NCBI GenBank assembly: GCA_017444825.1 | Contig: JAFSVU010000026.1 | Location: forward strand, 86,009 to 150,008 | Reading direction: 5' to 3' | DNA from: Clostridia bacterium | GTDB taxonomy: Bacteria > Bacillota > Clostridia > UBA1212 | Length of the DNA stretch: 64,000 bases | In this document: positions 1 through 64,000 of the stretch, in pieces | How positions within the stretch are numbered: position 1 is the stretch's first letter | Layout: every line of letters starts with the position of its first letter | Translations under genes and position numbers: made by a program | The notes under the pieces: generated by a model | Database searches by the model: none | The model's input: the letters and a program-made list of their open reading frames with translations, nothing else | Told to the model about the DNA's origin: nothing

Positions 1-1813
1 TTAGACTTGGAGATCTTCGAAAAATCGGGATCCTCGTCAAAGTTCATAAGCACGAACCTTGTGGCGTTCCAGATCTTATTACCGAAGTTTCTTGCAAACT
101 CAACCTTGGACGTAAGGAACCTCTGATCGTTTCCGGGAGAATTTCCGCTGATAAGGGAATATCTCAGCGCATCAGTACCGTAATCCTTGATGATCTCGAG
201 GGGATCGATACCGTTTCCAAGGGATTTTGACATCTTTCTGCCCTGCTCGTCTCTTACAAGACCGTGGATCATAACGTGTCTGAAAGGCACCTCTCCCATC
301 TGTTCGATGCCGGAGAATATCATCCTGGCCACCCAGAAGAATATGATGTCATAGCCCGTAACCAATACGTCCGTGGGATAAAAATACTTAAGTTCGGGAG
401 TCTGTTCCGGCCAGCCGAGAGTTGAAAAAGGCCAAAGTGCCGAGCTGAACCAGGTATCAAGAGTGTCCTGATCCTGTTCAAGGCTTTTGCAGCCGCACTT
501 CGGGCATACTTCCGGCTTCTCCCTTGCAACGATCATCTCGCCACAGTCAGGGCAATAATACGCAGGGATCCTGTGGCCCCACCAGAGCTGTCTTGATATA
601 CACCAATCCTGAATGTTCTCCATCCAGTTAAAGTAGATATTCTCAAACCGCTGGGGAATGAATCTTGTGTCGCCCTTTTTGACCGCTTCGATGGCAGGCT
701 CGGCAAGGGGCTTCATCTTTACGTACCACTGCTTTGAAACAAAGGGCTCAATCGTGGTGTGGCAGCGCTGACAGGTTCCGACGTTATGCTTGTAAGCTTC
801 CGTCTTCACAAGCAAGCCTTCCGCCTCAAGGTCTTTTACGATCTGTTTTCTGGCCTCAAAACGGTCCATACCGCAATATTTGCCGCCGTTCTCATTGATC
901 ACGCCTTTAGAATCCATTACCTGGATCACCTCAAGACCGTGACGTGCTCCGACGTTAAAGTCATTGGGGTCGTGAGCCGGTGTGATCTTTACAGCACCGG
1001 TACCGAATCCAAGCTCTACGTAATCATCGGCAATGACAGGAATTCTTCTTCCGACAAGAGGAAGGATAAGCTCCTTACCCACAACGTCCTTATATTTCTC
1101 GTCCTCAGGGTTTACTGCCACAGCAACATCACCGAGAAGTGTCTCGGGCCTGGTGGTTGCGATCATTATGCTTCCCGTGCCGTCGGCGAACGGATAATTT
1201 ATATACCAGAAATGGCCGTCCTGCTCTTCATATATGACCTCGATGTCGGAAATGGATGTGTTGCAGCGGGGGCACCAGTTGGTAATACGCTCGCCCTTGT
1301 AAATAAGGCCCTTCTCATAAAGACGTACAAAAACCTCGACAACGGCCTTCGAAAGGCCCTCATCCATTGTAAACCGTTCGCGCTCCCAGTCGCAGGAAGA
1401 GCCGAGTTTTTTAAGCTGATTTACGATCTTTCCGCCATATTCCCTTCTCCATGCCCAGGCTCTTTCGAGAAACTGCTCTCTTGTAACGTCTTCCTTCTTT
1501 AAGCCCTCCTGAGCCATCTTGTCAACGATCTTGGCCTCCGTCGCAATGCTGGCGTGGTCTGTGCCGGGGAGCCAAAGGGTCTCATACCCCTGCATTCTCT
1601 TGAATCTTATGATAGAGTCCTGGAGAGTGTTGTCAAGAGCATGACCCATATGAAGCTGACCGGTGATGTTCGGCGGCGGAATAACTATAGTAAAAGGTTT
1701 CTTATCGGGGTCGACGACAGCATGAAAATACCCTTTTTGCATCCAGTCGGCGTATATCCTGTCCTCGGACGAACCGGGATCGTATGATTTAGGCATATTC
1801 TCAATTGCTTTCA
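1..1813 (-). CDS. valS: Valine--tRNA ligase, N-terminal ~600 aa; the 3' end runs off the window
   Basis: Reverse-strand ATG at 1813-1811 gives [64 protein letters not shown]..., i.e. a class-I aaRS HIGH motif in ValS context. The ORF is open to the window edge. The 247-aa + ORF at 759..1502 is antisense to it. Confidence 0.85.
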
Positions 1814-1901
1814 TTTCAGTGAACCTCCAAAATACATGTAAGGCCGGGATCGGATCCTAAGCGGCCTTGAAATTGCATTATAATTTTAATATAAAAATAA
1901 G

Positions 1902-4424
1902 TCAAGTTTCAGCAGAAAGCGACTGCTTTTCCCGCTGTTTTTTCCCGGTCTTCCGGTTCTTTCTTCTCTGATCTTCGGTTTTCTTTTCCGGTTCGGCTAA
2001 AGAACCGCATTTGTAGTTGTCATCTCTGATAACCAAAGCATAGCCAAGGCTGTCAAGAAGCGACCAGGCTCCGTCAAGAAGAGTATAGTCGTATTTGATC
2101 ACGTCGGCTTCCGCCTCTTCCTCTGGTGTCACGTCGTTCATGTGTTTTGTGACATAATCCTTGAGATCTTTTTCATAGTCCTTGCTGTCCGAATTTGGAT
2201 ATAACTTGTCAAATCTTGAAACAAGAGCTTTGACCTTACGGAACGTGTATAAAGCATCGAACGTACACAGATTACCGTGATGCCTGAGAGCAAAATTCTT
2301 GCCAAAGGAATGTTCCTTTTTTTCATTAAGCTCGCACAGTATTGACTGTTCCGATGCCGGAACAAAGCCTTTTGTAATATGGAAAGCGTTCCACCTGGTA
2401 TGCTCCGTTTCCGCAAGATTACCTCTTTTTGATCCTTTTAAAAAGTCCGGGGAGAACTCAAGCATATATACACCACTTTCCATCTCCTTGAGATGAGGCA
2501 TATCATCTTTCCCGTAAATAGCATAATACTCATCAAAAGTCAGTTGATGCGCCTTGTCATAACTCTTTGGAACGATATTAAGTCCCATAAGATGCATTTT
2601 TAACCTTAGAGAAAGCACTGCGTATGTATTCGACAATCTCTGAAATTCATTCTGCCCGTACCATTTGGCATTAATGCCGTCATCGATCCGGAACTCTGAA
2701 ACACCTGTCTTAACGAAACCGTATTTATGTAACACGTAATTATGTATAGCGGCGTTGTTGTATTTCTCATTTGTGATCATTTTGTAGTTGAACTTGGTCT
2801 CACGGTCTACGCCGAAACAAAAGACTCTGTCCCGTAGAGTCGATGAAAAATAGATCTTCTTGTCAGAATATGCCTTATTCGAAGACGTCCTTGTAAAGAA
2901 ATACGTATTGGCGGATCTTTGGCGATCGTCGGAAACAGTCATAATAAGCTTATTTACGATATCAACGTTCGCAGAATCAGAACCCAAGGCAACGATCACA
3001 AAGTTAAGGTCCTTTTCATTGGCGCCAAGGCAGGATACTACGTTTTTGTAAAAATCACTGTCGTTAATGTCGCACTCTTTAAACTGTTCTGTGGCGGGAA
3101 GTTCCGGAACTTCCAGATAATCTCCCGAGTTTTTGACATACTTGCCGTCTTTATCAACGGAACGTTTGTTATATGCGCATATCCCGTCATGACATGATTC
3201 GGGATCCATATCAAGCCTGTATTCATTCTTATCTCCGATCCGATCGAAAAACTCACGTCTGTATCTGTAATACGTGTGATTAAGGTTTTTATGATCTACG
3301 GATTTGTTCTTGTCAAAGAAATAATAATTGACCTTCTTAAGCTTCTTCTCAGTCTTTCCGTCCTTCGATGTATACTCACTGAGAAACTGGTTAGTCGCGA
3401 CCATAGTCAGGAACATCTGCTGATTTGTCCTTCCGAAGCCTACAAACACGACGTTGATATTTACGTCGGGGCGGATCAGCGCTTTTTCAGTGTCGATATG
3501 CTCCTTTGTCATAAATTCGGTAAGAGGGTATTTCCCGCAAAAATCCATGGCCAGAAGTGTATATTCGTTCTTATAATGTAAAAAACCGTGCGATTCATTA
3601 ACAAAGGAAACGTATGTATTCTCAAACTCTCTGTCGCCAAGCACGTAAGCATCGAAGCGGTGGTCGGGCTTGTCCGGTCCCGTATAGTTATTATTGGCGA
3701 GTTCGTTCGCAAATGAAACTATGCGTCCGCACCAGAACATATTCAGTTCTTCGTCATTGGTGTTGATAATGATATTGATCTTTCCGGGTTTTCTGAAACG
3801 CCTGTACTGCATAAAAACGTATTTCTCAAGCCAGGCCTCCAGATGGTCATTGCTGCTGAACGAAAGAAAAGAGGCTCCTTTAAGAAACAGCTCATCGGCC
3901 TGCTCTTTTTTCATCACGTCAGCAATATATTTACGTTTTACGTCACACGTATTGTAGATCTCGAGATTCTCACTGTTGTTACCAATGATAACGACTTTTT
4001 CCTTGCGGGAGAATTTGAAGGACAGTCTAAAGCGGGCCATATCAATGCCCTGATGAAACAGAGAAATGACCAGTAACACCGCATTTATAAATACCAAAAC
4101 GTAGCAGAGATAAAGAGCGATTTTAAAAAATATGTTTGCGTCGATCAGGCCGAGATCGAAGGTGTATTTAAGGGCTATAAGACTTATGGACTCGGAAACG
4201 CCCTTCCAGAGGGCCTTGAAAAAAGAAAGCCCGTCATAGTAAAAACCAATGGTGAGAAGAGGAATCGCGACGAAATAAATAATGGTGCATTTACCGATCT
4301 TAAAACTTCTCAAATAAGCGCGTTTAGCCGATCTCCCCGGCTTTTTAAAAAAGCTAAACACCACCGCAAACACAAGGCAGACCATAAATACAATGCAGAG
4401 AATGGAAACAATTGTGTAAAGCAT
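1902..4424 (-). CDS. Hypothetical 840-aa integral membrane protein. It has 4 N-terminal TM helices, then a large Lys/Asn/Tyr/Asp-rich soluble region with two Rossmann/RCK(TrkA-N)-like beta-alpha starts (KVVIIGNNSENLEIY and NVVFVGFGRTNQQMFL) and a possible RyR-like motif (LAETEHTRWNAFHITKGF). It may be a CASTOR/POLLUX- or RCK-type channel-like protein
   Basis: Long ORF with an AGGAGG RBS 9 nt upstream of the ATG at 4424. Hydrophobic N-terminus MLYTIVSILCIVFMVCLVFAVVF... Strongly AT-rich codon usage, unlike the flanking groEL and valS. The function call is weak. Confidence 0.6.
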   Translation of the reverse strand: MLYTIVSILCIVFMVCLVFAVVFSFFKKPGRSAKRAYLRSFKIGKCTIIYFVAIPLLTIGFYYDGLSFFKALWKGVSESISLIALKYTFDLGLIDANIFFKIALYLCYVLVFINAVLLVISLFHQGIDMARFRLSFKFSRKEKVVIIGNNSENLEIYNTCDVKRKYIADVMKKEQADELFLKGASFLSFSSNDHLEAWLEKYVFMQYRRFRKPGKINIIINTNDEELNMFWCGRIVSFANELANNNYTGPDKPDHRFDAYVLGDREFENTYVSFVNESHGFLHYKNEYTLLAMDFCGKYPLTEFMTKEHIDTEKALIRPDVNINVVFVGFGRTNQQMFLTMVATNQFLSEYTSKDGKTEKKLKKVNYYFFDKNKSVDHKNLNHTYYRYRREFFDRIGDKNEYRLDMDPESCHDGICAYNKRSVDKDGKYVKNSGDYLEVPELPATEQFKECDINDSDFYKNVVSCLGANEKDLNFVIVALGSDSANVDIVNKLIMTVSDDRQRSANTYFFTRTSSNKAYSDKKIYFSSTLRDRVFCFGVDRETKFNYKMITNEKYNNAAIHNYVLHKYGFVKTGVSEFRIDDGINAKWYGQNEFQRLSNTYAVLSLRLKMHLMGLNIVPKSYDKAHQLTFDEYYAIYGKDDMPHLKEMESGVYMLEFSPDFLKGSKRGNLAETEHTRWNAFHITKGFVPASEQSILCELNEKKEHSFGKNFALRHHGNLCTFDALYTFRKVKALVSRFDKLYPNSDSKDYEKDLKDYVTKHMNDVTPEEEAEADVIKYDYTLLDGAWSLLDSLGYALVIRDDNYKCGSLAEPEKKTEDQRRKNRKTGKKQREKQSLSAET

Positions 4425-4524
4425 AAAGTCTGCCTCCTGTTTCGTACGGCAACAGGCCGGAAAAGAAAATCTTCCCGGCCTTCAGTCATAAATTTGTTAA
4501 GAAGTCAAATCTCAGAATGGCTTA

Positions 4525-6162
<1,638 letters not shown>

Positions 6163-6219
6163 TTATATAACCAATGCCGAAAGGGTCTTAAAAGCCCCTG
6201 CGCATGATCAAATTCTTAA

Positions 6220-6510
6220 TTAATCCTCGACAACTGCGAGAAGATCACTCTGTCTGATGATCATGAAGGTCTCGCCGTCAAGCTTAACTTCAGTGCCGGA
6301 ATACTTGCTCATCATAACTTTATCGCCGACTTTAACTTCCATCGGTATAAGCTTACCGTTATCGTCTCTTCCGCCCGGTCCAACTGCAACTACTACGGCA
6401 TAGTCCTGCTTTTCTTTAGCGCTGCCGGTGAGAATGACGCCGCCCTTGGATTTTGTCTCAAGGTCAAGCATTTTAATAACTATCTTATCACTTAAAGGTC
6501 TGATTTTCAT
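6220..6510 (-). CDS. groS: Co-chaperonin GroES (10 kDa)
   Basis: 96 aa, MKIRPLSDKIVIKMLDLETKSKGGVILTGSAKEKQDYAVVVAVGPG...; lies 69 nt upstream of groEL, the classic operon. Confidence 0.95.
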   Translation of the reverse strand: MKIRPLSDKIVIKMLDLETKSKGGVILTGSAKEKQDYAVVVAVGPGGRDDNGKLIPMEVKVGDKVMMSKYSGTEVKLDGETFMIIRQSDLLAVVED

Positions 6511-6566
6511 ATTGTCCTCCAGATTATTTCAGCCGCTGGTTACAGCCGTTGATTATGATTTTTGTT

Positions 6567-6593
6567 TTAGCACTCAAAAGGTTCAAGTGCTAA
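6567..6593 (-). promoter_or_regulatory. CIRCE element (HrcA operator) in the groES leader
   Basis: TTAGCACTC-aaaaggttc-AAGTGCTAA. This differs from the consensus TTAGCACTC-N9-GAGTGCTAA at one position and sits immediately downstream of the -10 on the transcribed strand. Confidence 0.8.
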
Positions 6594-6601
6594 CAGAGCA
6601 T

Positions 6602-6629
6602 ATTATACTACAAAAATATTGCTTTGCAA
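6602..6629 (-). promoter_or_regulatory. Putative sigma-A promoter of groES-groEL
   Basis: On the minus strand: TTGCAA (6629-6624), a 16-nt spacer, then TATAAT (6607-6602), just upstream of CIRCE. Confidence 0.5.
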
Positions 6630-6664
6630 CCCCTAAAACAAAGATTCTCGGGTTTAAGATAAAT

Positions 6665-9118
6665 TTAAAGTTTCTTAAGCTTTGTGTACTGCATCGCAAA
6701 CCGTTTCAAGCCAAACTTCTCAAAAGATATCTCACATATCCTGTCGTCCCGGTCAGCGGTCAATTCCCCCTCAATGGAGGTGACAAGGCCCTCACCGAAC
6801 TTGGGATGGGCTACGTGATCTCCGATCCTGATGTCCTTATCGCCGGCCTTCGCGCCAAGCCTTGCCTCTTCAAGCTTTACCGACGTTGTGTTAAGAGGCT
6901 TCCCGGCTGTAAAAACTTTCTTATTTATAGGCTTCTGATCATCGCCAAAGGGATCGTCATCAAAGGAAGGGAACAATGATGAAGACCTGTTATCCCCGCC
7001 GTTCTTTTTTCCGTATGAGCCGAATGAAGAATATCCGTTCCTGCCGTAGCCTCTGTATCCGTAGCCCTGATTTTCGGAATTTCCGTAAGTAAGATAATCG
7101 CCTTTGTCGCCATAGGAAACGTAGCCGGTATAACTTCTCCCTGTGGCGGCTCTTTCAGATATCTCTTCTCCCAGATAATTAACATACTTTGAATTCTCTT
7201 GGGGAATTCCGTCTAAGAACTCGGACTTGGGATTGAATTTTGTCTGGCCGTAGAGCATGCGTTCTTTCACATATGAAAGATAGAGCCTCTCTTTAGCTCT
7301 TGTTATCGCAACGTAGCAGAGCCTACGCTCCTCGTCAATATTGCCCTCGTCCATGGCCCTGATAGTCGGGAATATGCCCTCCTCCATGGCTACAACGAAC
7401 ACGACAGGGAACTCAAGTCCTTTGCTGCTGTGGATAGTCATAAGGGTGACTTTATCGGAATCGTCTTCTTCCTTCGCATCCATGTCTGTAGTGAGGGAAA
7501 TGTTCTGAAGGAATCCGGCAAGTGAATTCTCGAGAGTTGAGTCCTGCTCCGTGGCGGTAACGTAATCCTTGGCGACTGTGACAAACTCCATAAGGTTTCC
7601 GCAGCGGTCCTCATCCTTTTCTTTGTCGCTGGCCTCGTAAAAATATCTGAGCCCCATCTCCTCGTTTACAAGCTCCACAAACTCCGGAACGGAAAGGTCC
7701 GGAAGCTTTGAAGCCACATTTTCATAGCAGTCTGCAAAGTCTTTCAGCGAAACGGCGTATCTTGAAAGCTCGGGATAGTCCTTGACGTTTGCGGCCACTT
7801 CCACAGGCGTGATATGATTTCTGTTTGCGATCTGAATGATGGTCTCAACGCCCTTGTCGCCAATGGACCGCTTCGGGATGTTGATGATGGATGTGAAAGC
7901 ATTGGCGTCACCGGGGCTTTCAAACAGACGTAGATAATTGATGAGAACCTTGACCTCGGCCCGCTCAAAGAAGCGCATGCCGCCGTAGACTCTTAGCGGA
8001 AGCGCACGTCTCACAAATTCCGATTCGAGATACTGGGAAAGAGCATTCTGCCTGTAAAGGATAGCAATGTCCTCGTAACCGTATTTGCCGGAGGACACAA
8101 GCCTTGAGATCTCGCCCGCGATGAATCTGCTCTCGTCCAGCTGATTCTCACCGATGAACCTGGCGATCTTTTCACCGCCCTTTTTGGCTGTCCAGAGTTT
8201 CTTTTCCTTTCTGGATCCGTTGTTCTCCGAGATAACGCTGTTAGCAGCGTCAAGGATATTCTTGGTAGAGCGGTAGTTCTGCTCAAGCTTGATCACAGTG
8301 CAGTCGGGAAAATCCTTCTCAAAGCTTAATATATTGTTTATATCAGCTCCTCTGAAGCTGTAGATCGACTGGTCGTCGTCACCCACCACGCAAAGGTTTC
8401 CGTGAGGCGAAAGGAGTCTCACAAGAAGGTACTGGACCTTGTTTGTGTCCTGGTACTCGTCAACCATTATATATCTGTACCTGGTGGCGTAAAAATCGCA
8501 TACGTCGGGATGGTCCTTAAGAAGCTGTACCGCCTTCACAAGCATGTCATCGAAGTCAAGCGCATTGTTCTCAAACATTTTCTGATCGTAAAGCCTGTAT
8601 ACCTTAAGAAGGGTCCTGTCCTGAGGATTGTGAGGATTCAGCATCCTTGAATACTCATCCGGCGAAGTCATATTGTTCTTGAGCTTGGAAATGAGAGCCC
8701 TGTAAAGCCCCGGGTTCTCTTTCTTCGCGTCCATTTCCAGATCCTTGAAGCAGTCCTTAATGACCCTTTCTGTATCCTTCTCGTCATAGATGGCAAACGA
8801 AGAAGTATAACCAATGAGCTGCGCCCTGTCCCTTAGGATCTGACCGCAGAACCTGTGAAAGGTGCTGATAAAAGCGCCTCTTGACTCATCGCCAAGCATG
8901 CTCTCGACCCTTTCGCGCATCTCCCGCGCGGCCTTGTTGGTAAACGTTATAGCAAGGATATTGTACGGAGAAACACCGTACCGCTCAATGAGATAAGCGA
9001 TACGGTAGGTTATGACCCTGGTCTTTCCGCTGCCTGCGCCCGCAAGTATCAGCACCGGCCCGTCTTTTTGAGTCACAGCTTTATACTGTTCCGGATTTAG
9101 TTCCTGTTCGTAATTCAT
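6665..9118 (-). CDS. pcrA: ATP-dependent DNA helicase PcrA (UvrD family) with a Gly/Tyr/Ser-rich low-complexity linker before the C-terminal Tudor-like domain
   Basis: MNYEQELNPEQYKAVTQKDGPVLILAGAGSGKTRVITYRIAYLI... (helicase motif I), plus DEYQDTN and the other SF1 motifs. The ATG at 9118 lies 1 nt after the rlmB stop. The alternative ATG at 9160 adds 14 aa. Confidence 0.9.
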   Translation of the reverse strand: MNYEQELNPEQYKAVTQKDGPVLILAGAGSGKTRVITYRIAYLIERYGVSPYNILAITFTNKAAREMRERVESMLGDESRGAFISTFHRFCGQILRDRAQLIGYTSSFAIYDEKDTERVIKDCFKDLEMDAKKENPGLYRALISKLKNNMTSPDEYSRMLNPHNPQDRTLLKVYRLYDQKMFENNALDFDDMLVKAVQLLKDHPDVCDFYATRYRYIMVDEYQDTNKVQYLLVRLLSPHGNLCVVGDDDQSIYSFRGADINNILSFEKDFPDCTVIKLEQNYRSTKNILDAANSVISENNGSRKEKKLWTAKKGGEKIARFIGENQLDESRFIAGEISRLVSSGKYGYEDIAILYRQNALSQYLESEFVRRALPLRVYGGMRFFERAEVKVLINYLRLFESPGDANAFTSIINIPKRSIGDKGVETIIQIANRNHITPVEVAANVKDYPELSRYAVSLKDFADCYENVASKLPDLSVPEFVELVNEEMGLRYFYEASDKEKDEDRCGNLMEFVTVAKDYVTATEQDSTLENSLAGFLQNISLTTDMDAKEEDDSDKVTLMTIHSSKGLEFPVVFVVAMEEGIFPTIRAMDEGNIDEERRLCYVAITRAKERLYLSYVKERMLYGQTKFNPKSEFLDGIPQENSKYVNYLGEEISERAATGRSYTGYVSYGDKGDYLTYGNSENQGYGYRGYGRNGYSSFGSYGKKNGGDNRSSSLFPSFDDDPFGDDQKPINKKVFTAGKPLNTTSVKLEEARLGAKAGDKDIRIGDHVAHPKFGEGLVTSIEGELTADRDDRICEISFEKFGLKRFAMQYTKLKKL

Positions 9119-9119
9119 A

Positions 9120-9932
9120 TTATTTATTGTTTCTGTGTGTCCTCTGTCTGAAAACTTCATAAAGTACTACGCCGGCGGCAACGGAAGCGTTAAGCGAAGA
9201 AACTGTGCCGGCCATGGGAATGTTTACAGTGTAGTCGCACTTTTCGGCAACAAGCCTTCCCATGCCTTCCGCCTCGTTTCCGATGACCACCGCAACAGGC
9301 CCCGAAAAGTCAGCATTATAAAACGTGGTCTTCCCGTCAGCTGCGGTACCGGTCACCCAAAGGCCTTTCTTTTTGAGCTCCTCAATGGTATTTACTATAC
9401 TCGGAACTCTGGCAACCTTCACGTAGCTCACAGCACCCGAGGATGCTTTAGCGACCGCACCCGTAAGAGGCACCGCCCGTCTCTTGGGAATAATAATTCC
9501 GTGCGCACCAACGGCGTCGGCAGTTCTGATTATGGCGCCAAGATTTCCGGCATCCTGGATCTCGTCAAGAATAATTATAAAAGGATCCTCGCCCTTTTCC
9601 TCCGCAAGCTTTAAAATGTCATCCACGTCAGCGTAGTCTGCTGCAGCCACGTATGCGGCGACACCCTGGTGATTACCGTTTCCGCAGAGCTCGTCAAGTT
9701 TTTCTCTGGACTGTTTTACGACCACGATGTTATTGCTTTTGGCCTCAGCGATAATTGCTCCGAGACTTCCGGACATCTCGCCGGAAAAGCAGATCTTATT
9801 GATCGAGCGTCCCGACTTTAAAGCCTCCTGGACCGTATTTCTTCCGTAAATGATCTCGTGGGAGGTCTCGCCCGGTGCCTCTGAAACCCGTTTCTTGTCG
9901 GGTCTGTATTTATTACCCCGTCCGTAACTCAT
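9120..9932 (-). CDS. rlmB: 23S rRNA (guanosine-2'-O)-methyltransferase RlmB (SpoU/TrmH family)
   Basis: N-terminal L30e-like substrate-binding region (IYGRNTVQEAL) followed by a SPOUT domain (VAVVIGNEAEGMGRLV...NIPMAGTVSSLNASVAAGVVLYE). Confidence 0.8.
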   Translation of the reverse strand: MSYGRGNKYRPDKKRVSEAPGETSHEIIYGRNTVQEALKSGRSINKICFSGEMSGSLGAIIAEAKSNNIVVVKQSREKLDELCGNGNHQGVAAYVAAADYADVDDILKLAEEKGEDPFIIILDEIQDAGNLGAIIRTADAVGAHGIIIPKRRAVPLTGAVAKASSGAVSYVKVARVPSIVNTIEELKKKGLWVTGTAADGKTTFYNADFSGPVAVVIGNEAEGMGRLVAEKCDYTVNIPMAGTVSSLNASVAAGVVLYEVFRQRTHRNNK

Positions 9933-9944
9933 AACTGCTCCTGT

Positions 9945-10403
9945 CTATCTGTCAGCGGCGTCAATGTAAGCAGAGACATCCGGCTCACAAAGCGCCAATA
10001 TTTCCAAAAGCCTTGCGTCATCACCGGAAAGCTCAAGATAACCGATGAGAGCCTCAAACCCTGTCGCCTTGAGATAGTCCTCTATCGACTGATTTTTCGG
10101 TATACTTTTAGGCTTGGAATTCCTTCCTCTTTTCACGATGGAAAGCTCCGTTTCGGAAAGACTTCCTGTTAAGGAATCAAGTATCTTTGCCTGGGCTCCT
10201 GCGTTTACAGCAGCGGAGCAAACCTTATGAAGTTTCCTCACTCTGGCTCCCGGGATCCTTTTCACAGCAAGTTCACGTACAAAACGTTCAAATACCGTAT
10301 CGCCAATGAATGCCAGCGTCAGGGCATTGTTTAAGGCCGCATCCTTATCTGTAAACTCGTCAAAAACAGGCATTTCCACTCCTCCGGGAGCATCCTGTTT
10401 CAC
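9945..10403 (-). CDS. mrnC: Mini-ribonuclease 3 (Mini-III, YazC/MrnC)
   Basis: LNNALTLAFIGDTVFERFVRELAV... is a single RNase III catalytic-domain signature in a protein of about 140 aa. In Firmicutes mrnC typically lies next to rlmB. Confidence 0.7.
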   Translation of the reverse strand: MKQDAPGGVEMPVFDEFTDKDAALNNALTLAFIGDTVFERFVRELAVKRIPGARVRKLHKVCSAAVNAGAQAKILDSLTGSLSETELSIVKRGRNSKPKSIPKNQSIEDYLKATGFEALIGYLELSGDDARLLEILALCEPDVSAYIDAADR

Positions 10404-10534
10404 AGCAAAAAAGCAGATGCTTCCGAGCTGAAATTATACATTAAAAAACCTTTTCGGTCAACCAAAAAAGGCATAAAGAAAGGGGGCTTATTGCCCCGCA
10501 CCTAAACATAAAATACTCCTAAATAAAGGGATAT

Positions 10535-11545
10535 TTAAATATCCGGACTTAGAAATACCGTACCCGGAGTCTTTTTAAACCAGGTGATCTGTCTTTTGGC
10601 ATACCGTCTGGTGTCTTTTTTAATTCTGTCATATACTGCATCGCGGCACCAACGCTCTTCCGGAATGCCCAGCTCGCGAAGCTCCGGAAAGTCAAGATAA
10701 GGTATTATTTCTTTATAACCAATGGCATTAAGCGCGGTAAGTTTAAGTATATCAAGGCTCTTTACAGATTCATCGCTGACGTTGTTTCTGCATGCCGCAT
10801 AGACCATTCTTACTTCATCGTCAAGGCCCTTCTCCCTCATATCATCGACCCGCTCATTGATCTTTTTGTAAAGCAGATCTCTTTCCGGCAGAAGACAGTA
10901 TGTGAGGTAACGGAGCTTTGGCGTGTGTAAAAGAGATTCTTCATTTCGCTGTTGTCGAGGTTTCCCGGTAACAAAGAAAAGCACAAGCTGTCTGTAGACC
11001 CTTTTGATATTGTTCATATGTATTTCGGCAGCGGCTTCGGGATCGTATTTTGCAAGAAGACCGTGAAGAAGCACCTTATCTCCGCTTTCAAAAAGCTGAT
11101 CGCATTTTTCTTTTTCGGCCCTGTATTCCTCACAGAAATAAGTGTCTTCCGGCTCGTCCGTGTAGGTTCTGTTGTCGATTAGGGTGTTGATATAAAGACC
11201 TGTACCGCCGCAAAACACCGGCACTTTTCCCCGGGATATAATGTCACCTGTAATTATCTCAGCAGACTCTTTATATTTAAAAACGCTGTAGTTCTCCCAG
11301 GGATCGACGATATCGATCATGTGGTGAGGTATCTTCTTTCTGTCCTCGAGGGAAGGCTTCGCAGTGCCTATATCCATCATACGGTATATCTGCATGGAAT
11401 CACAGGAAACAAGCTCCCCGCCTAAAAGCCCGCAAAGCTCCATGGCAAGGTGTGACTTTCCTGAAGCCGTGGGCCCGCATATGATGATCGCCGAAGGTCC
11501 GCTCTGTCTTCTGTATTCGTCTGCGATTTCTGCCGCAATGCTCAT
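10535..11545 (-). CDS. miaA: tRNA dimethylallyltransferase MiaA
   Basis: P-loop IIICGPTASGKS and DSMQIYRMMDIGTAKP; found in the conserved mutL-miaA arrangement. Confidence 0.9.
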   Translation of the reverse strand: MSIAAEIADEYRRQSGPSAIIICGPTASGKSHLAMELCGLLGGELVSCDSMQIYRMMDIGTAKPSLEDRKKIPHHMIDIVDPWENYSVFKYKESAEIITGDIISRGKVPVFCGGTGLYINTLIDNRTYTDEPEDTYFCEEYRAEKEKCDQLFESGDKVLLHGLLAKYDPEAAAEIHMNNIKRVYRQLVLFFVTGKPRQQRNEESLLHTPKLRYLTYCLLPERDLLYKKINERVDDMREKGLDDEVRMVYAACRNNVSDESVKSLDILKLTALNAIGYKEIIPYLDFPELRELGIPEERWCRDAVYDRIKKDTRRYAKRQITWFKKTPGTVFLSPDI

Positions 11546-11547
11546 GA

Positions 11548-13470
11548 TCAGGCCCTGTGGAATCTCCTCTCGATCTCATATTGAGTCATTTTAAATATGA
11601 TAGGTCTGCCGTGTGGGCAAGTGCCGGGATTTTTCACAGCAAGTAAAGAGTCGAGAAGATGTCTTATTTCAATATCAGAAAGCTTCATATTGCCTTTAAT
11701 GGCGGCTTTGCAGGCCATCGTATAGACTGCATGATCCGGGAACACGTTGATCATCCCTTCTCCGGTCCTCGGACTGCCTATGGCGGTGACCACAAAAGCC
11801 TCCGCGGAAGACTCGTCAATAAGCGTGGGAACGGATCTTATGATAACGGTGTCAGAGCCGAATTCATCGATCTCGAAACCAAGCTTCTCAAAAGCGTCCT
11901 TTATCTCTCTGAACCTTATCATCTCTGACGGTCCGAGCCTCACGGTAATGGGAAGCAGAAGTGGAGTCGACGGATTGTCGGCACCGAGAAGCCTTGCTTT
12001 GATCTCCTCATATTTAAGACGCTCGTGGGCCGCGTGCTGATCTATCATGTAAAAAGCGCCGTTAAACTCCAAGAGAATGTAGGTCTCAAGAAGCTGCCCT
12101 ATAACACGTCCGTATTTATAAACGTCGTAAAACTCACCGGAAAACTCCGGGTCTTTCTTTTCAGGCACCTTCGTCGCCCGCTCATCTTCGCTTGCGGTAA
12201 CGACTTTTCCGCCCTTCATACCGACGTCAATGCCCTCAAACAAAGCCTGTTCACGCACGCCAAGGGGCTCTACGTCCTTCTTCTGGGCGTATGCATCAGG
12301 GACGGGTTCGGATACGGCCCCGGCTTTTATGATCTCGGAAAACGAAGGAACAGAGAATGGCTCATACTTCTTTGGCATTTCTGAACTCTTCGGCTGTTCA
12401 GTGGATTTCAGGGTTTCGGTGGCTTTTGGTGCTTCCTGTATCTTTGGCGATTCGTTTGATAAAGCAAACTCCGGCGGAGCGATGGCGGGATCGTACACGG
12501 CTCCCATTATCGCATGGTAGACACAGCGGAAGACCGCATTGTTGTCGGCAAACCTGACCTCTGTCTTGGCGGGATGGACGTTTACGTCGACTCTTGACGG
12601 CGGAACCTCGATATTCAAAACAGCAAACGGGAAACGGCCCTTCATGGTAAGGGTCTTGTAAGCCTCATCAATAGCGGCGGACACAGTTTTGCTTTTAACG
12701 TAACGGCCGTTGACGAATGCCAGCTGTCTGTTCCTGTTGCCGTATGTGAGTTCTTTGAGACCGCACAGGCCCGTGACCTTTACATTGTCTTCTGAAAATG
12801 CGCAATCCGTTAGTTTTTCGGATATCTCCCTGCCGAAAATACCATAAACGGCAGACCTGAGATCGCCTCCCGGAGTAAAGAGAATCTGTTTTTTGTCTGA
12901 GATAAGTCTGAATGAAACAGCCGGGTGCGAAATTGCAATTCTCTCCATGGTCTCCGCCACGTAAGACGCCTCGGTCTGATCTCTCATCAGAAATTTATAC
13001 CTTGCCGGGGTGTTGTAGAAGAGATTCTCAACGATAAAGCTTGTACCGTCCTTTGTACCGCAGGGGCCTGACTCAATAAGCTCTCCACCCTCAATAACGA
13101 CGCAGGTGCCCTGATCGTTGTCCCTCGTTTTGGTCCTGAGAGTCACCTTGGAAACGGCAGATATACTTGCAAGCGCCTCCCCTCTGAAACCGAGAGTATT
13201 TATCTCGAACAGGTCCTCGGAGGAACGAATTTTACTGGTGGCATGCTTGTCAAACGCGATGATGCAGTCATCAGGCTCCATGCCGGAGCCGTTGTCGTCG
13301 ATCCTTATGTATTTAATACCGCCGTTTCTGATCTCGACGGATATCCTTGTACTTCCGGCATCGATGGAGTTTTCAACCATCTCTTTTACGACGGAAGCAG
13401 GTCTTTCAACGACCTCGCCAGCCGCTATCTGGCTGGATGTCAGATCGTCAAGTAGAATGATCTTTCCCAT
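11548..13470 (-). CDS. mutL: DNA mismatch repair protein MutL
   Basis: GHKL ATPase N-terminus: IAAGEVVERPASVVKEMVENSIDAGST...IRIDDNGSGM...GFRGEALASI. 640 aa. Confidence 0.92.
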   Translation of the reverse strand: MGKIILLDDLTSSQIAAGEVVERPASVVKEMVENSIDAGSTRISVEIRNGGIKYIRIDDNGSGMEPDDCIIAFDKHATSKIRSSEDLFEINTLGFRGEALASISAVSKVTLRTKTRDNDQGTCVVIEGGELIESGPCGTKDGTSFIVENLFYNTPARYKFLMRDQTEASYVAETMERIAISHPAVSFRLISDKKQILFTPGGDLRSAVYGIFGREISEKLTDCAFSEDNVKVTGLCGLKELTYGNRNRQLAFVNGRYVKSKTVSAAIDEAYKTLTMKGRFPFAVLNIEVPPSRVDVNVHPAKTEVRFADNNAVFRCVYHAIMGAVYDPAIAPPEFALSNESPKIQEAPKATETLKSTEQPKSSEMPKKYEPFSVPSFSEIIKAGAVSEPVPDAYAQKKDVEPLGVREQALFEGIDVGMKGGKVVTASEDERATKVPEKKDPEFSGEFYDVYKYGRVIGQLLETYILLEFNGAFYMIDQHAAHERLKYEEIKARLLGADNPSTPLLLPITVRLGPSEMIRFREIKDAFEKLGFEIDEFGSDTVIIRSVPTLIDESSAEAFVVTAIGSPRTGEGMINVFPDHAVYTMACKAAIKGNMKLSDIEIRHLLDSLLAVKNPGTCPHGRPIIFKMTQYEIERRFHRA

Positions 13471-13486
13471 AGTTTTAACTTACTTC

Positions 13487-15010
13487 CTATAATTGTTTAC
13501 CTGATTTTTTAGAATTGTGAGCAACAAGCGCGATCGCTAGTATCATAAGCGGAACAACAAACACCAATATTATCACCGCACAAACCAGTACCTTATGTTC
13601 GCTTGAAAACGCGATAGTCCTGTCAACTCCCTCGGAAAAAGCATATTTATTGACGTACCCGGAGGACGCACCGGGGGAAGAAATTTCCATTGGTTTTGAC
13701 GTGGCTTCTTCAGGGATCAGTACGTCAAGGGCATCAAAGAGTTTATCACCGCCAGAGTAACGCTGGAGTGAATTATCGACGATATCAAGGATATAAAGCT
13801 GTTTCGCGCCGCCGTTTTTGGAACCGTAAACGAGGAACTGAGTATCCTTGCCCCTGTAGGCTCTGATACCTGTTATAAACAGTGTCTCAATGGTCTCTCC
13901 CGCCGGCGTATAAACGAAAGTGGTAGCTTTCTCAAATCTCTTTTCCGGGTATACCCTGGCAAGGTATTTATCTACGTCATAGAACGTAAAAGTGTTGCCT
14001 GCGATATTGTCGTATTCCATAACGAAAAGGTCTCCGTCGCCGTCAAGTCCCGGTGTGGGTGTGGGAGCAGTAGTATCTTCCGGAGCTACCGATGGGGTGA
14101 CCGTCGGAGTTTCAGTCGGCTTTTCAGTTATTTCAGGCGTGATAGCAGGAGATTCGGAAGGATTTTCGGAAGCGTCCGGAGTTTCAGAAGCATCAGGCGT
14201 CGGCGTCGGAGTAGGCGTCGGAGAAGGTGTGGGAGTCGGGGTGGGAGTCACCGGATCCGGTGCTTTTGCCCTTATGACGTTAACAGAATAAACTTTTTCA
14301 TTACCGTTTTCCGCAGTGACCGTAATGGTCCTCACGTTGTTCCCTACCTTAAGGAACTCGGTTCCCGAGAGAGCGCTCTTTGCCGAGCTGTCCTCAAGTC
14401 CGAAATACATGTAGCAGACGTCAACGTTATTGGCGACGTTTACCGTATATGTCAGGGTCTCCTTATTGAATTTGGGATTAAGAGTGCCTACCGAAGGCTC
14501 GATAAATTTCAGATAGCAGTTGGATGATTTTTCTTTGTTTGATATTCCAAGTGTGGCATTGGTTATAGCGACGTCCATTATGTCGTCCTTGCCCTGCTCG
14601 GGAATGAGCCTTAAGGCCATGTGGTCGGTGATGGTAAAGTTACAGGTTCCGACCGCTTTGCTCTTGAACGTGTATTGGCGTGTGAATGATCTTGAATTCT
14701 GACCCTGGGAAAAGTCCACCTGCTCGCTGATGATGCCCGCCGCCTGGGAGACGTTGTCGCCGGAAATGAATGTGACCTTTGAATTATCATATTCAAATTT
14801 GAAGGAAACGTAGGCGGAATCAACGCTGCTCGTATATGTTAGCGTGAGCTTGAATTCGGTGTTTTCCCTTACTTCATTGGTGCTGAGTGTGAGCTTAAGA
14901 CTTGCATCCGAGGCAGCCGAAACGTTGCTCACGAAAAAGCAGCCCGCGATCATAACGACCGCAAGAAAGGCGCAAAATGCGATATGAATTTTAGAATAAG
15001 ATCTCTTCAT
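13487..15010 (-). CDS. Secreted cell-surface protein: signal peptide, cadherin-like beta-sandwich domains, a PT-rich linker, and a C-terminal TM anchor with a basic tail
   Basis: Signal MKRSYSKIHIAFCAFLAVVMIAGCFFVSNVSAAS. Cadherin-like beta-sandwich motif CYLKFIEPSVGTLNPKFNKETLTYTVNV. Linker [21 protein letters not shown]-terminus VLVCAVIILVFVVPLMILAIALVAHNSKKSGKQL. Confidence 0.7.
   Translation of the reverse strand: MKRSYSKIHIAFCAFLAVVMIAGCFFVSNVSAASDASLKLTLSTNEVRENTEFKLTLTYTSSVDSAYVSFKFEYDNSKVTFISGDNVSQAAGIISEQVDFSQGQNSRSFTRQYTFKSKAVGTCNFTITDHMALRLIPEQGKDDIMDVAITNATLGISNKEKSSNCYLKFIEPSVGTLNPKFNKETLTYTVNVANNVDVCYMYFGLEDSSAKSALSGTEFLKVGNNVRTITVTAENGNEKVYSVNVIRAKAPDPVTPTPTPTPSPTPTPTPTPDASETPDASENPSESPAITPEITEKPTETPTVTPSVAPEDTTAPTPTPGLDGDGDLFVMEYDNIAGNTFTFYDVDKYLARVYPEKRFEKATTFVYTPAGETIETLFITGIRAYRGKDTQFLVYGSKNGGAKQLYILDIVDNSLQRYSGGDKLFDALDVLIPEEATSKPMEISSPGASSGYVNKYAFSEGVDRTIAFSSEHKVLVCAVIILVFVVPLMILAIALVAHNSKKSGKQL
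14080..14285. repeat. Proline/threonine-rich linker coding repeat, (CCN-ACN)n, within the surface protein gene
   Basis: DNA shows ggcgtcggagtaggcgtcggagaagg... periodicity, matching the PTPTPTP stretch in the translation. Confidence 0.7.
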
Positions 15011-15037
15011 AGTTTTACCCTCATAAGTGCAGAATGG

Positions 15038-17401
15038 TTAATTTGGCTGCACCAGTTTTGCGATATCCCAAACGTGTCTCTTGATGTAGAGGAAGTCAAG
15101 AGGCGTCACAGAATTGACGGCAGCAATATTTTTAGTCGAAACGGCTCCCGCCACCAGCCAGATGTCGGCAAGCTCCGATATGCCCCAGACATGGCGTTTT
15201 ACGTAAAGAAAATCAAGTGCATTGATCACTCCGTCACCGGTAACATCGCCAAAGAGTACCACCTTGAACGTGGCAAGTGTGTCACCTGTTATAACGGACT
15301 TTACTGTCACAACTGAACCTGTGGATATGATGCTGTCGCCTGTTATCACCTGGCCGTTTTTATTTTTGACCTCTACGGAGGTGTTGGTCAGTTCGAACTT
15401 TGAAAGGAATTCGGAGACCTTCATGTTTTCCGATATTCCATAGACGATATTTCCGGAAGAAGCAGTGCCGGATGTAGGGAGAGATACACTGTACTCTACA
15501 ACAGGCGTTGGAGTGGGAGTGGGTGTGGGTGGGGGTGTGGGCGTCACGTTAACTGTCGGTGTCGGCGTCGGCGTGGGAGTTGGCGTCGGGGTCGGAGTAG
15601 GTGTGGGTGTGGGTGTCGGCGTCGGCGTTGGTGTCGGCGTCGGGGTCGGCGTTGGTGTCGGCAGCGGCGGATCGAACTCCTCTTCGCTTCTCAAAATGGT
15701 TATGGTATAAAGACCTGCGTCTCCCCGCTGAGATTTGGTTACGATCTCAAATACGTTCTCGCCAATGTAAAGCGTCTTCTCTCCGAGACCGCTTACGGAT
15801 GTGTTTGAATTGATGGGCTCGGCTGTAAGGTTGACCTTACTGATGCTCTTCGGGAGTCTCAAGGTGTAGCTGAAAACACCGGATTCAAAAGTCGGGCTGA
15901 TGATATAATCGCCGACCTTGATGCTTTTAAGTCTGTAATTGGGGTTTCCGTCCTTTGTGGGACACGGGCAGGAAAGCTCCGGAATATCGAGGTATACCGG
16001 GATCTTAAACAAAAACGAGGATTCGAACAGCCCTGCGGATTCGTACGTATTCTTTACGTTCATACTCTCCGAGGTGGCGGCCTCAATGTTCTGCATGTAT
16101 TGGTGCCAGAATCTGCTGAAATATTCGCCCTCCACGTCAAATTTCTGAAGGTAGAAGGTGTCCTGACCCTTGGTTATGTAGTTCATGCCAACTTTTTTGC
16201 TTCCGCCGGCAAGGGCAAGATAAGGAGTGGTCCAGCCCTCGCGTCTTGCCTCCGCAAAACCGTTTGCGTATATCTGAGCATTGGTGGAGCCCGCGGCCTC
16301 TATGTTGAAATAGTTGTACAGGCCTTCATATCCCGGCTCAACACCTGATATCAGCGGACTCTTACCGAGTCCCTGTTCCTGTCTAACCCTTGCGGCCAGC
16401 ATGAGCGGATTCACATTATTAAGCTCACCGAGTCTCATAAAAGCCTGAGCATAGGTGATGTCTCTACCGTCCTCGTCGCCCATAGGCACGTTGGCGTGGG
16501 ACATAAAAGTACCGCTGAGAAGCTTTTCGACGCTCGCCTCGGTAACCACGTCAGGGTTGTATGAAAGCTGTTCAAACTGGAATATATGCTTCTCGTTGAG
16601 GAAGTTCCTGGGATCAAGGAAATAGTCGATAAGTTCATACGAAGCGCATGTAAAATAAGGACCCGAAACACCGACCCAGGCATCCTTGTCCCAGTCGAAG
16701 GCCCCCGGCCTCAAAGATTTCCATGAGGATATGGCAGTGACTTCGATGTCGTTTGAGTTGAATTCATATTCAGCGGCAAGGACAGTCTGCCAGCTGAGGT
16801 CCGTCTGAAAAGCCTTAAACCTCCATTCAGGATGGAGGTAATGAAGGACTCTGAGATAAAGTCTGTATGACTCGGGAAAGCCCTCCTCATCCATGAGAGC
16901 CTCAAATTCGGGATCGCTCGAAGGCGCAACCAAACCAATGTATTGAGCCGAAACATAGCCGTATTTTCTGGCAGAGCCATTGGCGTAACTGACGTAATAC
17001 CAGGCGCTGTCGCTTACAAAAACCCTGCCGTGGATCTCAATGACCGTTCCGTATTTAAGTGAGTCGAGTATAGTCGATTCTGTGGAGGGACCCTCTCTGA
17101 CTCTGAGTGAGCTGTCGGTATAGACGTCCACGTATCCGCAAAGTGTCCTGCTGAAGAGCTGAAGCTCGCCTTCTTCTCCGGGAGGTATGCTGCCGGGATC
17201 GTGGGGTCCCGGAGTTTCGGTGGGTACAGGGGTCTCAGTTTCCGAAGGAACGGGAGTATCGGTTGCAGTAGGTGACTGATCCGGGTCCTCTCCGTGGACT
17301 GTCAGTCCTCCCGAAATAAAAGAAAAGAACATAACGACAGCAAGAAGTACGCAAAACAGCTTCGTAAGCCTTATGTGCTTTTCCTGCAAAGTCATGTTCA
17401 T
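15038..17401 (-). CDS. Dockerin-containing multidomain peptidoglycan hydrolase: signal/TM, SH3b, glucosaminidase (mannosyl-glycoprotein endo-beta-N-acetylglucosaminidase-like), cadherin-like beta-sandwich, (PT)n linker, type-I dockerin
   Basis: SH3b: [36 protein letters not shown]. Glucosaminidase-like region: [14 protein letters not shown]. Cadherin-like: [29 protein letters not shown]. About 20 consecutive PT dipeptides. C-terminal duplicated dockerin calcium-binding loops [21 protein letters not shown] and [16 protein letters not shown]. Confidence 0.75.
15505..15690. repeat. (PT)n coding microsatellite: about 30 tandem ACN-CCN dipeptide codons
   Basis: ggcgtcggcgtgggagttggcgtcggggtcggagtaggtgtgggtgtgggtgtcggc... 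On the antisense strand it reads as a spurious (GV)n ORF (15465..15710 +). Confidence 0.8.
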
Positions 17402-17523
17402 CGGAATTTTTCTCCTTTGTAACGCACCATTTTAAAATAAACGATACAAGTTTATTATACAGCTTTTCCCCGAGAAATTCAAGGAATCATTTTTACTGCA
17501 AAAATAGCGGCATTATGGGCTCG

Positions 17524-18360
17524 TCAATAATAGTCGACCCTTCTGTTGTTCTCAAACACCGGGGGATATATATTCTCCGAAGGATCGATGCCCGCAAGTC
17601 TGCAGCAGGCCTCGTGGGCCCTTTTCGTAAGATCGATAACCGCCTCATGTCTCGGAAGACTCTTATCGGGAAACAGTGGCTCGCCAATGTTAAACGTGAT
17701 CATCCCTTCCCGGTATATCAGCTTAAACAGTCCCTTAGGCTCACGGTAGGAAAAAGCGCACGGAAGGATCGGGACGTCAGCCTTGACGGCGAAATTTGCG
17801 GCGCCGGTCTTAAAAGGTCTTATAGGCATGTAATATTCCCACATACTGCCTTCCGCTGCGATATGGAGCCAGCCCCCATCCTTAATATATCCCAGAACAG
17901 TGTTTGACATGGCGGCCTGAGCTTTGATGTCTCCCACCGGCACAGGGATGCCGCCGTTATATCTTATAAGCTTTTTATTCTCGCCCATCATGTTTTTGTC
18001 CCATACGAGGATACGGGTCTTCCGCCTCCAAAAGGAAAGCATTTCAACTATATAATCCCAAAGATGTATATGGTTTGCAACGGAAATAACGCCTTTTGAG
18101 AGCTCACCTTTATGCTTTTTAAGATTATCTTTCCCCTTTACCTTAAGTCCGAGAGCAATGTAGGTGATCGGCCTTGCCACGGTCTGGACAAGCACCCTCA
18201 TCAGTGCAGCCTTAAATCTGTATGATCTCGAATCATCTATGAACGGGTAGTCTTTGTCAAACACAGCCCCGTCATTTTTCTTGACGACAAGGTAATGTCT
18301 GTCGGTTATATCAGGAAAAGGGTATTTTGTAGGCTTGGGATCATATGGCATAACGATCAT
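17524..18360 (-). CDS. plsC: 1-acyl-sn-glycerol-3-phosphate acyltransferase family protein (PlsC/LPLAT)
   Basis: HX4D acyltransferase motif in ISVANHIHLWDYIV, and a ...PIRPFKTGAA... block. The start is placed at the internal Met (MIVMPYDPK) because the longer ORF (to 18450) would overlap the upstream gene by 80 nt. Confidence 0.65.
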   Translation of the reverse strand: MIVMPYDPKPTKYPFPDITDRHYLVVKKNDGAVFDKDYPFIDDSRSYRFKAALMRVLVQTVARPITYIALGLKVKGKDNLKKHKGELSKGVISVANHIHLWDYIVEMLSFWRRKTRILVWDKNMMGENKKLIRYNGGIPVPVGDIKAQAAMSNTVLGYIKDGGWLHIAAEGSMWEYYMPIRPFKTGAANFAVKADVPILPCAFSYREPKGLFKLIYREGMITFNIGEPLFPDKSLPRHEAVIDLTKRAHEACCRLAGIDPSENIYPPVFENNRRVDYY

Positions 18361-18370
18361 TTCTCCAATT

Positions 18371-19510
18371 TCATTTAAATCTTGCACATTCAAGTACCTT
18401 AAGGGACGTGAAGCCGTATATCTTAAAAGGTCTGAAGTCCGAAAGAGCAAGTTCTTTCATCCTTTTTAAAACAGCGTCTTCATCATCCTTTGACCTCATA
18501 TTTATAAAATCGCACATGATGATTCCCCTAAGGTTTCTCAGAGATACTATCCTTGAGATCACCTCGCAGCATTCAAGGTTGACATCGCGGGCACCAAGTT
18601 TTGACTCCGCGGAATTAACGTCAAATACGTGCATCGCTTCGGTCTTGTCATAAGTTATAACTGCTCCGCTCTTTGTTTTTACGTACCTGCCGAGGTATCT
18701 CGGGATCTTTCGGAGTGCGTCTTTGACGTCAAAGAGCCTTTCGATATTGTGATCGACCGAAACCTCCGGGGGAGCCGGAAGATAGTCGAAATAACTTCTA
18801 AAGGAAAGAGCGGTCTCCGGATCATCAGTGACTATACTTGAATAGTCGTTGTACTTTAAAAAAGCGGTCACATATTCGGGAAGCTCAGTCTTATAAAGAA
18901 TATCTCCGGGAACCGCAGGCTTTTTGGCAGGCGATCCTTTTATACTTGAAAGAATCTTCGCAAACCTTTCGCAAAAAGTTTCCAATTCCTCAGTTATCAT
19001 TAAATTACTGACGCGGCTGTCACCACAAATAGTTCTCACCGTAACGGCGGTTTTATATCCGTCAAACGCCATCCTCCCGCAAACATCTGATAAAGCCTGT
19101 TTCAGTATTTCGGCTTTGGCGGCAGGTATTTTTTTTGATACCTTAAGCACCTCCGGGACAGACTGTTTGGAAAAATCGGGTATAAACTCAACAAAAGTGA
19201 ACAGTCCGGTAAATGAGATGACAGGTGAGGCCCTGTACTGCTTGGAGCCTTCCGGAAGTGAAACGATCCTTAAGGGATACGCTTTTCCTTTTTCAGGCAT
19301 ATTGTCGTCGCAAAAAGCATTTACGTCGGAACCGATATCGGAGAAATAAAAACCGAGACTGTCATCTTTCTTTACAGCTTTTCCCGCAATGATGTCAAAT
19401 TTGTTAAGTTCTGAGAATGAATACGTAAACTGCGCACAGGGCTCACCCTGCTCTGTTACGGTTATTTCGGCACTTTTGAATTCGGTCCTTCGGCAGTAAA
19501 GCTCCTTCAT
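18371..19510 (-). CDS. Rne/Rng-family ribonuclease: a short, divergent RNase E/G catalytic-domain protein
   Basis: LRGIIMCDFINMRSKDD... corresponds to the RNase E/G DNase-I-like active-site block GLIVIDFIDM. The protein is 379 aa and sits in the conserved clostridial cluster with the radical SAM TIGR03960/TIGR03936 pair. Confidence 0.55.
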   Translation of the reverse strand: MKELYCRRTEFKSAEITVTEQGEPCAQFTYSFSELNKFDIIAGKAVKKDDSLGFYFSDIGSDVNAFCDDNMPEKGKAYPLRIVSLPEGSKQYRASPVISFTGLFTFVEFIPDFSKQSVPEVLKVSKKIPAAKAEILKQALSDVCGRMAFDGYKTAVTVRTICGDSRVSNLMITEELETFCERFAKILSSIKGSPAKKPAVPGDILYKTELPEYVTAFLKYNDYSSIVTDDPETALSFRSYFDYLPAPPEVSVDHNIERLFDVKDALRKIPRYLGRYVKTKSGAVITYDKTEAMHVFDVNSAESKLGARDVNLECCEVISRIVSLRNLRGIIMCDFINMRSKDDEDAVLKRMKELALSDFRPFKIYGFTSLKVLECARFK

Positions 19511-19522
19511 CTTGGTTATTCC

Positions 19523-20143
19523 TCAGTACATATTGTTTTTGTGGATCGATATCAGATCAGCTGAAACTCCGGCTTTTTCGCAGACAGCTGAAAAAGCAAG
19601 CTCCGGCCTCAGATTTCCACCCATTCCCGTCGCCACAGTGATATACAAAGCACCGTCTTTAACAAGAAAGCTTTTGATCATCGGTTTTATATCCACAAGC
19701 TTCTCCCCGCTCTTGCTGCGCTTCATTGTCATCAGCTCTTTGCAGGAATAAAATGCGGAGTTAAGAGAATCCTCATCTTCCGGGCTGATACTGCCTATCC
19801 TTGCGGTATATTCGGCAAAGGACACGGAGCAAAGTATCGAATCGTAGGGTTTTATAAGAGGCTTAGCGCTTAGGACCGTGATCTCGCCCGGGAGAGTACT
19901 GTTTAAAAGATCAATGATCTCAGAGGGTTCATAAGGTCTTGCAAACGTTATATCGAGAAGCTCGCAATCCGAAGTAAGACCCACAGGGAGAGGATTTCCG
20001 AAAACAAGCTGCATTCTGGGGTTGAAACCGCATGAAAACGCAACTTCAATGCGCGCCCTTCTTATGGCCCTTTCGAACACTTTTACAAAATCCAAATGTG
20101 ATACAAATTTAACGGAGTCTCCCCTTTTGTAAGTCAGCCTCAT
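19523..20143 (-). CDS. Radical-SAM-associated protein, DUF2344/TIGR03936 family
   Basis: MRLTYKRGDSVKFVSHLDFVKVFERAIRRARIEVAFSCGFNPRMQLVFGNPLPVG matches the family N-terminus (KFxSHLD...ERAxRRA...GFNPRP). The start is placed at Met20 of the listed ORF so that it does not overlap the upstream gene. Confidence 0.7.
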   Translation of the reverse strand: MRLTYKRGDSVKFVSHLDFVKVFERAIRRARIEVAFSCGFNPRMQLVFGNPLPVGLTSDCELLDITFARPYEPSEIIDLLNSTLPGEITVLSAKPLIKPYDSILCSVSFAEYTARIGSISPEDEDSLNSAFYSCKELMTMKRSKSGEKLVDIKPMIKSFLVKDGALYITVATGMGGNLRPELAFSAVCEKAGVSADLISIHKNNMY

Positions 20144-20147
20144 AATG

Positions 20148-22016
20148 TCAGCAGCCAACACACACACCCCCTTTGTATCTTGCAACACCGCAGCCGGCAC
20201 ATTTGGTCCTGCAATCGGGAGTAGTCTCAGCGCGAAGAGCCTTTTCGAGTTCTCTTTTCATAAAGGCCTCCGTGACGCCAATGTCAATTATGCTCCAGGG
20301 AAGCGGGGCATCCGGATCGGGAGTTAAAGATCCTTCAAAGCCTATGACGCCAATGCGCTCTTTTTCTTCTTTCCACACATCGTAGCTGAAGAACTCGCTC
20401 CAGCTGTCAAAGCCTCCCGTCCTCTTCCAGACGTTATAAATAAGCTCCGAGGCTCTTCTGTCACCTCTCGCAAGATAGTTTTCAACCACCGAAAGTTCAG
20501 GATCATGCCATGAAAAACCGAATTTGGGGCCGAGAGCATCCTTAATGAGTCTTTGGCGTCTTTTTATCTCCTCGTATGAAATCTGCGGGAACCACTGAAA
20601 AGGCGTGTGAGCCTTGGGTACAAATGTGGAAACAGATACAGTGATCGAAGGGCTTTTCACCTTCTCGCCCCGGTGGCACTCGTAATATACGTCTCTCACT
20701 TTTCTCGCAAGTGCGGGGATAGCAAGGAGATCTTCATCCGTCTCGGTGGGAAGTCCCAGCATAAAGTAAAGCTTAACGCTTGAATGTCCGCTGGAAAAAG
20801 CAAGCTTAGATGATCTGATAAGATCTTCCTCGGTGATCCCTTTGTTTATAACATCCCTTAGTCTCTGAGTTCCGGCCTCAAGAGCAAAAGTTAGACCGCT
20901 TTTTCTAACCTTTGATATCTTTTCCATAAGATCAAGGGAGAAGGAATCGATCCTTAGGCTGGGAAGTGAAATATTCATGTTTCTTTTTTCGGTGTAGTCG
21001 ATGAGGCCATCCGTCAGCTCCTTAAGCCCGGAATAGTCGTCGGTAGCAAGGCTTAAAAGTGATATTTCTTCGTAACCGGTGCACTCGGAAAGAGCCACAG
21101 CAGCGTCGATAAGCTTTCCGGGGCTTCTTTCCCTTGCCGGTCTGTAAATGTATCCCGCCTGGCAGAACCTGCAGCCTCTCACACAGCCTCTGAATATTTC
21201 CAGCATTATCCTGTCGTGGATAGCCTCAAGGTAAGGCACCACCTGGGACTTCATAAGATATGTGTTCTCAAAATCCGGAACCACCCTTCTTAAAACCTTT
21301 TCAGGAGCTATCCCTTTAAACTCATCTTTAACGAATATCCCTGCGAATGATCCGTCACTTTCGTACTTAACGTCATAAAAAGACGGCACATAAACGCCCT
21401 CGATCTTAGCGGCCCTTTTCAGAAACTCGATCCTGGGAAGGCCCTCTTTTTTCCATTTTCTGTAGCAGTCAAGGATCTCAGGGAGCATATCTTCACCGTC
21501 GCCTACGTTAAACAGGTCGAAAAAATCGGCAATGGGCTCGGCATTGACGCAGGCAGGTCCGCCGCCAATAACAAAAGGCATGCCATCGGTCCTGTCTTTG
21601 GCGTAAACAGGAAGACCTGCAAGGTCTATCATATTGATGACATTGGTGTATGAGAGCTCGTACTGGAGCGTAAAACCAATGAAATCAAAATCTTTGATCT
21701 CCTCCTGGGATTCGTGGGCAAAAAGCCTGTAGCCCTTCTCTCTCATGATTTTTTCCAGATCCGGCCAGGGCGCAAAGACCCTCTCACACCAGATCCAGTC
21801 TCTTTCGTTGAGAAGACCGTAAAGGAGCTTCATCCCGAGGTGGGACATGCCGATCTCGTAGGAATCGGCAAAGCAAAAAGCAAATCTGACGTCGACCTTA
21901 GACTTGTCTTTAACAACACTGTTTAGCTCGCCGCCTGTATATCTGGAAGGCTTTTCCACCTTCATAAGTATGCTGTCAGGTATGTAAGACAAAAGACTTA
22001 CCTCCAAAATACTCAA
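20148..22016 (-). CDS. B12-binding-domain radical SAM protein (TIGR03960 family)
   Basis: CX3CX2C radical-SAM motif in FRGCVRGCRFCQAGYIY. There is an N-terminal B12-binding-like region, and the protein is 622 aa. Its ATG overlaps the dnaE stop as ATGA. Confidence 0.8.
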   Translation of the reverse strand: MSILEVSLLSYIPDSILMKVEKPSRYTGGELNSVVKDKSKVDVRFAFCFADSYEIGMSHLGMKLLYGLLNERDWIWCERVFAPWPDLEKIMREKGYRLFAHESQEEIKDFDFIGFTLQYELSYTNVINMIDLAGLPVYAKDRTDGMPFVIGGGPACVNAEPIADFFDLFNVGDGEDMLPEILDCYRKWKKEGLPRIEFLKRAAKIEGVYVPSFYDVKYESDGSFAGIFVKDEFKGIAPEKVLRRVVPDFENTYLMKSQVVPYLEAIHDRIMLEIFRGCVRGCRFCQAGYIYRPARERSPGKLIDAAVALSECTGYEEISLLSLATDDYSGLKELTDGLIDYTEKRNMNISLPSLRIDSFSLDLMEKISKVRKSGLTFALEAGTQRLRDVINKGITEEDLIRSSKLAFSSGHSSVKLYFMLGLPTETDEDLLAIPALARKVRDVYYECHRGEKVKSPSITVSVSTFVPKAHTPFQWFPQISYEEIKRRQRLIKDALGPKFGFSWHDPELSVVENYLARGDRRASELIYNVWKRTGGFDSWSEFFSYDVWKEEKERIGVIGFEGSLTPDPDAPLPWSIIDIGVTEAFMKRELEKALRAETTPDCRTKCAGCGVARYKGGVCVGC

Positions 22017-25000
22017 AATGAATAGTTTTTGATCTCATTTTCCACCAATGCAGATCCGGAGCATCGACCCTTGTAGAGGACCACCTCAGGGGCATATGCG
22101 TCCCGAAGTTCCACCTCTCTTGGCCCGTCAAAGAATCTCAGGAAAGAGATAGCTGCATTAAGCCTCTTCGGATCCACCATTACCGACAATGGCTCACGGG
22201 CCTCACCGCCATCATACCTTTCTCCACCTGATCCTCCTTGTGCGCTATATGCAGGTCTTCCGCTTCCCGGGCTGTAGGAGTCAGGAGCAAAAAGAGCCTC
22301 CGCTATAACCGAAGCCGCCTCCTCATCTCTGAGGCTTATCCTTCCCGCCACGACGGCGAATTTGTCGATCTCGGCAAGGCCTCTTGACTGCTCATAGGTC
22401 TTCGGGAAAAGGATCACCTCAAAGCTGCCGGTAAGATCCTCAAGGGATACAAAGGCCATGGTCTGTCCGTTCTTGGTTATTTTTTTCTTGACGCCGGTAA
22501 CCACGCCAAACATGACCACGTTCTGATTGTCCTTCACCGAATCCGAGTCATCACGAATTTCACCATCGTTTTTATCGTCACCGGATTGCTTCAGCATGGA
22601 TGCGGTGCAGTTTACGAATTTTCTTATGAACTCGGTGTACTGCTGAAGGGGATGCCCGCTGATATAGACACCCGAGACCTCTTTCTCAAATCCCAGAAGC
22701 TCGTTCTTCGGAAGCTCGGGAAGATCCGGGTAGTTATCGTAATCATCGGCGCCGCTGTCCTCCATGAGATCGAAAAATGAGAACTGCCCCTCGGAAACGT
22801 TTTTGGAGGCGGTATTCACTGCGTCCAGCACGACCTCGTAGGATTTTAACAGTATGTTCCTGTTAAGGCCCAGCGAATCGAAAGCTCCGGCTTTGATGAA
22901 TGAATCCACAGCCCGCTTATTGATGTCCATCGACTTCATCCTTTTGGCAAAATCGTAAAAGTTTCTGTAGCGGCCGTTTTCATTACGTTCGTTCACCAGT
23001 GACAGCACCGCATTCTCACCAACGTTCTTAAGAGCCGCAAGGCCGAATCTGATCTTGTCGCCCACCACAGTGAAATAGGTGTAGCTCTCATTGATGTCGG
23101 GGGGAAGCATCTCAATGCCCATTTCCTTGCAGTCGGCGATGTACTCTGACACCTCGTCGCTTTTGGTTATAAGGCTGTTAAGAGTTGCGCACATAAACTC
23201 CACGGGATAGTAGAGCTTGAGATAAGCGGTCTCGTAAGCGACCACGGCGTAACAGGCGGCATGGGCCTTGTTGAATGCATAGCTCGCGAAATCGATCATC
23301 TTGTCGAATATCTTATTGGTTATTTCAGGGGAGATGCCCTTCTTTTCAGCGCCCTCGACAAACAGCGACCGCTCCTTCTGCATCACGTCATGCTTTTTCT
23401 TTGCCATGGCCCTTCTCACCAGGTCTGAGTGACCCATTGTGTAGCCGGCGACGTCGCGAACGATCTGCATGACCTGTTCCTGATAGACTATGCAGCCGTA
23501 AGTGACCTTGAGTATAGGCTCAAGAAGAGGATGATCATATTTTATGTTTTCGGGATGCTTTCTGTTTTCAATGTACGTCGGTATCTGGTCCATGGGACCC
23601 GGTCTGTAAAGAGCGATGCCCGCTATGATCTCCTCAAGGCTTGTAGGCGAGAGGTTCATCATGAAATTGGTCATTCCTCCGCTCTCAAGCTGGAATATGC
23701 CCGCGGTCTTACCGTCTGAGATCTGCTTGTAAACGGCCGGATCGTCCATCTCCATGTTGTCGAAATCCACGGTGACGCCCCGGTTCTCCTTGACAAGTTC
23801 AAGAGCGTCCTGAATGACTGTAAGAGTCCTGAGACCGAGAAAATCTACTTTTAGAAGTCCCAGCGCCTCAAGCTTTGTCATAGGGTACATGGTTATGGCG
23901 GAGTCATTGGAAAGCTGCACCGGAACGTATGTGGTGACGGGGTCCCTGGTGAGGACAACGCCCGCAGCGTGAGTTGATATGTTTTTGGGCATGCCCTCGA
24001 TGCGCATGGCCTTGTCAATAAGATCCTTTGTGACCTTGTCGGAATCGTATTTGGCCTTAAGTTCAGGGCTTTTTTTCAATGAATCCGCAATGGTGATATT
24101 GAGTTCCTTTGGAATAAGCTTTGCCACCGCGTCAACGTCCGCATAAGGTATGTCGAGAACTCTTCCTACGTCACGGATAGCACCGCGAGCCGCCATGGTA
24201 CCGAATGTGATTATCTGGGCCACGCATTCCTTGCCGTATTTTGCCACCACGTAGTCTATAACTTCCTTCCGCCTGGTATCGGAAAAATCAACGTCGAAGT
24301 CAGGCATGCTGATACGCTCGGGATTCAGGAATCTTTCGAATGCGAGGTTGTACTTTAAAGCGTTGATATTGGTTATTTTGAGGCAGTATGCCACAAGGCT
24401 TGCAGCACCGGAGCCTCTTCCGGGGCCAACAGTGATGCCGTGGTCCTTGGCGTATTTAATGAAATCCCAGACGATGAGATAGTAGTCGGGGTACTTCATC
24501 CTGATAATGACCGAAAGCTCGTATTCGAGCCTGTCTTTTATCTCGTCCGAGAGATCATCGCCAAAGCGGTACTTTGCACCCTCGTAGGTAAGCTTTCTTA
24601 AGTAATCCGCGCTGGTCATGCCATCCGGAACCTCGAAATTCGGAAGTATGGACTGTACGCCAAGCTCGAACTTTAGGTTGCACATTTCGGCTATTTTTTC
24701 TGTATTTTCAATAGCTTCTGGGACGCTCTCAAAAAGCTTTGTCATCTCTTCCGGAGACTTTAAGTAGAACTGATCCGATTCGAATTTCAGACGGTCCTCA
24801 TCGGCCAGCTTTTTACCGGTCTGGATGCACAGGAGTATATCCTGGATAACGGCGTCCTCACGGTTTACGAAATGGACGTCATTGGTGGCGACAAGGGGTA
24901 TGCCTGTCTCCCTGGAGATGTTTATGAGTTCACGGTTCACCTCGATCTGCTCTAATATTCCGTTGCTCTGAAGCTCGAGATAATAATTTCCTCTTCCGAA

Positions 25001-25498
25001 AAGATCGTCGAACCAAAGAGCCGTTTTTTTAGCGGCTTCAAGGTCGTGCTCCATTATAAGCCTCGGGATCTCACCCGCAAGGCAGGCGGAACAGCATACA
25101 AGACCTTCATGGTACTGTGAGAGGATCTCCTTATCGATCCTTGGCTTGTAGTAGAACCCGTCAATGAAGGCGAGAGAAACAAGCTTGATTAGGTTCTTAT
25201 AGCCCGTCATGTCCTTGGCAAGAAGTATCAGGTGATAGTTTGCACTTTCACCGGAGCCCCTGGCGGTCCTGTCGAATCTGGAGCCGGGTGCGCAGTATAC
25301 CTCACAGCCGATGATGGGCTTGATGCCCCTGTCCAGACATTTCTGGTAGAAGTCGATGGCGGCATACATCACACCGTGGTCCGTGATGGCAAGAGAATCC
25401 ATCCCCAGCTCTTTGCACCTGTCGATAAGCTGGTCGAGCCTTGACGCTCCGTCAAGAAGACTGTATTCAGTATGTACGTGAAGATGTGTAAAGCTCAT
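22013..25498 (-). CDS. dnaE: DNA polymerase III alpha subunit DnaE
   Basis: PHP N-terminus MSFTHLHVHTEYSLLDGASRLDQLIDRCKELGMDSLAITDHGVMYAAIDFYQ, a polymerase core, and a C-terminal OB fold. 1161 aa. Confidence 0.95.
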   Translation of the reverse strand: MSFTHLHVHTEYSLLDGASRLDQLIDRCKELGMDSLAITDHGVMYAAIDFYQKCLDRGIKPIIGCEVYCAPGSRFDRTARGSGESANYHLILLAKDMTGYKNLIKLVSLAFIDGFYYKPRIDKEILSQYHEGLVCCSACLAGEIPRLIMEHDLEAAKKTALWFDDLFGRGNYYLELQSNGILEQIEVNRELINISRETGIPLVATNDVHFVNREDAVIQDILLCIQTGKKLADEDRLKFESDQFYLKSPEEMTKLFESVPEAIENTEKIAEMCNLKFELGVQSILPNFEVPDGMTSADYLRKLTYEGAKYRFGDDLSDEIKDRLEYELSVIIRMKYPDYYLIVWDFIKYAKDHGITVGPGRGSGAASLVAYCLKITNINALKYNLAFERFLNPERISMPDFDVDFSDTRRKEVIDYVVAKYGKECVAQIITFGTMAARGAIRDVGRVLDIPYADVDAVAKLIPKELNITIADSLKKSPELKAKYDSDKVTKDLIDKAMRIEGMPKNISTHAAGVVLTRDPVTTYVPVQLSNDSAITMYPMTKLEALGLLKVDFLGLRTLTVIQDALELVKENRGVTVDFDNMEMDDPAVYKQISDGKTAGIFQLESGGMTNFMMNLSPTSLEEIIAGIALYRPGPMDQIPTYIENRKHPENIKYDHPLLEPILKVTYGCIVYQEQVMQIVRDVAGYTMGHSDLVRRAMAKKKHDVMQKERSLFVEGAEKKGISPEITNKIFDKMIDFASYAFNKAHAACYAVVAYETAYLKLYYPVEFMCATLNSLITKSDEVSEYIADCKEMGIEMLPPDINESYTYFTVVGDKIRFGLAALKNVGENAVLSLVNERNENGRYRNFYDFAKRMKSMDINKRAVDSFIKAGAFDSLGLNRNILLKSYEVVLDAVNTASKNVSEGQFSFFDLMEDSGADDYDNYPDLPELPKNELLGFEKEVSGVYISGHPLQQYTEFIRKFVNCTASMLKQSGDDKNDGEIRDDSDSVKDNQNVVMFGVVTGVKKKITKNGQTMAFVSLEDLTGSFEVILFPKTYEQSRGLAEIDKFAVVAGRISLRDEEAASVIAEALFAPDSYSPGSGRPAYSAQGGSGGERYDGGEAREPLSVMVDPKRLNAAISFLRFFDGPREVELRDAYAPEVVLYKGRCSGSALVENEIKNYSF

Positions 25499-25531
25499 GC
25501 CGCCGCTCCTTCCCGGGGTAATGTCTCAAAT

Positions 25532-27286
25532 TCAGCCAATGATCGAAGCGACCTTTGCTTTAAGAAGTTTTTTAAGCTCTTCAGCCTTTTCGACGCAGGC
25601 CTTTTCGGATTCAAAGCTGCTGATGCCGACGTATATCTTGACCTTGGGCTCAGTACCGGAAGGTCTCACCGCAAACCATCCGTCGTCAAGGTAGAACTTG
25701 AGCACGTCGGATCTCGGAAGGTCTATCTTTGAGCTGCCTGCATTGGCGCCGTTCTTATCATAAAAAGTCTTTATACCGGTTTTGATATCGTCGATGGCGT
25801 TGATCCGCCCTTCCAGTACGGCAGGGCCCGCGTCTCTTAAACCGTTCATAAGTTTAACGATATTTTCGTGACCGGATTCACCGGGAAGCTCAATGGATAA
25901 AGCGGATTCGGACCTGAAGCCGTAAGTCTTATGAATGGCGTCAAGGGCGTCCTTAAGGCTTCTCTTTAAGACCACCTTGTTGTAAAGAGCCATCTCGCAA
26001 AGCACCACTCCCGCAGCGACCCCGTCTTTGTCCCGAGCATAACCTTCCGTGAGGAATCCGTAGCTTTCCTCAAAGCCGAGTATGAAGCTGTCCTTATTTG
26101 CCTCATTGATAAGATCGCCAATGAACTTGAACCCGGTGAGAACGGTCTTGAATTCAACGCCGTTTGCCTCCGCGATCCTGCCCGCAAGGTCTGTTGAGAC
26201 GATGGTCGAGACAGCGAACGCGTCCTTCGGCAGACAACCGTTTCTCTTCCTCACGCCAATGATATAGTCCATAAACAGGCATCCTATCTCGTTTCCGGTG
26301 AGACTTCTGTAGCTTCCGTCGCCAAGCCTTACAGCCGCGCCCATCCTGTCGGAGTCCGGGTCTGTACCGAATACTATATCCGCCTTGAGTTTTTTGGCAA
26401 GCTTGATCCCTTTCTCAAGGGCAGCGGGATTTTCGGGGTTTGGCACCGTAAGACCGGGGAAATTACCGTCGGCTCTCGACTGGGACCTGACCATATGGAA
26501 GTTCTTAAAGCCCAGCTTTTTGATCGCCCTACCCATATATTTTGCACCTGCGCCAAACAGTGGAGTGTAGACGATGCAGATCTCACCTGAGTGATCTCTG
26601 ATAAGATCGTTGTCGGCTTTCAGTGCCGTCACCCTGTTTGTAAATTTTTCGATCTGGTCATCCTCAAAAAAGCTGAGAAATCCTCTTCTGATTTCTTTTG
26701 AGAATGAAGGATCGGGTATTTTTGAAAAGTCGAAAAAGCTGTCGATTATTTTCGTTATCTCATCCGCCATTGCAGGGGCGATCTGAACACCGCCCTCCCA
26801 GTAGACCTTGTATCCGTTATACTGCTTTGGATTGTGGCTTGCGGTTATCATGATGCCTGCCTGGAAATCACCCTCCCAGACTGTATATGAAAGAACAGGC
26901 ACCGGAGCCGGAGCCCTGAATATTTTTGTCTTGATGCCGTTTGAAGCAAATACGGCGGCGGCTTCTTTGGCGAAGACCTCAGAATTAAGCCTCGTATCAT
27001 ATGAAACCGCTATACCACGGGACATGGCTTTATCGCCGAATGATTTGATATACTGAGAGATGGCATAGCTTACACGTCTAACGACGTAAATGTTCATACG
27101 GTTGGTGCCGGCGCCCATGACCCCGCGAAGGCCTGCGGTTCCAAACTCCAGATCTCTGTAAAATCTGTCATAGATCTCATCCTTGTCCTTGATGTTCTTA
27201 AGCTCAAGCCTTGTTTCCTCATCAAAGTATCCGTCTGATATCCACTCATTGAAACGTTTCTCCACAAGTTTCTGCTTATTGTCCAA
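25532..27286 (-). CDS. pgcA: Phospho-sugar mutase (alpha-phosphoglucomutase PgcA-like)
   Basis: GTAGLRGVMGAGTNRMN, active-site TASHNPKQYNGYKV, and the metal loop FGTDPDSDRMG. 584 aa. Confidence 0.8.
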   Translation of the reverse strand: MDNKQKLVEKRFNEWISDGYFDEETRLELKNIKDKDEIYDRFYRDLEFGTAGLRGVMGAGTNRMNIYVVRRVSYAISQYIKSFGDKAMSRGIAVSYDTRLNSEVFAKEAAAVFASNGIKTKIFRAPAPVPVLSYTVWEGDFQAGIMITASHNPKQYNGYKVYWEGGVQIAPAMADEITKIIDSFFDFSKIPDPSFSKEIRRGFLSFFEDDQIEKFTNRVTALKADNDLIRDHSGEICIVYTPLFGAGAKYMGRAIKKLGFKNFHMVRSQSRADGNFPGLTVPNPENPAALEKGIKLAKKLKADIVFGTDPDSDRMGAAVRLGDGSYRSLTGNEIGCLFMDYIIGVRKRNGCLPKDAFAVSTIVSTDLAGRIAEANGVEFKTVLTGFKFIGDLINEANKDSFILGFEESYGFLTEGYARDKDGVAAGVVLCEMALYNKVVLKRSLKDALDAIHKTYGFRSESALSIELPGESGHENIVKLMNGLRDAGPAVLEGRINAIDDIKTGIKTFYDKNGANAGSSKIDLPRSDVLKFYLDDGWFAVRPSGTEPKVKIYVGISSFESEKACVEKAEELKKLLKAKVASIIG

Positions 27287-27287
27287 C

Positions 27288-28682
27288 TTATATGCCCTCC
27301 CTGTATAATTGTAATGCCTTATCGATTAAAACGTCTTTTTCGTTTTCGATATCAAATTCAGAAGCCATGACCGCAAGCCTTGAAAGGATCCTCCCCATTG
27401 TTTCACCCTTCGGAATTCCGGCGGCTTTTAGGTCCCTGCCTGAGACCGCGAGGGAGGAAGGTCCGGTCACAGCTTTACCGGATATAACTATATCTTCTAT
27501 CTCATCTTTAAGCTTATGAAGCGATGACTCCAGCAGAGCTATATAGTCCCCTTTTTTTCCGTGAACGTCGGCGCTCATGACCTCAGGTAGCATTGAAGCG
27601 TGTTCTGTTCCCGCAAGCCTTATAAGTTTGCCGGCGGCCTTTCTGTAGTATCCTGAAGTAACCAACGGATCCCTGAAAAACTCATGGTATCTCACAAGAT
27701 CCGTCACGTCCGCAATAAATCTTTTAGGATAGCGAAGGCGGTTTAAAACAGTCTCCGCAATACAGGCGCTGATATCCGCATGCCCCGTAAAATGAGTATT
27801 CCCTTTACTGTCAAATCTCAGGCAGTCCGGCTTTCCTATATCATGCAGAAGAAGAGTCATCCGAAGCAGAAGATCCGATCTCGTTGAAAGCATTGCCGCA
27901 ACCGTGTGAGTATAGACGTCGTAGCAGTGAAACTGATTTATCTGAGGCACGTCCACACATTTCTTAAGTTCCGGTATGATCTCAAATATCACATCTCTCG
28001 TGTCGCCGAGAAATATATCTCTCATCCGGTCGATGTTTTCCGAAACAAGAAGCTTTGAAAGCTCGGCATTAATGCGCTCGGCAGAAACAAATCGAAGGTC
28101 TCCGCATCTTTGAATCGCAGCGGCTTTAGTGTCAGGATCTATATCAAAACCAAGCTTTGCCGAAAACCTGAGAGCACGCATGATCCTAAGAGCATCTTCT
28201 TTGAACCTTTGCTCAGGATCTCCCACGCACCTTATGATCTTCTTATCAATATCGCCAATGCCGCCTGTAACGTCAATAAGCCCCTTGGAAGGAGAATATG
28301 CCAGCGCATTTACGGTAAAATCACGCCTCAAAAGGTCCCTGGAAAGGTCATCCGTGAAAGTGACTTTATCCGGTCTTCTGTGGTCGAGGTAATCCCCGTC
28401 CAGCCTGAACGTGGTTATCTCGATCTGGTGACCGTCGATCAGGACTGTCACCGTCCCGTGGGCAATGCCCGTAGGTATTGTCTTAAAACCCTCAAAGACC
28501 TTAATAGTCTCTTCCACCCTGGCGGAAGTGGTAATATCAAAATCAAAGGGCAAAGCGCCGATAAGAATGTCTCTTACAGCGCCGCCAACCACATATGCCT
28601 CATATCCCCTCGACTCAAGAAGGTCGATCGCGAGGAGCACATGTTCCGGTATTTGATTTATGATATCACCCGGTATACGCAT
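27288..28682 (-). CDS. cca: CCA tRNA nucleotidyltransferase (Pol-beta NTase head plus HD domain)
   Basis: GYEAYVVGGAVRDILIG...DFDITT and RRDFTVNALAY (class II NTase), then an HD domain (LLLHDIGKP). Confidence 0.85.
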   Translation of the reverse strand: MRIPGDIINQIPEHVLLAIDLLESRGYEAYVVGGAVRDILIGALPFDFDITTSARVEETIKVFEGFKTIPTGIAHGTVTVLIDGHQIEITTFRLDGDYLDHRRPDKVTFTDDLSRDLLRRDFTVNALAYSPSKGLIDVTGGIGDIDKKIIRCVGDPEQRFKEDALRIMRALRFSAKLGFDIDPDTKAAAIQRCGDLRFVSAERINAELSKLLVSENIDRMRDIFLGDTRDVIFEIIPELKKCVDVPQINQFHCYDVYTHTVAAMLSTRSDLLLRMTLLLHDIGKPDCLRFDSKGNTHFTGHADISACIAETVLNRLRYPKRFIADVTDLVRYHEFFRDPLVTSGYYRKAAGKLIRLAGTEHASMLPEVMSADVHGKKGDYIALLESSLHKLKDEIEDIVISGKAVTGPSSLAVSGRDLKAAGIPKGETMGRILSRLAVMASEFDIENEKDVLIDKALQLYREGI

Positions 28683-28712
28683 AACTGTTAATAAGTTGTG
28701 TTAAAGCTAAAC

Positions 28713-29993
28713 TCAAATATTCGCAAGAGCCTGATCAATGTCAGCAATAATATCCTCGGGATCTTCGATGCCCACGGAAAAGCGGATAAGGTCCGGAGTG
28801 ACACCGCAGTCCTTAAGCTGCTCGTCGGTAAGCTGTCTGTGAGTGGTGCTTGCGGGGTGGAGAAGCGAAGTTCTGGCATCCGCCACATGGGTCACTACAG
28901 CGGCAAGTTTAACCGAATCCATAAATTTAGTGGCTGCTTCTCGACCGCCCTTTATACCGAAGGATATAACGCCTGAAGAGCCGTTTGGCAGGTACTTTTT
29001 GCAAAGAGCGTTGTTGGGATTGTCCGGAAGATCAGGATAGTTTATCCAGGAAATCTTCGCATCGGGCCCCTGCATTCTTGTCACCAGGTAGTCAGCCACC
29101 TTTTTTGCATTTTCGCAGTGTCTTTTCATTCTTAGCGCCAATGTCTCCATGCCGAGGTTGAGAAGGAAGGCGTTCATCGGCGCAGGCGCGGAGCCGAGGT
29201 CTCTCATAAGATGTGCTCTTGCTTTTACAATGAAAGCTGCCTTTCCGAAAGTCTCGGTGTAAGTGACGCCGTGATATGACTCGTCAGGCTCGGTGAGCAT
29301 GGGGTAATTACCTTTGGTCCAATCAAAATTTCCGGAGTCAATGATGGCGCCGCCGAGAGCCACAGCATGTCCGTCCAGATATTTTGAAGTGGAATGGACG
29401 ACGATATCCGCGCCGAACTCAATCGGTCTGCAGTTTATGGGCGTGGGGAACGTATTGTCCACAATGAGAGGAACGTTGTGGCTGTGGGCCGCCTTGGCGA
29501 ATTCTTCGATATCAAGAATATCGAGGGACGGATTGGAAAGCGTCTCGCCGAAGACCAGTTTTGTATTCTTTCTGAAATACTGCTCGATCTCGGAAGCCTT
29601 TGAAGTGCAGGGAATGAAAGTGGTTTCAATACCCATCTCTTTCAAAGTCTTGAAGAACAGATTATAAGTTCCGCCGTAAATGGATGAGGAGGAAATAATG
29701 TGATCTCCCGCGGAAGCGATATTGAGTATTGATATCAGAGAAGCCGCCTGACCGGATGACGTCAGCATGCATCCTACTCCGCCCTCAAGAGCCGCAAGCT
29801 TTTTCTCAGGTGCGTCAGCTGTGGGGTTTGCAAGCCTGGTATAAAAGAAGCCGTCTTTTTTAAGGTCGAAAAGGTCGCCCATTTCGGCCGAGGAATCGTA
29901 TTTAAAAGTGGTGCTCTGATAAATAGGAAGCACACGCGGTTCACCGTTCTTCGGGGAATAACCCTCTTGTACACAAATAGTATCTCTTTTCAT
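28713..29993 (-). CDS. metY: O-acetylhomoserine sulfhydrylase (PLP-dependent; MetY)
   Basis: MKRDTICVQEGYSPKNGEPRVLPIYQSTTFKYDSSAEMGDLFD..., with the PLP lysine block VVHSTSKYLDGH. 426 aa. Confidence 0.85.
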   Translation of the reverse strand: MKRDTICVQEGYSPKNGEPRVLPIYQSTTFKYDSSAEMGDLFDLKKDGFFYTRLANPTADAPEKKLAALEGGVGCMLTSSGQAASLISILNIASAGDHIISSSSIYGGTYNLFFKTLKEMGIETTFIPCTSKASEIEQYFRKNTKLVFGETLSNPSLDILDIEEFAKAAHSHNVPLIVDNTFPTPINCRPIEFGADIVVHSTSKYLDGHAVALGGAIIDSGNFDWTKGNYPMLTEPDESYHGVTYTETFGKAAFIVKARAHLMRDLGSAPAPMNAFLLNLGMETLALRMKRHCENAKKVADYLVTRMQGPDAKISWINYPDLPDNPNNALCKKYLPNGSSGVISFGIKGGREAATKFMDSVKLAAVVTHVADARTSLLHPASTTHRQLTDEQLKDCGVTPDLIRFSVGIEDPEDIIADIDQALANI

Positions 29994-32900
29994 TAGTCAT
30001 CATCTCCGTTTGATATTTTACATATAGATCTCACGCGGCAATTGCTGCAGTCCGGTTTCTCCGGAGCACAGTAATGGCCGTTGATCATTCTTGAAATTTT
30101 AGATTTTACACCTAAGCTCACTTTCGATTCAACTCCGCCTTCATCCTTTATGATTCCGGGGTTATCGGAAAGCGACAGTTCCGAAAACGAATGCTTTTGG
30201 CCTGTTGATTCCGGTTCCAGCTGGTCTCCGTAGCAGTAGTACCGGATCTTATCGACTTCGATCTTATCGTCTTGCACAAAACGGTCTTTCAGTGCACTTC
30301 TGACGGCATCCTTGGCCTCTTTGCTTTCAAGAGCAAGAGCATAGATGGGAAGCTGAAGCTTTTCTCCGTTTTCAATATTTGTCGTTTTTATAAAGTAGGA
30401 CTTATAGTCGGTTACAGTGAGTATCACCTTCTCGCCAATGATCTTGGCATCGACCCTGTCAATACTGCCGTTTATCAGTACGTCTATATCTTCCGCCCTG
30501 AATTTAACGCTTGGTATCCTGTATTTGTCACCGAACCGGAGCTCAAAGCTGATAGGGAAGCCGGTCTGGGTTTTTCCGGATATTTCCTTCATATTTTTAA
30601 GTTCAAGAGCAACGGCGTCCTTTGTGAGCAGCGCCATTTCACTGTTTCTCGAGGAATTCTCGATGTATCTCAGCGCATTGGCGTTGTATTCACTGCTTCT
30701 GAATTCGTTGTCCGCCTGCTCCACGTATTCTCGCCAGACAGGTACCTTGTCAAGGTCGCTTTCCGGTCTCTTTAAAGAGTTGATATCCGCATAAGCCTTA
30801 CGTATAGAACCCTCAAGAAGCGCATGGACGTAGGTTCCCATGGTATTTGAATTCAGCTCACCGGTATCACGGGATCTCAGCCCGAGGCAGGTCTCATAGA
30901 AAAACCTGACGTCACATTTGTCAATGGCGTCGAGAGTCGTGGCACCAATGGAAAACTCATCCCCTATATTCATCGCCCTCTTCACGTTTTCGGAATCAAC
31001 TTCCGCACGTCCCCTGATGATGTCTATATTTTTCACCGTCTCCGAGTGTGAAGGAGCGTATATCGTTTCTTTAAGCCCTCCGAAAAGTGACTTAACGGTA
31101 CCCACCGCAGTGGCAGGGATGCATTCGTCCCCGTCACCGCTTGACATTGAGTAGCTGAGGTACAGCAGCTTTCTTGCGCAGGTCAGTATCCTGTAGACAT
31201 TAAACTGGGAAAGAAGGACCCTGTCTACAGAATTATATGCGGTCTTTCCGTTGGCCGATGAGATGGCGTCCCTCTCGTTATCCCCGAGAAAGCTTGAATC
31301 CGGAAGATCACCCGGGAAAGAGCCCATATTCGCGCCAAGGACCATCATAACTTTCTTGTCCATATAACCGGATCTTTCGATATCCCCGATCTGTACAAAA
31401 GCACCCGAGAAGGGTATGGAAGCCGCCTTGATAGAAGCTGCCGCGGACATGAGCACGTCGTCTGTAAGCAATGCGATCCTGTTCTTTCCGCCCTTCACAT
31501 TGCCAAGTACCTCAGAGCATTCGTTCATTATATCGATGAATGCGCTTCTGACTCTAATATAGTCTCTGTCGTCCCTGTTGCCGCTTTCATTCCAAAGAGC
31601 CCCATGGTCATCGGAAGAGGAAACGTTTTTCAGGATAAAATCCGATACCATGTCAAGGACGTCGTTAACCGTACAATAATTACCGTTCCTGTGACGGTAT
31701 CCGTTTTCCTTGTCACTAAACAACCGCAGCAGATCTTCGGCCATCTTTATATATGGCGGATAATCGAACGGGACATCCGCGCCCGGGTTCAAACGTTTTT
31801 TGCTTTTCTCTATAAACCTTTCAAAGGCATCAAAGGTCTGAGCCCTGACACATCCGTACTTTAAAAGCTCATTGTCAAGTACGTCAATATCATCCCTCGA
31901 AAAGTCGCCGTGCCGAATAAGCCCCGTCTTCAGGAGTATCCTGATATTATCTATCACACGCTCTCCGGCAAGAATTTTAAGGAAAGAATCCACAAGCCTT
32001 ATGATCCTGTGGCCGGAATATTCAAGATGAGCATCGATAAAGCATGGAATACCATGGTCTTTAAAAATGGCATTAAAGATATGGTAGTTATCCTTCACGG
32101 AAGGCATTGCAACGGCAATATCGGAGTAAGTATAATCGCCGCCTGCCACAAGTTCATTTATTCTCTTTGCGCATGCTTCGATCTCATGGTAAAAATCAAC
32201 TGCCGAGACTATCTCGACGGAATCCGAAGTAAAGGAATTCCTGCTTCTCAATGGATACGCATATTCCCGGCTAAGTCTATAAAGATCCGCCGAATCAGAA
32301 AACCTGGTGTTCCGATGATCTTTACAGTCAATGGGCCGGGTTTTGCATCCCGGAAACATCTTTACAAGATTCAAATAAGTTCTGTTCGGGATCGAAAAAA
32401 CCGGATTATCCGAATCCTTAAAAACGTAAAACGTGACGGACCTTGCGCGGCCTGCCATCGCGGATAGAAGGATCATTTCCTCGTCTGTAAACCCGCTGAA
32501 ACCGTCAAAGAAAAGGTCCGAGTTTTCAACGCAGCTTGTTCCCTCGCCAATCTGTTTAGCCGCAAGAGGGATGAGTTTTGAAAGCTCGGAATAATCCTTT
32601 GAGGCTTCCTCATATTTCTCAAGGATGATCGATAACTCACTGAGCCTTTGAGGCGTCAGCAGGTCGTCGGGATTTGCTTCACCGTATTTCCGGGCTGCTT
32701 CTTTAAGTATTTCAGTCGTGACGCAGTATTTTTCCAGCTCCGAAACAGTATTTGAAAGCCTTGCGACAGCCGAGGGTCTTTCCGAAACCGATTCAAACAC
32801 AGTCAAACTATCAAGCTCATTAAGTACTTTCAAAAGGATCATTGACCTCATGGTACCGGTCATGGGCCGTTTTATTTTTACATCGCTTTCCGAAAGGATC

Positions 32901-33151
32901 CTGTGTACCAGACGGCCGAAGCTGATGACCTCGCTGCCGATAAGGCCATTGCGGCCATGAGAGCCCTCCTCAGATACAGTCTCAAAAAACTTTTTCTCAG
33001 TCTCGACAGTCATCTGCTCAGGAACTATGAGGAAGGAATTCCTCTCAGGAAACAGAGGATCGCCGCCAAGAGATGCCTTATAAAAATCTCTCACGGCCTT
33101 GTATGTTTTCCCGCTCCCCGCGGGTCCGTATACGATCCTGATGTCAGCCAT
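29993..33151 (-). CDS. addB: AddB/RexB-like ATP-dependent helicase/nuclease subunit B (inactivated helicase plus PD-(D/E)XK nuclease with a C-terminal Fe-S Cys cluster). No addA follows it
   Basis: N-terminal Walker A IVYGPAGSGKTY. C-terminal cysteine cluster HYCAPEKPDCSNCRVRSICK, typical of the AddB nuclease domain. The stop overlaps the metY ATG (TAATG). Confidence 0.7.
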   Translation of the reverse strand: MADIRIVYGPAGSGKTYKAVRDFYKASLGGDPLFPERNSFLIVPEQMTVETEKKFFETVSEEGSHGRNGLIGSEVISFGRLVHRILSESDVKIKRPMTGTMRSMILLKVLNELDSLTVFESVSERPSAVARLSNTVSELEKYCVTTEILKEAARKYGEANPDDLLTPQRLSELSIILEKYEEASKDYSELSKLIPLAAKQIGEGTSCVENSDLFFDGFSGFTDEEMILLSAMAGRARSVTFYVFKDSDNPVFSIPNRTYLNLVKMFPGCKTRPIDCKDHRNTRFSDSADLYRLSREYAYPLRSRNSFTSDSVEIVSAVDFYHEIEACAKRINELVAGGDYTYSDIAVAMPSVKDNYHIFNAIFKDHGIPCFIDAHLEYSGHRIIRLVDSFLKILAGERVIDNIRILLKTGLIRHGDFSRDDIDVLDNELLKYGCVRAQTFDAFERFIEKSKKRLNPGADVPFDYPPYIKMAEDLLRLFSDKENGYRHRNGNYCTVNDVLDMVSDFILKNVSSSDDHGALWNESGNRDDRDYIRVRSAFIDIMNECSEVLGNVKGGKNRIALLTDDVLMSAAASIKAASIPFSGAFVQIGDIERSGYMDKKVMMVLGANMGSFPGDLPDSSFLGDNERDAISSANGKTAYNSVDRVLLSQFNVYRILTCARKLLYLSYSMSSGDGDECIPATAVGTVKSLFGGLKETIYAPSHSETVKNIDIIRGRAEVDSENVKRAMNIGDEFSIGATTLDAIDKCDVRFFYETCLGLRSRDTGELNSNTMGTYVHALLEGSIRKAYADINSLKRPESDLDKVPVWREYVEQADNEFRSSEYNANALRYIENSSRNSEMALLTKDAVALELKNMKEISGKTQTGFPISFELRFGDKYRIPSVKFRAEDIDVLINGSIDRVDAKIIGEKVILTVTDYKSYFIKTTNIENGEKLQLPIYALALESKEAKDAVRSALKDRFVQDDKIEVDKIRYYCYGDQLEPESTGQKHSFSELSLSDNPGIIKDEGGVESKVSLGVKSKISRMINGHYCAPEKPDCSNCRVRSICKISNGDDD

Positions 33152-33201
33152 AGATCCTCACAGAAGTTAAAAATCGAACTCAAAAACCAAATTCACCGAT
33201 T

Positions 33202-34185
33202 TCACTGAAATTCATCGGATATGTTAAACAGTGGACTGCGGTACAGTCTCGCGTCATCAAAAGCCCTCTGCCGTTCCGTCATACTGCCCTCATCCACACC
33301 GGAAAGAGCATCCTCCATTTCATAAAGCTTCGCGTCAATGTCATCCATCTCGTGAAGTATGAACGCCTCCGGAAACTTTGGCGTAACTGAGCTGCCGAAT
33401 TCGGGAACACCGTGATGTGACAATATCATGTGGGTAAGAAGCCTTACAGCTTCCGGATCGATCTCAAGTCTCTTGCCAAAATCCTCGACGATCATCGCGC
33501 CCCTTACGATATGTGTCACCAGATTTCCGTCCACAGACACCTGTTTGATAAGTCCGCTGTCACCAAGTTCATATTCATGGATCTTTCCGATATCATGAAG
33601 AGCTGCGCCGCAAAGAAGCAGGTCCTTATTAAGGAACTTGTAAGCCTGCCATATATAAAAGCACCCTTTTATGACGCCAAGGGTATGGTGCAGAAGCCCG
33701 CCTATCTCAGCATGGTGGAAAGAAATGGCCGCAGGGTATCTGATAAGGTCCTCCTTGTAAGCTTCATATATCGCCAATGTGATCTTTTTAAGATCCGGGT
33801 TTTCGACAAGCTTTTCAATAGTGCCGGTGACCTCCGCATACATCGTAAGGCCGTCCTTGGGGCTTGATTTTACCAGATCCCTCACTGTAACGTCATCGGA
33901 AGGACCTGCTTTTCTTAGGCGCCCAACGTTAAGCATGAGCTTATCGCTGTAAGTTTCAACGACCGCTTCAACAAAAACGATATCGCCCACGAAAAAACCT
34001 TCAAAATCGCCCTTCCCGGGATTCCAGAAGTTTCCTGTGATCTTTCCCGATTTATCCTTGAAAGAGAAAAACAGATAGGGATCGCCGGATTTACGGGTCT
34101 TTGCGGTCACGTTGTCGATGATAAAATAGCATCTGATATGTTCGCCGGACTGAAATTCAGAAATTTTTTGTTGTTCCATTAGCAC
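33202..34185 (-). CDS. yhaM: 3'-5' exoribonuclease YhaM (OB-fold plus HD domain)
   Basis: N-terminal OB fold (GEHIRCYFIIDNVTAKTRKSGDPYLFFSFKDKSGKI) and an HD domain (HHTLGV...LCGAALHDIGKIHE...LSHHG). Confidence 0.8.
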   Translation of the reverse strand: MLMEQQKISEFQSGEHIRCYFIIDNVTAKTRKSGDPYLFFSFKDKSGKITGNFWNPGKGDFEGFFVGDIVFVEAVVETYSDKLMLNVGRLRKAGPSDDVTVRDLVKSSPKDGLTMYAEVTGTIEKLVENPDLKKITLAIYEAYKEDLIRYPAAISFHHAEIGGLLHHTLGVIKGCFYIWQAYKFLNKDLLLCGAALHDIGKIHEYELGDSGLIKQVSVDGNLVTHIVRGAMIVEDFGKRLEIDPEAVRLLTHMILSHHGVPEFGSSVTPKFPEAFILHEMDDIDAKLYEMEDALSGVDEGSMTERQRAFDDARLYRSPLFNISDEFQ

Positions 34186-34297
34186 CCCAATAATTCCAAA
34201 TAGGCAACAGCAGTATGATCATACCGCCGCTGCCTTATTCTGTGCGTCCGGTAAATAAAACTCACCGGAAACGCAGTTCAAATCTTAAGACCGCCTG

Positions 34298-36196
34298 TCA
34301 CCACTTATAATCGGTGTCTTTCCAGTTGAGCTCCTCGGGAGCCTCCACCACGTGCACTACCATTGTGACTACCGTATTGTCGGGACCGATGGTTGCGGTG
34401 ATGGTGGCGTCGCCAATGCCCTTGGCGGCTATCATGCCGTCCTTGCTCACAACTGCGATATTCGTATCGCTGGAAGTATACGTAACAGGGTATTTCTCCG
34501 CGGGAACCATAGCAGGATAGTCCTTATGGGACTCGGTCTTATCGTTATAGCACTCGCCCCAGGTGTCATTGCTGAATTTCACAAGAGCTCTTATCTGGAA
34601 CTTGTGAGTAGCACCGTTGGTCTTACCCTTGTATATCGTAAGCTTCGGTTCCACAGCCTCGGCCGAAACGATCTTCGGGCTGCTGTCACTGTAATTGAAG
34701 TCGGCGGCATAGACGTAGACCTTAAACACTATCTGGAAGCCTTCATACGTGGCCTTGACGGTGGTCTTGCCCTCTTTCAGCGCAGTGATCTTGATACCGT
34801 CAAACTTAATGAGAGACGTGTCGTAATCACTGAACGTGATATTGGCAATGTCGTCGTCCTTGATCTCGTGGCGGCTGATATTGGCGTCTATCCAGTATAC
34901 TCTGAAAGATTCATTAACGTCGCCGATGTGCATCTTAACAAGATGGTCGATGGTCGTGATACCTTCCGGGACGGGATCAGTTTCAGCCGGCCAGAAGCCG
35001 TCCGTAATTAGCACGTTTTTGTCGCTCTTGGGCGTTGAGTGGACCTTCTCGTCCTGGTACGTGGTTATGGTTACGAAATTGAATCTGGTAGCCCATTTTC
35101 CCCAGTTATCGTCACGCCCATCGCAGAAAGCGTAACCAAGCATCAACGTATCCTTGAGCTGGATGTGGCCGTTGGTCCTCTTCGAAATACCCATGTTGTG
35201 GCAGAACTGGGCAATGTTCTTCTTTATAAGCTCACCTTTGATGAAATGGATGCCGTCCTTGGACTCCCAGATCTGTACGCCGCTCTGTGCGGAGAACCTG
35301 TTCATGGTCTGAACTCCCATGAAAAGTCCCGCATCTTCCACGTATACAACGTCAAGCTGATCTCCGCCGGAGCTGGTAAAAGCTCTGCCGTGAAACTTCA
35401 TGGTGGCCGGCCAGTTGGGATCTGTGGCGTCCGCGGTCGCAACGTATTTGTAATCACCCGTGTCGCATGCCCAGGTGTAATAAATATAAAGCGTACCGTC
35501 AAGAACCACGAAGCTGGGCTCGCCTGCGCCCCACTTGTCGTCGGACTCATTGTAATAAACTATCGGCATGGGATCTCCGCCCCAGCCGCTGCCGTTCCAT
35601 TTGTCAAAAGGACCGTCGGGCTTTCTGGATCTGGCAACAAAAACGTTGTTATTGATACCTCCGTTGGTGGAAACTATGGTGGAAGTGTAACCGATGTAAT
35701 AATATCCGCCAAAGTAGATAACGCCGGGGTCACAGACCGAATAATGGTCGTATGAATCGGGTGTGGGCTGGAGAACGAGTTTCTCTTTGGACCAGGTCTT
35801 TCCTCCGTCGTCGGAATGCTTGTATGTGAACCAGTCCCACTCACCGGAAGTTCCGGGTGTGGCAAACCATGCATCCATGGTTCCGTCGGGATAATACATT
35901 ATGCTGGGTCCGTATCTGTAGCCCCATTTTCCTTCAACAGGGGCAAATACGTTAAAGCCCGTGCCTTCCGCATCAATGTGGAAGTGGGTGTTCTCAGCCG
36001 GTGTCACTCTCGGAAGTTCATCCTGAAACTCCCTGGGATCGGGTCCCTCGGGTGTAGGCTCTTCTGTGGGCTGTTCTGTAGGATTATTATTCATAGGATC
36101 GCCTCCCTTATCAGTGTTGCAGGCGGCAAAGCATCCGGCCGCCAGAACCAATATCAGAACCAACGATATCAGTCTCAATATATTACGCATTTTCAA
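34298..36196 (-). CDS. Lipoprotein with a beta-propeller glycoside-hydrolase-like domain (GH43/GH32/BNR fold) and C-terminal Ig-like (Big_2) domains
   Basis: Lipobox LVLAAGCFAAC. W/Y/G/D-rich propeller-like repeats (WDWFTYKHSDDGGKTW; GAGEPSFVVLDGTLYIYYTW). C-terminal beta-sandwich segments TALKEGKTTVKAT and KGIGDATITATIG. Confidence 0.55.
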   Translation of the reverse strand: MKMRNILRLISLVLILVLAAGCFAACNTDKGGDPMNNNPTEQPTEEPTPEGPDPREFQDELPRVTPAENTHFHIDAEGTGFNVFAPVEGKWGYRYGPSIMYYPDGTMDAWFATPGTSGEWDWFTYKHSDDGGKTWSKEKLVLQPTPDSYDHYSVCDPGVIYFGGYYYIGYTSTIVSTNGGINNNVFVARSRKPDGPFDKWNGSGWGGDPMPIVYYNESDDKWGAGEPSFVVLDGTLYIYYTWACDTGDYKYVATADATDPNWPATMKFHGRAFTSSGGDQLDVVYVEDAGLFMGVQTMNRFSAQSGVQIWESKDGIHFIKGELIKKNIAQFCHNMGISKRTNGHIQLKDTLMLGYAFCDGRDDNWGKWATRFNFVTITTYQDEKVHSTPKSDKNVLITDGFWPAETDPVPEGITTIDHLVKMHIGDVNESFRVYWIDANISRHEIKDDDIANITFSDYDTSLIKFDGIKITALKEGKTTVKATYEGFQIVFKVYVYAADFNYSDSSPKIVSAEAVEPKLTIYKGKTNGATHKFQIRALVKFSNDTWGECYNDKTESHKDYPAMVPAEKYPVTYTSSDTNIAVVSKDGMIAAKGIGDATITATIGPDNTVVTMVVHVVEAPEELNWKDTDYKW

Positions 36197-36277
36197 ACCT
36201 CCGCTCCATGTCTTTGATCGGAAAACCGACTGCTCAAATTATACAAAATTAATGAGCCTTGTTCAAGAAAATGATTC

Positions 36278-37240
36278 TCAGTAAAGGAACTCATTGAAGA
36301 TGGAATCCTTGGGTATTTCAAACTCTCTGAACCTGTAAAACAGCTCCGCCACGGAAAGATCAAGGTTCTTCGAGACCAGCTGAAGTTCCTCCTCAGTCAT
36401 CGATTTTGTAAGCTCCAGCATCCTGCCGCAGAGATAGAAAGGCTCGTATGAATAGGACGTATTTATGAAAACGTCGGCATATTTTTTGGCCGGTTTTATG
36501 TAGTCCTCCTCACCCTGTCTGACGCTGGGCCAGAGCTTGCAGGTCCTTAGGACAGAAGCGTTCCTGGTAACAAGATCTCTGTTAGTCCGCCGCATAAACC
36601 TCACCATCTGCGGTGTGAGCCTGAGTTTACTTGACGTTTTTGAAGTATAGGAATTAAACGGGCAGATATAGATCTTAAACTTTATGTCGGCCTTAAACCC
36701 GCCGAAAACCTTGGGGTTCATGCCCTGTATCCCCTCTATGATTAGAACGTCTTTTCCCTTGCGGGTAATGACCGGGCCTGTCTCAAAAGCCCTGCCGGCA
36801 TCGAAATCAAAGGAGGGAAGCCGCGTTTCCTTCCAGGAAATAAATGATTTTATGACGCGTTTGAATTTGGCGATGTCAAAAGCGTCGATCCTCTCGTAAT
36901 CAGCTTCCACAGCATCCTCCGGAATTATACCCAGCCTTTTCTGTCTGCTGAGGTTGTAGGATCTGCTGTGATAAAAATCGTCAAGGGAGATCACGTTGAC
37001 GGATATCCCGGTGCTTCTAATCTTGTCCGCAAGCCTCAGCGAAAAGGTGGTCTTGCCGCTGGCCGAAGGTCCAGCCACAAATATGACGCCAAAGAAACTC
37101 TCGACGTTTTTAGTCTTTGCATCAAGTGTTCTTAAAAGATTCTCGTACTGGAGATTGATGGCGGCCTCACCGGTCCTTATAAGCGAGTCTATACCGGCTC
37201 TCTCAGCGATCTTGTTAAGGTCTTCAATGTATGTGTCCAT
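36278..37240 (-). CDS. Nucleoside/uridine-kinase-family P-loop kinase
   Basis: GVIFVAGPSASGKTTFSLRLA Walker A, followed by the uridine-kinase-like ISLDDFYHSR block. Confidence 0.55.
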   Translation of the reverse strand: MDTYIEDLNKIAERAGIDSLIRTGEAAINLQYENLLRTLDAKTKNVESFFGVIFVAGPSASGKTTFSLRLADKIRSTGISVNVISLDDFYHSRSYNLSRQKRLGIIPEDAVEADYERIDAFDIAKFKRVIKSFISWKETRLPSFDFDAGRAFETGPVITRKGKDVLIIEGIQGMNPKVFGGFKADIKFKIYICPFNSYTSKTSSKLRLTPQMVRFMRRTNRDLVTRNASVLRTCKLWPSVRQGEEDYIKPAKKYADVFINTSYSYEPFYLCGRMLELTKSMTEEELQLVSKNLDLSVAELFYRFREFEIPKDSIFNEFLY

Positions 37241-37267
37241 GATACTATCCTTTCTTGTGGATGACGG

Positions 37268-40200
37268 TTATTCGGTCCTCAGTGCTTTCACCGGATCCTT
37301 GACGGAGGCGATGATCGACGGGAAAAGTCCCGCAACGAACGTAAGCAGCATGCTGATGCAGACAAGCACGGCTGATGCCGCCCACGGGATGACCGCATTG
37401 ATGGTATTTATCCCTGTGAAGAAATGTACTATTGCGTTAATTGGGATACAAAGCAGGTAGGACAATCCTATGCCTATAAGGCCCGACGCAAAGCCTATGA
37501 TCAGGGTCTCGGCAGTGAACACGGTGGAGACATCCTTTTTGGACGCGCCAATGGAACGCAGTATGCCGATCTCCTTGGTTCTTTCCAGAACCGATACGTA
37601 AGTGATGATGCCGATCATGATCGACGATACAAACAGCGAAACGGCGACAAAAGCTATAAGCACGTATGAGATTGCATTGATTATGGTGGTAATACCCGAC
37701 ATCAGTATAGCCACGTAGTCTGTGTAATAGATCTTGTCCTCATCGTCATCCTTGGTGTCGTTGTACTGCTCGATTATTTCGGCGATCTTCTCCTTGTTTT
37801 CAAAGGTGTCCGGATAAATGCCAATGGTCTTCGGCGAAGAGAGATTGAGGACGCCAAGCATATCCAAATTGTCCTTGTAGCTGTTTGGCGAGACCTTGTT
37901 TTCGGTTATGACATTGTAAGCTCTTATAGCCTCTTCGTCGGTCGCATTGGTTACGTATTCGTCAAAGGCGGCGGCAAGCTTTTTGTTTGCTCTGTCGCGG
38001 TCCTGGCCGGCATTTTCGGAATACATTGCGAGCGCCGACTGTTCCAGCGTCCTGTCGTAGACCGTCTCAAGAGCTTCAGGAGAGAGACTCATCAGGTACA
38101 TATACGCCTCTTCCGTACTCATAACGCCAAGCCGGTTCCAGTACATGGCAATGAAGCCCACCTGTTTCTCGACAGTATCTATCTGGGAGGATAAGTAAAG
38201 CTTGATAAGGATAAGTTCTTCCTCGGAGGGCGTCTCGATTATCTCATCGATCTTAGCTTCTGCCTCTTTTGCGAAATTCTCTTTTATAGTCTTCTCCGCA
38301 GTCTCTCTGATCAGCTTAAACAGTTCTTCGTCAGAATATGCGCTTAGGTACTGCTTTATGGCATCCGCCTGTGCCCCGTAAGCCTCGGCAATAAGGGTCT
38401 CCATCTGTTCCCTGGTATCAGCAGAGAGGAACACCTCAAGCTTCTGATTAATGTAATCATCATCCGGAGTCGAAATTATCTTCCTGATTGCTTCCGCTTT
38501 TTCGGCATCCGAAAGAGTGTCCTTAAGGTTTATGAACCCGTTGATCCTGTCCCGGTCGGTTATGCCGGAAATGTCGATGTAGTAAGGCAGGCCGTTAAAT
38601 ATATCGACATTCTCGTTTTCAGATTCAAGAAGACGCTTTACGGAGGCGGATTCATTGGTTTTTGAGATCACGTATTCCGTAAGGAGGTTCGTGTAGCAGA
38701 ACGTAGTGTTTGCGGTAATGGCAGTGGACGTGACGTCAGGATTCGCCCGGATAACTCCGCATATATGAAGAGAAAGACTGTTTCCGGCAATCAGCTGCAG
38801 AAGCGCGTTGTCCTCCTCCGCATTGGAGAAAAGTCCGTCTCCGTCGGGATCCGTATAAAGATCTGACTTAAGAACAAGCTTCATGTCGATCTTGTCAAGG
38901 TCCGCAAAGCTCACTTTGTGTTCTTTGAACTCTACCTCTTTGCCTGACATGGCAGTGGCGATTGCAAGGGAAAGGTCCTCACGGCTCATAATGCCGAGAG
39001 TATAAAAACCCATATCGGGGATCTCATTGTTTTTGTCGACGAGAAGAAGCACGTCCTCTTTGCTGCTGGGCCACTCGCCCCAGATGAGATCATACTGGTC
39101 CTTGATCAGGTCGGATATGGGACTGCCGTCTTTCCCGGGGATAAGTTCGTCCCAGAGCGACATGGAAAATGACGAAGATGACATGGCGGAGCTCATGAAA
39201 CTTATACCCTCTCCAACTCCGGAACCGTTAAGTATACCCATAACGGAGGTACCTCTGTATTCTTCCGACTCGCTGTCCCTGACATAAGTGTTAACGTCAA
39301 TGCCGTAGCCATAATGGATGGTGGTCACAAGACTTCTGATATCCGTTTCGGGATCATCGGAGGTCATTTCCTTGTCGAGCCACTTTTTAAATTCAGTCAG
39401 GTTGTTGGACTTGGAGGAATCCGCGAAAAAGGCATTGAACATGTCATAGGCGCGGGAATTAGAGTAAGCGGTATTCTCCTCTTTCTGTTCCTTTGCTCTC
39501 TCCTCCTGTTTATCCTTTGTTGATCCCAGGGCCGAGGAAAGATCCCGGTGTTCCTCTTCAAGGCTGATCGGATAAGATGACAAAGTCTCTCTCTGCACGT
39601 CATCGATATAGTTCTGAACGCCTGTGGATATCGCCAGTATGAGCGCAATGCCGATGATACCGATACTTCCGGCAAAAGCGGTAATAAACGTCCTGCCCTT
39701 TTTCGTCATTATGTTGTTAAACGAAAGTGAAAGCGCTGTGAAGAAAGACATTGAGGTCTTCTTTTTGCGTCCTTTTGACACTTTAGAATGCTTTTCCCCT
39801 CCGTCCCCCGGAGCTTCATTTACACTGTTATCGAGACGTTCAGGGATACCTCTTCCGGTGTATTCAAATTCCGAATAATCCACATTGACGTCATCTTCCG
39901 TTTGAGCGGCTGGAGCGACATAAGCGGGCTCTGACGAAGGCTCGGAAACCGGAAGCACAAGAGACTCTTTTCCTTTTTTTCTAAGTTTCTCAAACTTTGC
40001 AAGTGCTTTGGCTTCAAAGGATATATCCTCTGTGGAAAGGATGTCAGAAGGAACGTCGTTTCCGGCAGCAGGTTCAGATACAGGCTGTATGTCGGCAGTT
40101 ACATCGGTTTCGGGTAATTTTTCACTTTCGACCGGTGCATAGTCTTCTTCGATCCTGACAGGCCCCTCTTTGGACTCGTTTGCGCCGTCGGATACAACCA

Positions 40201-40849
40201 CGCCGTCTTTTAGCCTGATGATCCTGGTGGAATAAGTCTCGGCAAGGTCCGGATTGTGCGTGACCATAATGATAAGGCGGTCTTTTGAAATCTCTTTCAG
40301 TATCTCCATTATCTGGACGCTGGTCTTACTGTCAAGGGCGCCTGTGGGCTCGTCAGCCAGCAGTATCTCCGGGTCGTTTACGATAGCCCTGGCAATGGCA
40401 ACTCTCTGCATCTGGCCGCCGGACATCTGGTTGGGTTTCTTGTGGACCTGGTCGGAAAGACCCACTTTATCAAGAGCTTCAAGAACTCTTTTCTTTCTTT
40501 CGGATCTTGAAACACCCGCCAATGTGAGCGCAAGTTCAACGTTGGAAAATACGGTCTGGTGAGGGATGAGGTTATAGCTTTGGAAAACAAAACCGACGGA
40601 GTGGTTTCTGTAGGTATCCCAGTCTCTGTCTTTGTAATTCTTTGTGGAAACGCCGCGGATAATGAGATCGCCGCTGTCGTATCTGTCAAGGCCGCCGATG
40701 ACGTTAAGCAGAGTCGTCTTACCGCAGCCCGAAGGACCCAGGATAGACACAAACTCGCTGCTGCCGAATGACATCGATACGTTCTTCAGCGCTTCTGTCA
40801 CACGGTCTCCGACCTTGTATGATTTGCAAATTCCAATAAGCTCAAGCAT
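37268..40849 (-). CDS. Fused ABC transporter: an ATP-binding domain plus an FtsX/MacB-type permease with a large central domain
   Basis: MLELIGICKSY...ILGPSGCGKTTLLNVIGGLD...LSGGQMQRVAIARAIVNDPEILLADEPTGALD. There is a ~700-aa acidic middle region, and a C-terminal FtsX-like 4-TM bundle ending in the KDPVKALRTE motif. The longer ORF start at 40876 adds 9 aa. Confidence 0.8.
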   Translation of the reverse strand: MLELIGICKSYKVGDRVTEALKNVSMSFGSSEFVSILGPSGCGKTTLLNVIGGLDRYDSGDLIIRGVSTKNYKDRDWDTYRNHSVGFVFQSYNLIPHQTVFSNVELALTLAGVSRSERKKRVLEALDKVGLSDQVHKKPNQMSGGQMQRVAIARAIVNDPEILLADEPTGALDSKTSVQIMEILKEISKDRLIIMVTHNPDLAETYSTRIIRLKDGVVVSDGANESKEGPVRIEEDYAPVESEKLPETDVTADIQPVSEPAAGNDVPSDILSTEDISFEAKALAKFEKLRKKGKESLVLPVSEPSSEPAYVAPAAQTEDDVNVDYSEFEYTGRGIPERLDNSVNEAPGDGGEKHSKVSKGRKKKTSMSFFTALSLSFNNIMTKKGRTFITAFAGSIGIIGIALILAISTGVQNYIDDVQRETLSSYPISLEEEHRDLSSALGSTKDKQEERAKEQKEENTAYSNSRAYDMFNAFFADSSKSNNLTEFKKWLDKEMTSDDPETDIRSLVTTIHYGYGIDVNTYVRDSESEEYRGTSVMGILNGSGVGEGISFMSSAMSSSSFSMSLWDELIPGKDGSPISDLIKDQYDLIWGEWPSSKEDVLLLVDKNNEIPDMGFYTLGIMSREDLSLAIATAMSGKEVEFKEHKVSFADLDKIDMKLVLKSDLYTDPDGDGLFSNAEEDNALLQLIAGNSLSLHICGVIRANPDVTSTAITANTTFCYTNLLTEYVISKTNESASVKRLLESENENVDIFNGLPYYIDISGITDRDRINGFINLKDTLSDAEKAEAIRKIISTPDDDYINQKLEVFLSADTREQMETLIAEAYGAQADAIKQYLSAYSDEELFKLIRETAEKTIKENFAKEAEAKIDEIIETPSEEELILIKLYLSSQIDTVEKQVGFIAMYWNRLGVMSTEEAYMYLMSLSPEALETVYDRTLEQSALAMYSENAGQDRDRANKKLAAAFDEYVTNATDEEAIRAYNVITENKVSPNSYKDNLDMLGVLNLSSPKTIGIYPDTFENKEKIAEIIEQYNDTKDDDEDKIYYTDYVAILMSGITTIINAISYVLIAFVAVSLFVSSIMIGIITYVSVLERTKEIGILRSIGASKKDVSTVFTAETLIIGFASGLIGIGLSYLLCIPINAIVHFFTGINTINAVIPWAASAVLVCISMLLTFVAGLFPSIIASVKDPVKALRTE

Positions 40850-41025
40850 TAATATGAACCTCCGTCCAAAATCCAAAGGATTTTAAAGCTTTATTATTGA
40901 AAAAAAATGAAAATTACCCGAATAAAGGGGAAGATCGATTCAGGGGACTTAATTCAAAATGAGCCGTCTGTCACGGATCGGTTCAGGGACAGACAGCTCA
41001 TCTCAAGCTTAAGTATCAAACGATA

Positions 41026-42171
41026 TCAGATCTCGGGGATAACGATGTCGATCTCTTTTCCGAGATCCGCAGACCTAGCAATACCATCGATAATGGCCTG
41101 GTTATAGATTATCTGGGATGACGGTACCGGTGAAGGAAGATTGTATCTGCATGCGTCAATGAAGGATCTGCATTTTTCATAGAACAGTCCCTTCGGACGG
41201 TCCGGAAGCAGAGGAAGCTTTACCTCGGTCTGAAGGCCGGCTATATCCTTATAAAGCGTCATCTGGCCGCCCGGAGCTCCGTTCCAGCAATCAGTGGACG
41301 GGATCCGAAGAGCCCCTTCGGTTCCAAGGATGATAGTGTCGCCCGGGGTGTTAATGTGGCAAGCCCATGACGTGATAAAGTCGATCACAACACCGCCTTC
41401 AAGTCTGATAAAACCTGCGGCGAAATCGTCAACGTCGAACCTCTTGGCATCCTCGGGATTGTTGTATTTCGGATTCGGTCCGAAGAATGCGGATTTATAT
41501 CCGGAAACGGTGAGCGGCTTCGGATTTCCAATGGCATTGAGGACCATGTCGAGAGCATAGACGCCTATATCGCCGAGAGCGCCGATACCGGCAGTTCTCT
41601 TCTCAATGAAAGTGGAGTTCGGAATTCCTCTTCTTCTGCCGCCGCCGATTCTTATGTAGTAGACCTTTCCAAGTTCGCCGGACTCTACTATGCGCTTGAT
41701 CTCCTTCATATTGTTATCCATACGGGGCTGGATTCCGATGGAAAGAACCTTACCGGATTTCTTTTCAGCCTTGCAAACAGCAACGGCCTCTTCAAGAGTA
41801 ACGGTAAACGGTTTCTCAAGGAGAACGTTGACACCGTGTTCAAGGGCATAGATGGTGCACTCGGCGTGGGTGGCATTGTATGTGCAGACCGAGACACCGT
41901 CAAGCTCTTCGTTATCGATCAGATCCTTGTGGGAAGTATAAAAATGGATTTTTGACACATCCCAGCCCATGTTTTTGGCAAAAGTCTCAGCCTTTCCCGG
42001 AACGAGATCCGCAAGAGCAACAACCTCTACATCGTCCATCAGATTCAAGGCGTCGGCATGAGCTTCCGCAATCCAGCCGGTACCGATGATACCGTACCTG
42101 AATTTTTTATCAACATTTACTTCCTCTTCCACTTTTTCAGGTGTGAACTGGCTCAATACTTTATCGATCAT
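41026..42171 (-). CDS. Gfo/Idh/MocA-family NAD(P)-dependent oxidoreductase
   Basis: FRYGIIGTGWIAEAHADAL Rossmann start and the EKP motif (NVLLEKPFTVTLEEA). Confidence 0.85.
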   Translation of the reverse strand: MIDKVLSQFTPEKVEEEVNVDKKFRYGIIGTGWIAEAHADALNLMDDVEVVALADLVPGKAETFAKNMGWDVSKIHFYTSHKDLIDNEELDGVSVCTYNATHAECTIYALEHGVNVLLEKPFTVTLEEAVAVCKAEKKSGKVLSIGIQPRMDNNMKEIKRIVESGELGKVYYIRIGGGRRRGIPNSTFIEKRTAGIGALGDIGVYALDMVLNAIGNPKPLTVSGYKSAFFGPNPKYNNPEDAKRFDVDDFAAGFIRLEGGVVIDFITSWACHINTPGDTIILGTEGALRIPSTDCWNGAPGGQMTLYKDIAGLQTEVKLPLLPDRPKGLFYEKCRSFIDACRYNLPSPVPSSQIIYNQAIIDGIARSADLGKEIDIVIPEI

Positions 42172-42216
42172 ACAACCTCCGATATGTTTATTTAAAATGC
42201 CTTAACGCAGGCAAAT

Positions 42217-43050
42217 TCAGTTATTAACTCTTTTAAGAAAATCGATGCTCATCCTTGCGCATTCCATGGCGCTTTTTCCGAGCGCGGGCATATCCTGCTC
42301 GACTATGAGCCACTTGCTTCCGGCCACGCGGGAAGCTTTGATGATCTCTTCGATGTTCTGAACACCATAGCCAACGGGTCTGAAGCCGAAAGCTTCGGCT
42401 TCTTCAGTATCACCCTGCTTCTGCTCGTCGATACCGATGAGCGCATACATCTTTTCCGGTTTCTTGCCCGGCATAACGAAATCCTTGAGATGGACCACAG
42501 GCGACCTTCCGGAATATTTTCTTATATAAGCAGACGGATCCTCTCCGCCCACGTTTACCCAGCAGGTGTCAAGTTCTGTCTTAAGAAGAGCTGCCGGAAC
42601 TTCCCTGTAAAGAATGTCGAGAGCGTATTCGCCGTCTATCTTAACAAATTCAAAATCGTGATTGTGATAGAGAAGTTCAATGCCGTACTTTTTGCAAACG
42701 TCGCCAATAACCTTCGCCCCTTCGATAACCTCTCTGAATCTTTCCCGGCCAGGTCTGAACTCCTCGGTGAGATAGGGAATGACGACGTATTTAACGCCAA
42801 GTTTTGCGTATTCGCCAATGACGCCCTCAGGGTCCGCGATCATATCTGTAAATGGAATATGGGTGGATACAGGATCCAGATTATACTTATCACAAAGAGC
42901 TTTGGCCTCTTCTACGGAATGGCCGTAAAGGCCGGCAAACTCCACTCCTTCGTATCCCATTTCAGCTACGGCTTTGAGTGTTCCTTCAAAGTCTGCTTCC
43001 AGGTCATCTCTCACGGAGTAGAGCTGTATTCCAACCGGAAATCTTGACAT
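42217..43050 (-). CDS. Sugar phosphate isomerase/epimerase (xylose-isomerase-like TIM barrel)
   Basis: MSRFPVGIQLYSVRDDLEADFEGTLKAVAEMGYEGVEFAG... The start is set at the internal ATG, which has a perfect AGGAGG 7 nt upstream. The 51-aa N-terminal extension in the listed ORF has no RBS. Confidence 0.8.
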   Translation of the reverse strand: MSRFPVGIQLYSVRDDLEADFEGTLKAVAEMGYEGVEFAGLYGHSVEEAKALCDKYNLDPVSTHIPFTDMIADPEGVIGEYAKLGVKYVVIPYLTEEFRPGRERFREVIEGAKVIGDVCKKYGIELLYHNHDFEFVKIDGEYALDILYREVPAALLKTELDTCWVNVGGEDPSAYIRKYSGRSPVVHLKDFVMPGKKPEKMYALIGIDEQKQGDTEEAEAFGFRPVGYGVQNIEEIIKASRVAGSKWLIVEQDMPALGKSAMECARMSIDFLKRVNN

Positions 43051-43206
43051 AATAACCTCCTGAAACGGACAAAATAGCACTACAAAAAATCTGTCCGAAA
43101 TGCTAAAATGATTATATCGCCAAAAACGATATAATTCAACAGTTTTAAAAAGGGCTGATGCAACATATTGGTTATATTCAGCAAGATTCTGACCGGAGGA
43201 CACAAA

Positions 43207-44604
43207 ATGAAGAGATTGGTTTGTTTCATAATTTCGCTTCTGATACTCGCAGGATGTCTTTTGACGTCGTGTAAAAGGCCTGAAACGGAGGATCCGGTCG
43301 ATAATAACGAGCCGCAGACCCTAAAGCCTTACACTGCCACTGCGGAAGAAATGGTGGAGGCAACCGAAAGCTTTGAGGGCAATCAGCTTCTGCGGGGCAT
43401 CTGGGTGACGCCAAGGCTCAGGGCAAAGGACTCCCAGGAAACGTATGACGAGGAATACAGAAAGGTGAAAGAAGCAGGCGTAAACATGGTCTTCACCTAC
43501 GACGAGCTGAATTACAAAACCTCCATGGAAAAGCTGCTGTCGGCCTGTGAAAAAAACGGTATAAAAGTTATGATCTCCCTTGCCCGCATATCTTCCGAAG
43601 CAGAGATCAAATTTAACGTTAAAAAAGTGGAACTGTATGATTCCAATCCTGTTGTCATTGGTTATAATCTGATGGACGAGCCGAACACTTCGTCCTTCGA
43701 GCTTCTGGGAAAAGAGTATCAGGCCGTACGGGAAAAATGCTCTCCCGATAAGATCATCATGATCAATTTCTTCCCGAATTACGCCAATGCCGAGCAGCTG
43801 GGAGTCGAAGACTCAGACAACCCCTATCGGGACTACCTGAAGAAATATTTCGAGGTGTCAAGATCCGACGTGGTGTCTTTTGACTATTACCCCTACCGTT
43901 CCGATCCCGCGGGCGACGATAATCTCATCGCAAAAGCACTGACCAATATGCAGGAGATCGTTAGGGCTGAAAGCTATTCTGATGCCGAGGGCTGCTGGGG
44001 ATTTGTACAGAGCGGCGAATGGTCAGGCACCAGGACTCCAAAACTTGGAGAGCTCCGCTTCATCTCCCATCTTCACCTTCTTTTCGGGTTCAAAGCATTT
44101 ACGTATTTCCTGTACGTCACGCCGATCGACGGTGAAACGGCCGAGGGCTTTTTCAAAGGCTTGGTGGAGTACGACGGAACCATCAGGGACACTTACGGCC
44201 TTGTGAAGCAGACCGCGGAAGAGATCGACGGTATGAAAGGAGTTTATCTTGACTATGACTTTACGGGCCTTATGTACGATAAAATTCCGGAGAGTTATAT
44301 GTCTGAAATACAGGAGGATTACGATCTCGTCAAAAATCCGAAAGGACCTTTTACCTCAATAAAAGCTTCGGGTGAGAGCGGATTAATCGCCGGATATTTC
44401 GAAAAAGGGATCAGCAAGCAGGGTCTTTACGTTCTTAACAATGACAGGTATTACGACCAGTCCGCGATGGTGACGCTGAGCGGACTCATGGAGTACAGGG
44501 TCTGGGGCGAAAACGGCATCGAGCAGATGGGCGCCGCAAACGGGATCACCGTCGAATTAAGATCCGGCGAAGCAAAATTCATCGAAGTGTTTGTTAAAGA
44601 TTAA
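43207..44604 (+). CDS. Lipoprotein, putative TIM-barrel glycoside hydrolase (GH5/GH35/GH42-like)
   Basis: GGAGGA RBS, then MKRLVCFIISLLILAGCLLTSC (lipobox). Central region with NEP/E-containing barrel-like blocks (YNLMDEPN). The family assignment is uncertain. Confidence 0.5.
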   Translation: MKRLVCFIISLLILAGCLLTSCKRPETEDPVDNNEPQTLKPYTATAEEMVEATESFEGNQLLRGIWVTPRLRAKDSQETYDEEYRKVKEAGVNMVFTYDELNYKTSMEKLLSACEKNGIKVMISLARISSEAEIKFNVKKVELYDSNPVVIGYNLMDEPNTSSFELLGKEYQAVREKCSPDKIIMINFFPNYANAEQLGVEDSDNPYRDYLKKYFEVSRSDVVSFDYYPYRSDPAGDDNLIAKALTNMQEIVRAESYSDAEGCWGFVQSGEWSGTRTPKLGELRFISHLHLLFGFKAFTYFLYVTPIDGETAEGFFKGLVEYDGTIRDTYGLVKQTAEEIDGMKGVYLDYDFTGLMYDKIPESYMSEIQEDYDLVKNPKGPFTSIKASGESGLIAGYFEKGISKQGLYVLNNDRYYDQSAMVTLSGLMEYRVWGENGIEQMGAANGITVELRSGEAKFIEVFVKD

Positions 44605-45773
44605 GCATCTCTTCCAAGCCTAAGGTAAAATTCTTTTATCTTTTCATTCGTGAGCTTAACCGCGTTGTTTGACAGCCTGTCGACGTTTACGGCAAGGGCC
44701 ATTTTCTCCGCTTCCTCAGCTGAGATCATTGGTTCTTCTATGCCTATATCTGCAAGAAAACTTCTGAAAGCATCCGGAAATTTTGCGGCACTTGTTTTAA
44801 ATGAGACCTCCGCAATTTTTTCAAGTATTACAGGCAGATCATCCTCTTTGTCCGCACTCAAGACCTGCTTCTCTGCCTTAAATATCTCCTCGAAATTGAA
44901 AGCAAACGTCAATGCCACCGCATGCCCGTGAGGGATCCTTTTCAGTTCACTGAGCTTGTAGCTCATGGCATGGGGCGCAGTGGTCCTGGTTATATTGATC
45001 GCCCTCCCCGCAAAATACGAGCAGAGAAGATAGTAAGTGAACATGTCAGGGATATTCTCCGGGATCTCGCCTGAAAAAGCCTCCGGACCGCCATCTTTCA
45101 GATACTCATACATGAAAGGACACATTGCACTAAGCGCTGTAAAAGAATGGCCAATGCTCAAAGCAGTCCTTCGTCTTGAGCATGCGCTCTCCGCGGCCTG
45201 GCAGAAAGCGTCAAGAAATGTGCATTTTCTCTGGTATATCGGAAGGGTCTTAAGAAAACCGCCGCACAGCATCACATAGTCGGGCCTCACGTCTTCATCG
45301 TCAAGGGACTGCTTGACCCCGTCTTTATAATAAACCGCAAATCTCGTGGCCTCGGACCCTGTCCCCGCTGTAGTCGGAATGGCTATCATAGGCACCCTGT
45401 CTCTTACGCAGAATTTCCTGATGCACTTGGCGGTGTCGATGGCGCTGCCTCCTCCAAAACCGACAATGACGTCAGCACAGTATTGATTAAACTTATCGAT
45501 TCCAGATTCAATCTCTTCGATCCTGGGATTAGGAGAAAAGCCCTTAAAAACGTCAAAAGATATGCCGGCCTCATTAAGAAAATCAAAAGAGAAAGCCTCA
45601 TCCGGAAGGCCCGACACGATGAAGACCCGCCCTGCGCCAATGATTTCAACCAGGCTTATCAATCTGTCTCTAAACAGCCCGTCAGCCTCGTTAAAGACAA
45701 AAACATTCTCCGGAAGTCTGTCCTTTAATGAAGCGTAATTTGATATATAGAGGTCCATTAGATCCTTTTTCAT
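44601..45773 (-). CDS. Iron-containing alcohol dehydrogenase family protein
   Basis: VIVGFGGGSAIDTAKC and IPTTAGTGSE motifs. 390 aa. Confidence 0.7.
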   Translation of the reverse strand: MKKDLMDLYISNYASLKDRLPENVFVFNEADGLFRDRLISLVEIIGAGRVFIVSGLPDEAFSFDFLNEAGISFDVFKGFSPNPRIEEIESGIDKFNQYCADVIVGFGGGSAIDTAKCIRKFCVRDRVPMIAIPTTAGTGSEATRFAVYYKDGVKQSLDDEDVRPDYVMLCGGFLKTLPIYQRKCTFLDAFCQAAESACSRRRTALSIGHSFTALSAMCPFMYEYLKDGGPEAFSGEIPENIPDMFTYYLLCSYFAGRAINITRTTAPHAMSYKLSELKRIPHGHAVALTFAFNFEEIFKAEKQVLSADKEDDLPVILEKIAEVSFKTSAAKFPDAFRSFLADIGIEEPMISAEEAEKMALAVNVDRLSNNAVKLTNEKIKEFYLRLGRDA

Positions 45774-45840
45774 AGCTTTCCTTTCACAAAGTCAAGTTCA
45801 TTATTCACCCCTGATTATACAATAATGCCGCTCCAAAGTC

Positions 45841-45968
45841 ACTTCTTATTACTTTGAGCGGCACCCCCTTTTCGCAGCCCTTTTACCTCTTACCTTTTAC
45901 TTATTACTTTGAGCGGCACTCCCTCAAACTATTACTTATTACCTAAGCGGCACCGCTCAAACTAAGTC
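45841..45968 (+). repeat. Three degenerate copies of a dispersed repeat family (core TTACTTATTACYT-N3-GCGGCACYCC); the same family as the 53.3-54.0 kb array
   Basis: acttcttattactttgagcggcaccccc / ttttacttattactttgagcggcactccctcaaac / tattacttattacctaagcggcaccgctcaaac, in the divergent intergenic region. Confidence 0.7.
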
Positions 45969-45970
45969 CC

Positions 45971-45999
45971 TTGTCACTTTCCCCCGAATGTTTTATAAT
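45971..45999 (+). promoter_or_regulatory. Putative sigma-A promoter for the PHP-phosphatase gene
   Basis: TTGTCA, a 17-nt spacer, then TATAAT. GGGAGGTG RBS 7 nt before the ATG at 46020. Confidence 0.5.
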
Positions 46000-46019
46000 C
46001 TCCCCGGGAGGTGCGACGA

Positions 46020-46817
46020 ATGCTTTCCGATACACATACACACACATACTACTCGCCGGATTCCAAATCAGATCCCGAAGATAACATAAAAAAGGCCATT
46101 GAAAACGGTCAGAAATATATCGCCATCACAGACCATTTCGACCACGGAATGAAGTGCGGCAAGTCCGATTACAATTTCGACACTAAGAAGAGAAATGCAG
46201 AATTTGACCGGTTAAAAGACAGGTATGAAGGCAAGATCACGATTATTACCGGCATCGAAACCGGCCAGCAGCCCCTCCGGGATGTAAAACTCTCCAACGC
46301 GGGGAAGCTTACCGAATACGATTTTGATTACGTGATAGGATCGACCCATGTGATCGACGGTCTTGACCCCTACGAAAAGGTTTGGTTTGAAGGAAAGGAC
46401 ATGAACGCAGCCTATAAAAGGCTCCTTGAGACCCTCATTGCCAATGCCCTCTTCTGGGACAATTACGACACCGTCGGCCACTTTGATTACACCACAAGAT
46501 ACGCGCCATACGAAAACAGAATTCTCCGGTTTAAAGACTTCCCGGAGCTCATTGACGAGTTTTTGAAGATCATTATTTCAAAAGACATAGCGCTTGAGTT
46601 AAACACAAAGACCGCCACCAGGGTAGAACCGGACGCTGATATCTGGAAAAGATATAAAAAACTTGGCGGAGAACTGGTGACCATTGGAAGCGACGCCCAC
46701 AAGCCTGAATTCGTTGGATTGGAATTCGAAAAATACGCTGAATTTTTAAAAAGCTGCGGCTTTAAATATACATTTGTTTACGTAAACAGGAAACCTGTTG
46801 CCGAGAGCATCGGTTAA
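46020..46817 (+). CDS. PHP-domain phosphoesterase (histidinol-phosphatase HisJ family)
   Basis: MLSDTHTHTYYSPDSKS...AITDHFDHG... is the PHP metal-binding HxH/DH motif. The listed ORF starts 9 nt earlier at a GTG. Confidence 0.7.
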   Translation: MLSDTHTHTYYSPDSKSDPEDNIKKAIENGQKYIAITDHFDHGMKCGKSDYNFDTKKRNAEFDRLKDRYEGKITIITGIETGQQPLRDVKLSNAGKLTEYDFDYVIGSTHVIDGLDPYEKVWFEGKDMNAAYKRLLETLIANALFWDNYDTVGHFDYTTRYAPYENRILRFKDFPELIDEFLKIIISKDIALELNTKTATRVEPDADIWKRYKKLGGELVTIGSDAHKPEFVGLEFEKYAEFLKSCGFKYTFVYVNRKPVAESIG

Positions 46818-46851
46818 GAAGACGGCCCCGGCCGGCACAAAGGAAATAATA

Positions 46852-48936
46852 ATGAACTGGGAAATAGCTTATACCAATAACTTTGAAGGCGACGTTTCGG
46901 CAGGGATGGATTACAAAACGCCCTCCGACCTCAAGCATTCCGGACTTTCGCTTATATCTGCAAAGGTTCCCGGAAATTTTGAAAGCGAGCTTGTAAATCT
47001 CGGGATCGAAAACGACTATCTTTTCGGCACCAATATCCTAAGCCTTGAAAAATACAAAAACACCCACGTTTACTACTTTACGGAGTTTTTCGCCTATGAC
47101 TGTTCAAGCATAGTCATAGAGAAGTTATTTGCGAAAGCTGTGATCTATCTCAACGGGGAAAAGGTCAAAGAAACCGACCATATCCTCAGCGAGATTACAA
47201 TCAGCGACGGGATCGTCGAAGGGCAGAACACATTGGTCATTCACATCATCCCCTCCGAAAATCCCAGGGCAACCGAATCAAGAGAGCTGGGCATCGAAAC
47301 CAAGGGCATTGGCGGCGAGGTATACGTCAAGAGAACCAGGAAATGCGAGATACGGAATGCATACGTAAGGACCTCTTCATACGACAAGGACAACGACGTG
47401 GCAAAGATCAGATTCACCGCGGATATATACTTAAGGCCGGATTGCAGACACGAGTTTTCCCATCTGAGATTTAAAGCCGTCATCAAGGACGAGAAGAGAG
47501 ATTTTTCATCCGAAGGGGAAATTTTCGGCGACAAGATCGACTGCACGGTGGAGATCACGCACCCGAAGCTCTGGTATCCCAAAAATTCAGGCCGTTCCTA
47601 CCTTTACGATTCTTCGCTGACTGTGCTTGACGGGGGCAAGACCCTTGACGTGTTTGACACATCTACCGGTATCAGGACCCTCCGACTTTCGAGATCAGGT
47701 CAAAAAACAGACGATTTTGAGCTCTATATGAACGACAGCAAGGTCTTTCTTTGCGGAGCAAGCATCGGCCCTTCGGAAATATTCAAGCAGGAAGACAGCG
47801 AAAAAGTCGAGCATCTGGTACAGCTGGCATCCGAAATGAACTGCAACGTGCTGAGGTACAAAGGAGATTATGCGCCGGAGTCTTTTTATGATGCCTGCGA
47901 CAAAAACGGTATTGCCGTCATTACCGCCCTTCCGGGAGCTGACCGGGATTTTGCGGGAAGACCGGAAAATCAGAATGCGTTAAGTGAAGAAGCTCTGATC
48001 GAGATCTCACGCATCAGGAACCATCCCTCTGCAGTTCTGTTTACTTACGACGAGAAGGACTGCAATATCGTTTCTTCAGTGTTTGAGAGCCGTATCGGTC
48101 AGCTTGCAAAGGATATTCCCTTCATCCCCGGAGAATTCCATAAAAATTCAGATCGGGACGCTTCAGACTTCGGTTCCTTCTTCTCAGGTGTTACGGGCTG
48201 CCCTTCCGTGCCCTCGTACGTCTCTCTTAAAAAATTCATTCACAAAAAAGAGAGCTGGCCTGTGATCGACGAAAGCGGGGTCATGACCGGGTCTTATATT
48301 GCCCATTTTGCTCCGGGCTTAAGGACCGCCGCTCCGGGAGAAGACTTCCTTTCGACTGCGGTAAAGAATATATTCGGCGAAGAGCCCGTTAAACCCGAGC
48401 GCTTCACAAAACAGAACCAGATCGCCCAGGCCGAGTGCATCAAGTCCTTCATTGAGTATTACAGAGCAAACAGCGACAAGGCCGGAGGCGTTATAGCTTT
48501 CAGTCTTAATGACGCGCACACTCTGATCTCAGAAGCAGTCATTGACTATTATCTCGAAAAGAAGATCGCCTGCAGCTTCATCAAACGCTCCCTCACGCCA
48601 CTATGCCTGTTGATCTCCGGCTGCAGCGGAGTTTACGCTCTCCACGCGGTAAATTATCTTCCCTACGGCGACCAGATCACATATGTGGTGAAAGATCTTA
48701 CTCAAAACGGCGAGCTTACCAAAACGGGAGTTGAAGACATATTCGCATTCAGCAACACCAGGCTAACCGAGATAACTCTCACGCCGGGCCATTTTTATCA
48801 GATCACCTGGACCACAAGAGCCGGCCGGGAATACACGAATCACTTCTTCATGAGAGACGAAACCAATGATTTTGACGCTTACATGGACGCCCTCACGAAG
48901 GCCAAATACAACGAGTTTAAAAGGGTCGAGGATTAA
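46852..48936 (+). CDS. Glycoside hydrolase family 2-like protein (beta-mannosidase/beta-galactosidase-like); cytoplasmic, with no signal peptide
   Basis: GH2 sugar-binding-like YLNGEKV block; beta-sandwich; TIM-barrel block NCNVLRYKGDYAPESFYDACDKNGIAVI. The start is set at the internal MNWEIAY (AAGGAA RBS). The longer ORF overlaps the preceding gene. Confidence 0.55.
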   Translation: MNWEIAYTNNFEGDVSAGMDYKTPSDLKHSGLSLISAKVPGNFESELVNLGIENDYLFGTNILSLEKYKNTHVYYFTEFFAYDCSSIVIEKLFAKAVIYLNGEKVKETDHILSEITISDGIVEGQNTLVIHIIPSENPRATESRELGIETKGIGGEVYVKRTRKCEIRNAYVRTSSYDKDNDVAKIRFTADIYLRPDCRHEFSHLRFKAVIKDEKRDFSSEGEIFGDKIDCTVEITHPKLWYPKNSGRSYLYDSSLTVLDGGKTLDVFDTSTGIRTLRLSRSGQKTDDFELYMNDSKVFLCGASIGPSEIFKQEDSEKVEHLVQLASEMNCNVLRYKGDYAPESFYDACDKNGIAVITALPGADRDFAGRPENQNALSEEALIEISRIRNHPSAVLFTYDEKDCNIVSSVFESRIGQLAKDIPFIPGEFHKNSDRDASDFGSFFSGVTGCPSVPSYVSLKKFIHKKESWPVIDESGVMTGSYIAHFAPGLRTAAPGEDFLSTAVKNIFGEEPVKPERFTKQNQIAQAECIKSFIEYYRANSDKAGGVIAFSLNDAHTLISEAVIDYYLEKKIACSFIKRSLTPLCLLISGCSGVYALHAVNYLPYGDQITYVVKDLTQNGELTKTGVEDIFAFSNTRLTEITLTPGHFYQITWTTRAGREYTNHFFMRDETNDFDAYMDALTKAKYNEFKRVED

Positions 48937-48943
48937 ATAAATA

Positions 48944-48972
48944 TTGACAATGATACCGATTAATGATATCAT
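48944..48972 (+). promoter_or_regulatory. Promoter for tRNA-Pro
   Basis: TTGACA (48944-48949), a 17-nt spacer, then TATCAT (48967-48972), about 18 nt before the tRNA 5' end. Confidence 0.55.
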
Positions 48973-48989
48973 GCCATCCGTTGACCCGC

Positions 48990-49066
48990 CGAGATGTGGC
49001 TCAGCTTGGTAGAGCGCTGCGTTCGGGACGCAGAAGTCGCAGGTTCAAATCCTGTCATCTCGACCA
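48990..49066 (+). tRNA. tRNA-Pro (anticodon CGG)
   Basis: 77 nt: CGAGATG-TG-GCTC-AGCTTGGTA-GAGC-G-CTGCG-TTCGGGA-CGCAG-AAGTC-GCAGG-TTCAAAT-CCTGT-CATCTCG-A-CCA. It forms a cloverleaf with a C1:G72 pair, a TTCAAAT T-loop and an encoded CCA. Confidence 0.85.
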
Positions 49067-49076
49067 TAAAAAATCA

Positions 49077-49115
49077 CCTCTTTTGCCATGAAAAGCAGAA
49101 GAGGTTTTTTATTTT
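49077..49115 (+). terminator. Rho-independent terminator after tRNA-Pro
   Basis: 10-bp stem cctcttttgc/gcagaagagg (one G-U pair), 8-nt loop, then TTTTTTATTTT. Confidence 0.7.
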
Positions 49116-49202
49116 CTTTCCAAAGAAAAAACGGCACAGAATGATGAAATCATGAACCGTTTATGATATACTTAAGCCAGCTTGAAGCAAAGGAGATTCA
49201 TC

Positions 49203-49772
49203 ATGGACGTACGGGATTATCTTGATATTTTACACGTTGCAGGAAAGCTCAAGGACACCACCAGGCACTGTTTCACGCCAATGAGAAGGCACGAGAGCGT
49301 CGCGGAACACAGCTGGCGTATATCGCTTATGGCAATGCTTTTACGTGAGGTCTTTCCGGAAGCCGACATGGATAAAGTTACAAGGATGTGCCTGATCCAC
49401 GACCTTGGCGAGTGCTTTACGGGAGACATTCCCTCTTTTCTTAAAACCGAAAAGGACAGGGAGAAGGAAAGAGAGCTCCTTGGCCAATGGGTAAACACAC
49501 TTCCCTGCGAAGTGTCGCAGGAAATGAAATCTCTCTACGAAGAAATGGACGGGCAAAAGACCCTGGAATCAAGGATCTACAAATCTCTCGATAAGCTGGA
49601 AGCGATCATCTCCCACAACGAATCGCCCATAGACACCTGGCTCGAAAATGAATACGGGCTTAACCAGACATATGCTTTTGATACGGTCGCGTTCTCCGAC
49701 TGGCTTACAGAGCTTAGAAAAGCAGTTCTCGAAGACACCCTTTTGAAGATCGGTACAGAAGCCAAGCCGTAA
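49203..49772 (+). CDS. HD-domain hydrolase (YfbR-like 5'-deoxynucleotidase family)
   Basis: H...HD motif: ESVAEHSWRISLMAMLL...LIHDLGECFTGD. AAGGAG RBS 7 nt upstream of the ATG at 49203. Confidence 0.7.
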   Translation: MDVRDYLDILHVAGKLKDTTRHCFTPMRRHESVAEHSWRISLMAMLLREVFPEADMDKVTRMCLIHDLGECFTGDIPSFLKTEKDREKERELLGQWVNTLPCEVSQEMKSLYEEMDGQKTLESRIYKSLDKLEAIISHNESPIDTWLENEYGLNQTYAFDTVAFSDWLTELRKAVLEDTLLKIGTEAKP

Positions 49773-49785
49773 AAAAACATTATTA

Positions 49786-49800
49786 ATACGGCCCGGCCGT
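49786..49800. terminator. Short GC hairpin between convergent genes; a possible bidirectional terminator
   Basis: acggcccggccgt palindrome in the 35-bp gap between the HD gene (+) and the esterase gene (-). Confidence 0.3.
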
Positions 49801-49807
49801 GTCAGAT

Positions 49808-50797
49808 TCACCTTTTCAGCATCTCGTGGACAAGTTTCCAGGCACCGTCTGCATAAAAAGAGTGACCGCCCTCTCCTATATACATGGCGCATTTTTCGGG
49901 AACCCCGTTCACCTCATATGCGACCTTTCCGTCCTCGAATACCTTTTTTGCGGCAAACAGCGGGAAAATATCGTCATCACGTCCGGAGACCTGAATGAAA
50001 AATTTTGGGCAGGCCATCGCCATCAAATCGTTCATATCAAAATAGTTTGCGATACCCGGAACAAAATTGCAGGGGCAGTGCGGCATGGCGCCGATCGAAT
50101 CCTTAAACGATGCCATGGCGCAGGATGAGATCACAAGCTTAAGTCTGTCCTCGAGAGCCGAGGTGTAAGCGGTAGCAGTTCCGCCACCCGAATTACCCAT
50201 CATGCATATACATCCGGTGTCCACAAGATCCGCAAATTCACTTTCAATGACGTCAATGACTCTCGCAATATCCCAGACCCTTTCGCCAATGGTAGTCCTG
50301 CCCATAAGAAGATTGTTCATGGACGGCGGCATACAGACGGTTTGCCCCATTTCTCCGAAATTTCTCTGCTCAAGAGCCAGAGCTGCGAAGCCTTCCTTGA
50401 CTGCTCTTATAGCAAAGTCACCGTCTTCACGCTTTATAAAATCACGCTCGGCGTCATTTACAGGTCTGTTAAGGGACAGATGCATCCCGGTGGAGTGACC
50501 CTGTACGCATATCATAAGAGGGGGCTTTTTGATGCCTTCCGGAAGAAGAAGATGGCAGGGCACCCTGTAGCCCTCCTCACTCTCAAAAGTAAACCGTATT
50601 TCCTCGGCGCCTTCGATTTTCCGTCTGTATTCTATCTCCGTGCGGGGCTCTGTTTTCTCGAATTTATCAAGGCCCAGAAGATCCCGGAGTTTATTTCTCG
50701 CAGCGGATTTCCACCCGGCATAATTCTCACCTTTAAATGAAAACGACGGCTTTACGGTCTGTATTTTTTCTTTCAAAAACTCATAGGTAGTCTTCAT
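49808..50797 (-). CDS. Alpha/beta-hydrolase-fold esterase (acetylesterase/dienelactone-hydrolase-like)
   Basis: Nucleophile elbow MMGNSGGG (GxSxG). The start is at MKTTYEF with a GGGAGA RBS. Confidence 0.7.
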   Translation of the reverse strand: MKTTYEFLKEKIQTVKPSFSFKGENYAGWKSAARNKLRDLLGLDKFEKTEPRTEIEYRRKIEGAEEIRFTFESEEGYRVPCHLLLPEGIKKPPLMICVQGHSTGMHLSLNRPVNDAERDFIKREDGDFAIRAVKEGFAALALEQRNFGEMGQTVCMPPSMNNLLMGRTTIGERVWDIARVIDVIESEFADLVDTGCICMMGNSGGGTATAYTSALEDRLKLVISSCAMASFKDSIGAMPHCPCNFVPGIANYFDMNDLMAMACPKFFIQVSGRDDDIFPLFAAKKVFEDGKVAYEVNGVPEKCAMYIGEGGHSFYADGAWKLVHEMLKR

Positions 50798-50952
50798 GAT
50801 AATCTCCCTAAAACTGCAAATTTTTATACCCAAAGTCTAACATAAACCGGTTAAAAAATCAATTGACATAGGTATGCCTTAGTTATAAAATCAAAACTCG
50901 GTTGGACGCGCTTTTTCTTGCCGTCAATAATAATTCACCGGAGGGTACAAAC

Positions 50953-51513
50953 ATGTCACAACAATTTTACCATATGACAATTGCCGGTCTTGAAAGAAAT
51001 CTTCCTCTTTGCCAACTTAACGAAGATATGAAGATCGGCGCTTTCGTAATATTCGGCGATCCCGAGCTCACAACGGCCTGCGCAAAGGCTCTTCTCGCAA
51101 AAGCTCCGGAATACGACTACATCATAGCGCCCGAGGCAAAATCCATCCCTCTGATCCACGAAATGGCAAGACTTGACGGAAACCGCAGATATCTTCTTGC
51201 GCGCAAGGATCCCAAGCTCTATATGAGAGGTGTTTTCAGTGCCAAAGTAAGATCCATCACAACTGCAAGGTGGCAGGAGCTTTACCTTGACATGGCAGAC
51301 GCCGAGCTTATGAAGGGAAAAAGGATCATAGTCCTTGACGACGTTATTTCAACAGGAGAATCTCTTCGCGGTGTTGAAGCTCTGGTAGAAAAAGCTGGCG
51401 GAAAGATCGTTGCAAGAATGGCGATCCTTGCTGAAGGAAAAGCCGCGGAAAGAGACGATATCATCTTCCTCGAGAAGCTTCCCCTTTTCGACGCAGAAGG
51501 AAATCCGCTGTAA
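50953..51513 (+). CDS. Type-I phosphoribosyltransferase family protein
   Basis: PRPP-binding motif RIIVLDDVISTGESL. GGAGGG RBS before the ATG at 50953. Confidence 0.7.
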   Translation: MSQQFYHMTIAGLERNLPLCQLNEDMKIGAFVIFGDPELTTACAKALLAKAPEYDYIIAPEAKSIPLIHEMARLDGNRRYLLARKDPKLYMRGVFSAKVRSITTARWQELYLDMADAELMKGKRIIVLDDVISTGESLRGVEALVEKAGGKIVARMAILAEGKAAERDDIIFLEKLPLFDAEGNPL

Positions 51514-51543
51514 ACTCACATTTTTTAAATCAGGAGATCATTT

Positions 51544-53337
51544 ATGTCCGAATTTTTAACCAAAGAAGACAGACGCACCTGTTACTGCGCCGAGGTATCC
51601 GAGGATATGATCGGCAAAAACATCTGCGTAATGGGCTGGGTGCAGAGAAGACGCGACCTGGGATCATTGGTTTTTATCGACCTTCGCGACAGGACAGGAA
51701 TAGTCCAGCTTGCGTTCGGTGACACCACAGACCCGGAGGTCTTCGAAAAAGCGCTCTCATGCAGGGCTGAATACGTTATTTGCGCTCACGGCATTGTCGT
51801 CAAACGCGGCGGAGCCGTCAACACAAACCTTAAGACAGGTGCCATCGAGATCGACGTAAAATCAATGAAGATACTTTCCGCTGCCCAGACCCCTCCCATC
51901 GAGGTCAATGACAACAGGAAAGTCAAGGACGAGACAGCTCTGAAATACCGCTACCTCGATCTGAGACGTCCCGAGCTTCAGAGAAACATCAAAATGCGCC
52001 ACGAGATCGCGAAAATCGCCAGGGAGTATTATTACGAAAACGGCTTCTACGAGATCGAAACGCCAATGATGATCAAGCCCACTCCCGAAGGCGCCAGAGA
52101 CTACCTGGTTCCCTCAAGGATCCACAAGGGCCACTTTTACGCCCTTCCCCAGTCTCCCCAGATCTACAAGCAGCTCCTGATGGTGGCCGGCTTCGACAGA
52201 TACATCCAGATCGCAAGATGCTTCAGAGACGAGGATCTGAGAGCCGACAGGCAGCCTGAATTCACCCAGATCGACCTTGAAATGTCCTTTGCGACCCAGG
52301 AAGATATCATGGAGATGAACGAGGGCTTCATCAAGCGTGTATTCAAAGAGGTCCTTGGCGTCGAAGTTGAAACGCCGATGCAAAAGCTCACATACGCAGA
52401 ATCAATGAGCCGCTACGGCACGGACAAACCCGACACCAGGTACGGCCTTGAGATCAGAGACCTGACTGATGTAGTTAAAAACGTTGACTTCATTGTTTTT
52501 AAGTCTGCTATTGAAAACGGCGGCAGCGTCCGCTGCATACTGGCTGAGAATTCTGCAGACGTTCTCACCCGCAAGGAGATCGACAAGCTCACCGAACACG
52601 CCAAAGGCATTGGCGCTAAAGGCCTCGCCTACATCCGCTGGACAGAAGATATGCCAAACTGCTCCTTCGCCAAGTTCCTGAAAGAGGGAGAGCTTGACGC
52701 GATAATGAGCGCTGTATCCATGAAAAAAGGCGACGTAATGCTCATCTGCGCTGACAAAGACAAGGTCACCCTTCCGACCCTTGGCGCCCTCCGCCAGATA
52801 GTTGCGAAAAAGCTTGATATCATACCGAAGGACAAGTTCAATTTCCTCTGGATCACGGAGTTTCCTTTCTTTGAGTGGAACGACGAGACAAATCACTGGG
52901 ATGCTATGCACCACCCCTTCACAATGCCGCTGGAGGAGTGCCTGCCCTACCTTGAGACAGACCCCGGAAAGGTCCGCGCCAAGTGCTACGATATGGTGCT
53001 TAACGGAACAGAGCTTCTTTCGGGCTCCATCAGGATCACCGACTGGCAGCTCCAGGAAAAGATGTTTGCGGCTCTCGGCCTCACTCAGGAAGAGATCGAC
53101 AGAAAGTTCGGATTCCTCGTTGACGCCTATAAATACGGCGGACCTCCGCATGGCGGATCAGGCATGGGCCTCGACCGTCTCGCCATGGTCATGTGCGGCG
53201 CAGACAGTCTGAGAGACGTGGTGGCCTTCCCGAAGGTACAGAACGCTTCCGAGCTCATGAGCGGCTGCCCCGCACTGCCGGACGGTGAACAGGTGCTTAA
53301 AGATCTTGGAATTGCTGTGATCGAAACCGAAGAATAA
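51544..53337 (+). CDS. aspS: Aspartate--tRNA ligase
   Basis: N-terminal anticodon-binding OB fold (RTCYCAEVSEDMIGKNICVMGWVQRRRDLGSLVFIDLRDRTGIVQ), class-II motifs (FYEIETPMM; QSPQIYKQLLMVAGFDRYIQIARCFRDEDLRADRQPEFTQID; GGSGMGLDR). 597 aa. Confidence 0.95.
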   Translation: MSEFLTKEDRRTCYCAEVSEDMIGKNICVMGWVQRRRDLGSLVFIDLRDRTGIVQLAFGDTTDPEVFEKALSCRAEYVICAHGIVVKRGGAVNTNLKTGAIEIDVKSMKILSAAQTPPIEVNDNRKVKDETALKYRYLDLRRPELQRNIKMRHEIAKIAREYYYENGFYEIETPMMIKPTPEGARDYLVPSRIHKGHFYALPQSPQIYKQLLMVAGFDRYIQIARCFRDEDLRADRQPEFTQIDLEMSFATQEDIMEMNEGFIKRVFKEVLGVEVETPMQKLTYAESMSRYGTDKPDTRYGLEIRDLTDVVKNVDFIVFKSAIENGGSVRCILAENSADVLTRKEIDKLTEHAKGIGAKGLAYIRWTEDMPNCSFAKFLKEGELDAIMSAVSMKKGDVMLICADKDKVTLPTLGALRQIVAKKLDIIPKDKFNFLWITEFPFFEWNDETNHWDAMHHPFTMPLEECLPYLETDPGKVRAKCYDMVLNGTELLSGSIRITDWQLQEKMFAALGLTQEEIDRKFGFLVDAYKYGGPPHGGSGMGLDRLAMVMCGADSLRDVVAFPKVQNASELMSGCPALPDGEQVLKDLGIAVIETEE

Positions 53338-53340
53338 CAA

Positions 53341-53560
53341 GTAACTGTTAAAGGGAGTGCCGCATCAGGTAATAAGTAAAAGGTAAGAAGTAAAAGGGGC
53401 CCACGTCGACCACATTTCATCGAGGAGCGATTCTTCACGAAGTGAAGCCAAGTGACGAGATGCAAGGTGCGAGACGTGAGCGGTGCCGGACAAAGTAATA
53501 AGTAACGTTGCAAGGGGTGCCGCTTAAGTAATAAGTAAGAAGTACTAAGTAATGAAATAA
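53341..53560 (-). repeat. Inverted-orientation, degenerate copies (at least two) of the TTACTTATTACYT...GCGGCACYCC repeat family
   Basis: The reverse complement of 53341-53400 reads cttttacttcttaccttttacttattacctgatgcggcactcccttt. The reverse complement of 53501-53560 reads tacttcttacttattacttaagcggcaccccttgcaacgttacttattac. Confidence 0.65.
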
Positions 53561-53760
53561 TACTAAGTACTGAAAAATAAGCATATAAGCCACAAAATCG
53601 GAGCCGAGGCATGAAACCAAAGCTCCGCTAATTATTTGTGGCTCGAATTGTTATGTCAGTGCTTCACGTAGTGACTTTTTAACTAATACCTGGTACTTAT
53701 TATTTTGTCAGGTAGCTCTCAAGCCGATTGAGGTTACTTTTACTTAGAACCTCTTACCTA

Positions 53761-54000
53761 TTACTTATTACCTTGGGCGGCACCCCTTCGAACTATTACT
53801 TATTACCTGGGCGGCACCCCTTCGAACTATTACTTATTACCTGGGCGGCACCCCTTCGAACTATTACTTATTACCTGGGCGGCACTCCCTCTAACTATTA
53901 CTTATTACCTGGGCGGCACTCCCTCAAACTATTACTTATTACCTGGGCGGCACACCCTCGAACTATTACTTATTACTTTGGGCAGCACCCCTTGGCGCAG
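53761..54000 (+). repeat. Head-to-tail tandem array of seven ~34-bp units (TATTACTTATTACCTGGGCGGCACCCCTTCGAAC) that abuts the kdgK stop codon
   Basis: Units are contiguous with no spacers and differ by 1-3 substitutions (ccccttcgaac / ctccctctaac / ctccctcaaac / caccctcgaac). This is not CRISPR-like. Confidence 0.85.
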
Positions 54001-54007
54001 CCACCTA

Positions 54008-55027
54008 TTACCTTTTAACTCTCCCCGACGCATCTCCCTTGACCAGCTTTTCCACCTCAGCCACTGTGACCCTGTTAAAGTCACCTTCAATGGTCTGTTT
54101 AAGGCATGAAGCTGCAGTCGCAAAATCAATGGCCGCCTGCGGGTCTTTCCCGGAAAGGATGCCGTAGATAAGGCCTGCGCCGAAGGAATCACCGCCGCCG
54201 ACCCGATCGACGATGTGGATAGAATACCTTGGCGACATATAATAATCTTTTCCGTCGTAAAGAAGAGCCTGCCAGTCGTTGTCATTGGCGGATCTTGAAG
54301 ACCTGAGGGTTATGGCGGCATATTTAAGTCCAAATCTTTGGACAAGCTTTGACGCGACGACCTTGTAGCCCTCCTCGGAGAGAACGCCTTTCGAAGCGTC
54401 CGAATCCTCCGCTTTTATACCGAAAACATCGTTTGCGTCCTCTTCATTCGATATGCAAACGTCCACGTACTGCATAAGATCGGTCATCACTTCCGAGGCC
54501 TTGGCTTTGGACCAGAGCTTTGATCTGTAGTTAATGTCGCAGGAGACAGTGATACCGTTATCCTTTGCGATTATAAGGGCCTCCCGGAGAGCTTCAGCGC
54601 AGCCATCCGAAAGCGCAGGGGTAATGCCGGTAAAGTGGAACCAGCAGCAATCGCGGAATATCTCCTCCCAGTCAAAATCAACGGGTGAGCACTCGGCTAT
54701 GGAGGAACCTGCCCGATCATAAATGCATAAACTCGGACGCTGGGATGCACCTTTCTCCATGTAGTAAATACCGAGACGCTTTCCTCCGCGGACTATACGA
54801 CTTGTATCCACGCCGAAATATCTGAGAGAACTCACTGCTCCGTCACCGATATGGCCTTCGGGCAGCTTTGTTACGTAGCATGAATCGAAGCCGAAATTGG
54901 CAAGAGAAACGGCCACGTTGGCTTCCGCTCCTCCGAAAGTAGCATTCATATTTGAGCTTTGAAAAAATCTTTCATAACCAATTGGCGCAAGCCTCAGCAT
55001 TATCTCACCAAATGTAACGATCTTCAT
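54008..55027 (-). CDS. kdgK: 2-dehydro-3-deoxygluconokinase (PfkB family)
   Basis: MKIVTFGEIMLRLAP...FGGAEANVAVSLANFG and the PfkB C-terminal signature DRVGGGDSFGAGLIYG. Confidence 0.85.
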   Translation of the reverse strand: MKIVTFGEIMLRLAPIGYERFFQSSNMNATFGGAEANVAVSLANFGFDSCYVTKLPEGHIGDGAVSSLRYFGVDTSRIVRGGKRLGIYYMEKGASQRPSLCIYDRAGSSIAECSPVDFDWEEIFRDCCWFHFTGITPALSDGCAEALREALIIAKDNGITVSCDINYRSKLWSKAKASEVMTDLMQYVDVCISNEEDANDVFGIKAEDSDASKGVLSEEGYKVVASKLVQRFGLKYAAITLRSSRSANDNDWQALLYDGKDYYMSPRYSIHIVDRVGGGDSFGAGLIYGILSGKDPQAAIDFATAASCLKQTIEGDFNRVTVAEVEKLVKGDASGRVKR

Positions 55028-55665
55028 CCTCTCACCTCTTTCACTATTCTTACGGCCTCGGCGGCTCTTTTTGTGATCTCGCCAAAATCTTTTGCTTCAA
55101 TAAGGTCCTTCGGTGCGATCCAGCTTCCTCCGCAGCAAACGACCTGCTTTAATTTCAGGTAATCGCCAAGGTTTTCGGGAGAGATACCGCCCGTAGGCAT
55201 GAATTTCATCATGTTGTATGGAGCTGAAACAGCCTTTATGTACTTAATTCCACCCATGGCCTCAGCGGGGAAAAACTTAACTATTTTCTGGTCAAGTGAA
55301 TAAACGAGGTCGATCTCGCTCGGCGTAGCGACTCCGGGTATGAACGGGACGCCCAGAATATCCCTGCTGTAAGTAAAAACATATCTGTTAAACCCGGGGG
55401 CCACCATCAGCTTTGCTCCCGCATCCGCCGCCTTATCCGCCTGTTCAGTAGTTAAAACAGTGCCTGCAGCGGCAAAAAAATCGCCGCCGGTCCTTGTGAT
55501 ATGTTTGATTGCCTCATACGCGGCATCTGTTCTGAACGTGATCTCGGCACAGTTGATACCGCCATTTTGAAGAGCCTCCGCAAGGTATGGTGCCTTGGCG
55601 GGGTCGTTGATCGTGACAACAGGGATCACGCCTGTTTTTTCCAAATAACTTATCAGTTCATCCAA
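55024..55665 (-). CDS. eda: 2-dehydro-3-deoxyphosphogluconate (KDPG) aldolase
   Basis: VIPVVTINDPAKAPYLAEALQNGGINCAEITFRT...KFFPAEAMGGIKYIKAV...GGI. 213 aa. Its stop overlaps the kdgK start by 4 nt. Confidence 0.85.
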   Translation of the reverse strand: MDELISYLEKTGVIPVVTINDPAKAPYLAEALQNGGINCAEITFRTDAAYEAIKHITRTGGDFFAAAGTVLTTEQADKAADAGAKLMVAPGFNRYVFTYSRDILGVPFIPGVATPSEIDLVYSLDQKIVKFFPAEAMGGIKYIKAVSAPYNMMKFMPTGGISPENLGDYLKLKQVVCCGGSWIAPKDLIEAKDFGEITKRAAEAVRIVKEVRG

Positions 55666-55685
55666 AACTAATCACCCTTTCTATA

Positions 55686-57080
55686 TCAATTGAAATATCT
55701 TTCGGCGTTGTAATAACAAATATCCTTAACAAGTTTTTCGAGCATCGATCCGTCGTCCGGGTATTCTCCCCTCTCCACAAGTCCGCCGATAAATGAGCAA
55801 AGAATACGACGGAAATAGTCGTGCCGCGCATAGGAAAGGAACGAACGTGAATCGGTAAGCATACCTATGAAGTTTCCGAAAACTGTGAGATTCGCCAATG
55901 ATTCCAAATGCCTCTCAATGCCCGACCTTGTGTCGCTGAACCACCAGGCAGCGCCGTGCTGTATCTTACCGCAAACACCTTCACCCTGGAAGGAGCCGAT
56001 AACTGTGTCGATCATCTCATTGTCGCCGGGGTTAAGAGAATAAATGATCGTCTTTGGAAGCGAGCCTGCTTCAAGGAGCGTGTTAAGAAAAACTGTCAGG
56101 CTGTCAGATGCGGGCCTTGTGGACATACAGTCAAAACCCGTATCAGGCCCAAGCGTTCTGAATGCGGGCCTGTTCACGTTTCTCTGGGCCCCATAATGGA
56201 TCTGCATAACGACGTTGTGCTTAACGTATTCGCGTCCGAGGAAAAGAAGGAGATTGGACATAAACCTTACACTCTCCTCTTCGGTAGCGACGCCGCCATT
56301 CAGTACTTTTTTGAATATCTTATCAGCCTCTTCATCGGACGTATTCTCAAACGCAAAATAGTTTAGGCCGTGGTCCGAAGCTTTCATATTAAGCTCAGCA
56401 AAATATCCGATCCTCAGCGATAGAGCCTTTTTAAGGCTTTCAAGAGAATCGATAACTATGCCTGCAGCAGCTCCGAGTTTACCCATATATTCGACAAATC
56501 CGGGATTTTCGATGTGAAGGGACTTGTCTGGTCTGAATGAAGGAATAACCGAGCAATAATCAAACGAGCTGTCCTCATTAAGAAGCCTGTGCCAGCGAAG
56601 GTCATCTGAGGGGTCGTCCGTGGTTCCGATATAACGCACGTTTGAACGCCTTATAATGTTCCTTACGGAAAAAGAAGGATCCTTAAGCTTGTCATTGAGG
56701 AAATTCCAGGCCTCTTCACATGTCTCCTGCGACAAGGGCTTATCGAAGCCGAAATACTTTTTAAGCTCCAGATGGCACCATACGTACATAGGGTTCCCTA
56801 TGAGCTTCGGCATAAGCTCGCAAAACTTTTTGAACTTGTCAAAGTCTGCGGCGTCGCCTGTGATATATTTCTCGGGCACGCCGTTGCTGCGAAGAAGCCT
56901 CCACTTATAATGATCGCCGCCAAGCCAAAGACCTGTGATTGTGTCAAAATGCCTGTCCTCATATATCTCCCTGGGATCTATATGGCAGTGATAATCAAAT
57001 ACAGGCTGAATCTCCGCGACCTTGAATAGTCTCTTTGCGACGTCGCCTTCCAACATGAAATCTTTTCCGATGAAGTCCAT
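55686..57080 (-). CDS. uxaC: Glucuronate isomerase
   Basis: MDFIGKDFMLEGDVAKRLFKVAEIQPVFDYHCHIDPREIYEDRHFDTITGLWLGGDHYKWRLLRSNGVPEKYITGDA is the characteristic UxaC N-terminus. Confidence 0.9.
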   Translation of the reverse strand: MDFIGKDFMLEGDVAKRLFKVAEIQPVFDYHCHIDPREIYEDRHFDTITGLWLGGDHYKWRLLRSNGVPEKYITGDAADFDKFKKFCELMPKLIGNPMYVWCHLELKKYFGFDKPLSQETCEEAWNFLNDKLKDPSFSVRNIIRRSNVRYIGTTDDPSDDLRWHRLLNEDSSFDYCSVIPSFRPDKSLHIENPGFVEYMGKLGAAAGIVIDSLESLKKALSLRIGYFAELNMKASDHGLNYFAFENTSDEEADKIFKKVLNGGVATEEESVRFMSNLLLFLGREYVKHNVVMQIHYGAQRNVNRPAFRTLGPDTGFDCMSTRPASDSLTVFLNTLLEAGSLPKTIIYSLNPGDNEMIDTVIGSFQGEGVCGKIQHGAAWWFSDTRSGIERHLESLANLTVFGNFIGMLTDSRSFLSYARHDYFRRILCSFIGGLVERGEYPDDGSMLEKLVKDICYYNAERYFN

Positions 57081-57158
57081 TTGGTAGTTCCTTTATTTCA
57101 AAAAACTGTTAATTAGTATAAGCCGCCGCATTGTTTTGCGGCGGCATTAAAAAACATA

Positions 57159-58268
57159 TCAAGACTGAGGAGTAACATCCGACGTACCGGTATTATCCGG
57201 TGAAGGAAGGATCATGCTGGCGCCCGAGTCCGTGACGTAAGTTGTGGGAAGTTTTCCGTCCCACGCGCTGAGATATTCGATATATTTTAAGTAATCGGAT
57301 ATTACAGCGATCTCCTCGGCGGATTTTCCCTTAAAATCGATGGAGTATACCGTATCTTCACCTGATTTGGACTCATTGATGGTAAAGCCGAGCATACGGG
57401 CGATCTCCACGGATTTCAGCCTTATGGCCTCAGCGTCGGCCTGGGAGATGGCAAGCTTTGCATCAGCGTTACCTTCGGCGGTTGCGACTATGGCCTCTGC
57501 CTCAAGTTTTGCAACCTCAAGCTCCTTCTGAGCCTCGACGATGGCCTTCTCTTTTTCGTATTCGGCCTTCAGCTTCTGCTGCTCCGCAATCATCTTCTCT
57601 TCGACTGTGGTCTCGAAAGCGTCAGAGAAATCGATATTGGTTACGACTACGGTGGTGATGTTTACGTAGTAATCATTGGTTATGGCATTCTTGATGGACT
57701 CCTCGATGGCAGGAGAAACGGTGGCTCTTGTCTCGATGATGTTCATTGCCGACTTTGAGGAAAGCACCGTTTTCGCTTTTTCGATGGATACGGACTGGAT
57801 CCTGTTGGAAAGGTTTACCAGCGAGCCGTAGTTGTTGATAATATCTATTGCATGCCCCGGCTGTATCTGATACTGGACCACCATCTCGATATCCATGGTC
57901 TGGGCGTCGCTGGAATAAGCGGCTGTCTTAACGTCCTCCTGCTGAACGGTTATGTCATAGATCACGTATTCCCTGGTGAACCAGAGATCGAAATACATGC
58001 CCGAAGGTCTTGTGTCGATAGCCCGCCCGAACTGTTTGACAACGGCAACGGTTCCCGCCTCCACGGTATGGATACTTGCAGGTATCACGAAAAGGCAAAG
58101 AATAAAAATGATACCGAAAACAACGGCAATGTTCCTGGAAGCGGTAAGCTTCTTGTCGGCATACGAATTTGATTTTATCTTCTTAAACAGCGCGCCTGCT
58201 CCGAAAAAGCATGCGGCGGCAAGAATGACCAATATTACTCCTACAGCAAATGAAATCATATTCAGCAC
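57159..58268 (-). CDS. SPFH/band-7 (prohibitin/stomatin-like) membrane protein
   Basis: Two N-terminal TM segments, an SPFH core (VEAGTVAVVKQFGRA...), then a long coiled coil (EQQKLKAEYEKEKAIVEAQKELEVAKLEAEAIVATAEGNADAKLAISQADAEAIRLK). Confidence 0.75.
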   Translation of the reverse strand: MLNMISFAVGVILVILAAACFFGAGALFKKIKSNSYADKKLTASRNIAVVFGIIFILCLFVIPASIHTVEAGTVAVVKQFGRAIDTRPSGMYFDLWFTREYVIYDITVQQEDVKTAAYSSDAQTMDIEMVVQYQIQPGHAIDIINNYGSLVNLSNRIQSVSIEKAKTVLSSKSAMNIIETRATVSPAIEESIKNAITNDYYVNITTVVVTNIDFSDAFETTVEEKMIAEQQKLKAEYEKEKAIVEAQKELEVAKLEAEAIVATAEGNADAKLAISQADAEAIRLKSVEIARMLGFTINESKSGEDTVYSIDFKGKSAEEIAVISDYLKYIEYLSAWDGKLPTTYVTDSGASMILPSPDNTGTSDVTPQS

Positions 58269-58298
58269 CTCCTGAAAATAATTAGAGATTAAAAGCGC

Positions 58299-59213
58299 TT
58301 ATTTGTCCTTTCTCTTCTTTTTTAAAATGATGGGAACCATCGAAACGGTAATTATAGCTGCAACTGCTGCGCCACCAACGACTCCTCCGCAGCCCTTATC
58401 CTCAGGCTCTGCGGTCTCAGTTTCACCAACGGGTTCCAAAGTGGGCTCATCGACCGGCTCCGCAGTGGGCTCAGCGGTGGGCTCTTCGGTTGGATCGGGC
58501 TCAAGCGCCTTTGTAATTTCATGATATTTTGCGATATCAAAATTCTCGGCCAGCTCTTTATCGTTGTAAACCACGATATACTGTATGTCGAAATACTCGT
58601 TGACACGGCCTGCAATGGGGATCCTTATACTTTTGAAAGTACCCTTGGCTTCCTTGAAGACTTTGCTGACCTGAAGAGTCCTAACGGCCCATTCGCCCTT
58701 GTTCTTAAGATTCTGGGCGGTGTACATACCCGGAGTGCCTTCGAATTCACCGGAGTGCTGGTCGTCTCTTATGTATATGTTGTTCTGAGACATATGGGCC
58801 TTCGGGGAAGTTCTGTAAAGGAACGAAATGTAGTCGTAGTCGCCCACAGTGAACTCTATCTCGGCAGTCATTCTGAAATCGCCCTCGTTTGCGGGTCTGT
58901 TGCCGTCGGCGTCAAGTCCCTTTTCGTCGAGGGGTTCAATTGGCGTGAATCTTGTAAATGACACACCGTCCTCCTCCATGAATTCCCACCGGACTTTTCC
59001 GTTGGTTCCGTGGACGGTGTACTCACCTGTTTTGAGGCTTATAAGGTCGTAAGCTTCGCAGTTTTCAAGCCACTTGTCATAGCCCTTTTGAGACGCAAAA
59101 TCCACAATTGCACCGGGCATAACAAAATCATCACCTTCATCGGCTGATGCCGGGACTGCTCCCAGCGCCAAAAGAAGCACCAAAGTCAAAACGATCGCAA
59201 TAAACTTCTTCAT
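58299..59213 (-). CDS. Secreted surface protein of unknown function: signal peptide, beta-rich domain, (EPTA)n acidic linker, C-terminal TM anchor with a Lys-rich tail
   Basis: Signal MKKFIAIVLTLVLLLALGAVPASADEG. Linker EPDPTEEPTAEPTAEPVDEPTLEP. C-terminus KGCGGVVGGAAVAAIITVSMVPIILKKKRKDK. Confidence 0.6.
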   Translation of the reverse strand: MKKFIAIVLTLVLLLALGAVPASADEGDDFVMPGAIVDFASQKGYDKWLENCEAYDLISLKTGEYTVHGTNGKVRWEFMEEDGVSFTRFTPIEPLDEKGLDADGNRPANEGDFRMTAEIEFTVGDYDYISFLYRTSPKAHMSQNNIYIRDDQHSGEFEGTPGMYTAQNLKNKGEWAVRTLQVSKVFKEAKGTFKSIRIPIAGRVNEYFDIQYIVVYNDKELAENFDIAKYHEITKALEPDPTEEPTAEPTAEPVDEPTLEPVGETETAEPEDKGCGGVVGGAAVAAIITVSMVPIILKKKRKDK

Positions 59214-59974
59214 TTAAACAGATCCTCCATATCGTATTTCCCTGCGGGTCTGCCGGCCATAAAGACCGCAGCCTTAAGAGCGCCGTCAGCAAAGACTTCT
59301 CTTGACTGGGCACTGTGTGATAACTCAATTACCTCGTTTCTGCCGGCAAATATCACGTCGTGATCGCCGACAATATTCCCGCCTCTGACGCTGCTGATGC
59401 CGAGCTCCTTTTTGTCCCTCCTGGCAAGCCTCGAGTGGCGGTCGTAAACGTATTCAAGCTGTCCGTCCATGGCCTCGTTGAGATTGTCGGCAATGGCAAG
59501 GGCTGTCCCCGAAGGAGCGTCAAGCTTCCTGTTGTGATGTCTCTCGACGATCTCAATATCGAAGTCATCGCCAATGTACTTCGCCGCCTCGGAAGCCAGC
59601 TTCCTCAGAACGTATATTCCCACAGACATGTTCGCGGAACGGAATATTCCGATCTTTTTCGATGCCTCATCGCATTGCTTTAACGTATCCTCTTTAAGTC
59701 CCGTCGTGCAAAGAACAACAGGTTTATTTCTAAGGACCGCAAAGTCAAGAAGCGCAGGAACCGCCGAAAAATGGGAAAAATCTATAATTACATCAAAGTC
59801 TGCATCTGCCGGAACTTCACCCGGACTTCTGTAGACCGGAAACCCGTAAGACGAAGACCCGTCATAAGCCGCGTCGATTCCGAGCGCCAAGCAAATATCA
59901 TCCTTCCCGGAAATAAGACGTACCAGCGCCTCACCCATGGTTCCGAGAACTCCGTTGATCAAAACTTTTGTCAT
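59210..59974 (-). CDS. dapB: 4-hydroxy-tetrahydrodipicolinate reductase
   Basis: MTKVLINGVLGTMGEAL... (NAD(P)-binding start) and the catalytic block EIVERHHNRKLDAPSGTA. Confidence 0.9.
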   Translation of the reverse strand: MTKVLINGVLGTMGEALVRLISGKDDICLALGIDAAYDGSSSYGFPVYRSPGEVPADADFDVIIDFSHFSAVPALLDFAVLRNKPVVLCTTGLKEDTLKQCDEASKKIGIFRSANMSVGIYVLRKLASEAAKYIGDDFDIEIVERHHNRKLDAPSGTALAIADNLNEAMDGQLEYVYDRHSRLARRDKKELGISSVRGGNIVGDHDVIFAGRNEVIELSHSAQSREVFADGALKAAVFMAGRPAGKYDMEDLFK

Positions 59975-59989
59975 ACCTTTCCTCCGGAA

Positions 59990-61348
59990 TTATAATGCTG
60001 CGAGAGCGTCCGCAACGGTCTCAGCCATACAGCCCAGCATCTCGTCATTCATGCCGGGATAAACGCCGAGCCAGAAAGTATCATCAAGAATTCTGTCGGT
60101 GTTTTCCAGGGTTCCGCATACCCTGTAGCCTTTTCCGCTTTCCCGCATTTCATCAAAACAGGGATGTTTGATAAGATTCCCCGCAAAAAGCATTCTGGTC
60201 TGTATACCTCTCTCTTCAAGGAACTTAACGACTTTCCCTCTGGCTCCTTTTTCGGTGCAGGTTATGAGAAATCCGAACCAGCTGGGGTTTGAATTCTCGC
60301 ATGGCACCGGAAGTATCACTTTGTCCGAAAGCCCCCGCTCCGAGAGAAGCTCCGAGAGCCTGCATTTCAAATATGTAAAATTATGCCTTCTCTTCTCAAC
60401 GAATGAAGGAAATTTGTCAAGCTGAGCGACGCCGATGGCAGCCTGAAGATCTGTGGCCTTAAGATTATAGCCCAGGTGTGAATATACGTATTTGTGATCA
60501 TAACCAATGGGCAGTTCCCCGTACTGTTTGTCAAACCTGTGGCCGCAGAGGTTGTCGCAGCCGGAAGGACACATGCAGTCCCTGCCCCAGTCCCTCATGG
60601 AAAGTGCGATCTTCCGAAGAAGCGGATCTCTCATATAGACCGCTCCGCCCTCTCCCATCGTCATGTGGTGGGGAGGATAAAAACTGGACGTGCCAATGTC
60701 GCCGACCGTGCCGGTGAGGTACTTTTTTCCGTCAAGCACGTATTCAGAGCCGAGAGCATCGCAGTTGTCCTCCACCAGAAACAGGCCGTGTCTGTCGCAA
60801 AATGATTTAACAGCCTTAAGGTCGAAAGGATTTCCCAGGGTGTGAGCGATCATGACCGCCCTGGTCTTTTCGGAATAGGCCTCCTCCAGCTTTGAAACGT
60901 CGATGTTATACTGAGGTATGGTCACGTCCACAAATACCGGCACGCAGCCGTACTGGATCATGGGTGCAACAGTGGTGGGAAACCCGCAGGCAACCGTTAT
61001 GATCTCATCGCCCGGCCGTATCCTTCTATCGCCGAGAAGCTTCGACGTAAGCGTCATGAAAGCCAAAAGATTCGCAGACGAGCCGGAATTGACCAACAGG
61101 CAGTAGGGCACGCCAAGGTACTCCGCAAACTTCTTTTCAAAAGCTTTGGTATATTCTCCGGATGTCAGCCAGAACTTAAGAGAAGCGTCCACGAGGTTTG
61201 TCATCTCTTCGCCGTCATATACCCTGCCGCCGTAGGATATGCGGTCGCCCTTCTCATATTTCTTTCTTTGATGAAAGGCCGCCGCATATTCCCGAACTTC
61301 ATCGAGTATTTTGGCCCTGGCCTGTTCTTCGTTCATGTTTTCAAACAT
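59990..61348 (-). CDS. rfbH: CDP-6-deoxy-D-xylo-4-hexulose-3-dehydrase (E1; DegT/DnrJ/EryC1 family with a [2Fe-2S] motif)
   Basis: PLP-fold aminotransferase-like core plus the E1 iron-sulfur cysteine block DWGRDCMCPSGCDNLCGHRF. 452 aa. Confidence 0.85.
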   Translation of the reverse strand: MFENMNEEQARAKILDEVREYAAAFHQRKKYEKGDRISYGGRVYDGEEMTNLVDASLKFWLTSGEYTKAFEKKFAEYLGVPYCLLVNSGSSANLLAFMTLTSKLLGDRRIRPGDEIITVACGFPTTVAPMIQYGCVPVFVDVTIPQYNIDVSKLEEAYSEKTRAVMIAHTLGNPFDLKAVKSFCDRHGLFLVEDNCDALGSEYVLDGKKYLTGTVGDIGTSSFYPPHHMTMGEGGAVYMRDPLLRKIALSMRDWGRDCMCPSGCDNLCGHRFDKQYGELPIGYDHKYVYSHLGYNLKATDLQAAIGVAQLDKFPSFVEKRRHNFTYLKCRLSELLSERGLSDKVILPVPCENSNPSWFGFLITCTEKGARGKVVKFLEERGIQTRMLFAGNLIKHPCFDEMRESGKGYRVCGTLENTDRILDDTFWLGVYPGMNDEMLGCMAETVADALAAL

Positions 61349-61385
61349 TTTCTGTCCTTTCGTTAAAAAGGCTAATTGTCTTTAA

Positions 61386-62540
61386 TTAAACCGCAGCACA
61401 AAACTCTGCGATCTGCTTTTCCATCACGTCAGACACATCAGAAAGAGCAGCCCTGCCGCACGGGATCTTCGAACCTTCCTCGAAGCTTCCGCCGCACTCC
61501 ATGTATACCTTGGACCACTCAACGACTTTGGCAACGGCCTTCTCATAGTTCCAGCGGGGTCTCCAGCCGAACACGTTTTTGATCTTAGCGCAGTCAAGTC
61601 TGAGGAGTCCGGCCTCATGGGGTTTGAATTCGGGATCGTATTCGAACGCACCGCCGTTTAAACCCCAGCATTTGTTGAATACGTCCACAAGTCTTCCCGT
61701 CTCCACGCAGTCGGAATAATCGGGGCCCACGTTATAGCTGCCGGCAAGCTCCGGATGCTCGCAAGTCTCTTTAGCTATCATGAGATAGGCAAATACCGGC
61801 TCAAGAACGTGCTGGTAAGGCCTCACCGAATAGGGATTTCTTATGCCCACCGGGTCCCCGTGTTCTGCGGCTCTCACGCAGTCCGGAATGATGCGGTCCT
61901 TTGCAAAATCTCCGCCGCCAATGACGTTGCCGGCCCGTACAGTGGATACCGCCACAGCCTTACCCGAAAAGAAGGACCTTTTATACGTTCCGGTCACAAG
62001 CTCTGAGCATGATTTGCTGTTGGAATAGGGGTCGTAGCCGTCAAGCACCTCATCCTCTCTGTAGCCCTCTTCCCGCTCAAGATTCCTGTAGACCTTGTCG
62101 GTAGTTACGTTGACGAAGGCTTTTACGGTATCCGAGAGCCTGACGCACTCGAGGACGTTAACGGTTCCGATAACATTGGTTTCGTAGGTGTAGACAGGAT
62201 CTTTATAGGACTCCCGAACGAGAGGCTGCGCAGCCATGTGGATGACGATTTCAGGCCTTGCCGCGAAAAATGCCTTCTTTAGAGCCTCAAGATCTCTTAC
62301 GTCCCCCGCGACAAAATTACAGAGAGAATCGCCGCCGATCACTTCAAACAGCGAGGGCTCCGTTGGAGGCTCAAGAGAATAGCCCGTGACTACGGCTCCC
62401 GCAAGGGAAAGGACCTTCAGCATCCAGGAACCCTTGAAGCCGGAAATGCCCGTTATAAAGACTCTTTTCCCCCGGAAGAATGATGTGAACTCCTCCCCGT
62501 AGGTATATATTCCGTTTTCCAAAGCTTCATTTTCTTTCAT
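61386..62540 (-). CDS. rfbG: CDP-glucose 4,6-dehydratase
   Basis: From Met55 of the listed ORF: MKENEALENGIYTYGEEFTSFFRGKRVFITGISGFKGSWMLKVL (SDR Rossmann), and YDPYSNSK. The 54-aa N-terminal extension would overlap rfbF and is rejected. Confidence 0.85.
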   Translation of the reverse strand: MKENEALENGIYTYGEEFTSFFRGKRVFITGISGFKGSWMLKVLSLAGAVVTGYSLEPPTEPSLFEVIGGDSLCNFVAGDVRDLEALKKAFFAARPEIVIHMAAQPLVRESYKDPVYTYETNVIGTVNVLECVRLSDTVKAFVNVTTDKVYRNLEREEGYREDEVLDGYDPYSNSKSCSELVTGTYKRSFFSGKAVAVSTVRAGNVIGGGDFAKDRIIPDCVRAAEHGDPVGIRNPYSVRPYQHVLEPVFAYLMIAKETCEHPELAGSYNVGPDYSDCVETGRLVDVFNKCWGLNGGAFEYDPEFKPHEAGLLRLDCAKIKNVFGWRPRWNYEKAVAKVVEWSKVYMECGGSFEEGSKIPCGRAALSDVSDVMEKQIAEFCAAV

Positions 62541-62550
62541 ATAACCGGTG

Positions 62551-63318
62551 TCACCAGGTCTTCCAGGGGGCGTTGCCGCTTTTCCAGAGTTCCTCAAGAT
62601 TCTTCTTGTCACGCTGGGTGTCCATGCACTGCCAGTAGCCCGTATGTCTGTAGGCCATAAGCTGACCCTGTTCGGAGAGGGTCTCGAGAGGTTCGTTTTC
62701 AAAAACCGTGGTGTCGTCCTTGAGATAATTGAAAATCTCCGGCTCCATCACCATGAATCCGCCGTTTATCGTACTTGAGTCGTCATCCTTCTTCTCCCTG
62801 AACTGTTTCACCACGTTTCCGTCAATGCCGAGAACGCCGAAACGCTGGACAGCCGATACTGCGGTGAGTGTACCTATCTTTCCGTGACTCCTGTGGAATT
62901 CAAGCAGCTCTTTGAGGTTAACGTCTGAAACCCCGTCGCCGTAAGTCAGCATAAAAGTCTCGTTTCCGATGTATTCTTTTATTCTGAGGATCCTTCCGCC
63001 GGTCATAGTGTTAAGCCCGGTCTCCGCAAGGGTCACCTTCCAGGGTTCATGCTCGTTCTTCAGATATTTAACGCTATTGTTTCCGATATCAAATGTCACG
63101 TCCGAGGTGTGAAGATAATAGTTTGCAAAATAGTCCTTCACTACAAAAGATTTATAGCCCAGACATATGATGAACTCATTGAATCCGTAGTGGGAATAGT
63201 GCTTCATAATGTGCCAGAGGATAGGCTCATCGCCAATTTCGATCATTGGTTTCGGTTTAAGGTGGCTCTCCTCGGATATACGGGTTCCGAGACCGCCGGC
63301 GAGTATTACGACCTTCAT
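62551..63318 (-). CDS. rfbF: Glucose-1-phosphate cytidylyltransferase
   Basis: MKVVILAGGLGTRISEESHLKPKPMIEIGDEPILWHIMKHYSHYGFNEFIICLGYK is the hallmark DdhA/RfbF N-terminus. 255 aa. Confidence 0.9.
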   Translation of the reverse strand: MKVVILAGGLGTRISEESHLKPKPMIEIGDEPILWHIMKHYSHYGFNEFIICLGYKSFVVKDYFANYYLHTSDVTFDIGNNSVKYLKNEHEPWKVTLAETGLNTMTGGRILRIKEYIGNETFMLTYGDGVSDVNLKELLEFHRSHGKIGTLTAVSAVQRFGVLGIDGNVVKQFREKKDDDSSTINGGFMVMEPEIFNYLKDDTTVFENEPLETLSEQGQLMAYRHTGYWQCMDTQRDKKNLEELWKSGNAPWKTW

Positions 63319-63343
63319 AAATATACTCCAAATCGGTTAGATT

Positions 63344-63372
63344 TTGACAGAGTGACAGACTCATCCTATCAT
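63344..63372 (+). promoter_or_regulatory. Putative sigma-A promoter ahead of ychF, leaving a ~200-nt leader
   Basis: TTGACA (63344-63349), a 17-nt spacer, then TATCAT (63367-63372). Confidence 0.45.
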
Positions 63373-63582
63373 TAAAATTGTACCACAAAGGGCCCGGATT
63401 TACAACCTGTTTCGCCCTTCCGCCACCCTCTAAGGATCTTTCTCGAAGCCACCCTTGAAATCCCCCTAAACCCCGAAGAGTGGCCCGGTTCTAAGTTGAT
63501 TTTCATTGGCGCCAGTATTATAATAAAAATCTATATCCTTTTAAGGAGGCAAGGTTCCGTAACCTTTGGAACCGACATTGCA

Positions 63583-64000
63583 ATGAAATTAGGTATTATA
63601 GGACTTCCGAACGTGGGAAAGAGCACTCTCTTCAATGCATTGACCAGTTCAAGGACTGCCGAGAGCGCCAACTACCCCTTCTGCACCATCGAACCGAACG
63701 TGGGCATCGTTCCGGTTCCCGATGAGAGACTGGACGTGCTGGCTAAGATGTACGATCCTGAAAAATACACCCCTGCCACCATCGAATTCGTAGACATAGC
63801 GGGTCTGGTTAAAGGCGCCGGCCGCGGTGAAGGCCTCGGAAACAAGTTTCTGGCAAACATACGTGAATCCGACGCGATCATACACGTGGTGAGATGCTTC
63901 GACGATGATAATATCATCCACGTTGACGGCAGCGTCGATCCTAAAAGAGACGTAGAGACCATTGAGTACGAGCTCATCTTCTCCGATATAGAGCTTCTTG
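63583..64000 (+). CDS. ychF: Ribosome-binding ATPase YchF (Obg-family), N-terminal part; the 3' end runs off the window
   Basis: [79 protein letters not shown]... The ORF is open to the window end. Confidence 0.85.

Follow-up and report, generated by a model that had tools for sequence, protein, structure and literature searches.

The window, by which we mean the whole 64,000-nucleotide stretch of Clostridia DNA that was analysed, carries a long open reading frame, here called X, between groEL and valS. The valS gene starts at 1814 on the minus strand and continues past the window end. The features at the locus are as follows.

1902-4424, minus strand: coding sequence of X, 840 amino acids, ATG start (ORF list; exact look-up)
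4433-4438, minus strand: Shine-Dalgarno sequence AGGAGG of X, 8 nt before the ATG (direct reading)
4455-4480, minus strand: G+C-rich hairpin 3' of groEL, 11-bp stem, z -2.87 (fold)
4525-6629, minus strand: groES-groEL operon, upstream of X (ORF list, promoter scan, CIRCE)
4525-6150, minus strand: groEL
6220-6510, minus strand: groES
6567-6593, minus strand: CIRCE operator of groESL
6629-6602, minus strand: promoter-like site of groESL
1877-1905, minus strand: promoter-like site of valS, TTGACT-17-TATAAT, 11/12 matches (promoter scan), also kept in the sister species L012 described below

By exact look-up the product of X is identical to NCBI entry MBQ7445286.1, a 'hypothetical protein' of a Clostridia MAG, and several metagenomic contigs carry a 97%-identical orthologue in the same setting. 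Comparison with this orthologue gave a dN/dS of 0.18, with a dS similar to that of the neighbouring genes, indicating that X is under purifying selection and ruling out that it is a decaying remnant. A profile search recovered 1131 related cluster representatives at E<=1e-3 (484 at E<=1e-30), nearly all of them full length at 700-800 aa; these, together with the orthologue and the dN/dS value, show that X is not a chance open reading frame. This confirms X as a real, intact gene, and it belongs to a large, mostly clostridial family of inner-membrane proteins that carries no name, every named member being a 'hypothetical protein'. X has no match in Pfam, NCBIfam or PADLOC (which also holds no model for most of the family's neighbours), and phmmer and profile searches of PDB sequences returned nothing meaningful. 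The family is patchy, with homologues at unrelated loci. When plasmids and phages were searched for X by tblastn no match was found, and a scan of viral contigs gave one locus only, which resembles the ordinary chromosomal TIR/GNAT context.

As the preliminary description had pointed out, X has a strong ribosome-binding site of its own shortly after groEL, in a spacer that measures 100 nt. The promoter scan found no sigma-70-like site in this spacer. After the hairpin at 4455-4480 comes UGUUGCCGU, which contains no U tract; the terminator scan did not call this hairpin, whereas at the matching position L012 has a canonical terminator made up of a hairpin and UUUUU. At the other end of the gene, the TGA stop of X falls within the -35 hexamer of the valS promoter-like site. 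Transcription of X probably comes from read-through of the heat-shock groESL operon.

The same interval was compared in L012, which is the nearest other species in the genome collection (valS 91% and groEL 91.5% identical) and has the order pcrA-groES-groEL-304 bp-valS, X being absent. Alignment of the window with L012 indicates that the groEL hairpin and the valS -35 box are the exact points at which homology restarts, which puts the inserted segment between the -35 hexamer, its right edge, and a left edge immediately 3' of the 4455-4480 hairpin. On this alignment X is an indel at groEL-valS: either it was inserted into the spacer or it was retained there alone. Lateral acquisition had been proposed for X; the indel speaks for it, but the compositional part of the argument is weak. 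The G+C content of X (0.418, against a window mean of 0.48) is indeed the lowest of 41 long ORFs, yet the codons AAA, AAT and TAT, in which the gene had been called heavy, are only 5-12 points above their usage in the window. GC1 (0.45) and GC2 (0.31) are exactly as the amino-acid content predicts, GC3, expected at 0.556, is 0.495 (eighth lowest of the 41 ORFs), and in codon usage X lies at a typical distance (z = -0.14 among long genes). The low G+C content is mostly due to amino-acid content, and composition was rejected as decisive proof of transfer. A mobile element with terminal repeats was likewise rejected, as only short repeats are present; one of these is a 13-nt perfect inverted repeat (1979-1991 / 4457-4469) of borderline significance.

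The protein can be divided into the following regions.

4011-4424, minus strand: membrane domain, residues 1-138 (hydropathy, charge, conservation, model helices)
3525-3998, minus strand: first RCK/KTN-like Rossmann domain, approximately residues 143-300
2790-3473, minus strand: second RCK/KTN-like Rossmann domain, approximately residues 318-545 (alignment, model, structure comparison)
2025-2789, minus strand: C-terminal helical domain, residues 546-800, predicted tandem RyR repeats (Repeat12-like)
1905-2024, minus strand: C-terminal tail rich in Lys, Arg and Glu, residues 801-840, pLDDT <50, present in this lineage only (alignment)

Four transmembrane helices had been described. There are four helices, but hydropathy identifies only three of them as hydrophobic and membrane-spanning (TM1, 1-27; TM2, 47-63; TM3, 98-124), the fourth, at 68-83, being strongly amphipathic with a hydrophobic moment of 1.64. 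The loop at 28-46 is rich in Lys and Arg and carries an FKxGK motif, and the amphipathic helix is followed by the loop LKYTFDLGLIDAN; the segment TFDLGLIDAN, picked out earlier as a possible pore loop, is present at residues 88-97. In the model TM3 is part of a long helix that reaches residue 138, ahead of beta1 at 143, and the predicted topology places the N-terminus outside and the soluble domains in the cytoplasm. Several residues of the membrane domain are conserved across the family, namely G44 (99%), P55 (95%), N114 (99%), K86 and Q125, and the family consensus across the pore-loop region is LVVLKFD...L...N. The invariant polar residues among these (N114, K86 and Q125) would be unusual for a mere anchor. 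The TM-amphipathic helix-loop-TM unit has the predicted topology of the pore of a tetrameric cation channel (outer, pore and inner helix) and may form such a pore. As was noticed at the outset, it has no canonical K+ filter: direct reading of residues 64-97, DGLSFFKALWKGVSESISLIALKYTFDLGLIDAN, found neither T-V-G-Y/F-G nor A-D-x-G-N-H. X has no Pfam match to Ion_trans_2 or Castor_Poll_mid, and an approximate MthK sequence covering M2, linker and RCK aligned weakly with X (E 0.032, probability 1.6%).

Two Rossmann-type beta-alpha starts had been recognised, KVVIIGNN at residue 143 and NVVFVGFGRTNQ at residue 323, and both fall at beta1-alphaA of Rossmann-like domains in the model. In the first domain the beta1 loop reads IIGNNxxN, a degenerate glycine motif of which only G148-N-N is present. 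The second domain has G329-F-G331-R-T-N334 together with a conserved acidic residue ending beta2 (Y367...D371); this motif and D371 are invariant or nearly so, G329 being invariant in 88 sequences, and the domain also contains a lineage-specific disordered insert at 397-427. Structure comparison aligned 243-330 residues with the two-domain proteins KtrA, GsuK, TrkA and CASTOR and about 122-125 residues with the single-domain TM1088A and Mja218, at 9-12% identity, that is, at the level of fold only; generic Rossmann enzymes scored approximately 9-10. The proposed RCK likeness is borne out to that extent, and in these models, which are monomers built from 12-14 sequences, the Rossmann domains appear structurally nearest to RCK/KTN proteins rather than to dehydrogenases or methyltransferases. 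At the level of profile HMMs the expected support from TrkA_N, Castor_Poll_mid, RyR and Ion_trans_2 did not materialise for X: there was no Pfam match to TrkA_N (PF02254), or to anything else, at E<=10, and when 63 family members were scanned, the TrkA_N and MurD_N matches were no more than marginal, TrkA_N being reached by 3/63 at E ~0.2.

The C-terminal domain had been likened to bacterial RyR domains from the motif LAETEHTRWNAFHITKGF, residues 670-687. A Foldseek search returned a list made up almost purely of RyR Repeat12 and Repeat34, ranks 1-29 all being RyR repeats or whole RyRs, and the matches cover the whole tandem domain, albeit with modest scores (probability <=0.90) that speak for the fold only. 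On this modelled structure residues 546-800 have the helical fold of RyR repeats. PF02026 itself was not matched by X or by any of the 63 family members at E<=1. The invariant positions of the second repeat are E674-H675-x-R677-W678 (nt 2391-2405), G686, P689, H716 and Y778-D779, with H675, W678, H716 and D779 invariant in 88 sequences, and the repeat contains a lineage-specific insert at about 735-765. The C-terminal tail that follows contains a 13-nt tandem duplication (1927-1952).

Additional evidence for this assignment comes from a sister family with the domain order TM-Rossmann-RyR (for example L008 10240-12420; P0212-P0226), which is homologous to residues 68-568 of X (hhalign probability 98.3%, E 1.5e-14), a span that takes in the pore-like loop, TM3 and both Rossmann domains. 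The two families share their domain order and are often encoded side by side (L008, L101, L142, L146, L159/160). They differ in sequence (about 16% identity), and the RyR domain of X lies below the Pfam threshold, whereas the sister family has precomputed PF02026 matches with the RyR domain at or near that threshold; the sister family is also uncharacterised. Profile alignment of its RyR domain with X (E 6.8e-4) brings E674/H675/R677/W678/G686/H716/Y778-D779 of X into register with its invariant E670/H671/R673/W674/G682/H696/Y712-D713. In typical members of the family about 34 residues separate the Y-D pair from the preceding H716, against 17 in canonical RyR domains; in the window copy, which bears the 735-765 insert, the distance is 63 residues. 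The equivalence of this Y-D pair to the catalytic or binding Asp is suggested by that one profile alignment.

The phage proteins RyDEP and RyR Tad bind 2'/3'-cADPR (PMC13232231, 10.64898/2026.06.04.730250). Their ligand residues are H75/W78/H100/D117 in RyDEP (PMC13232231) and H129/W132, H154 and D171 in RyR Tad (10.64898/2026.06.04.730250). By alignment, the candidate pocket of X keeps the H-x-x-W, H and D positions that match these residues. Taken together, the interpretation in the preliminary description is largely supported, each testable part holding at least at the level of fold.

We examined the genomic context of the family after clustering its members at 70% identity into 50 lineages, 33 of which had at least 6 kb of flanking sequence. 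A TIR gene is present in the available flank of 21/50 lineages, and is the immediate neighbour of the X homologue in 11 of these 21. Among the 33 well-flanked lineages it is nearby in 18 and immediately adjacent in 10, leaving about 15 with no TIR gene. All 12 of the TIR neighbours that were checked scored above the Pfam gathering scores for TIR_2. Tight same-strand TIR+X pairs, with gaps of <250 nt, are found in several unrelated lineages, and two-gene same-strand cassettes are seen at L099, L104, L108 and L165. Many clusters are larger and contain two TIRs, an HD-RyR-SLOG protein, a GNAT fusion and two unknown proteins; the HD-RyR-SLOG protein recurs at 11 loci and the TM-Rossmann-RyR sister family at six, and P-loop-like proteins are also present in the family's neighbourhoods. 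We rejected the idea that X is a paralogue of the adjacent HD-RyR-SLOG protein, as the RyR motif alone aligns. About 75 kb around the window copy was surveyed, 10 kb of it beyond valS and 62 kb on the opposite side, and it contains no TIR gene and none of the recurrent partners. The linkage of the family to TIR genes favours a defence-like membrane effector, the option that the preliminary description had listed last.

We give an even chance to the reading that X is a Thoeris-like membrane effector gated by an ADPR-derived signal, of which the window copy has been orphaned from its TIR partner. X would be composed of three modules: a membrane domain, two RCK/KTN domains mounted on the last transmembrane helix, and C-terminal tandem RyR repeats. 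A TIR protein would sense infection and make an ADPR-derived signal, which would bind the RyR-like pocket, possibly with a nucleotide bound at the second Rossmann site; the RCK assembly would then shift the inner helix, and the membrane domain would open or disrupt the membrane so that the infected cell is stopped (abortive infection). For the window copy, the signal would have to be produced by a gene at some other locus, or else the protein would respond to an endogenous nucleotide. More tentatively, the family may be an undescribed class of immune effector in which a Repeat12-like pocket senses a cyclic-ADPR-type signal made by TIR proteins and opens a membrane channel via an RCK ring, the window copy being a domesticated or stand-alone version behind groESL; we regard this as possible rather than probable.

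An account that we consider unlikely is that X is a housekeeping or stress ion channel or transporter regulator, an RCK-gated cation pathway under the control of NAD(H) or ATP/ADP that is co-expressed with groESL in heat shock and serves a purpose other than phage defence here. The RCK/KTN fold is after all the best structural match, and the second Rossmann domain retains the GxGxxN motif and the beta2 acidic residue typical of dinucleotide binding. X is under purifying selection and lies directly 3' of groEL, behind a hairpin that has no U tract, with no promoter-like site of its own and downstream of an operon with CIRCE; the window copy also has no TIR gene nearby. However, a housekeeping role fits poorly with the absence of X from the same locus of L012, with a patchy family whose homologues lie at unrelated loci, and with TIR linkage in more than half of the well-flanked lineages. 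The K+ selectivity filter is absent, and known RCK channels have no role for an added RyR-like domain.

Rather less probable still is that X, a protein anchored in the membrane, has another function altogether, with an enzymatic or scaffolding Rossmann region and a membrane part that serves as an anchor or envelope sensor, and that its linkage to TIR genes reflects mere residence in defence islands. X has no HMM-level membership in any known family and only fold-level structural matches at 9-12% identity, and many lineages are without a TIR gene while GNAT, P-loop-like and unknown proteins also populate the neighbourhoods; against this, several unrelated lineages share the closely spaced same-strand TIR+X pairs, and there is conservation both of the ADPR-binding residues and of invariant polar residues in the membrane domain. 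Least probable of all is that X, anchored in the membrane, regulates TIR signalling rather than acting as an effector, its RyR-like domain sequestering or hydrolysing cADPR-type signals in the manner of RyDEP and RyR Tad, setting a threshold or switching immunity off (the orphan buffering stray signals), since a sponge or glycosidase needs neither two RCK domains nor three conserved transmembrane helices with invariant polar residues, X is the sole candidate effector in the two-gene TIR+X cassettes, and the RyR-type sponges so far described are phage proteins that are small and soluble, even though the catalytic-dyad His and Asp of RyDEP and the ligand-holding Trp and His appear to be conserved in X and the multi-gene clusters pair it with a second, soluble-effector-like RyR protein (HD-RyR-SLOG).

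The family comprises more than 1100 sequence clusters, is common in gut and rumen Clostridia and is unannotated in all of the libraries searched; it can now be given a domain architecture and a testable function. So far the roles shown for RyR/Repeat12 domains are solely those of sponge or glycosidase in phage counter-defence, described in a pair of 2026 preprints (PMC13232231, 10.64898/2026.06.04.730250). If the reading of X as a signal-gated membrane effector is correct, RyR/Repeat12 would also be a host-side sensor of TIR immune signals, giving a new sensor-effector pairing for Thoeris-type immunity, and X would be the first RyR-type ligand pocket physically joined to a channel-like module outside eukaryotes. 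The action of cADPR on animal RyRs has long been debated; such a prokaryotic 'cADPR-gated, RyR-domain-bearing channel' would be a precedent for it in function, and possibly in evolution, and would bear on whether that action is direct. The locus would further illustrate that a conflict-type gene can lodge, intact and under selection, within a very conserved housekeeping neighbourhood.

Beyond the sister family, X can be compared with three known systems. Like the channels and transporters with RCK/KTN domains (MthK, GsuK, KtrAB/TrkAH, Kef, CASTOR/POLLUX), it has two consecutive RCK/KTN folds directly after the last transmembrane helix, with a predicted outer helix-amphipathic helix-loop-inner helix topology and a cytoplasmic soluble part. 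It differs from them in having no TVGYG- or ADxGNH-type filter, an additional N-terminal transmembrane helix, no Pfam match to TrkA_N, TrkA_C, Ion_trans_2 or Castor_Poll_mid (identity being 9-12%) and an added C-terminal RyR-like domain; ring assembly and conduction in X are putative. The fold of its C-terminal domain matches only the RyR/Repeat12 (PF02026) proteins (B. thetaiotaomicron 3nrt, animal Repeat12, phage RyDEP and RyR Tad), with which it shares the invariant E-H-x-R-W, the downstream His and the Y-D, as aligned to the PF02026-positive sister family, and as in animal RyRs there are two repeats per chain. In contrast to these proteins it escapes detection by Pfam (63 members), and has longer loops and a connector before the Y-D that is about 17 residues longer; and whereas phage RyDEP and RyR Tad are small and soluble, the host encodes X, in which the domain is joined to a membrane/RCK module and has putative ligand binding or cleavage.

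The third comparison is with Thoeris, in which a TIR protein (ThsB) is paired with a signal-activated effector. Thoeris effectors include membrane pores and also the type X 'ion channel' ThsK, which is paired with a TIR protein and whose signal is unidentified (10.64898/2025.12.03.692087). The sensor of X would be RyR-like rather than SLOG, Macro or SLATT, and no PADLOC model describes it; the effector labels in the Thoeris survey tables, which give no effector sequences, contain no 'RyR', 'TrkA', PF02026 or PF02254. The clusters of the X family are often larger than those of Thoeris, and the window copy has no TIR gene. The likeness to ThsK is drawn from its description. Nonetheless, the X family adjoins TIR_2 genes, often in two-gene same-strand cassettes, and like the membrane effectors of Thoeris types II, V and VII and of type X (ThsK), X combines a candidate sensor of an ADPR-type signal with a membrane module.

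X is encoded between groEL and valS, and the features that bear on its position and expression are the following.

1902-4424, minus strand: X open reading frame, ATG start, 840 residues
1877-1905: promoter-like site of valS, TTGACT-17-TATAAT, 11 of 12 matches, conserved in L012, the closest species
4480-4455: hairpin after groEL, 11-bp stem, with UGUUGCCGU next to it in the window
6567-6593: CIRCE operator, TTAGCACTC-N9-AAGTGCTAA, one mismatch, between a promoter-like site (6629..6602) and groES

Every sequence segment quoted in the preliminary description is present in X. The protein matches GenBank MBQ7445286.1 exactly, an entry called 'hypothetical protein' that comes from a metagenome-assembled genome (MAG) of Clostridia. 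The strong ribosome binding site noted about 100 nt after groEL is also there: AGGAGG lies 8 nt 5' of the ATG, and exactly 100 nt separate the groEL stop from the X start. Upstream of X are groES-groEL, and valS begins 88 nt downstream and leaves the window edge. A 247-aa ORF at 759-1502 (plus strand) is antisense to valS and was rejected as an ORF-listing artefact.

The nearest species were sought by a valS scan with one genome per species. The closest, L012, is an uncultured Clostridia MAG whose valS is 91% identical (next relatives <=70%); it has the same order of pcrA, groES and groEL (91.5% identical) as the window, with groEL followed after 304 bp by valS and no trace of X in that interval. 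In the junction alignment, homology reaches the hairpin after groEL and picks up again with the valS -35 box. X's TGA stop codon falls within that hexamer, TTGACT, and the end of the inserted gene thus coincides with the promoter. By this alignment X is an indel within a conserved neighbourhood; groEL is kept beside valS in none of the more distant relatives, so no outgroup separates gain from loss.

AT-richness and atypical codons had been taken as signs of transfer. The GC content of X (0.418) is indeed the lowest among 41 long ORFs (window average 0.48), but its codon usage stands at an average distance, 0.217, from that of the remaining window (long genes 0.225 ± 0.057; z -0.14). GC1/GC2 are 0.452/0.308 vs 0.450/0.307 predicted from amino-acid content with the window's codon usage, and GC3 is 0.495 vs 0.556 expected, inside the 0.45-0.67 span of other genes; N, F, Y, K and H are over-represented in the protein, whose content of A, G and P is low. 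The low GC is therefore mostly due to amino-acid content, and transfer is unsupported by composition alone.

Several metagenomic contigs carry, in the same context, an orthologue with 97% identity. It differs from X by 35 synonymous and 25 non-synonymous changes (dN/dS 0.18; neighbours 0.01-0.13), and dS, 0.071, resembles the neighbours' 0.046-0.082. By these measures X is intact, constrained and inherited together with its flanks, evolving faster than they do. A tandem 13-nt duplication, TTTTCCCGCTGTT / TTTTCCCGGTCTT (1927-1952), lies in the Lys/Arg-rich C-terminal tail unique to X's lineage and suggests that this tail arose through local duplication. A perfect 13-nt inverted repeat, TTTTCTTTTCCGG / CCGGAAAAGAAAA (1979-1991 and 4457-4469), has one arm in the groEL hairpin and the other in the coding sequence of the tail; it was discarded as a mobile-element sign, being at about chance level (expected roughly 0.06 per region). 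The sequence past valS continues on contig L001, where 15327-22514 encodes a glycyl-radical enzyme with its activase, an unknown protein of 682 aa, a Mbeg1-like/lipase-like membrane protein of 569 aa and, on the opposite strand, a tyrosine recombinase; a mobile or variable region may begin here.

The CIRCE operator between the promoter-like site and groES indicates that the groESL operon is probably HrcA-regulated and heat-shock inducible. In L012 a UUUUU run comes after the counterpart of this operon's terminal hairpin, and the 100-nt groEL-X spacer holds no sigma-70-like site. Given the hairpin followed by UGUUGCCGU, the lack of a spacer promoter and the groESL promoter with its CIRCE, read-through from the heat-shock operon would be the simplest transcription model for X, and the place of the window copy behind groESL points to expression linked to stress.

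A word-indexed search found only 13 relatives of X (the next closest at about 37% identity), and none of them carries a Pfam domain. When a family profile built from these was run against 1.84 billion cluster representatives, 1131 matches were obtained at E<=1e-3 and 484 at E<=1e-30, nearly all full length (700-800 aa). Every member with a name is a 'hypothetical protein', all from Clostridia MAGs, and the plasmid and phage collections gave no match. Invariant across 88 sequences are G329, E674, H675, R677, W678, G686, P689, H716, L725, Y778 and D779. In a human-gut lineage of homologues, a codon-aligned antisense frame is open over the entire gene and beyond (776-1131 codons):

L120 (a relative's locus), 9911-12238, minus strand: antisense ORF over the X homologue at 9989-12178, plus strand; likewise in L126, L118, L138 and L172

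X in this lineage has 0 TTA/CTA/TCA codons in about 730, with about 15 expected from neighbours (Poisson P about 2e-7). Pfam matches nothing in the antisense product, and no comparable ORF lies over the window's own X.

X was modelled with AlphaFold2 from a shallow, 14-sequence alignment (mean pLDDT 78, pTM 0.75). Four transmembrane helices had been described; we found three hydrophobic helices (1-27, 47-63 and 98-124), the fourth (68-83) being strongly amphipathic. K/R-rich loops at 28-46 and 125-142 predict an N-terminus outside and everything past residue 125 in the cytoplasm. In the model TM3 belongs to a 41-residue helix that extends as far as the first beta strand, and TM2-amphipathic helix-loop-TM3 would be arranged like the pore domain of a cation channel joined to RCK. 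As anticipated, the loop LKYTFDLGLIDAN (family consensus LK[FY]D...L...N) holds no known filter signature. G44, P55, K86, N114 and Q125 are invariant or near-invariant, which argues that the membrane part does more than anchor the protein. For the soluble part, structural comparison, in which unrelated Rossmann enzymes score about 9-10, supports at fold level the two consecutive RCK/KTN-fold domains that had been suggested; the second retains G329-x-G331-x-x-N334 and D371, and the loop of the first is degenerate.

Residues 545-802 were modelled separately (shallow alignment, pLDDT 74.6) and searched twice. Foldseek against 350,542 chains gave 77 matches, of which ranks 1-29 were all RyR Repeat12/Repeat34 domains or whole ryanodine receptors, as were about 45 of the top 50; the alignments (~260 columns) cover the entire two-repeat domain, with modest scores (best E 0.024, probabilities up to 0.90, TM-scores only 0.30-0.38). 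At L008, a relative's locus, X has a TM-Rossmann neighbour whose C-terminus reaches 26.8 bits with the Pfam RyR model (threshold 27.4), and several relatives of this neighbour have precomputed PF02026. The profile of this sister family matches the X family over residues 68-568 (probability 98.3%, E 1.5e-14), and its RyR domain matches the X C-terminus at E 6.8e-4, X E674/H675/R677/W678/G686/H716/Y778-D779 superposing on the sister invariants E670/H671/R673/W674/G682/H696/Y712-D713. Yet the Pfam RyR model matches neither X nor 63 family members. The RyR-like core first seen near the C-terminus is thus upheld by fold and alignment and not by the curated test, and we call the domain RyR-like and divergent rather than a member.

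Two 2026 preprints describe phage RyR-domain proteins that act on Thoeris signals (PMC13232231; 10.64898/2026.06.04.730250). RyDEP binds and hydrolyses 2'/3'-cADPR, with H75/D117 as catalytic dyad, W78 stacking on the adenine and H100 at the phosphates, residues stated as conserved across PF02026 and animal Repeat12 (PMC13232231); RyR Tad sequesters 3'cADPR via H129/W132, K147/H154 and K170/D171 (10.64898/2026.06.04.730250). X retains their His-x-x-Trp and second His, and it has a Tyr-Asp. The stretch leading to this Asp exceeds the canonical RyR length by about 17 residues in the X family and by 46 in window X.

Contexts of relatives were taken from 7 loci by exact look-up and 81 by pattern scans, dereplicated at 70% identity to 50 lineages, and an iterative search that started from two TIR domains confirmed by Pfam located the TIR genes. 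A TIR gene lies in the available flank of 21 of the 50; among lineages with >=6 kb of flank it is present in 18/33 and the immediate neighbour in 10/33 (raw count, without a matched random-gene control). Because TIR genes are rare, this 55% is far above any plausible background. Twelve TIR neighbours were submitted to Pfam and each exceeds the threshold for TIR_2; extra domains on such neighbours include TPR, Sel1, LRR, PP2C, methyltransferase and GNAT. Plain two-gene, same-strand TIR+X cassettes occur at several loci (among them L099, L104, L108 and L165). The closest relatives of window X lie in a larger conserved cluster of TIR, a 686-aa unknown protein, a 296-aa P-loop-like protein, a GNAT fusion, X, an HD-RyR-SLOG protein and a TIR-TPR protein, and PADLOC recognised only the TIR proteins in such clusters, weakly. 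In the closest TIR-linked clusters the next gene after X encodes a fusion of about 750 aa, HD + RyR (Pfam 33 bits) + SLOG/YpsA-like, at three relatives' loci:

L005, 10182-12410
L007, 10396-12738
L011, 2962-5208

Its RyR domain aligns with X at the same His-x-x-Trp and His (E 0.005-0.01); PADLOC has no model for the fusion, a second, soluble candidate signal-responsive effector. Neither the window nor the 10 kb past valS on the near-identical L001 contains a TIR gene or X cluster partners, and window X is an orphan, a state shared by about one third to one half of the lineages. This copy, inserted between groEL and valS, is solitary but, judged from its constraint, functional.

A potential explanation, which we favour and to which we give about an even chance, is that the X family is a signal-gated membrane effector, given the TIR linkage, the candidate ADPR pocket, the RCK pair and the membrane module. 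The RyR-like pocket would be a candidate sensor of an ADPR signal, the RCK pair a transducer between pocket and membrane, and the conserved membrane module the output; a TIR from elsewhere in the genome, or else an endogenous nucleotide, may be what the orphan copy responds to. A housekeeping RCK-gated channel would suit the RCK/KTN fold and the place behind groESL, and set beside the TIR linkage and the filter-less loop we consider it unlikely. That X is an unrelated membrane protein merely residing in variable regions would suit the lineages that lack a TIR gene; with same-strand TIR cassettes at several loci it seems distinctly improbable. A membrane-anchored signal sponge or glycosidase, after RyR Tad and RyDEP, has a slight chance given the conserved membrane residues. 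The defence-like effector option of the preliminary description gains from the family, with TIR genes in 18/33 well-flanked lineages; its observation is confirmed and its interpretation largely supported.

Thoeris systems are defined by TIR-plus-effector operons. On sequence and models, the X family appears to be a new architectural variant in TIR-linked (Thoeris-like) immunity, an unannotated TM-RCK-RCK-RyR-like family. Of the 29 putative Thoeris effector types listed in a 2025 survey (10.64898/2025.12.03.692087), some are membrane pores, and one, type X, is an 'ion channel' that has been validated as an effector but has no known signal. The X family fits the TIR-plus-effector logic and may be set, by description only, beside type X ThsK.

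Follow-up and report, generated by a model that had tools for sequence, protein, structure and literature searches.

What is a dockerin doing on a peptidoglycan hydrolase? This question is raised by a gene in the 64,000-nucleotide stretch of a Clostridia bacterium genome that was analysed here (the window), which encodes a 787-residue protein on the minus strand at positions 15038 to 17401, exactly the open reading frame delimited by an earlier, sequence-only reading. All features given below lie on this same strand. The sequence-only reading took the protein for a glucosaminidase joined to SH3b, cadherin-like and (PT)20 modules and to a duplicated type-I dockerin, and suggested display on a cellulosome. 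Here we show that the dockerin is accompanied by a cohesin, encoded by the adjacent gene, and that this pair of genes recurs among gut Clostridia, in hundreds of species. As such, the dockerin most likely tethers the hydrolase to its own cell, and not to a cellulose-degrading complex.

The first gene encodes a secreted protein with the architecture SH3b-GH73-cadherin-like-(PT)n-Ig-like-dockerin. In the translation, a signal peptide (about residues 1-37, 17291-17401) ends in LTVHG, with the putative cleavage site before EDP, and is followed by a P/T/E-rich spacer at residues 38-82. Pfam detects an SH3b domain (SH3_3, E 3.7e-10) at residues 97-155 (16937-17113), and two SH3_3 structures from C. 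perfringens, 2kt8 and 2krs, are also matched by the profile of the hydrolase family. A cadherin-like beta-sandwich (PF12733) at residues 503-571 (15689-15895) is reported for the whole protein at E 8.9e-6; its 26.5 bits exceed the cut-off of 24.2. Thus the set of modules read from the sequence holds, the SH3b and cadherin-like domains by Pfam and the GH73 domain through its structural homologs. An exact look-up returned no record of an identical 787-residue protein, and a near-identical copy, located via mutL, differs by P624T. Within the 122-nt gap upstream of the gene, a consensus match identified a promoter-like site (TTGAAT, 17 nt, TATAAT; 17454-17482), but promoter-like sites in the region are exactly as numerous as in shuffled sequence, and the promoter and terminator scan as a whole yielded sites no commoner than there. 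The ATG is preceded at 10 nt by an AAAGGAG ribosome-binding site, and an Rfam scan of positions 13300-17900 found no riboswitch or leader RNA.

By sequence comparison, the catalytic region (about residues 160-475, 15977-16924) is clearly homologous to solved GH73-type N-acetylglucosaminidases. Searching with the single sequence retrieved AtlE (4pi7, E 2e-10) as well as SagB, Atl and Acp, and the family profile matched the same enzymes at 1.3e-24 for SagB, 6e-23 for Atl, 1e-22 for AtlE and 3e-16 for Acp. In the alignment, Glu342 (codon 16376-16378) falls on the catalytic Glu of AtlE, which is an Ala in 4pi8, an entry that differs from 4pi7 by this mutation alone. All 33 aligned homologs keep Glu342, and the QYM motif at residues 434-436 is likewise invariant. 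The bond predicted to be cleaved is that of GlcNAc-beta-1,4-MurNAc. The Pfam Glucosaminidase model (PF01832) gave no match on residues 158-475 alone, even at E 10, and is also absent from the precomputed Pfam lists of the homologs, which indicates a divergent GH73 subfamily. Membership of a SagB-type peptidoglycan release complex was considered and rejected, since the corresponding family model (NF052642, ‘peptidoglycan release complex glucosaminidase’) gives the hydrolase 36.8 bits where 425 are required, and the GH73 core alone is shared. A flagellar FlgJ-like or sporulation-specific role likewise found no support in the gene neighbourhoods seen.

The PT linker spans residues 576-636 (15494-15676) and reads, in translation, as (PT)18 at residues 581-616, then VNVT and PTPP, and (PT)4 at residues 625-632, so ‘(PT)20’ was roughly right. 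To call its DNA a long hypermutable dinucleotide-codon microsatellite was an overstatement, as it consists of imperfect hexanucleotide repeats (15513-15669, 73-78% matches by Tandem Repeats Finder), perfect runs in the PT-coding DNA reaching at most 17 nt for period 6 and 5 nt for period 2. The expectation that linker length would vary between strains was borne out in the assembled sequences, in which short-read error might mimic such variation: compared with a 98%-identical strain, the only indels, of 6 and 12 nt, are both inside the PT linker, and both SNPs also fall within it.

Between this linker and the dockerin lies a conserved Ig-like beta module (residues ~637-715, 15257-15493), identified from the family alignment and an AlphaFold model, and kept across the hydrolase family. 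Its position directly N-terminal of the dockerin suggests an X-module-like element; the matches to known X-Doc structures are weak (4iu2_B and 4wkz_A, both at a Foldseek probability of 0.38). The module and the dockerin were modelled together with high confidence (pLDDT 95.9, pTM 0.89). For the type-I dockerin itself (residues 716-787, 15041-15256), a Pfam run on the whole protein reported Dockerin_1 for the first repeat only. On the C-terminal 155 residues alone, the same model (PF00404) reached 43.5 bits (E 3.8e-11, cut-off 22.9) in two stretches, and thus both repeats match. The predicted structure has three helices, at construct residues 96-106, 114-120 and 135-145, and its best matches in the PDB are dockerins, with an rmsd of 1.7 Å over 70 columns for 8x39 and a Foldseek TM of 0.72 for 4uyp_B. 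Judged by profile, predicted fold and family alignment, the dockerin on this peptidoglycan hydrolase is genuine.

Its calcium-binding pattern, canonically D/N at loop positions 1, 3, 5, 9 and 12, stood up in one repeat and failed in the other. Repeat 1 is canonical save for a Thr at position 3, whereas the loop of repeat 2 is degenerate and 4-5 residues longer, with only the final Asp clearly kept, so that the window dockerin does not show the canonical pattern in both repeats. In the family alignment, most homologs have a two-repeat dockerin that is canonical in both, and the two dockerin helices, which hardly differ from one another, are strongly conserved. Because the second loop is both degenerate and lengthened, the affinity or binding mode of the window dockerin may differ from that of canonical dockerins.

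What, then, would this dockerin bind? The search for a cohesin in the genome, proposed along with the sequence-only reading, found one, encoded 27 nt downstream of the hydrolase gene. The partner gene itself (13487-15010, 507 residues) had gone unnoticed in that reading. It is on the same strand and has its own ribosome-binding site, no terminator-like site was found in the 27-nt gap, and the two co-oriented genes are probably co-transcribed. With the dockerin passing its profile and a cohesin present, neither of the outcomes that the sequence-only reading had named as fatal to it, repeats failing dockerin profiles and a genome devoid of cohesins, was encountered.

The partner consists of a signal peptide, a cohesin, a cadherin-like domain, a P/T/E linker, a juxtamembrane domain, a transmembrane helix and a short basic tail. 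Pfam Cohesin (PF00963) gives no match on it, which made it necessary to turn to profile, intermediate-sequence and fold comparisons, and all three point to a cohesin at about residues 35-160 (14531-14908). A family profile of the N-terminal part matches PDB cohesins, among them ScaB (3l8q, 1.1e-8), NagJ (2w1n, 1.4e-6) and many others. Homologous neighbours do pass PF00963 at its cut-off of 24.1 bits (L004 34.2, P0132 33.2, P0138 29.4 and P0161 25.8 bits), and the window cohesin is 33% identical to that of P0138 over 97 residues (E 7e-8). Over residues 31-160 the AlphaFold model has a pLDDT of 68-92, mostly above 75. In a Foldseek search with this model, the 18 best-ranked PDB matches are all cohesins at a probability of 1.00, as are most of the top 50, and the TM against single-module cohesin chains is ~0.55-0.70 (0.64-0.70 for the best-ranked).

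The cohesin is followed by a cadherin-like beta-sandwich at residues 178-247 (14270-14479), which at 19.7 bits remains below the Pfam cut-off in the window but scores well above it in orthologous neighbours. A P/T/E/S-rich linker (residues 249-322, 14045-14266), recognised by its composition and a pLDDT below 50, leads to a juxtamembrane domain (~residues 325-420, 13751-14038) with the family motif FYLxYAxNxxGExGxYxYDxxExTxQRY, for which no sequence relative was found in Pfam or the PDB. The C-terminal transmembrane helix (residues ~474-497, 13520-13591) is supported by an AlphaFold helix at 473-502 and by hydropathy, with a mean Kyte-Doolittle value of 3.34 over the best 19-residue window, and ends in the tail HNSKKSGKQL. 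Such a C-terminal transmembrane segment is present in 57 of 58 adjacent cohesin proteins. A lipoprotein anchor was also considered, as an IAGC lipobox-like motif is present, but this motif is not conserved in homologs and the idea was dropped.

The two genes are kept together well beyond this genome. In a collection with one genome per species, at least 581 stretches contain a relative of the hydrolase, and the best 80 loci were compared. A same-strand cohesin gene follows immediately downstream in 50 of 57 dockerin-bearing homologs versus 8 of 21 dockerin-less ones, a difference whose Fisher p of 3e-5 is nominal, because the compared loci are phylogenetically related. Furthermore, the cohesin gene is present at every locus with both the Ig-like module and the dockerin for which enough downstream sequence is available. 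The cassette is found across Lachnospiraceae and Oscillospiraceae, in two orders of Clostridia, and in different genomic contexts, being located beside mutL at three loci and elsewhere at two others. The best 80 loci include some listed under Roseburia, Agathobacter, Lachnospira eligens and Faecalimonas, none of which is a known cellulosome producer. Cultured carriers include Lachnospira eligens and Bovifimicola ammoniilytica.

We consider it probable that the two genes form a dedicated, non-cellulosomal cohesin-dockerin cassette, which tethers an autolysin to the membrane of the cell that produces it. The product of the first gene would be a GH73 N-acetylglucosaminidase secreted via Sec, whose N-terminal SH3b domain may bind the wall. 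The second would be a type-I membrane protein with a single cohesin on the tip of a long stalk, made up of the cadherin-like domain, the ~75-residue P/T-rich linker and the conserved juxtamembrane domain, above one transmembrane helix. We infer that this cohesin receives the dockerin, with binding that presumably requires Ca2+, and, if so docked, the hydrolase would be leashed to the outer face of the producer’s own membrane. Two flexible linkers would then give the SH3b and catalytic domains enough reach to enter the peptidoglycan. An autolysin retained in this way, neither diffusing away nor displayed on a cellulosome, could serve in daughter-cell separation, wall turnover or the trimming of glycan strands.

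Alternatively, the neighbour could act on the GH73 enzyme independently of the dockerin, by regulating, activating or inhibiting it through its cohesin-like, cadherin-like or juxtamembrane domains, while the dockerin is accessory or binds something else. We regard this as unlikely. It is true that at seven loci a cohesin-transmembrane neighbour adjoins a multi-SH3b GH73 gene without a detectable dockerin, and that a further dockerin-less locus, with a GH73 ORF of only 441 residues, also adjoins such a gene; the linkage of the genes is therefore not strictly dependent on the dockerin. Moreover, a cadherin-like domain is common to both proteins, the juxtamembrane domain of the neighbour is strongly conserved, and a mirror-tree comparison gave only a weak signal of dockerin-cohesin co-evolution beyond shared phylogeny (partial r 0.115, p 0.023). 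The neighbour would then be comparable to SpdC, the membrane partner of SagB, and to similar partners of other autolysins. However, the cohesin neighbour at all Ig-like plus dockerin loci, and at most dockerin-bearing homologs overall, speaks against this reading, as does the conservation of both dockerin helices, and direct docking is the simplest account of adjacent cohesin and dockerin genes.

The cellulosomal framing of the sequence-only reading fared worse. It would have the dockerin place the hydrolase into a multi-enzyme scaffoldin, where it lyses competitors or remodels the wall at the scaffoldin anchor. The dockerin is indeed real and of type I, and seven Ruminococcus-type relatives carry a canonical dockerin right after the cadherin-like domain without an adjacent cohesin gene, as would be expected if they dock elsewhere. 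Furthermore, a published table that has columns for dockerins places GH73 with the glycoside hydrolase families found only in R. albus (PMC4081043). Against this, the partner in the window is a membrane-anchored protein with a single cohesin, encoded immediately downstream. The 64-kb window holds this one cohesin and one dockerin among housekeeping neighbours, and nowhere else in it did we find a scaffoldin, a CBM, a dockerin-bearing CAZyme or another cellulosome-type gene, although a second cohesin partner might be encoded beyond these 64 kb. Given also that the cassette is widespread in genera such as the four named above, we find scaffoldin display of the window hydrolase decidedly improbable. 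Least probable of all, and very much so, is a dockerin that is vestigial or a purely structural Ca-binding module without a partner, next to a cohesin-like gene by accident: the window clade does have a degenerate second Ca loop, and many genomes have dockerins without detected cohesins (PMC4081043), but the pair is kept across two orders and several genomic contexts, and the dockerin is modelled at high confidence, with helices that match each other and are conserved in homologs.

The spatial control of their own wall hydrolases is a central question for Gram-positive bacteria, and most of what is understood about it comes from Bacillus, staphylococci and streptococci. Tethering through the cassette suggests that many abundant gut Clostridia may control wall hydrolases by a cohesin-dockerin plug and socket. 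It also gives a concrete, testable function to the ‘orphan’ dockerins and cohesins of non-cellulolytic bacteria, and implies that a dockerin in a metagenome need not signal a cellulosome. Since cultured carriers exist, experiments on the cassette are feasible. A bolder extension, which we put forward as rather unlikely in its entirety, is that Lachnospirales and Oscillospirales would widely use the cassette as a system dedicated to positioning an autolysin. Here the partner would be no passive leash and, via its juxtamembrane domain, might couple or gate the glucosaminidase to wall synthesis or division, with the Ca2+-dependent joint and the length of the linkers acting as a ruler across the wall. 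Few natural uses of cohesin-dockerin pairs might then be more widespread, and this one would be separate from polysaccharide degradation.

How does this cassette compare with known systems? Acp, AtlE, the glucosaminidase of Atl (Atl-GL) and SagB share the homologous GH73 core with its conserved general-acid Glu, and C. perfringens Acp, whose catalytic domain (5wqw) was matched, combines SH3_3 with GH73 as the window hydrolase does. The latter differs from Acp and the staphylococcal GH73s by an extra N-terminal extension of ~150 residues and by being missed by PF01832. SagB is held at the membrane by its own transmembrane helix and has the membrane partner SpdC. The window hydrolase is likewise proposed to be membrane-held with a membrane partner, but SagB depends on its own helix for this, and none of Acp, AtlE, Atl and SagB uses a dockerin-cohesin pair.

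The kind of pairing is in itself not new, as a single cohesin and a single dockerin associated with GH73 have been noted in Ruminococcus bicirculans (Wegmann et al. 2014, cited in Ze et al. 2015, PMC4611034). Going by its brief description, that pair belongs to the same type as the one in the window. The literature that we searched yielded no functional study of a dockerin-bearing GH73.

Capture of a dockerin enzyme by one cohesin on a cell-bound protein, as proposed here, is known from OlpA and OlpC of C. thermocellum and ScaE of R. flavefaciens, and the cohesins of OlpC and OlpA are among the structural matches to the window partner (4dh2, 3ul4). These proteins serve plant-polysaccharide degradation and are anchored by SLH domains or sortase, whereas the window partner has a C-terminal transmembrane helix. 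X-Doc dyads offer a further parallel, in that a module directly precedes the dockerin, although the one in the window matches known X modules weakly. Finally, NagH and NagJ of C. perfringens exemplify cohesin-dockerin pairs outside cellulosomes, and among known structures the NagJ cohesin (2w1n, 2jh2) resembles that of the window partner most closely, besides ranking among its top profile matches. In those pairs both sides are secreted enzymes; the pair described here would instead connect a wall hydrolase with the membrane anchor that its own cassette encodes.

The first gene of the cassette (15038-17401, minus strand) encodes a 787-aa protein, its boundaries agreeing exactly with those drawn in the sequence-only reading, and is preceded by the ribosome-binding site AAAGGAG. 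Behind a plausible Sec signal peptide, Pfam analysis of the whole protein finds an SH3_3 domain at residues 97-155 (E 3.7e-10), a Cadherin-like domain at residues 503-571 (26.5 bits against a cut-off of 24.2), and the first half only of the Dockerin_1 model. PF01832 gave no match to the glucosaminidase region, even at E 10, and the assignment of this region is therefore based on homology to solved GH73 enzymes rather than on Pfam. A single-sequence search retrieved AtlE (4pi7, E 2e-10) as well as SagB, Atl and Acp, and a family profile of 33 sequences retrieved SagB (1.3e-24), Atl (6e-23), AtlE (1e-22) and Acp (3e-16). E342 aligns with the catalytic Glu of AtlE, which is an Ala in the otherwise identical 4pi8, and both E342 and the QYM motif at residues 434-436 are invariant in the alignment of homologs. 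GH73 homology and the Dockerin_1 match confirm the earlier observation that a peptidoglycan hydrolase of the glucosaminidase type carries a dockerin.

When the C-terminal 155 residues are scanned alone, Dockerin_1 matches two stretches (43.5 bits, E 3.8e-11), so that both repeats are recognised and the duplicated type-I dockerin of the earlier reading stands. Aligning 40 C-termini of the family reveals a dockerin with the two canonical repeats, in front of which lies a conserved beta module some 80 residues long. Within the clade of the window, the 12-residue first loop is canonical except for a Thr at position 3, and in place of the second there is a 17-residue segment, longer by 4-5 residues, in which most Ca-ligand positions are lost; the two 12-residue recognition helices are nearly identical to each other. 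For residues 633-787, AlphaFold predicts with very high confidence (pLDDT 95.9, pTM 0.89) an Ig-like sandwich and, after it, three helices. In the PDB this model is matched best by dockerins (8x39, rmsd 1.7 Å over 70 columns; 4uyp_B, TM 0.72), with X-module-dockerin dyads matching only weakly. The high pTM suggests that the Ig-like module is packed against the dockerin in the manner of X modules.

The sequence-only reading would have been refuted by a genome free of cohesins, and one is indeed present, in the adjacent gene which that reading overlooked. This second gene (13487-15010, minus strand, 507 aa) starts 27 nt past the stop codon of the first and has its own ribosome-binding site, GAAGGA; no terminator-like site was found in the 27-nt gap. 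The two genes share a reading frame, separated by a TAA stop and nine sense codons (PFCTYEGKT; 15011-15040, minus strand), which is probably due to chance. Pfam reports a weak cadherin-like domain in the partner and nothing else, and its N-terminal domain is identified as a cohesin by three independent tests of sequence and predicted structure. Firstly, homologous neighbours score above the Pfam cohesin cut-off (that of the Tyzzerella-like locus L004 at 34.2 bits, and partner proteins P0132, P0138 and P0161), the window domain being 33% identical to the cohesin of P0138 (E 7e-8). Secondly, a profile of 19 sequences matches PDB cohesins, among them ScaB (3l8q, 1e-8), NagJ (2w1n, 1.4e-6) and many more. 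Thirdly, the AlphaFold model, with a pLDDT mostly of 76-92 over residues 31-160 and of 68-73 at residues 81-110, retrieves cohesins as all 18 best-ranked Foldseek hits (probability 1.00; TM 0.64-0.70 for single-module chains).

Beyond the cohesin, the partner continues with a cadherin-like sandwich and about 75 residues of disordered, P/T/E-rich linker, and then with a folded juxtamembrane domain (13751-14038, minus strand; residues ~325-420) and one C-terminal transmembrane helix (~474-497) with a short basic tail. Together with the N-terminal signal peptide, this makes it a type-I membrane protein whose cohesin stands well away from the membrane. A lipobox-like IAGC lies inside the signal peptide (residues 21-24; 14939-14950, minus strand), but its Cys is absent in other homologs, and cleavage by a type-I signal peptidase (at VSA|AS) is the likelier alternative; P0122, a homologous partner, has a similar VIAC. 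The juxtamembrane domain matches no Pfam family and has no sequence relative in the PDB. Its motif PxGY...AW...FYLxYAxNxxGExGxYxYDxxExTxQRY occurs in 48 of the 59 cohesin proteins of the fetched loci, nearly all of which adjoin a GH73 gene.

More than 1,350 relatives of the hydrolase are present in the database, most with the same Pfam architecture. The gene pair is intact beside mutL in close relatives (L001, L002, L003, L006), and also in the unrelated contexts of L004 and L005. A scan of one genome per species yielded at least 581 stretches encoding relatives, and the best-matching 80 of these, which we analysed, belong to Lachnospiraceae (Roseburia, Agathobacter, Lachnospira eligens, Faecalimonas, Butyrivibrio), Oscillospiraceae or Ruminococcaceae, and Acutalibacteraceae. 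HMMs built for the GH73, Ig-like, dockerin and cohesin modules were run over all fetched loci. A cohesin gene lies directly downstream on the same strand for 50 of 57 dockerin-bearing homologs versus 8 of 21 dockerin-less ones (Fisher p 3e-5, a nominal value as the loci are phylogenetically related), and is present at every Ig-like plus dockerin locus with enough downstream sequence. A transmembrane-like segment follows the cohesin in 57 of 58 adjacent cohesin proteins. Domain identities, anchor, adjacency and co-occurrence are shown for the cassette. L025 has a cohesin gene on the opposite strand, 3.7 kb upstream.

Seven GH73 homologs of ~620-670 aa from Ruminococcus or Oscillospiraceae (L012, L018, L024, L027, L030, L036, L079) carry a canonical dockerin straight after the cadherin-like domain, with neither an Ig-like module nor an adjacent cohesin gene, and could dock elsewhere. 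What speaks most against a reading through dockerin and cohesin alone are dockerin-less loci that keep the cohesin neighbour. In seven MAGs (L026, L049, L059, L069, L073, L078, L086) a GH73 protein of ~900 aa, in which several SH3b domains were found at the N-terminus and no dockerin was detected, is followed by the same cohesin-cadherin-like-transmembrane gene (e.g. L026:3205-5979, then L026:6092-7333); an eighth dockerin-less locus, L063, where the GH73 ORF spans just 441 aa, likewise keeps this neighbour. Dockerin and cohesin distances correlate in a mirror-tree analysis (r = 0.50; 0.115 after control for GH73 distance, permutation p 0.023), which hints weakly at co-evolution.

The cellulosome-displayed activity put forward earlier fits poorly with a 64-kb window in which no cohesin or dockerin was found beyond this one of each, with a membrane-anchored partner, and with housekeeping surroundings (mutL, miaA, groEL, dnaE, addB, aspS, phosphoglucomutase, an ABC/FtsX protein and a GH2-like protein); it should give way to a cohesin-dockerin tether that is self-contained and anchored in the membrane. 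Elsewhere in the window, all on the minus strand, are an 840-aa ORF adjoining groEL (1902-4424), without a Pfam match at E 1e-5 and with an ortholog in L088 for which likewise no Pfam family is listed, a 632-aa protein with a C-terminal Big_2 as its only domain (34298-36196), and a 1,202-aa fusion of an ABC ATPase and an FtsX-like permease (37268-40876). The DNA comes from an uncultured 'Clostridia bacterium' MAG (NCBI proteins MBQ7445287-MBQ7445300), on a contig of 159,565 bp; near-identical contigs were found in metagenome samples labelled XIEF21-1, from a series in which another contig is identical to a locus of a goat-colon MAG.

The linker of the hydrolase reads (PT)18 plus (PT)4. According to Tandem Repeats Finder, the hexamers at 15513-15669 form an imperfect array (73-78% matches), and because synonymous codons are mixed, the longest perfect runs are just 17 nt (period 6) and 5 nt (period 2); the term 'hypermutable microsatellite' is therefore too strong. 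The suggested length variation between strains was nevertheless observed: strain L006, which is 98% identical in protein sequence and differs by 65 substitutions over 3,909 aligned nt, has just two indels relative to the window, of 6 nt and 12 nt, and these coincide with the two longest perfect sub-repeats of the linker. L087:2070-5984, from the same population in another sample, differs at 2 positions in 3,915 nt across both genes, both inside the linker (15494-15676, minus strand) and giving P624T. These may stem from a hot spot of mutation or from noise in the assembly of short reads, and short-read assembly error in repeats could yield the same pattern of linker variation.

The published part of this picture is a precedent in R. 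bicirculans, where a passage of Ze et al. (2015; PMC4611034), citing Wegmann et al. (2014), mentions a single cohesin and a single dockerin associated with GH73, so that the window locus belongs to a kind already noticed. Furthermore, in a comparative table with dockerin columns, GH73 appears as one of the glycoside hydrolase families that are unique to R. albus (PMC4081043). No functional, structural or comparative study of the cassette was found in the literature searched, in which its breadth, the transmembrane anchor, the pre-dockerin Ig-like module and the conserved domain of the partner appear undescribed.

The most economical reading of the cassette is a leash. The secreted glucosaminidase would bind its wall substrate through SH3b and catalytic domain, the cohesin of the membrane-anchored partner would capture its C-terminal dockerin, and two proline-rich linkers of about 60 and 75 residues would provide the reach across the wall. 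This would keep the autolysin on its producer and restrict where it cuts. We infer the dockerin-cohesin binding, the bond that the enzyme cleaves and the physiological role from sequence, and the leash is a clear, testable hypothesis on autolysin control in abundant gut Clostridia. Staphylococcal SagB is membrane-bound with SpdC, and in retaining an autolysin the proposed leash would be functionally comparable to that pair, as well as to the surface-bound Acp of C. perfringens.

Follow-up and report, generated by a model that had tools for sequence, protein, structure and literature searches.

The window, which is the whole 64-kb stretch of DNA analysed here, carries on its minus strand an addB-like gene (29993..33151) whose 1052-amino-acid product, recognized from its open reading frame, Pfam matches and fold, is identical to NCBI MBQ7445304.1, named 'PD-(D/E)XK nuclease family protein' by PGAP. 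The gene is preceded by yhaM (33202..34179, minus strand), which lies 50 nt upstream and encodes a 3'-5' ssDNA/RNA exonuclease with an N-terminal OB fold and a C-terminal HD domain, and it is followed by metY (28713..29993, minus strand), which encodes an O-acetylhomoserine sulfhydrylase of 426 aa. addB and metY meet in a TAATG junction (29991..29995, minus strand), where the addB stop codon TAA (29993-29995) shares 1 nt with the metY ATG (29991-29993), which is preceded at a distance of 10 nt by a GGAG. The 426-aa start of metY is correct, as the Pfam domain is matched from residue 4 onward and relatives conserve the N-terminus; some gene callers place the start 60 nt downstream (406 aa). The same-strand string continues with cca (CCA-adding enzyme, 27288..28682), followed 1 nt past its stop codon by pgcA (phosphoglucomutase, 25532..27286), and the conserved part ends with dnaE (DNA polymerase III alpha, 22013..25498), all on the minus strand. 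The operon was not found to be delimited by an SOS box, a riboswitch or any clear promoter or terminator.

The only UvrD-type/SF1 helicase in the window is a canonical PcrA (831 aa; 6665..9160, minus strand), with UvrD-helicase and UvrD_C domains and a weak, sub-cutoff PcrA/UvrD tudor match; since it has no nuclease domain, it was ruled out as an AddA. An original prediction, made from the letters of this DNA, had correctly placed pcrA about 20 kb from addB (the distance is 20.8 kb), and its descriptions of yhaM as the upstream neighbour and of the overlap between the addB stop and the metY start also hold. The absence of an adjacent addA was likewise confirmed: metY takes the following position, and no AddA was found in the 64-kb window or within 10 kb past either of its ends (~84 kb in total).

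The upstream gene product is a full-length YhaM homologue, which aligns over residues 9-318 with B. subtilis YhaM (9h3f, E 1.7e-45), is collinear over its full length with this protein (PDB 9H3F) and with S. aureus Cbf1 (9O7T), and retains the extended HD metal motif, in which HH, HD, HHG and D are all kept. In Pfam, HD passes its cut-off and the OB fold, matched by tRNA_anti-codon at 26.5 bits, falls just short of the 27-bit cut-off, while the score for the NCBIfam equivalog is below threshold (214.7 vs 460). In B. subtilis, the operon partners of yhaM are the sbcC/D-like genes yhaN and yhaO and do not include addB, and YhaM and AddB are not known to be linked. YhaM has been characterized as a LexA-regulated ssDNA 3'-deoxyribonuclease (PMC12107432).

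The protein is a divergent AddB

The N-terminus is occupied by ADDB_N (residues 7-293; 32273..33133, minus strand; Pfam E 9e-43), the inactive SF1-helicase-like domain, and the C-terminus by a PD-(D/E)XK nuclease domain of the RecB family (residues 737-1045; 30017..30943, minus strand; PDDEXK_1, E 4e-23). The Walker A motif, which had been called degenerate, is in fact intact (GPAGSGKT, residues 9-16, 33104..33127), with G12, G14 and K15 invariant; the degenerate ones are the other helicase motifs, and motif II reads D216-G, with no Glu, the same as the AddB family consensus. From these motifs, the N-terminal region is predicted to be an ATP-binding, catalytically dead SF1-helicase-like module.

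Within the nuclease domain, H776, E870, D898-R899-D901 (30449..30460, minus strand), D915-Y916-K917 (30401..30409, minus strand), Q933 and Y937 are invariant among 35 AddB sequences. The C-terminal string CAPEKPDCSNCRVRSIC, proposed earlier as the Fe-S cysteine cluster, was found in the product, but this assignment holds only for C1035-x2-C1038-x5-C1044 (30020..30049, minus strand), as the first cysteine of the string, C1027, is not conserved. The remaining conserved cysteine, the first of the four, is Cys746 (30914..30916, minus strand), located at the start of the nuclease domain and aligned with the family-consensus CPF motif. C746, C1035, C1038 and C1044, all of them invariant, are the AddB pattern for a predicted 4Fe-4S cluster.

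B. subtilis AddB is the best match in the PDB both in sequence (3u44_B, 5e-39) and in predicted fold, the latter over the full length, and the AddB family profile aligns with 3u44_B over its full length at 1155 bits. When the AlphaFold model of the product (pLDDT 84.6) was submitted to Foldseek, the top five PDB matches were all AddB chains, with TMq of 0.71-0.72 and E values as low as 2.5e-46. With B. subtilis AddB (PDB 3U44, 3U4Q and 4CEH-4CEJ, chain B), the protein shares the domain order, namely a Walker-A-only helicase-like N-terminal region and then a RecB-family nuclease, together with the four conserved Fe-S cysteines; however, the identity is only ~17% over the structural alignment, the window protein lacks ~110 aa, most of them from the C-terminal third, and its gene has no addA behind it.

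This AddB sits on a long branch, with a mean identity of 21.8% to other AddBs, which average 29% among themselves, and is ~100 aa shorter than a typical AddB. It scores 314.7 bits against the NCBIfam AddB equivalog TIGR02773, below the cut-off of 903.7, which accounts for the generic PGAP label; the shortfall is due to sequence divergence, not to an absent feature. The lactococcal/streptococcal RexB (TIGR02774) was rejected as an assignment, with 94.8 bits against a cut-off of 718 and with all four cysteines present, since RexB lacks the Fe-S cysteines. Bacteroides fragilis AddB (BF2191), at 16% identity to the B. subtilis protein and 209 aa shorter, retains the four cysteines and the nuclease motif and is functional (PMC2887965), so that divergence or small size alone is no argument against AddB function; its gene adjoins addA, whereas the window addB does not. 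With ADDB_N, the PD-(D/E)XK domain, the invariant residues and the AddB fold all in place, the protein is, as first proposed, a true AddB, though a divergent one from uncultured rumen Clostridia, and thus the second subunit of the AddAB DNA-break-processing enzyme.

Gene order across the lineage

All relatives examined, the most distant with an AddB of 28% identity, have yhaM-addB without a downstream addA, and all of them are rumen or gut Oscillospirales-like MAGs. In an NJ tree, a phylogeny having been suggested along with the original prediction, the AddBs of the lineage form one clade. The same gene order was recovered from at least 8 different samples, on independent contigs, as well as from 3 GTDB MAGs, and the yhaM-addB order extends to the more distant P0371 (37%), P0372 (32%) and P0378 (28%). 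The metY-cca-pgcA-dnaE continuation is limited to closer relatives, with at least 32% AddB identity, and in P0378, the most distant relative with context obtained, different, convergently oriented genes follow addB. The conserved linkage is yhaM-addB, not addB-metY; no other linkage persists throughout the clade, and the two genes are either separated by short gaps or overlap.

The coupling to metY had been singled out as unusual. The overlap itself is real, and addB and metY are tightly packed in each of the five close relatives, with junctions that include ATGA (twice), an overlap of 11 nt and a gap of 2 nt. Since the coupling is seen only in closer relatives, the association with methionine biosynthesis appears to be a case of operon hitch-hiking and not a functional one, and the stop/start overlap would reflect compact operon packing only.

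Helicobacter pylori has a functional AddAB whose genes, addA (HP1553) and addB (HP0275), lie far apart on the chromosome, and its AddB is of the proteobacterial type, unlike the window protein. Canonical relatives carry addA immediately after addB: at ordinary Firmicutes-type AddB loci, addA directly follows addB in 65 of 68 cases and lies within 750 bp in one more. [quoted passage not shown] It had also been allowed that the arrangement would lose its peculiarity if relatives routinely separated the two genes. Such a separation is seen in every lineage relative examined, in two of the 68 unrelated loci (~3%) and in C. tetani, but most unrelated loci keep addA. A downstream addA is therefore typical of AddB, not strictly defining.

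C. tetani, also a Firmicute, possesses both addA and addB at non-adjacent positions (PMC1193525). That precedent is a single species in a 2005 survey, whereas the separation described here is inherited by a whole clade with a conserved yhaM-addB pair; moreover, both genes are known in C. tetani, while in the window lineage addA was not located within the loci searched, which include all fetched loci of the lineage relatives. A protein search with AddA baits was saturated by thousands of AddAs ~50% identical to the bait, among which the lineage's own copy was not distinguishable.

Discussion

Two explanations had been offered for the missing neighbour, an addA encoded elsewhere or a stand-alone AddB working with another helicase. 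The evidence favours the first, short of proof, because the AddB-invariant residues, the AddB fold, purifying selection and the canonical dead helicase-like domain are all kept. We consider it probable that the protein is a normal AddAB-type subunit and that addA is encoded at an unlinked locus of the same genome. As motif II reads D-G instead of D-E, as in every AddB, the helicase-like domain should be unable to hydrolyse ATP, and a motor subunit would be required, most likely a canonical AddA from the unlinked locus. The resulting AddAB-type helicase-nuclease would resect double-strand DNA ends for RecA loading, AddA unwinding the DNA and cutting the 3' strand, and AddB cutting the 5' strand and scanning for Chi. 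The separation of addB from addA probably took place long ago in the rumen/gut Clostridia lineage, with subsequent inheritance as a yhaM-addB pair, which in the inner clade is embedded in the long same-strand housekeeping string yhaM-addB-metY-cca-pgcA-dnaE. Since YhaM is an ssDNA 3'-exonuclease, the pair would constitute a loose DNA-end-processing cluster.

An orphan AddB, for which AddA has been lost and a different motor, such as PcrA or another SF1/SF2 helicase, is used while YhaM degrades the 3' strand in an AddA-independent end-resection module, is unlikely. Such a module would fit with yhaM-addB as the sole clade-wide linkage, with the failure to find AddA around the gene or at the relatives' loci, with the long branch and reduced length, and with the interaction partner postulated to regulate the processing of ssDNA by YhaM (PMC12107432). 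However, ~84 kb of a multi-megabase genome without AddA is weak evidence, the protein has the fold and every invariant residue of a canonical AddB with no sequence sign of a new interface, and other lineages (L069-L075) have yhaM in the vicinity of complete addB-addA operons, so that the yhaM linkage does not imply loss of addA. It is slightly less likely again that this Oscillospirales sub-lineage has lost AddA and relies on a new module for end resection, in which the stably co-inherited YhaM acts as the 3'-ssDNA exonuclease, AddB cuts the 5' strand and scans for Chi, and a non-AddA helicase such as PcrA is the motor.

The scores under the curated family cut-offs and the inconsistent PGAP names in the subfamily ('PD-(D/E)XK nuclease family protein', 'exodeoxyribonuclease V subunit gamma' and 'hypothetical protein') might point to a decaying, non-functional relic left after loss of the AddAB pathway. 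This is very improbable, as purifying selection acts on addB (27 synonymous vs 13 non-synonymous changes relative to a 99%-identical strain, dN/dS 0.13), the structure was modelled with confidence, and the open reading frames are intact and full length in all relatives, with the catalytic and Fe-S residues invariant among sequences that are 28-50% identical; no frameshifts or loss of catalytic residues were seen in lineage members.

RecC of RecBCD and the mycobacterial AdnA/AdnB are distant structural relatives with an equivalent second-subunit role. An assignment to one of these is just as improbable, even though RecC (TM 0.53, E 6e-20) and AdnA (TM 0.50) appear as weaker Foldseek matches and the 37%-identical P0371 is called 'exodeoxyribonuclease V subunit gamma' by PGAP. 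RecC has no active nuclease motif and no Fe-S cluster, whereas the nuclease motifs and four cysteines are conserved here and the TM to AddB reaches 0.72; AdnA and AdnB both carry full SF1 helicase motifs, in contrast to the D-G of motif II in the window protein. No recB or recD was seen adjacent to addB in the relatives. Finally, although all of the sequences are metagenome assemblies or MAGs, a contig chimeric at the addB/metY junction that conceals a true addB-addA order is scarcely credible, because the identical junction recurs in independent assemblies from different samples and assemblers (MEGAHIT-style k141, 'scaffold'-named ENA and Logan contigs) and the junction is found in five species with identities of 44-51%, where each species shows an overlap geometry of its own.

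With addA most probably at an unlinked locus, the arrangement is a rare gene order with published precedent, not evidence for a new enzyme, and would acquire mechanistic importance only if AddA were proved absent from these genomes. The conserved yhaM-addB neighbourhood lends weak genomic-context support to a role of YhaM in DNA-end processing. If addA is simply elsewhere, the lineage represents a lineage-level case of an obligate two-subunit enzyme with stably unlinked genes. Furthermore, the curated NCBI AddB model misses the whole rumen subfamily, and because its members are variously annotated, AddAB may be falsely recorded as missing when pathways are inferred for these MAGs.

Identity and lineage of the window protein

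The 1052-aa ORF at 29993..33151 on the minus strand encodes a protein with Pfam matches to ADDB_N (residues 7-293, E 9e-43) and PDDEXK_1 (residues 737-1045, E 4e-23), which scored 314.7 bits against the NCBIfam AddB equivalog, for which the cut-off is 903.7, and 94.8 bits against RexB. In the translation, GPAGSGKT occupies residues 9-16, and the C-terminal string is CAPEKPDCSNCRVRSIC. In a 35-sequence alignment of the protein and 34 homologues, of which 30 are only 20-25% identical, the invariant columns were G12, G14 and K15 of Walker A, the nuclease residues H776, E870, D898, R899, D901, D915, Y916, K917, Q933 and Y937, and the cysteines C746, C1035, C1038 and C1044; judging from the alignment, they are the RecB-family nuclease motifs and four predicted Fe-S cysteines. 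The original prediction had assigned the Fe-S cysteines to the C-terminal string. Indeed, C1035, C1038 and C1044 are invariant, whereas the first cysteine, C1027, varies even in close relatives, and the fourth conserved cysteine is C746, where the nuclease domain begins. In the helicase-like domain, motif II reads D216-G, matching the family consensus, and by its motifs this AddB domain would be capable of binding ATP and incapable of motor action.

The top PDB sequence match of the window protein was Bacillus subtilis AddB (3u44_B, 5e-39), and the family profile aligned with B. subtilis AddB from end to end (1155 bits). The AlphaFold2 model built from the 35-sequence alignment had a mean pLDDT of 84.6, and when it was compared with the PDB by Foldseek, the top five places all went to AddB chains from structures of B. 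subtilis AddAB (E 2.5e-46, TMq 0.72). The TM values were 0.53 against RecC and 0.50 against AdnA; identity as RecC was rejected on the lower value than for AddB and on the invariance of the nuclease motifs and four cysteines. Since five contigs of identical sequence showed zero nucleotide differences, dN/dS was taken from a comparison with a 99%-identical strain, which gave 0.13 for addB (27 synonymous and 13 non-synonymous changes), versus 0.07 for metY and 0.04 for yhaM. A relic of AddB was likewise rejected, because the invariant residues are kept, the model is confidently AddB-like, and dN/dS is 0.13. The window protein is a functional, divergent AddB.

The exact protein is deposited as NCBI MBQ7445304.1 ('MAG: PD-(D/E)XK nuclease family protein [Clostridia bacterium]'), recurs as the identical homologue P0121, and is present on contigs of several ENA and Logan metagenome assemblies. 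A scan of genome contigs with AddB retrieved 3 MAG loci, and one or more of the group's GTDB MAGs came from yak rumen. The word-indexed protein search returned five clusters alone at 44-99% identity and then dropped to about 24%; the mean identity of the window protein to other AddBs is 21.8%, versus 29% among those AddBs themselves. An exhaustive HMMER search of 1.84 billion representatives closed this gap with the homologues P0371 (37%), P0372-P0377 (31-33%) and P0378 (28%), and homologues of the window PcrA fall into similar tiers (68-72%, 57-60% and 42-47%). These intermediates and tiers thus indicate that the lineage is moderately deep and its AddB fast-evolving, rather than an isolated oddity. 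The relatives carry the source names 'uncultured Ruminococcus sp.', 'Clostridia bacterium', 'Ruminococcaceae bacterium' and 'Oscillospiraceae bacterium'. In addition, the annotations of the subfamily disagree, MBQ7445304.1 (window), MBP1588026.1 (P0371) and MBE7064220.1 (P0378) being named variously 'PD-(D/E)XK nuclease family protein', 'exodeoxyribonuclease V subunit gamma' and 'hypothetical protein'.

Gene context in the window

The TAA stop of addB shares one base with the ATG of metY (TAATG), and GGAG lies 10 nt 5' of this ATG. The metY gene, directly after addB on the minus strand, encodes an O-acetylhomoserine sulfhydrylase (TIGR01326, 577 bits). Some gene callers set its start 60 nt further downstream; since the Pfam match runs from residue 4, the true start is the overlapping one, which gives 426 aa. 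Upstream of addB, across a 50-nt gap, the minus-strand yhaM gene encodes an OB fold and an HD domain, and past metY follow cca, pgcA, dnaE and a radical-SAM gene, in this order and on the same strand as addB. AddA was found neither within the 64-kb window nor within 10 kb past either end, as looked up from the outermost window genes. The ORF, its domains, the junction and these flank look-ups thus bear out the original prediction of an AddB-like gene that lacks an adjacent addA, is joined to metY through TAATG, and has yhaM upstream.

The sole UvrD-type helicase in the window is PcrA (6665..9160, 831 aa), which shows a weak, sub-cutoff tudor-domain match and has no nuclease domain. On a contig of the same species (L014, ERZ28654444 scaffold_2885), three shorter ORFs of 381, 250 and 229 aa at 5228..7760 replace the 831-aa pcrA, with UvrD_C and tudor matches in the last one only; possible causes are disruption of pcrA, an insertion or a misassembly.

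From 1.9 to 43 kb, every ORF of 250 aa or more is on the minus strand, and the plus-strand GC skew is mostly negative. An Rfam scan of the window detected one tRNA and nothing else at threshold, and hence neither a SAM riboswitch nor a T-box ahead of metY. The LexA box GAACN4GTTC is absent from the whole window, and from 21.5 to 41.4 kb the promoter- and terminator-like sites showed no excess over the shuffled expectation, with none convincingly intergenic. The addB/metY overlap is best read as compact packing in a long string of housekeeping genes.

Several other genes of this region were also recorded. In the window (25532..28682, minus strand), cca and pgcA are separate, with a TAA stop, 1 nt, and a TTG start that follows a GGAGGG. 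Relatives of 46-49% identity lack the cca stop, and one 1050-aa CCA-adding-enzyme/phosphoglucomutase ORF is called in them (L005 7702..10854, L006 14437..17589 and L007 5885..9037), in which an internal GGAGG and GTG start are retained; this single ORF may reflect a real fusion protein or read-through. Two minus-strand ORFs among housekeeping genes gave no Pfam match, one of 840 aa between groEL and valS (1902..4424), whose product is identical on contigs of several samples, and one of 507 aa beside mutL (13487..15010). A 787-aa protein (15038..17401, minus strand) carries SH3, cadherin-like and dockerin type I domains, and the dockerin suggests a cellulosome-type fibre degrader. A 632-aa protein (34298..36196, minus strand) has a Big_2 domain and a weak GH130-like match, and its gene belongs to the conserved string 5' of yhaM. 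About 6-10 kb beyond window position 1, the contig L013 (18388..22523) encodes a 682-aa Pfam-less protein, an Mbeg1-like/phospholipase-like protein and a phage-type integrase, and this region could mark the border of a mobile element.

Gene order in relatives and rarity of the separation

The order PRK - Big_2 - yhaM - addB - metY - cca - pgcA - dnaE is shared by the homologues P0002 and P0004 (the latter on the contig of the MAG SRR10912533_bin.33), the 99%-identical strain and the 37%-identical P0371 (GCA_017848335.1), and the GTDB MAG loci RUG12790 and RGIG10266 follow it up to metY, where their short contigs stop. In P0372 (32%), yhaM overlaps addB and the contig stops 208 bp past addB, within which a 42-aa fragment corresponds to the MetY N-terminus. 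In P0378 (28%), on a 316-kb contig of GCA_015069195.1, the order is mutS2 ... era - recO - GH25 - yhaM - addB, after which come an esterase gene and an M18 peptidase gene, both in convergent orientation. Thus, yhaM-addB without a downstream addA is kept group-wide, and the addB-metY coupling occurs in the closer relatives only; a functional addB-metY coupling was rejected on its absence from P0378. The lineage AddBs form one clade in a neighbour-joining tree, and the inner-clade addB/metY junctions are always tight, though of differing geometry (TAATG, two cases of ATGA, one overlap of 11 nt and one gap of 2 nt). This recurrence rules out an assembly artefact.

In two distant relatives from the match list, addA begins at the addB stop or 2 nt after it. 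A metagenome scan with a narrower canonical-AddB alignment yielded 80 loci, 68 of which extend at least 1.5 kb past addB; addA follows immediately in 65 of these 68, lies 750 bp off in one, and is missing from two. Routine separation of the two genes in relatives, as raised by the original prediction, therefore holds for every relative examined in the window lineage, whereas 66 of the 68 canonical-type loci have addA adjacent or 750 bp off. Of the addA-less loci, L077 has an AP-endonuclease/AMP-binding fusion after addB, and the unrelated metagenome contig L062 has an opposite-strand RecT-family recombinase gene (3640..4272, minus strand) directly 3' of addB and then SurE. Since L077 lies elsewhere in the tree, its addA split is an independent event. 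The Helicobacter pylori addA (HP1553) and addB (HP0275) are likewise unlinked. [quoted passage not shown] Together with our locus counts, this indicates that separation is rare, at roughly 3-5% of loci, yet has precedent.

Probable whereabouts of addA and possible role of yhaM

A profile of two canonical-locus AddAs gave at least 8000 matches, those scored all having E<=1e-10, and the 120 matches listed, every one an AddA, shared about 50% identity with the bait, so that the copy of the lineage does not stand out among them. These matches show that AddA is far more conserved in sequence than AddB, and hence a whole-MAG search should easily find the AddA of the lineage, if present. We consider it most likely that the window protein is the AddB of a normal AddAB, with an unlinked addA elsewhere in the genome, the lineage having long had addB beside yhaM. 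The failure to find AddA in the window and its flanks would also suit an orphan AddB in a lineage without AddA; we regard this as unlikely.

The alignment of the upstream protein to B. subtilis YhaM (PDB 9h3f, E 1.7e-45) spans residues 9-318, with the metal-binding motifs HH, HD, HHG and D retained. YhaM is a hexameric, LexA-regulated ssDNA 3'-deoxyribonuclease required for transformation, for which an as-yet-unidentified regulatory partner has been proposed (PMC12107432). Among the canonical loci, one species group (L069-L075) also has a YhaM-like gene about 1.4 kb 3' of addA, at about 16.7-17.7 kb in L069, and another (3533..4507) lies 3.5 kb 5' of the independent orphan addB of L077, beside an Exo_endo_phos-family (xthA-like) nuclease gene; a nearby yhaM-like gene occurs in only 6 of the 80 canonical-type loci. 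The proximity of YhaM to addB or addA in unrelated Clostridia hints at a recurrent link to end resection. A specific YhaM-AddB module, as a variant of the orphan AddB, is slightly more improbable still, and the linkage is no evidence for YhaM replacing AddA. The yhaM-addB linkage suggests instead a loose DNA-end-processing neighbourhood. The window protein is a divergent new member of the known AddB family, in a rare gene order with published precedent, and belongs to a rumen/gut AddB subfamily that the curated AddB model fails to reach.
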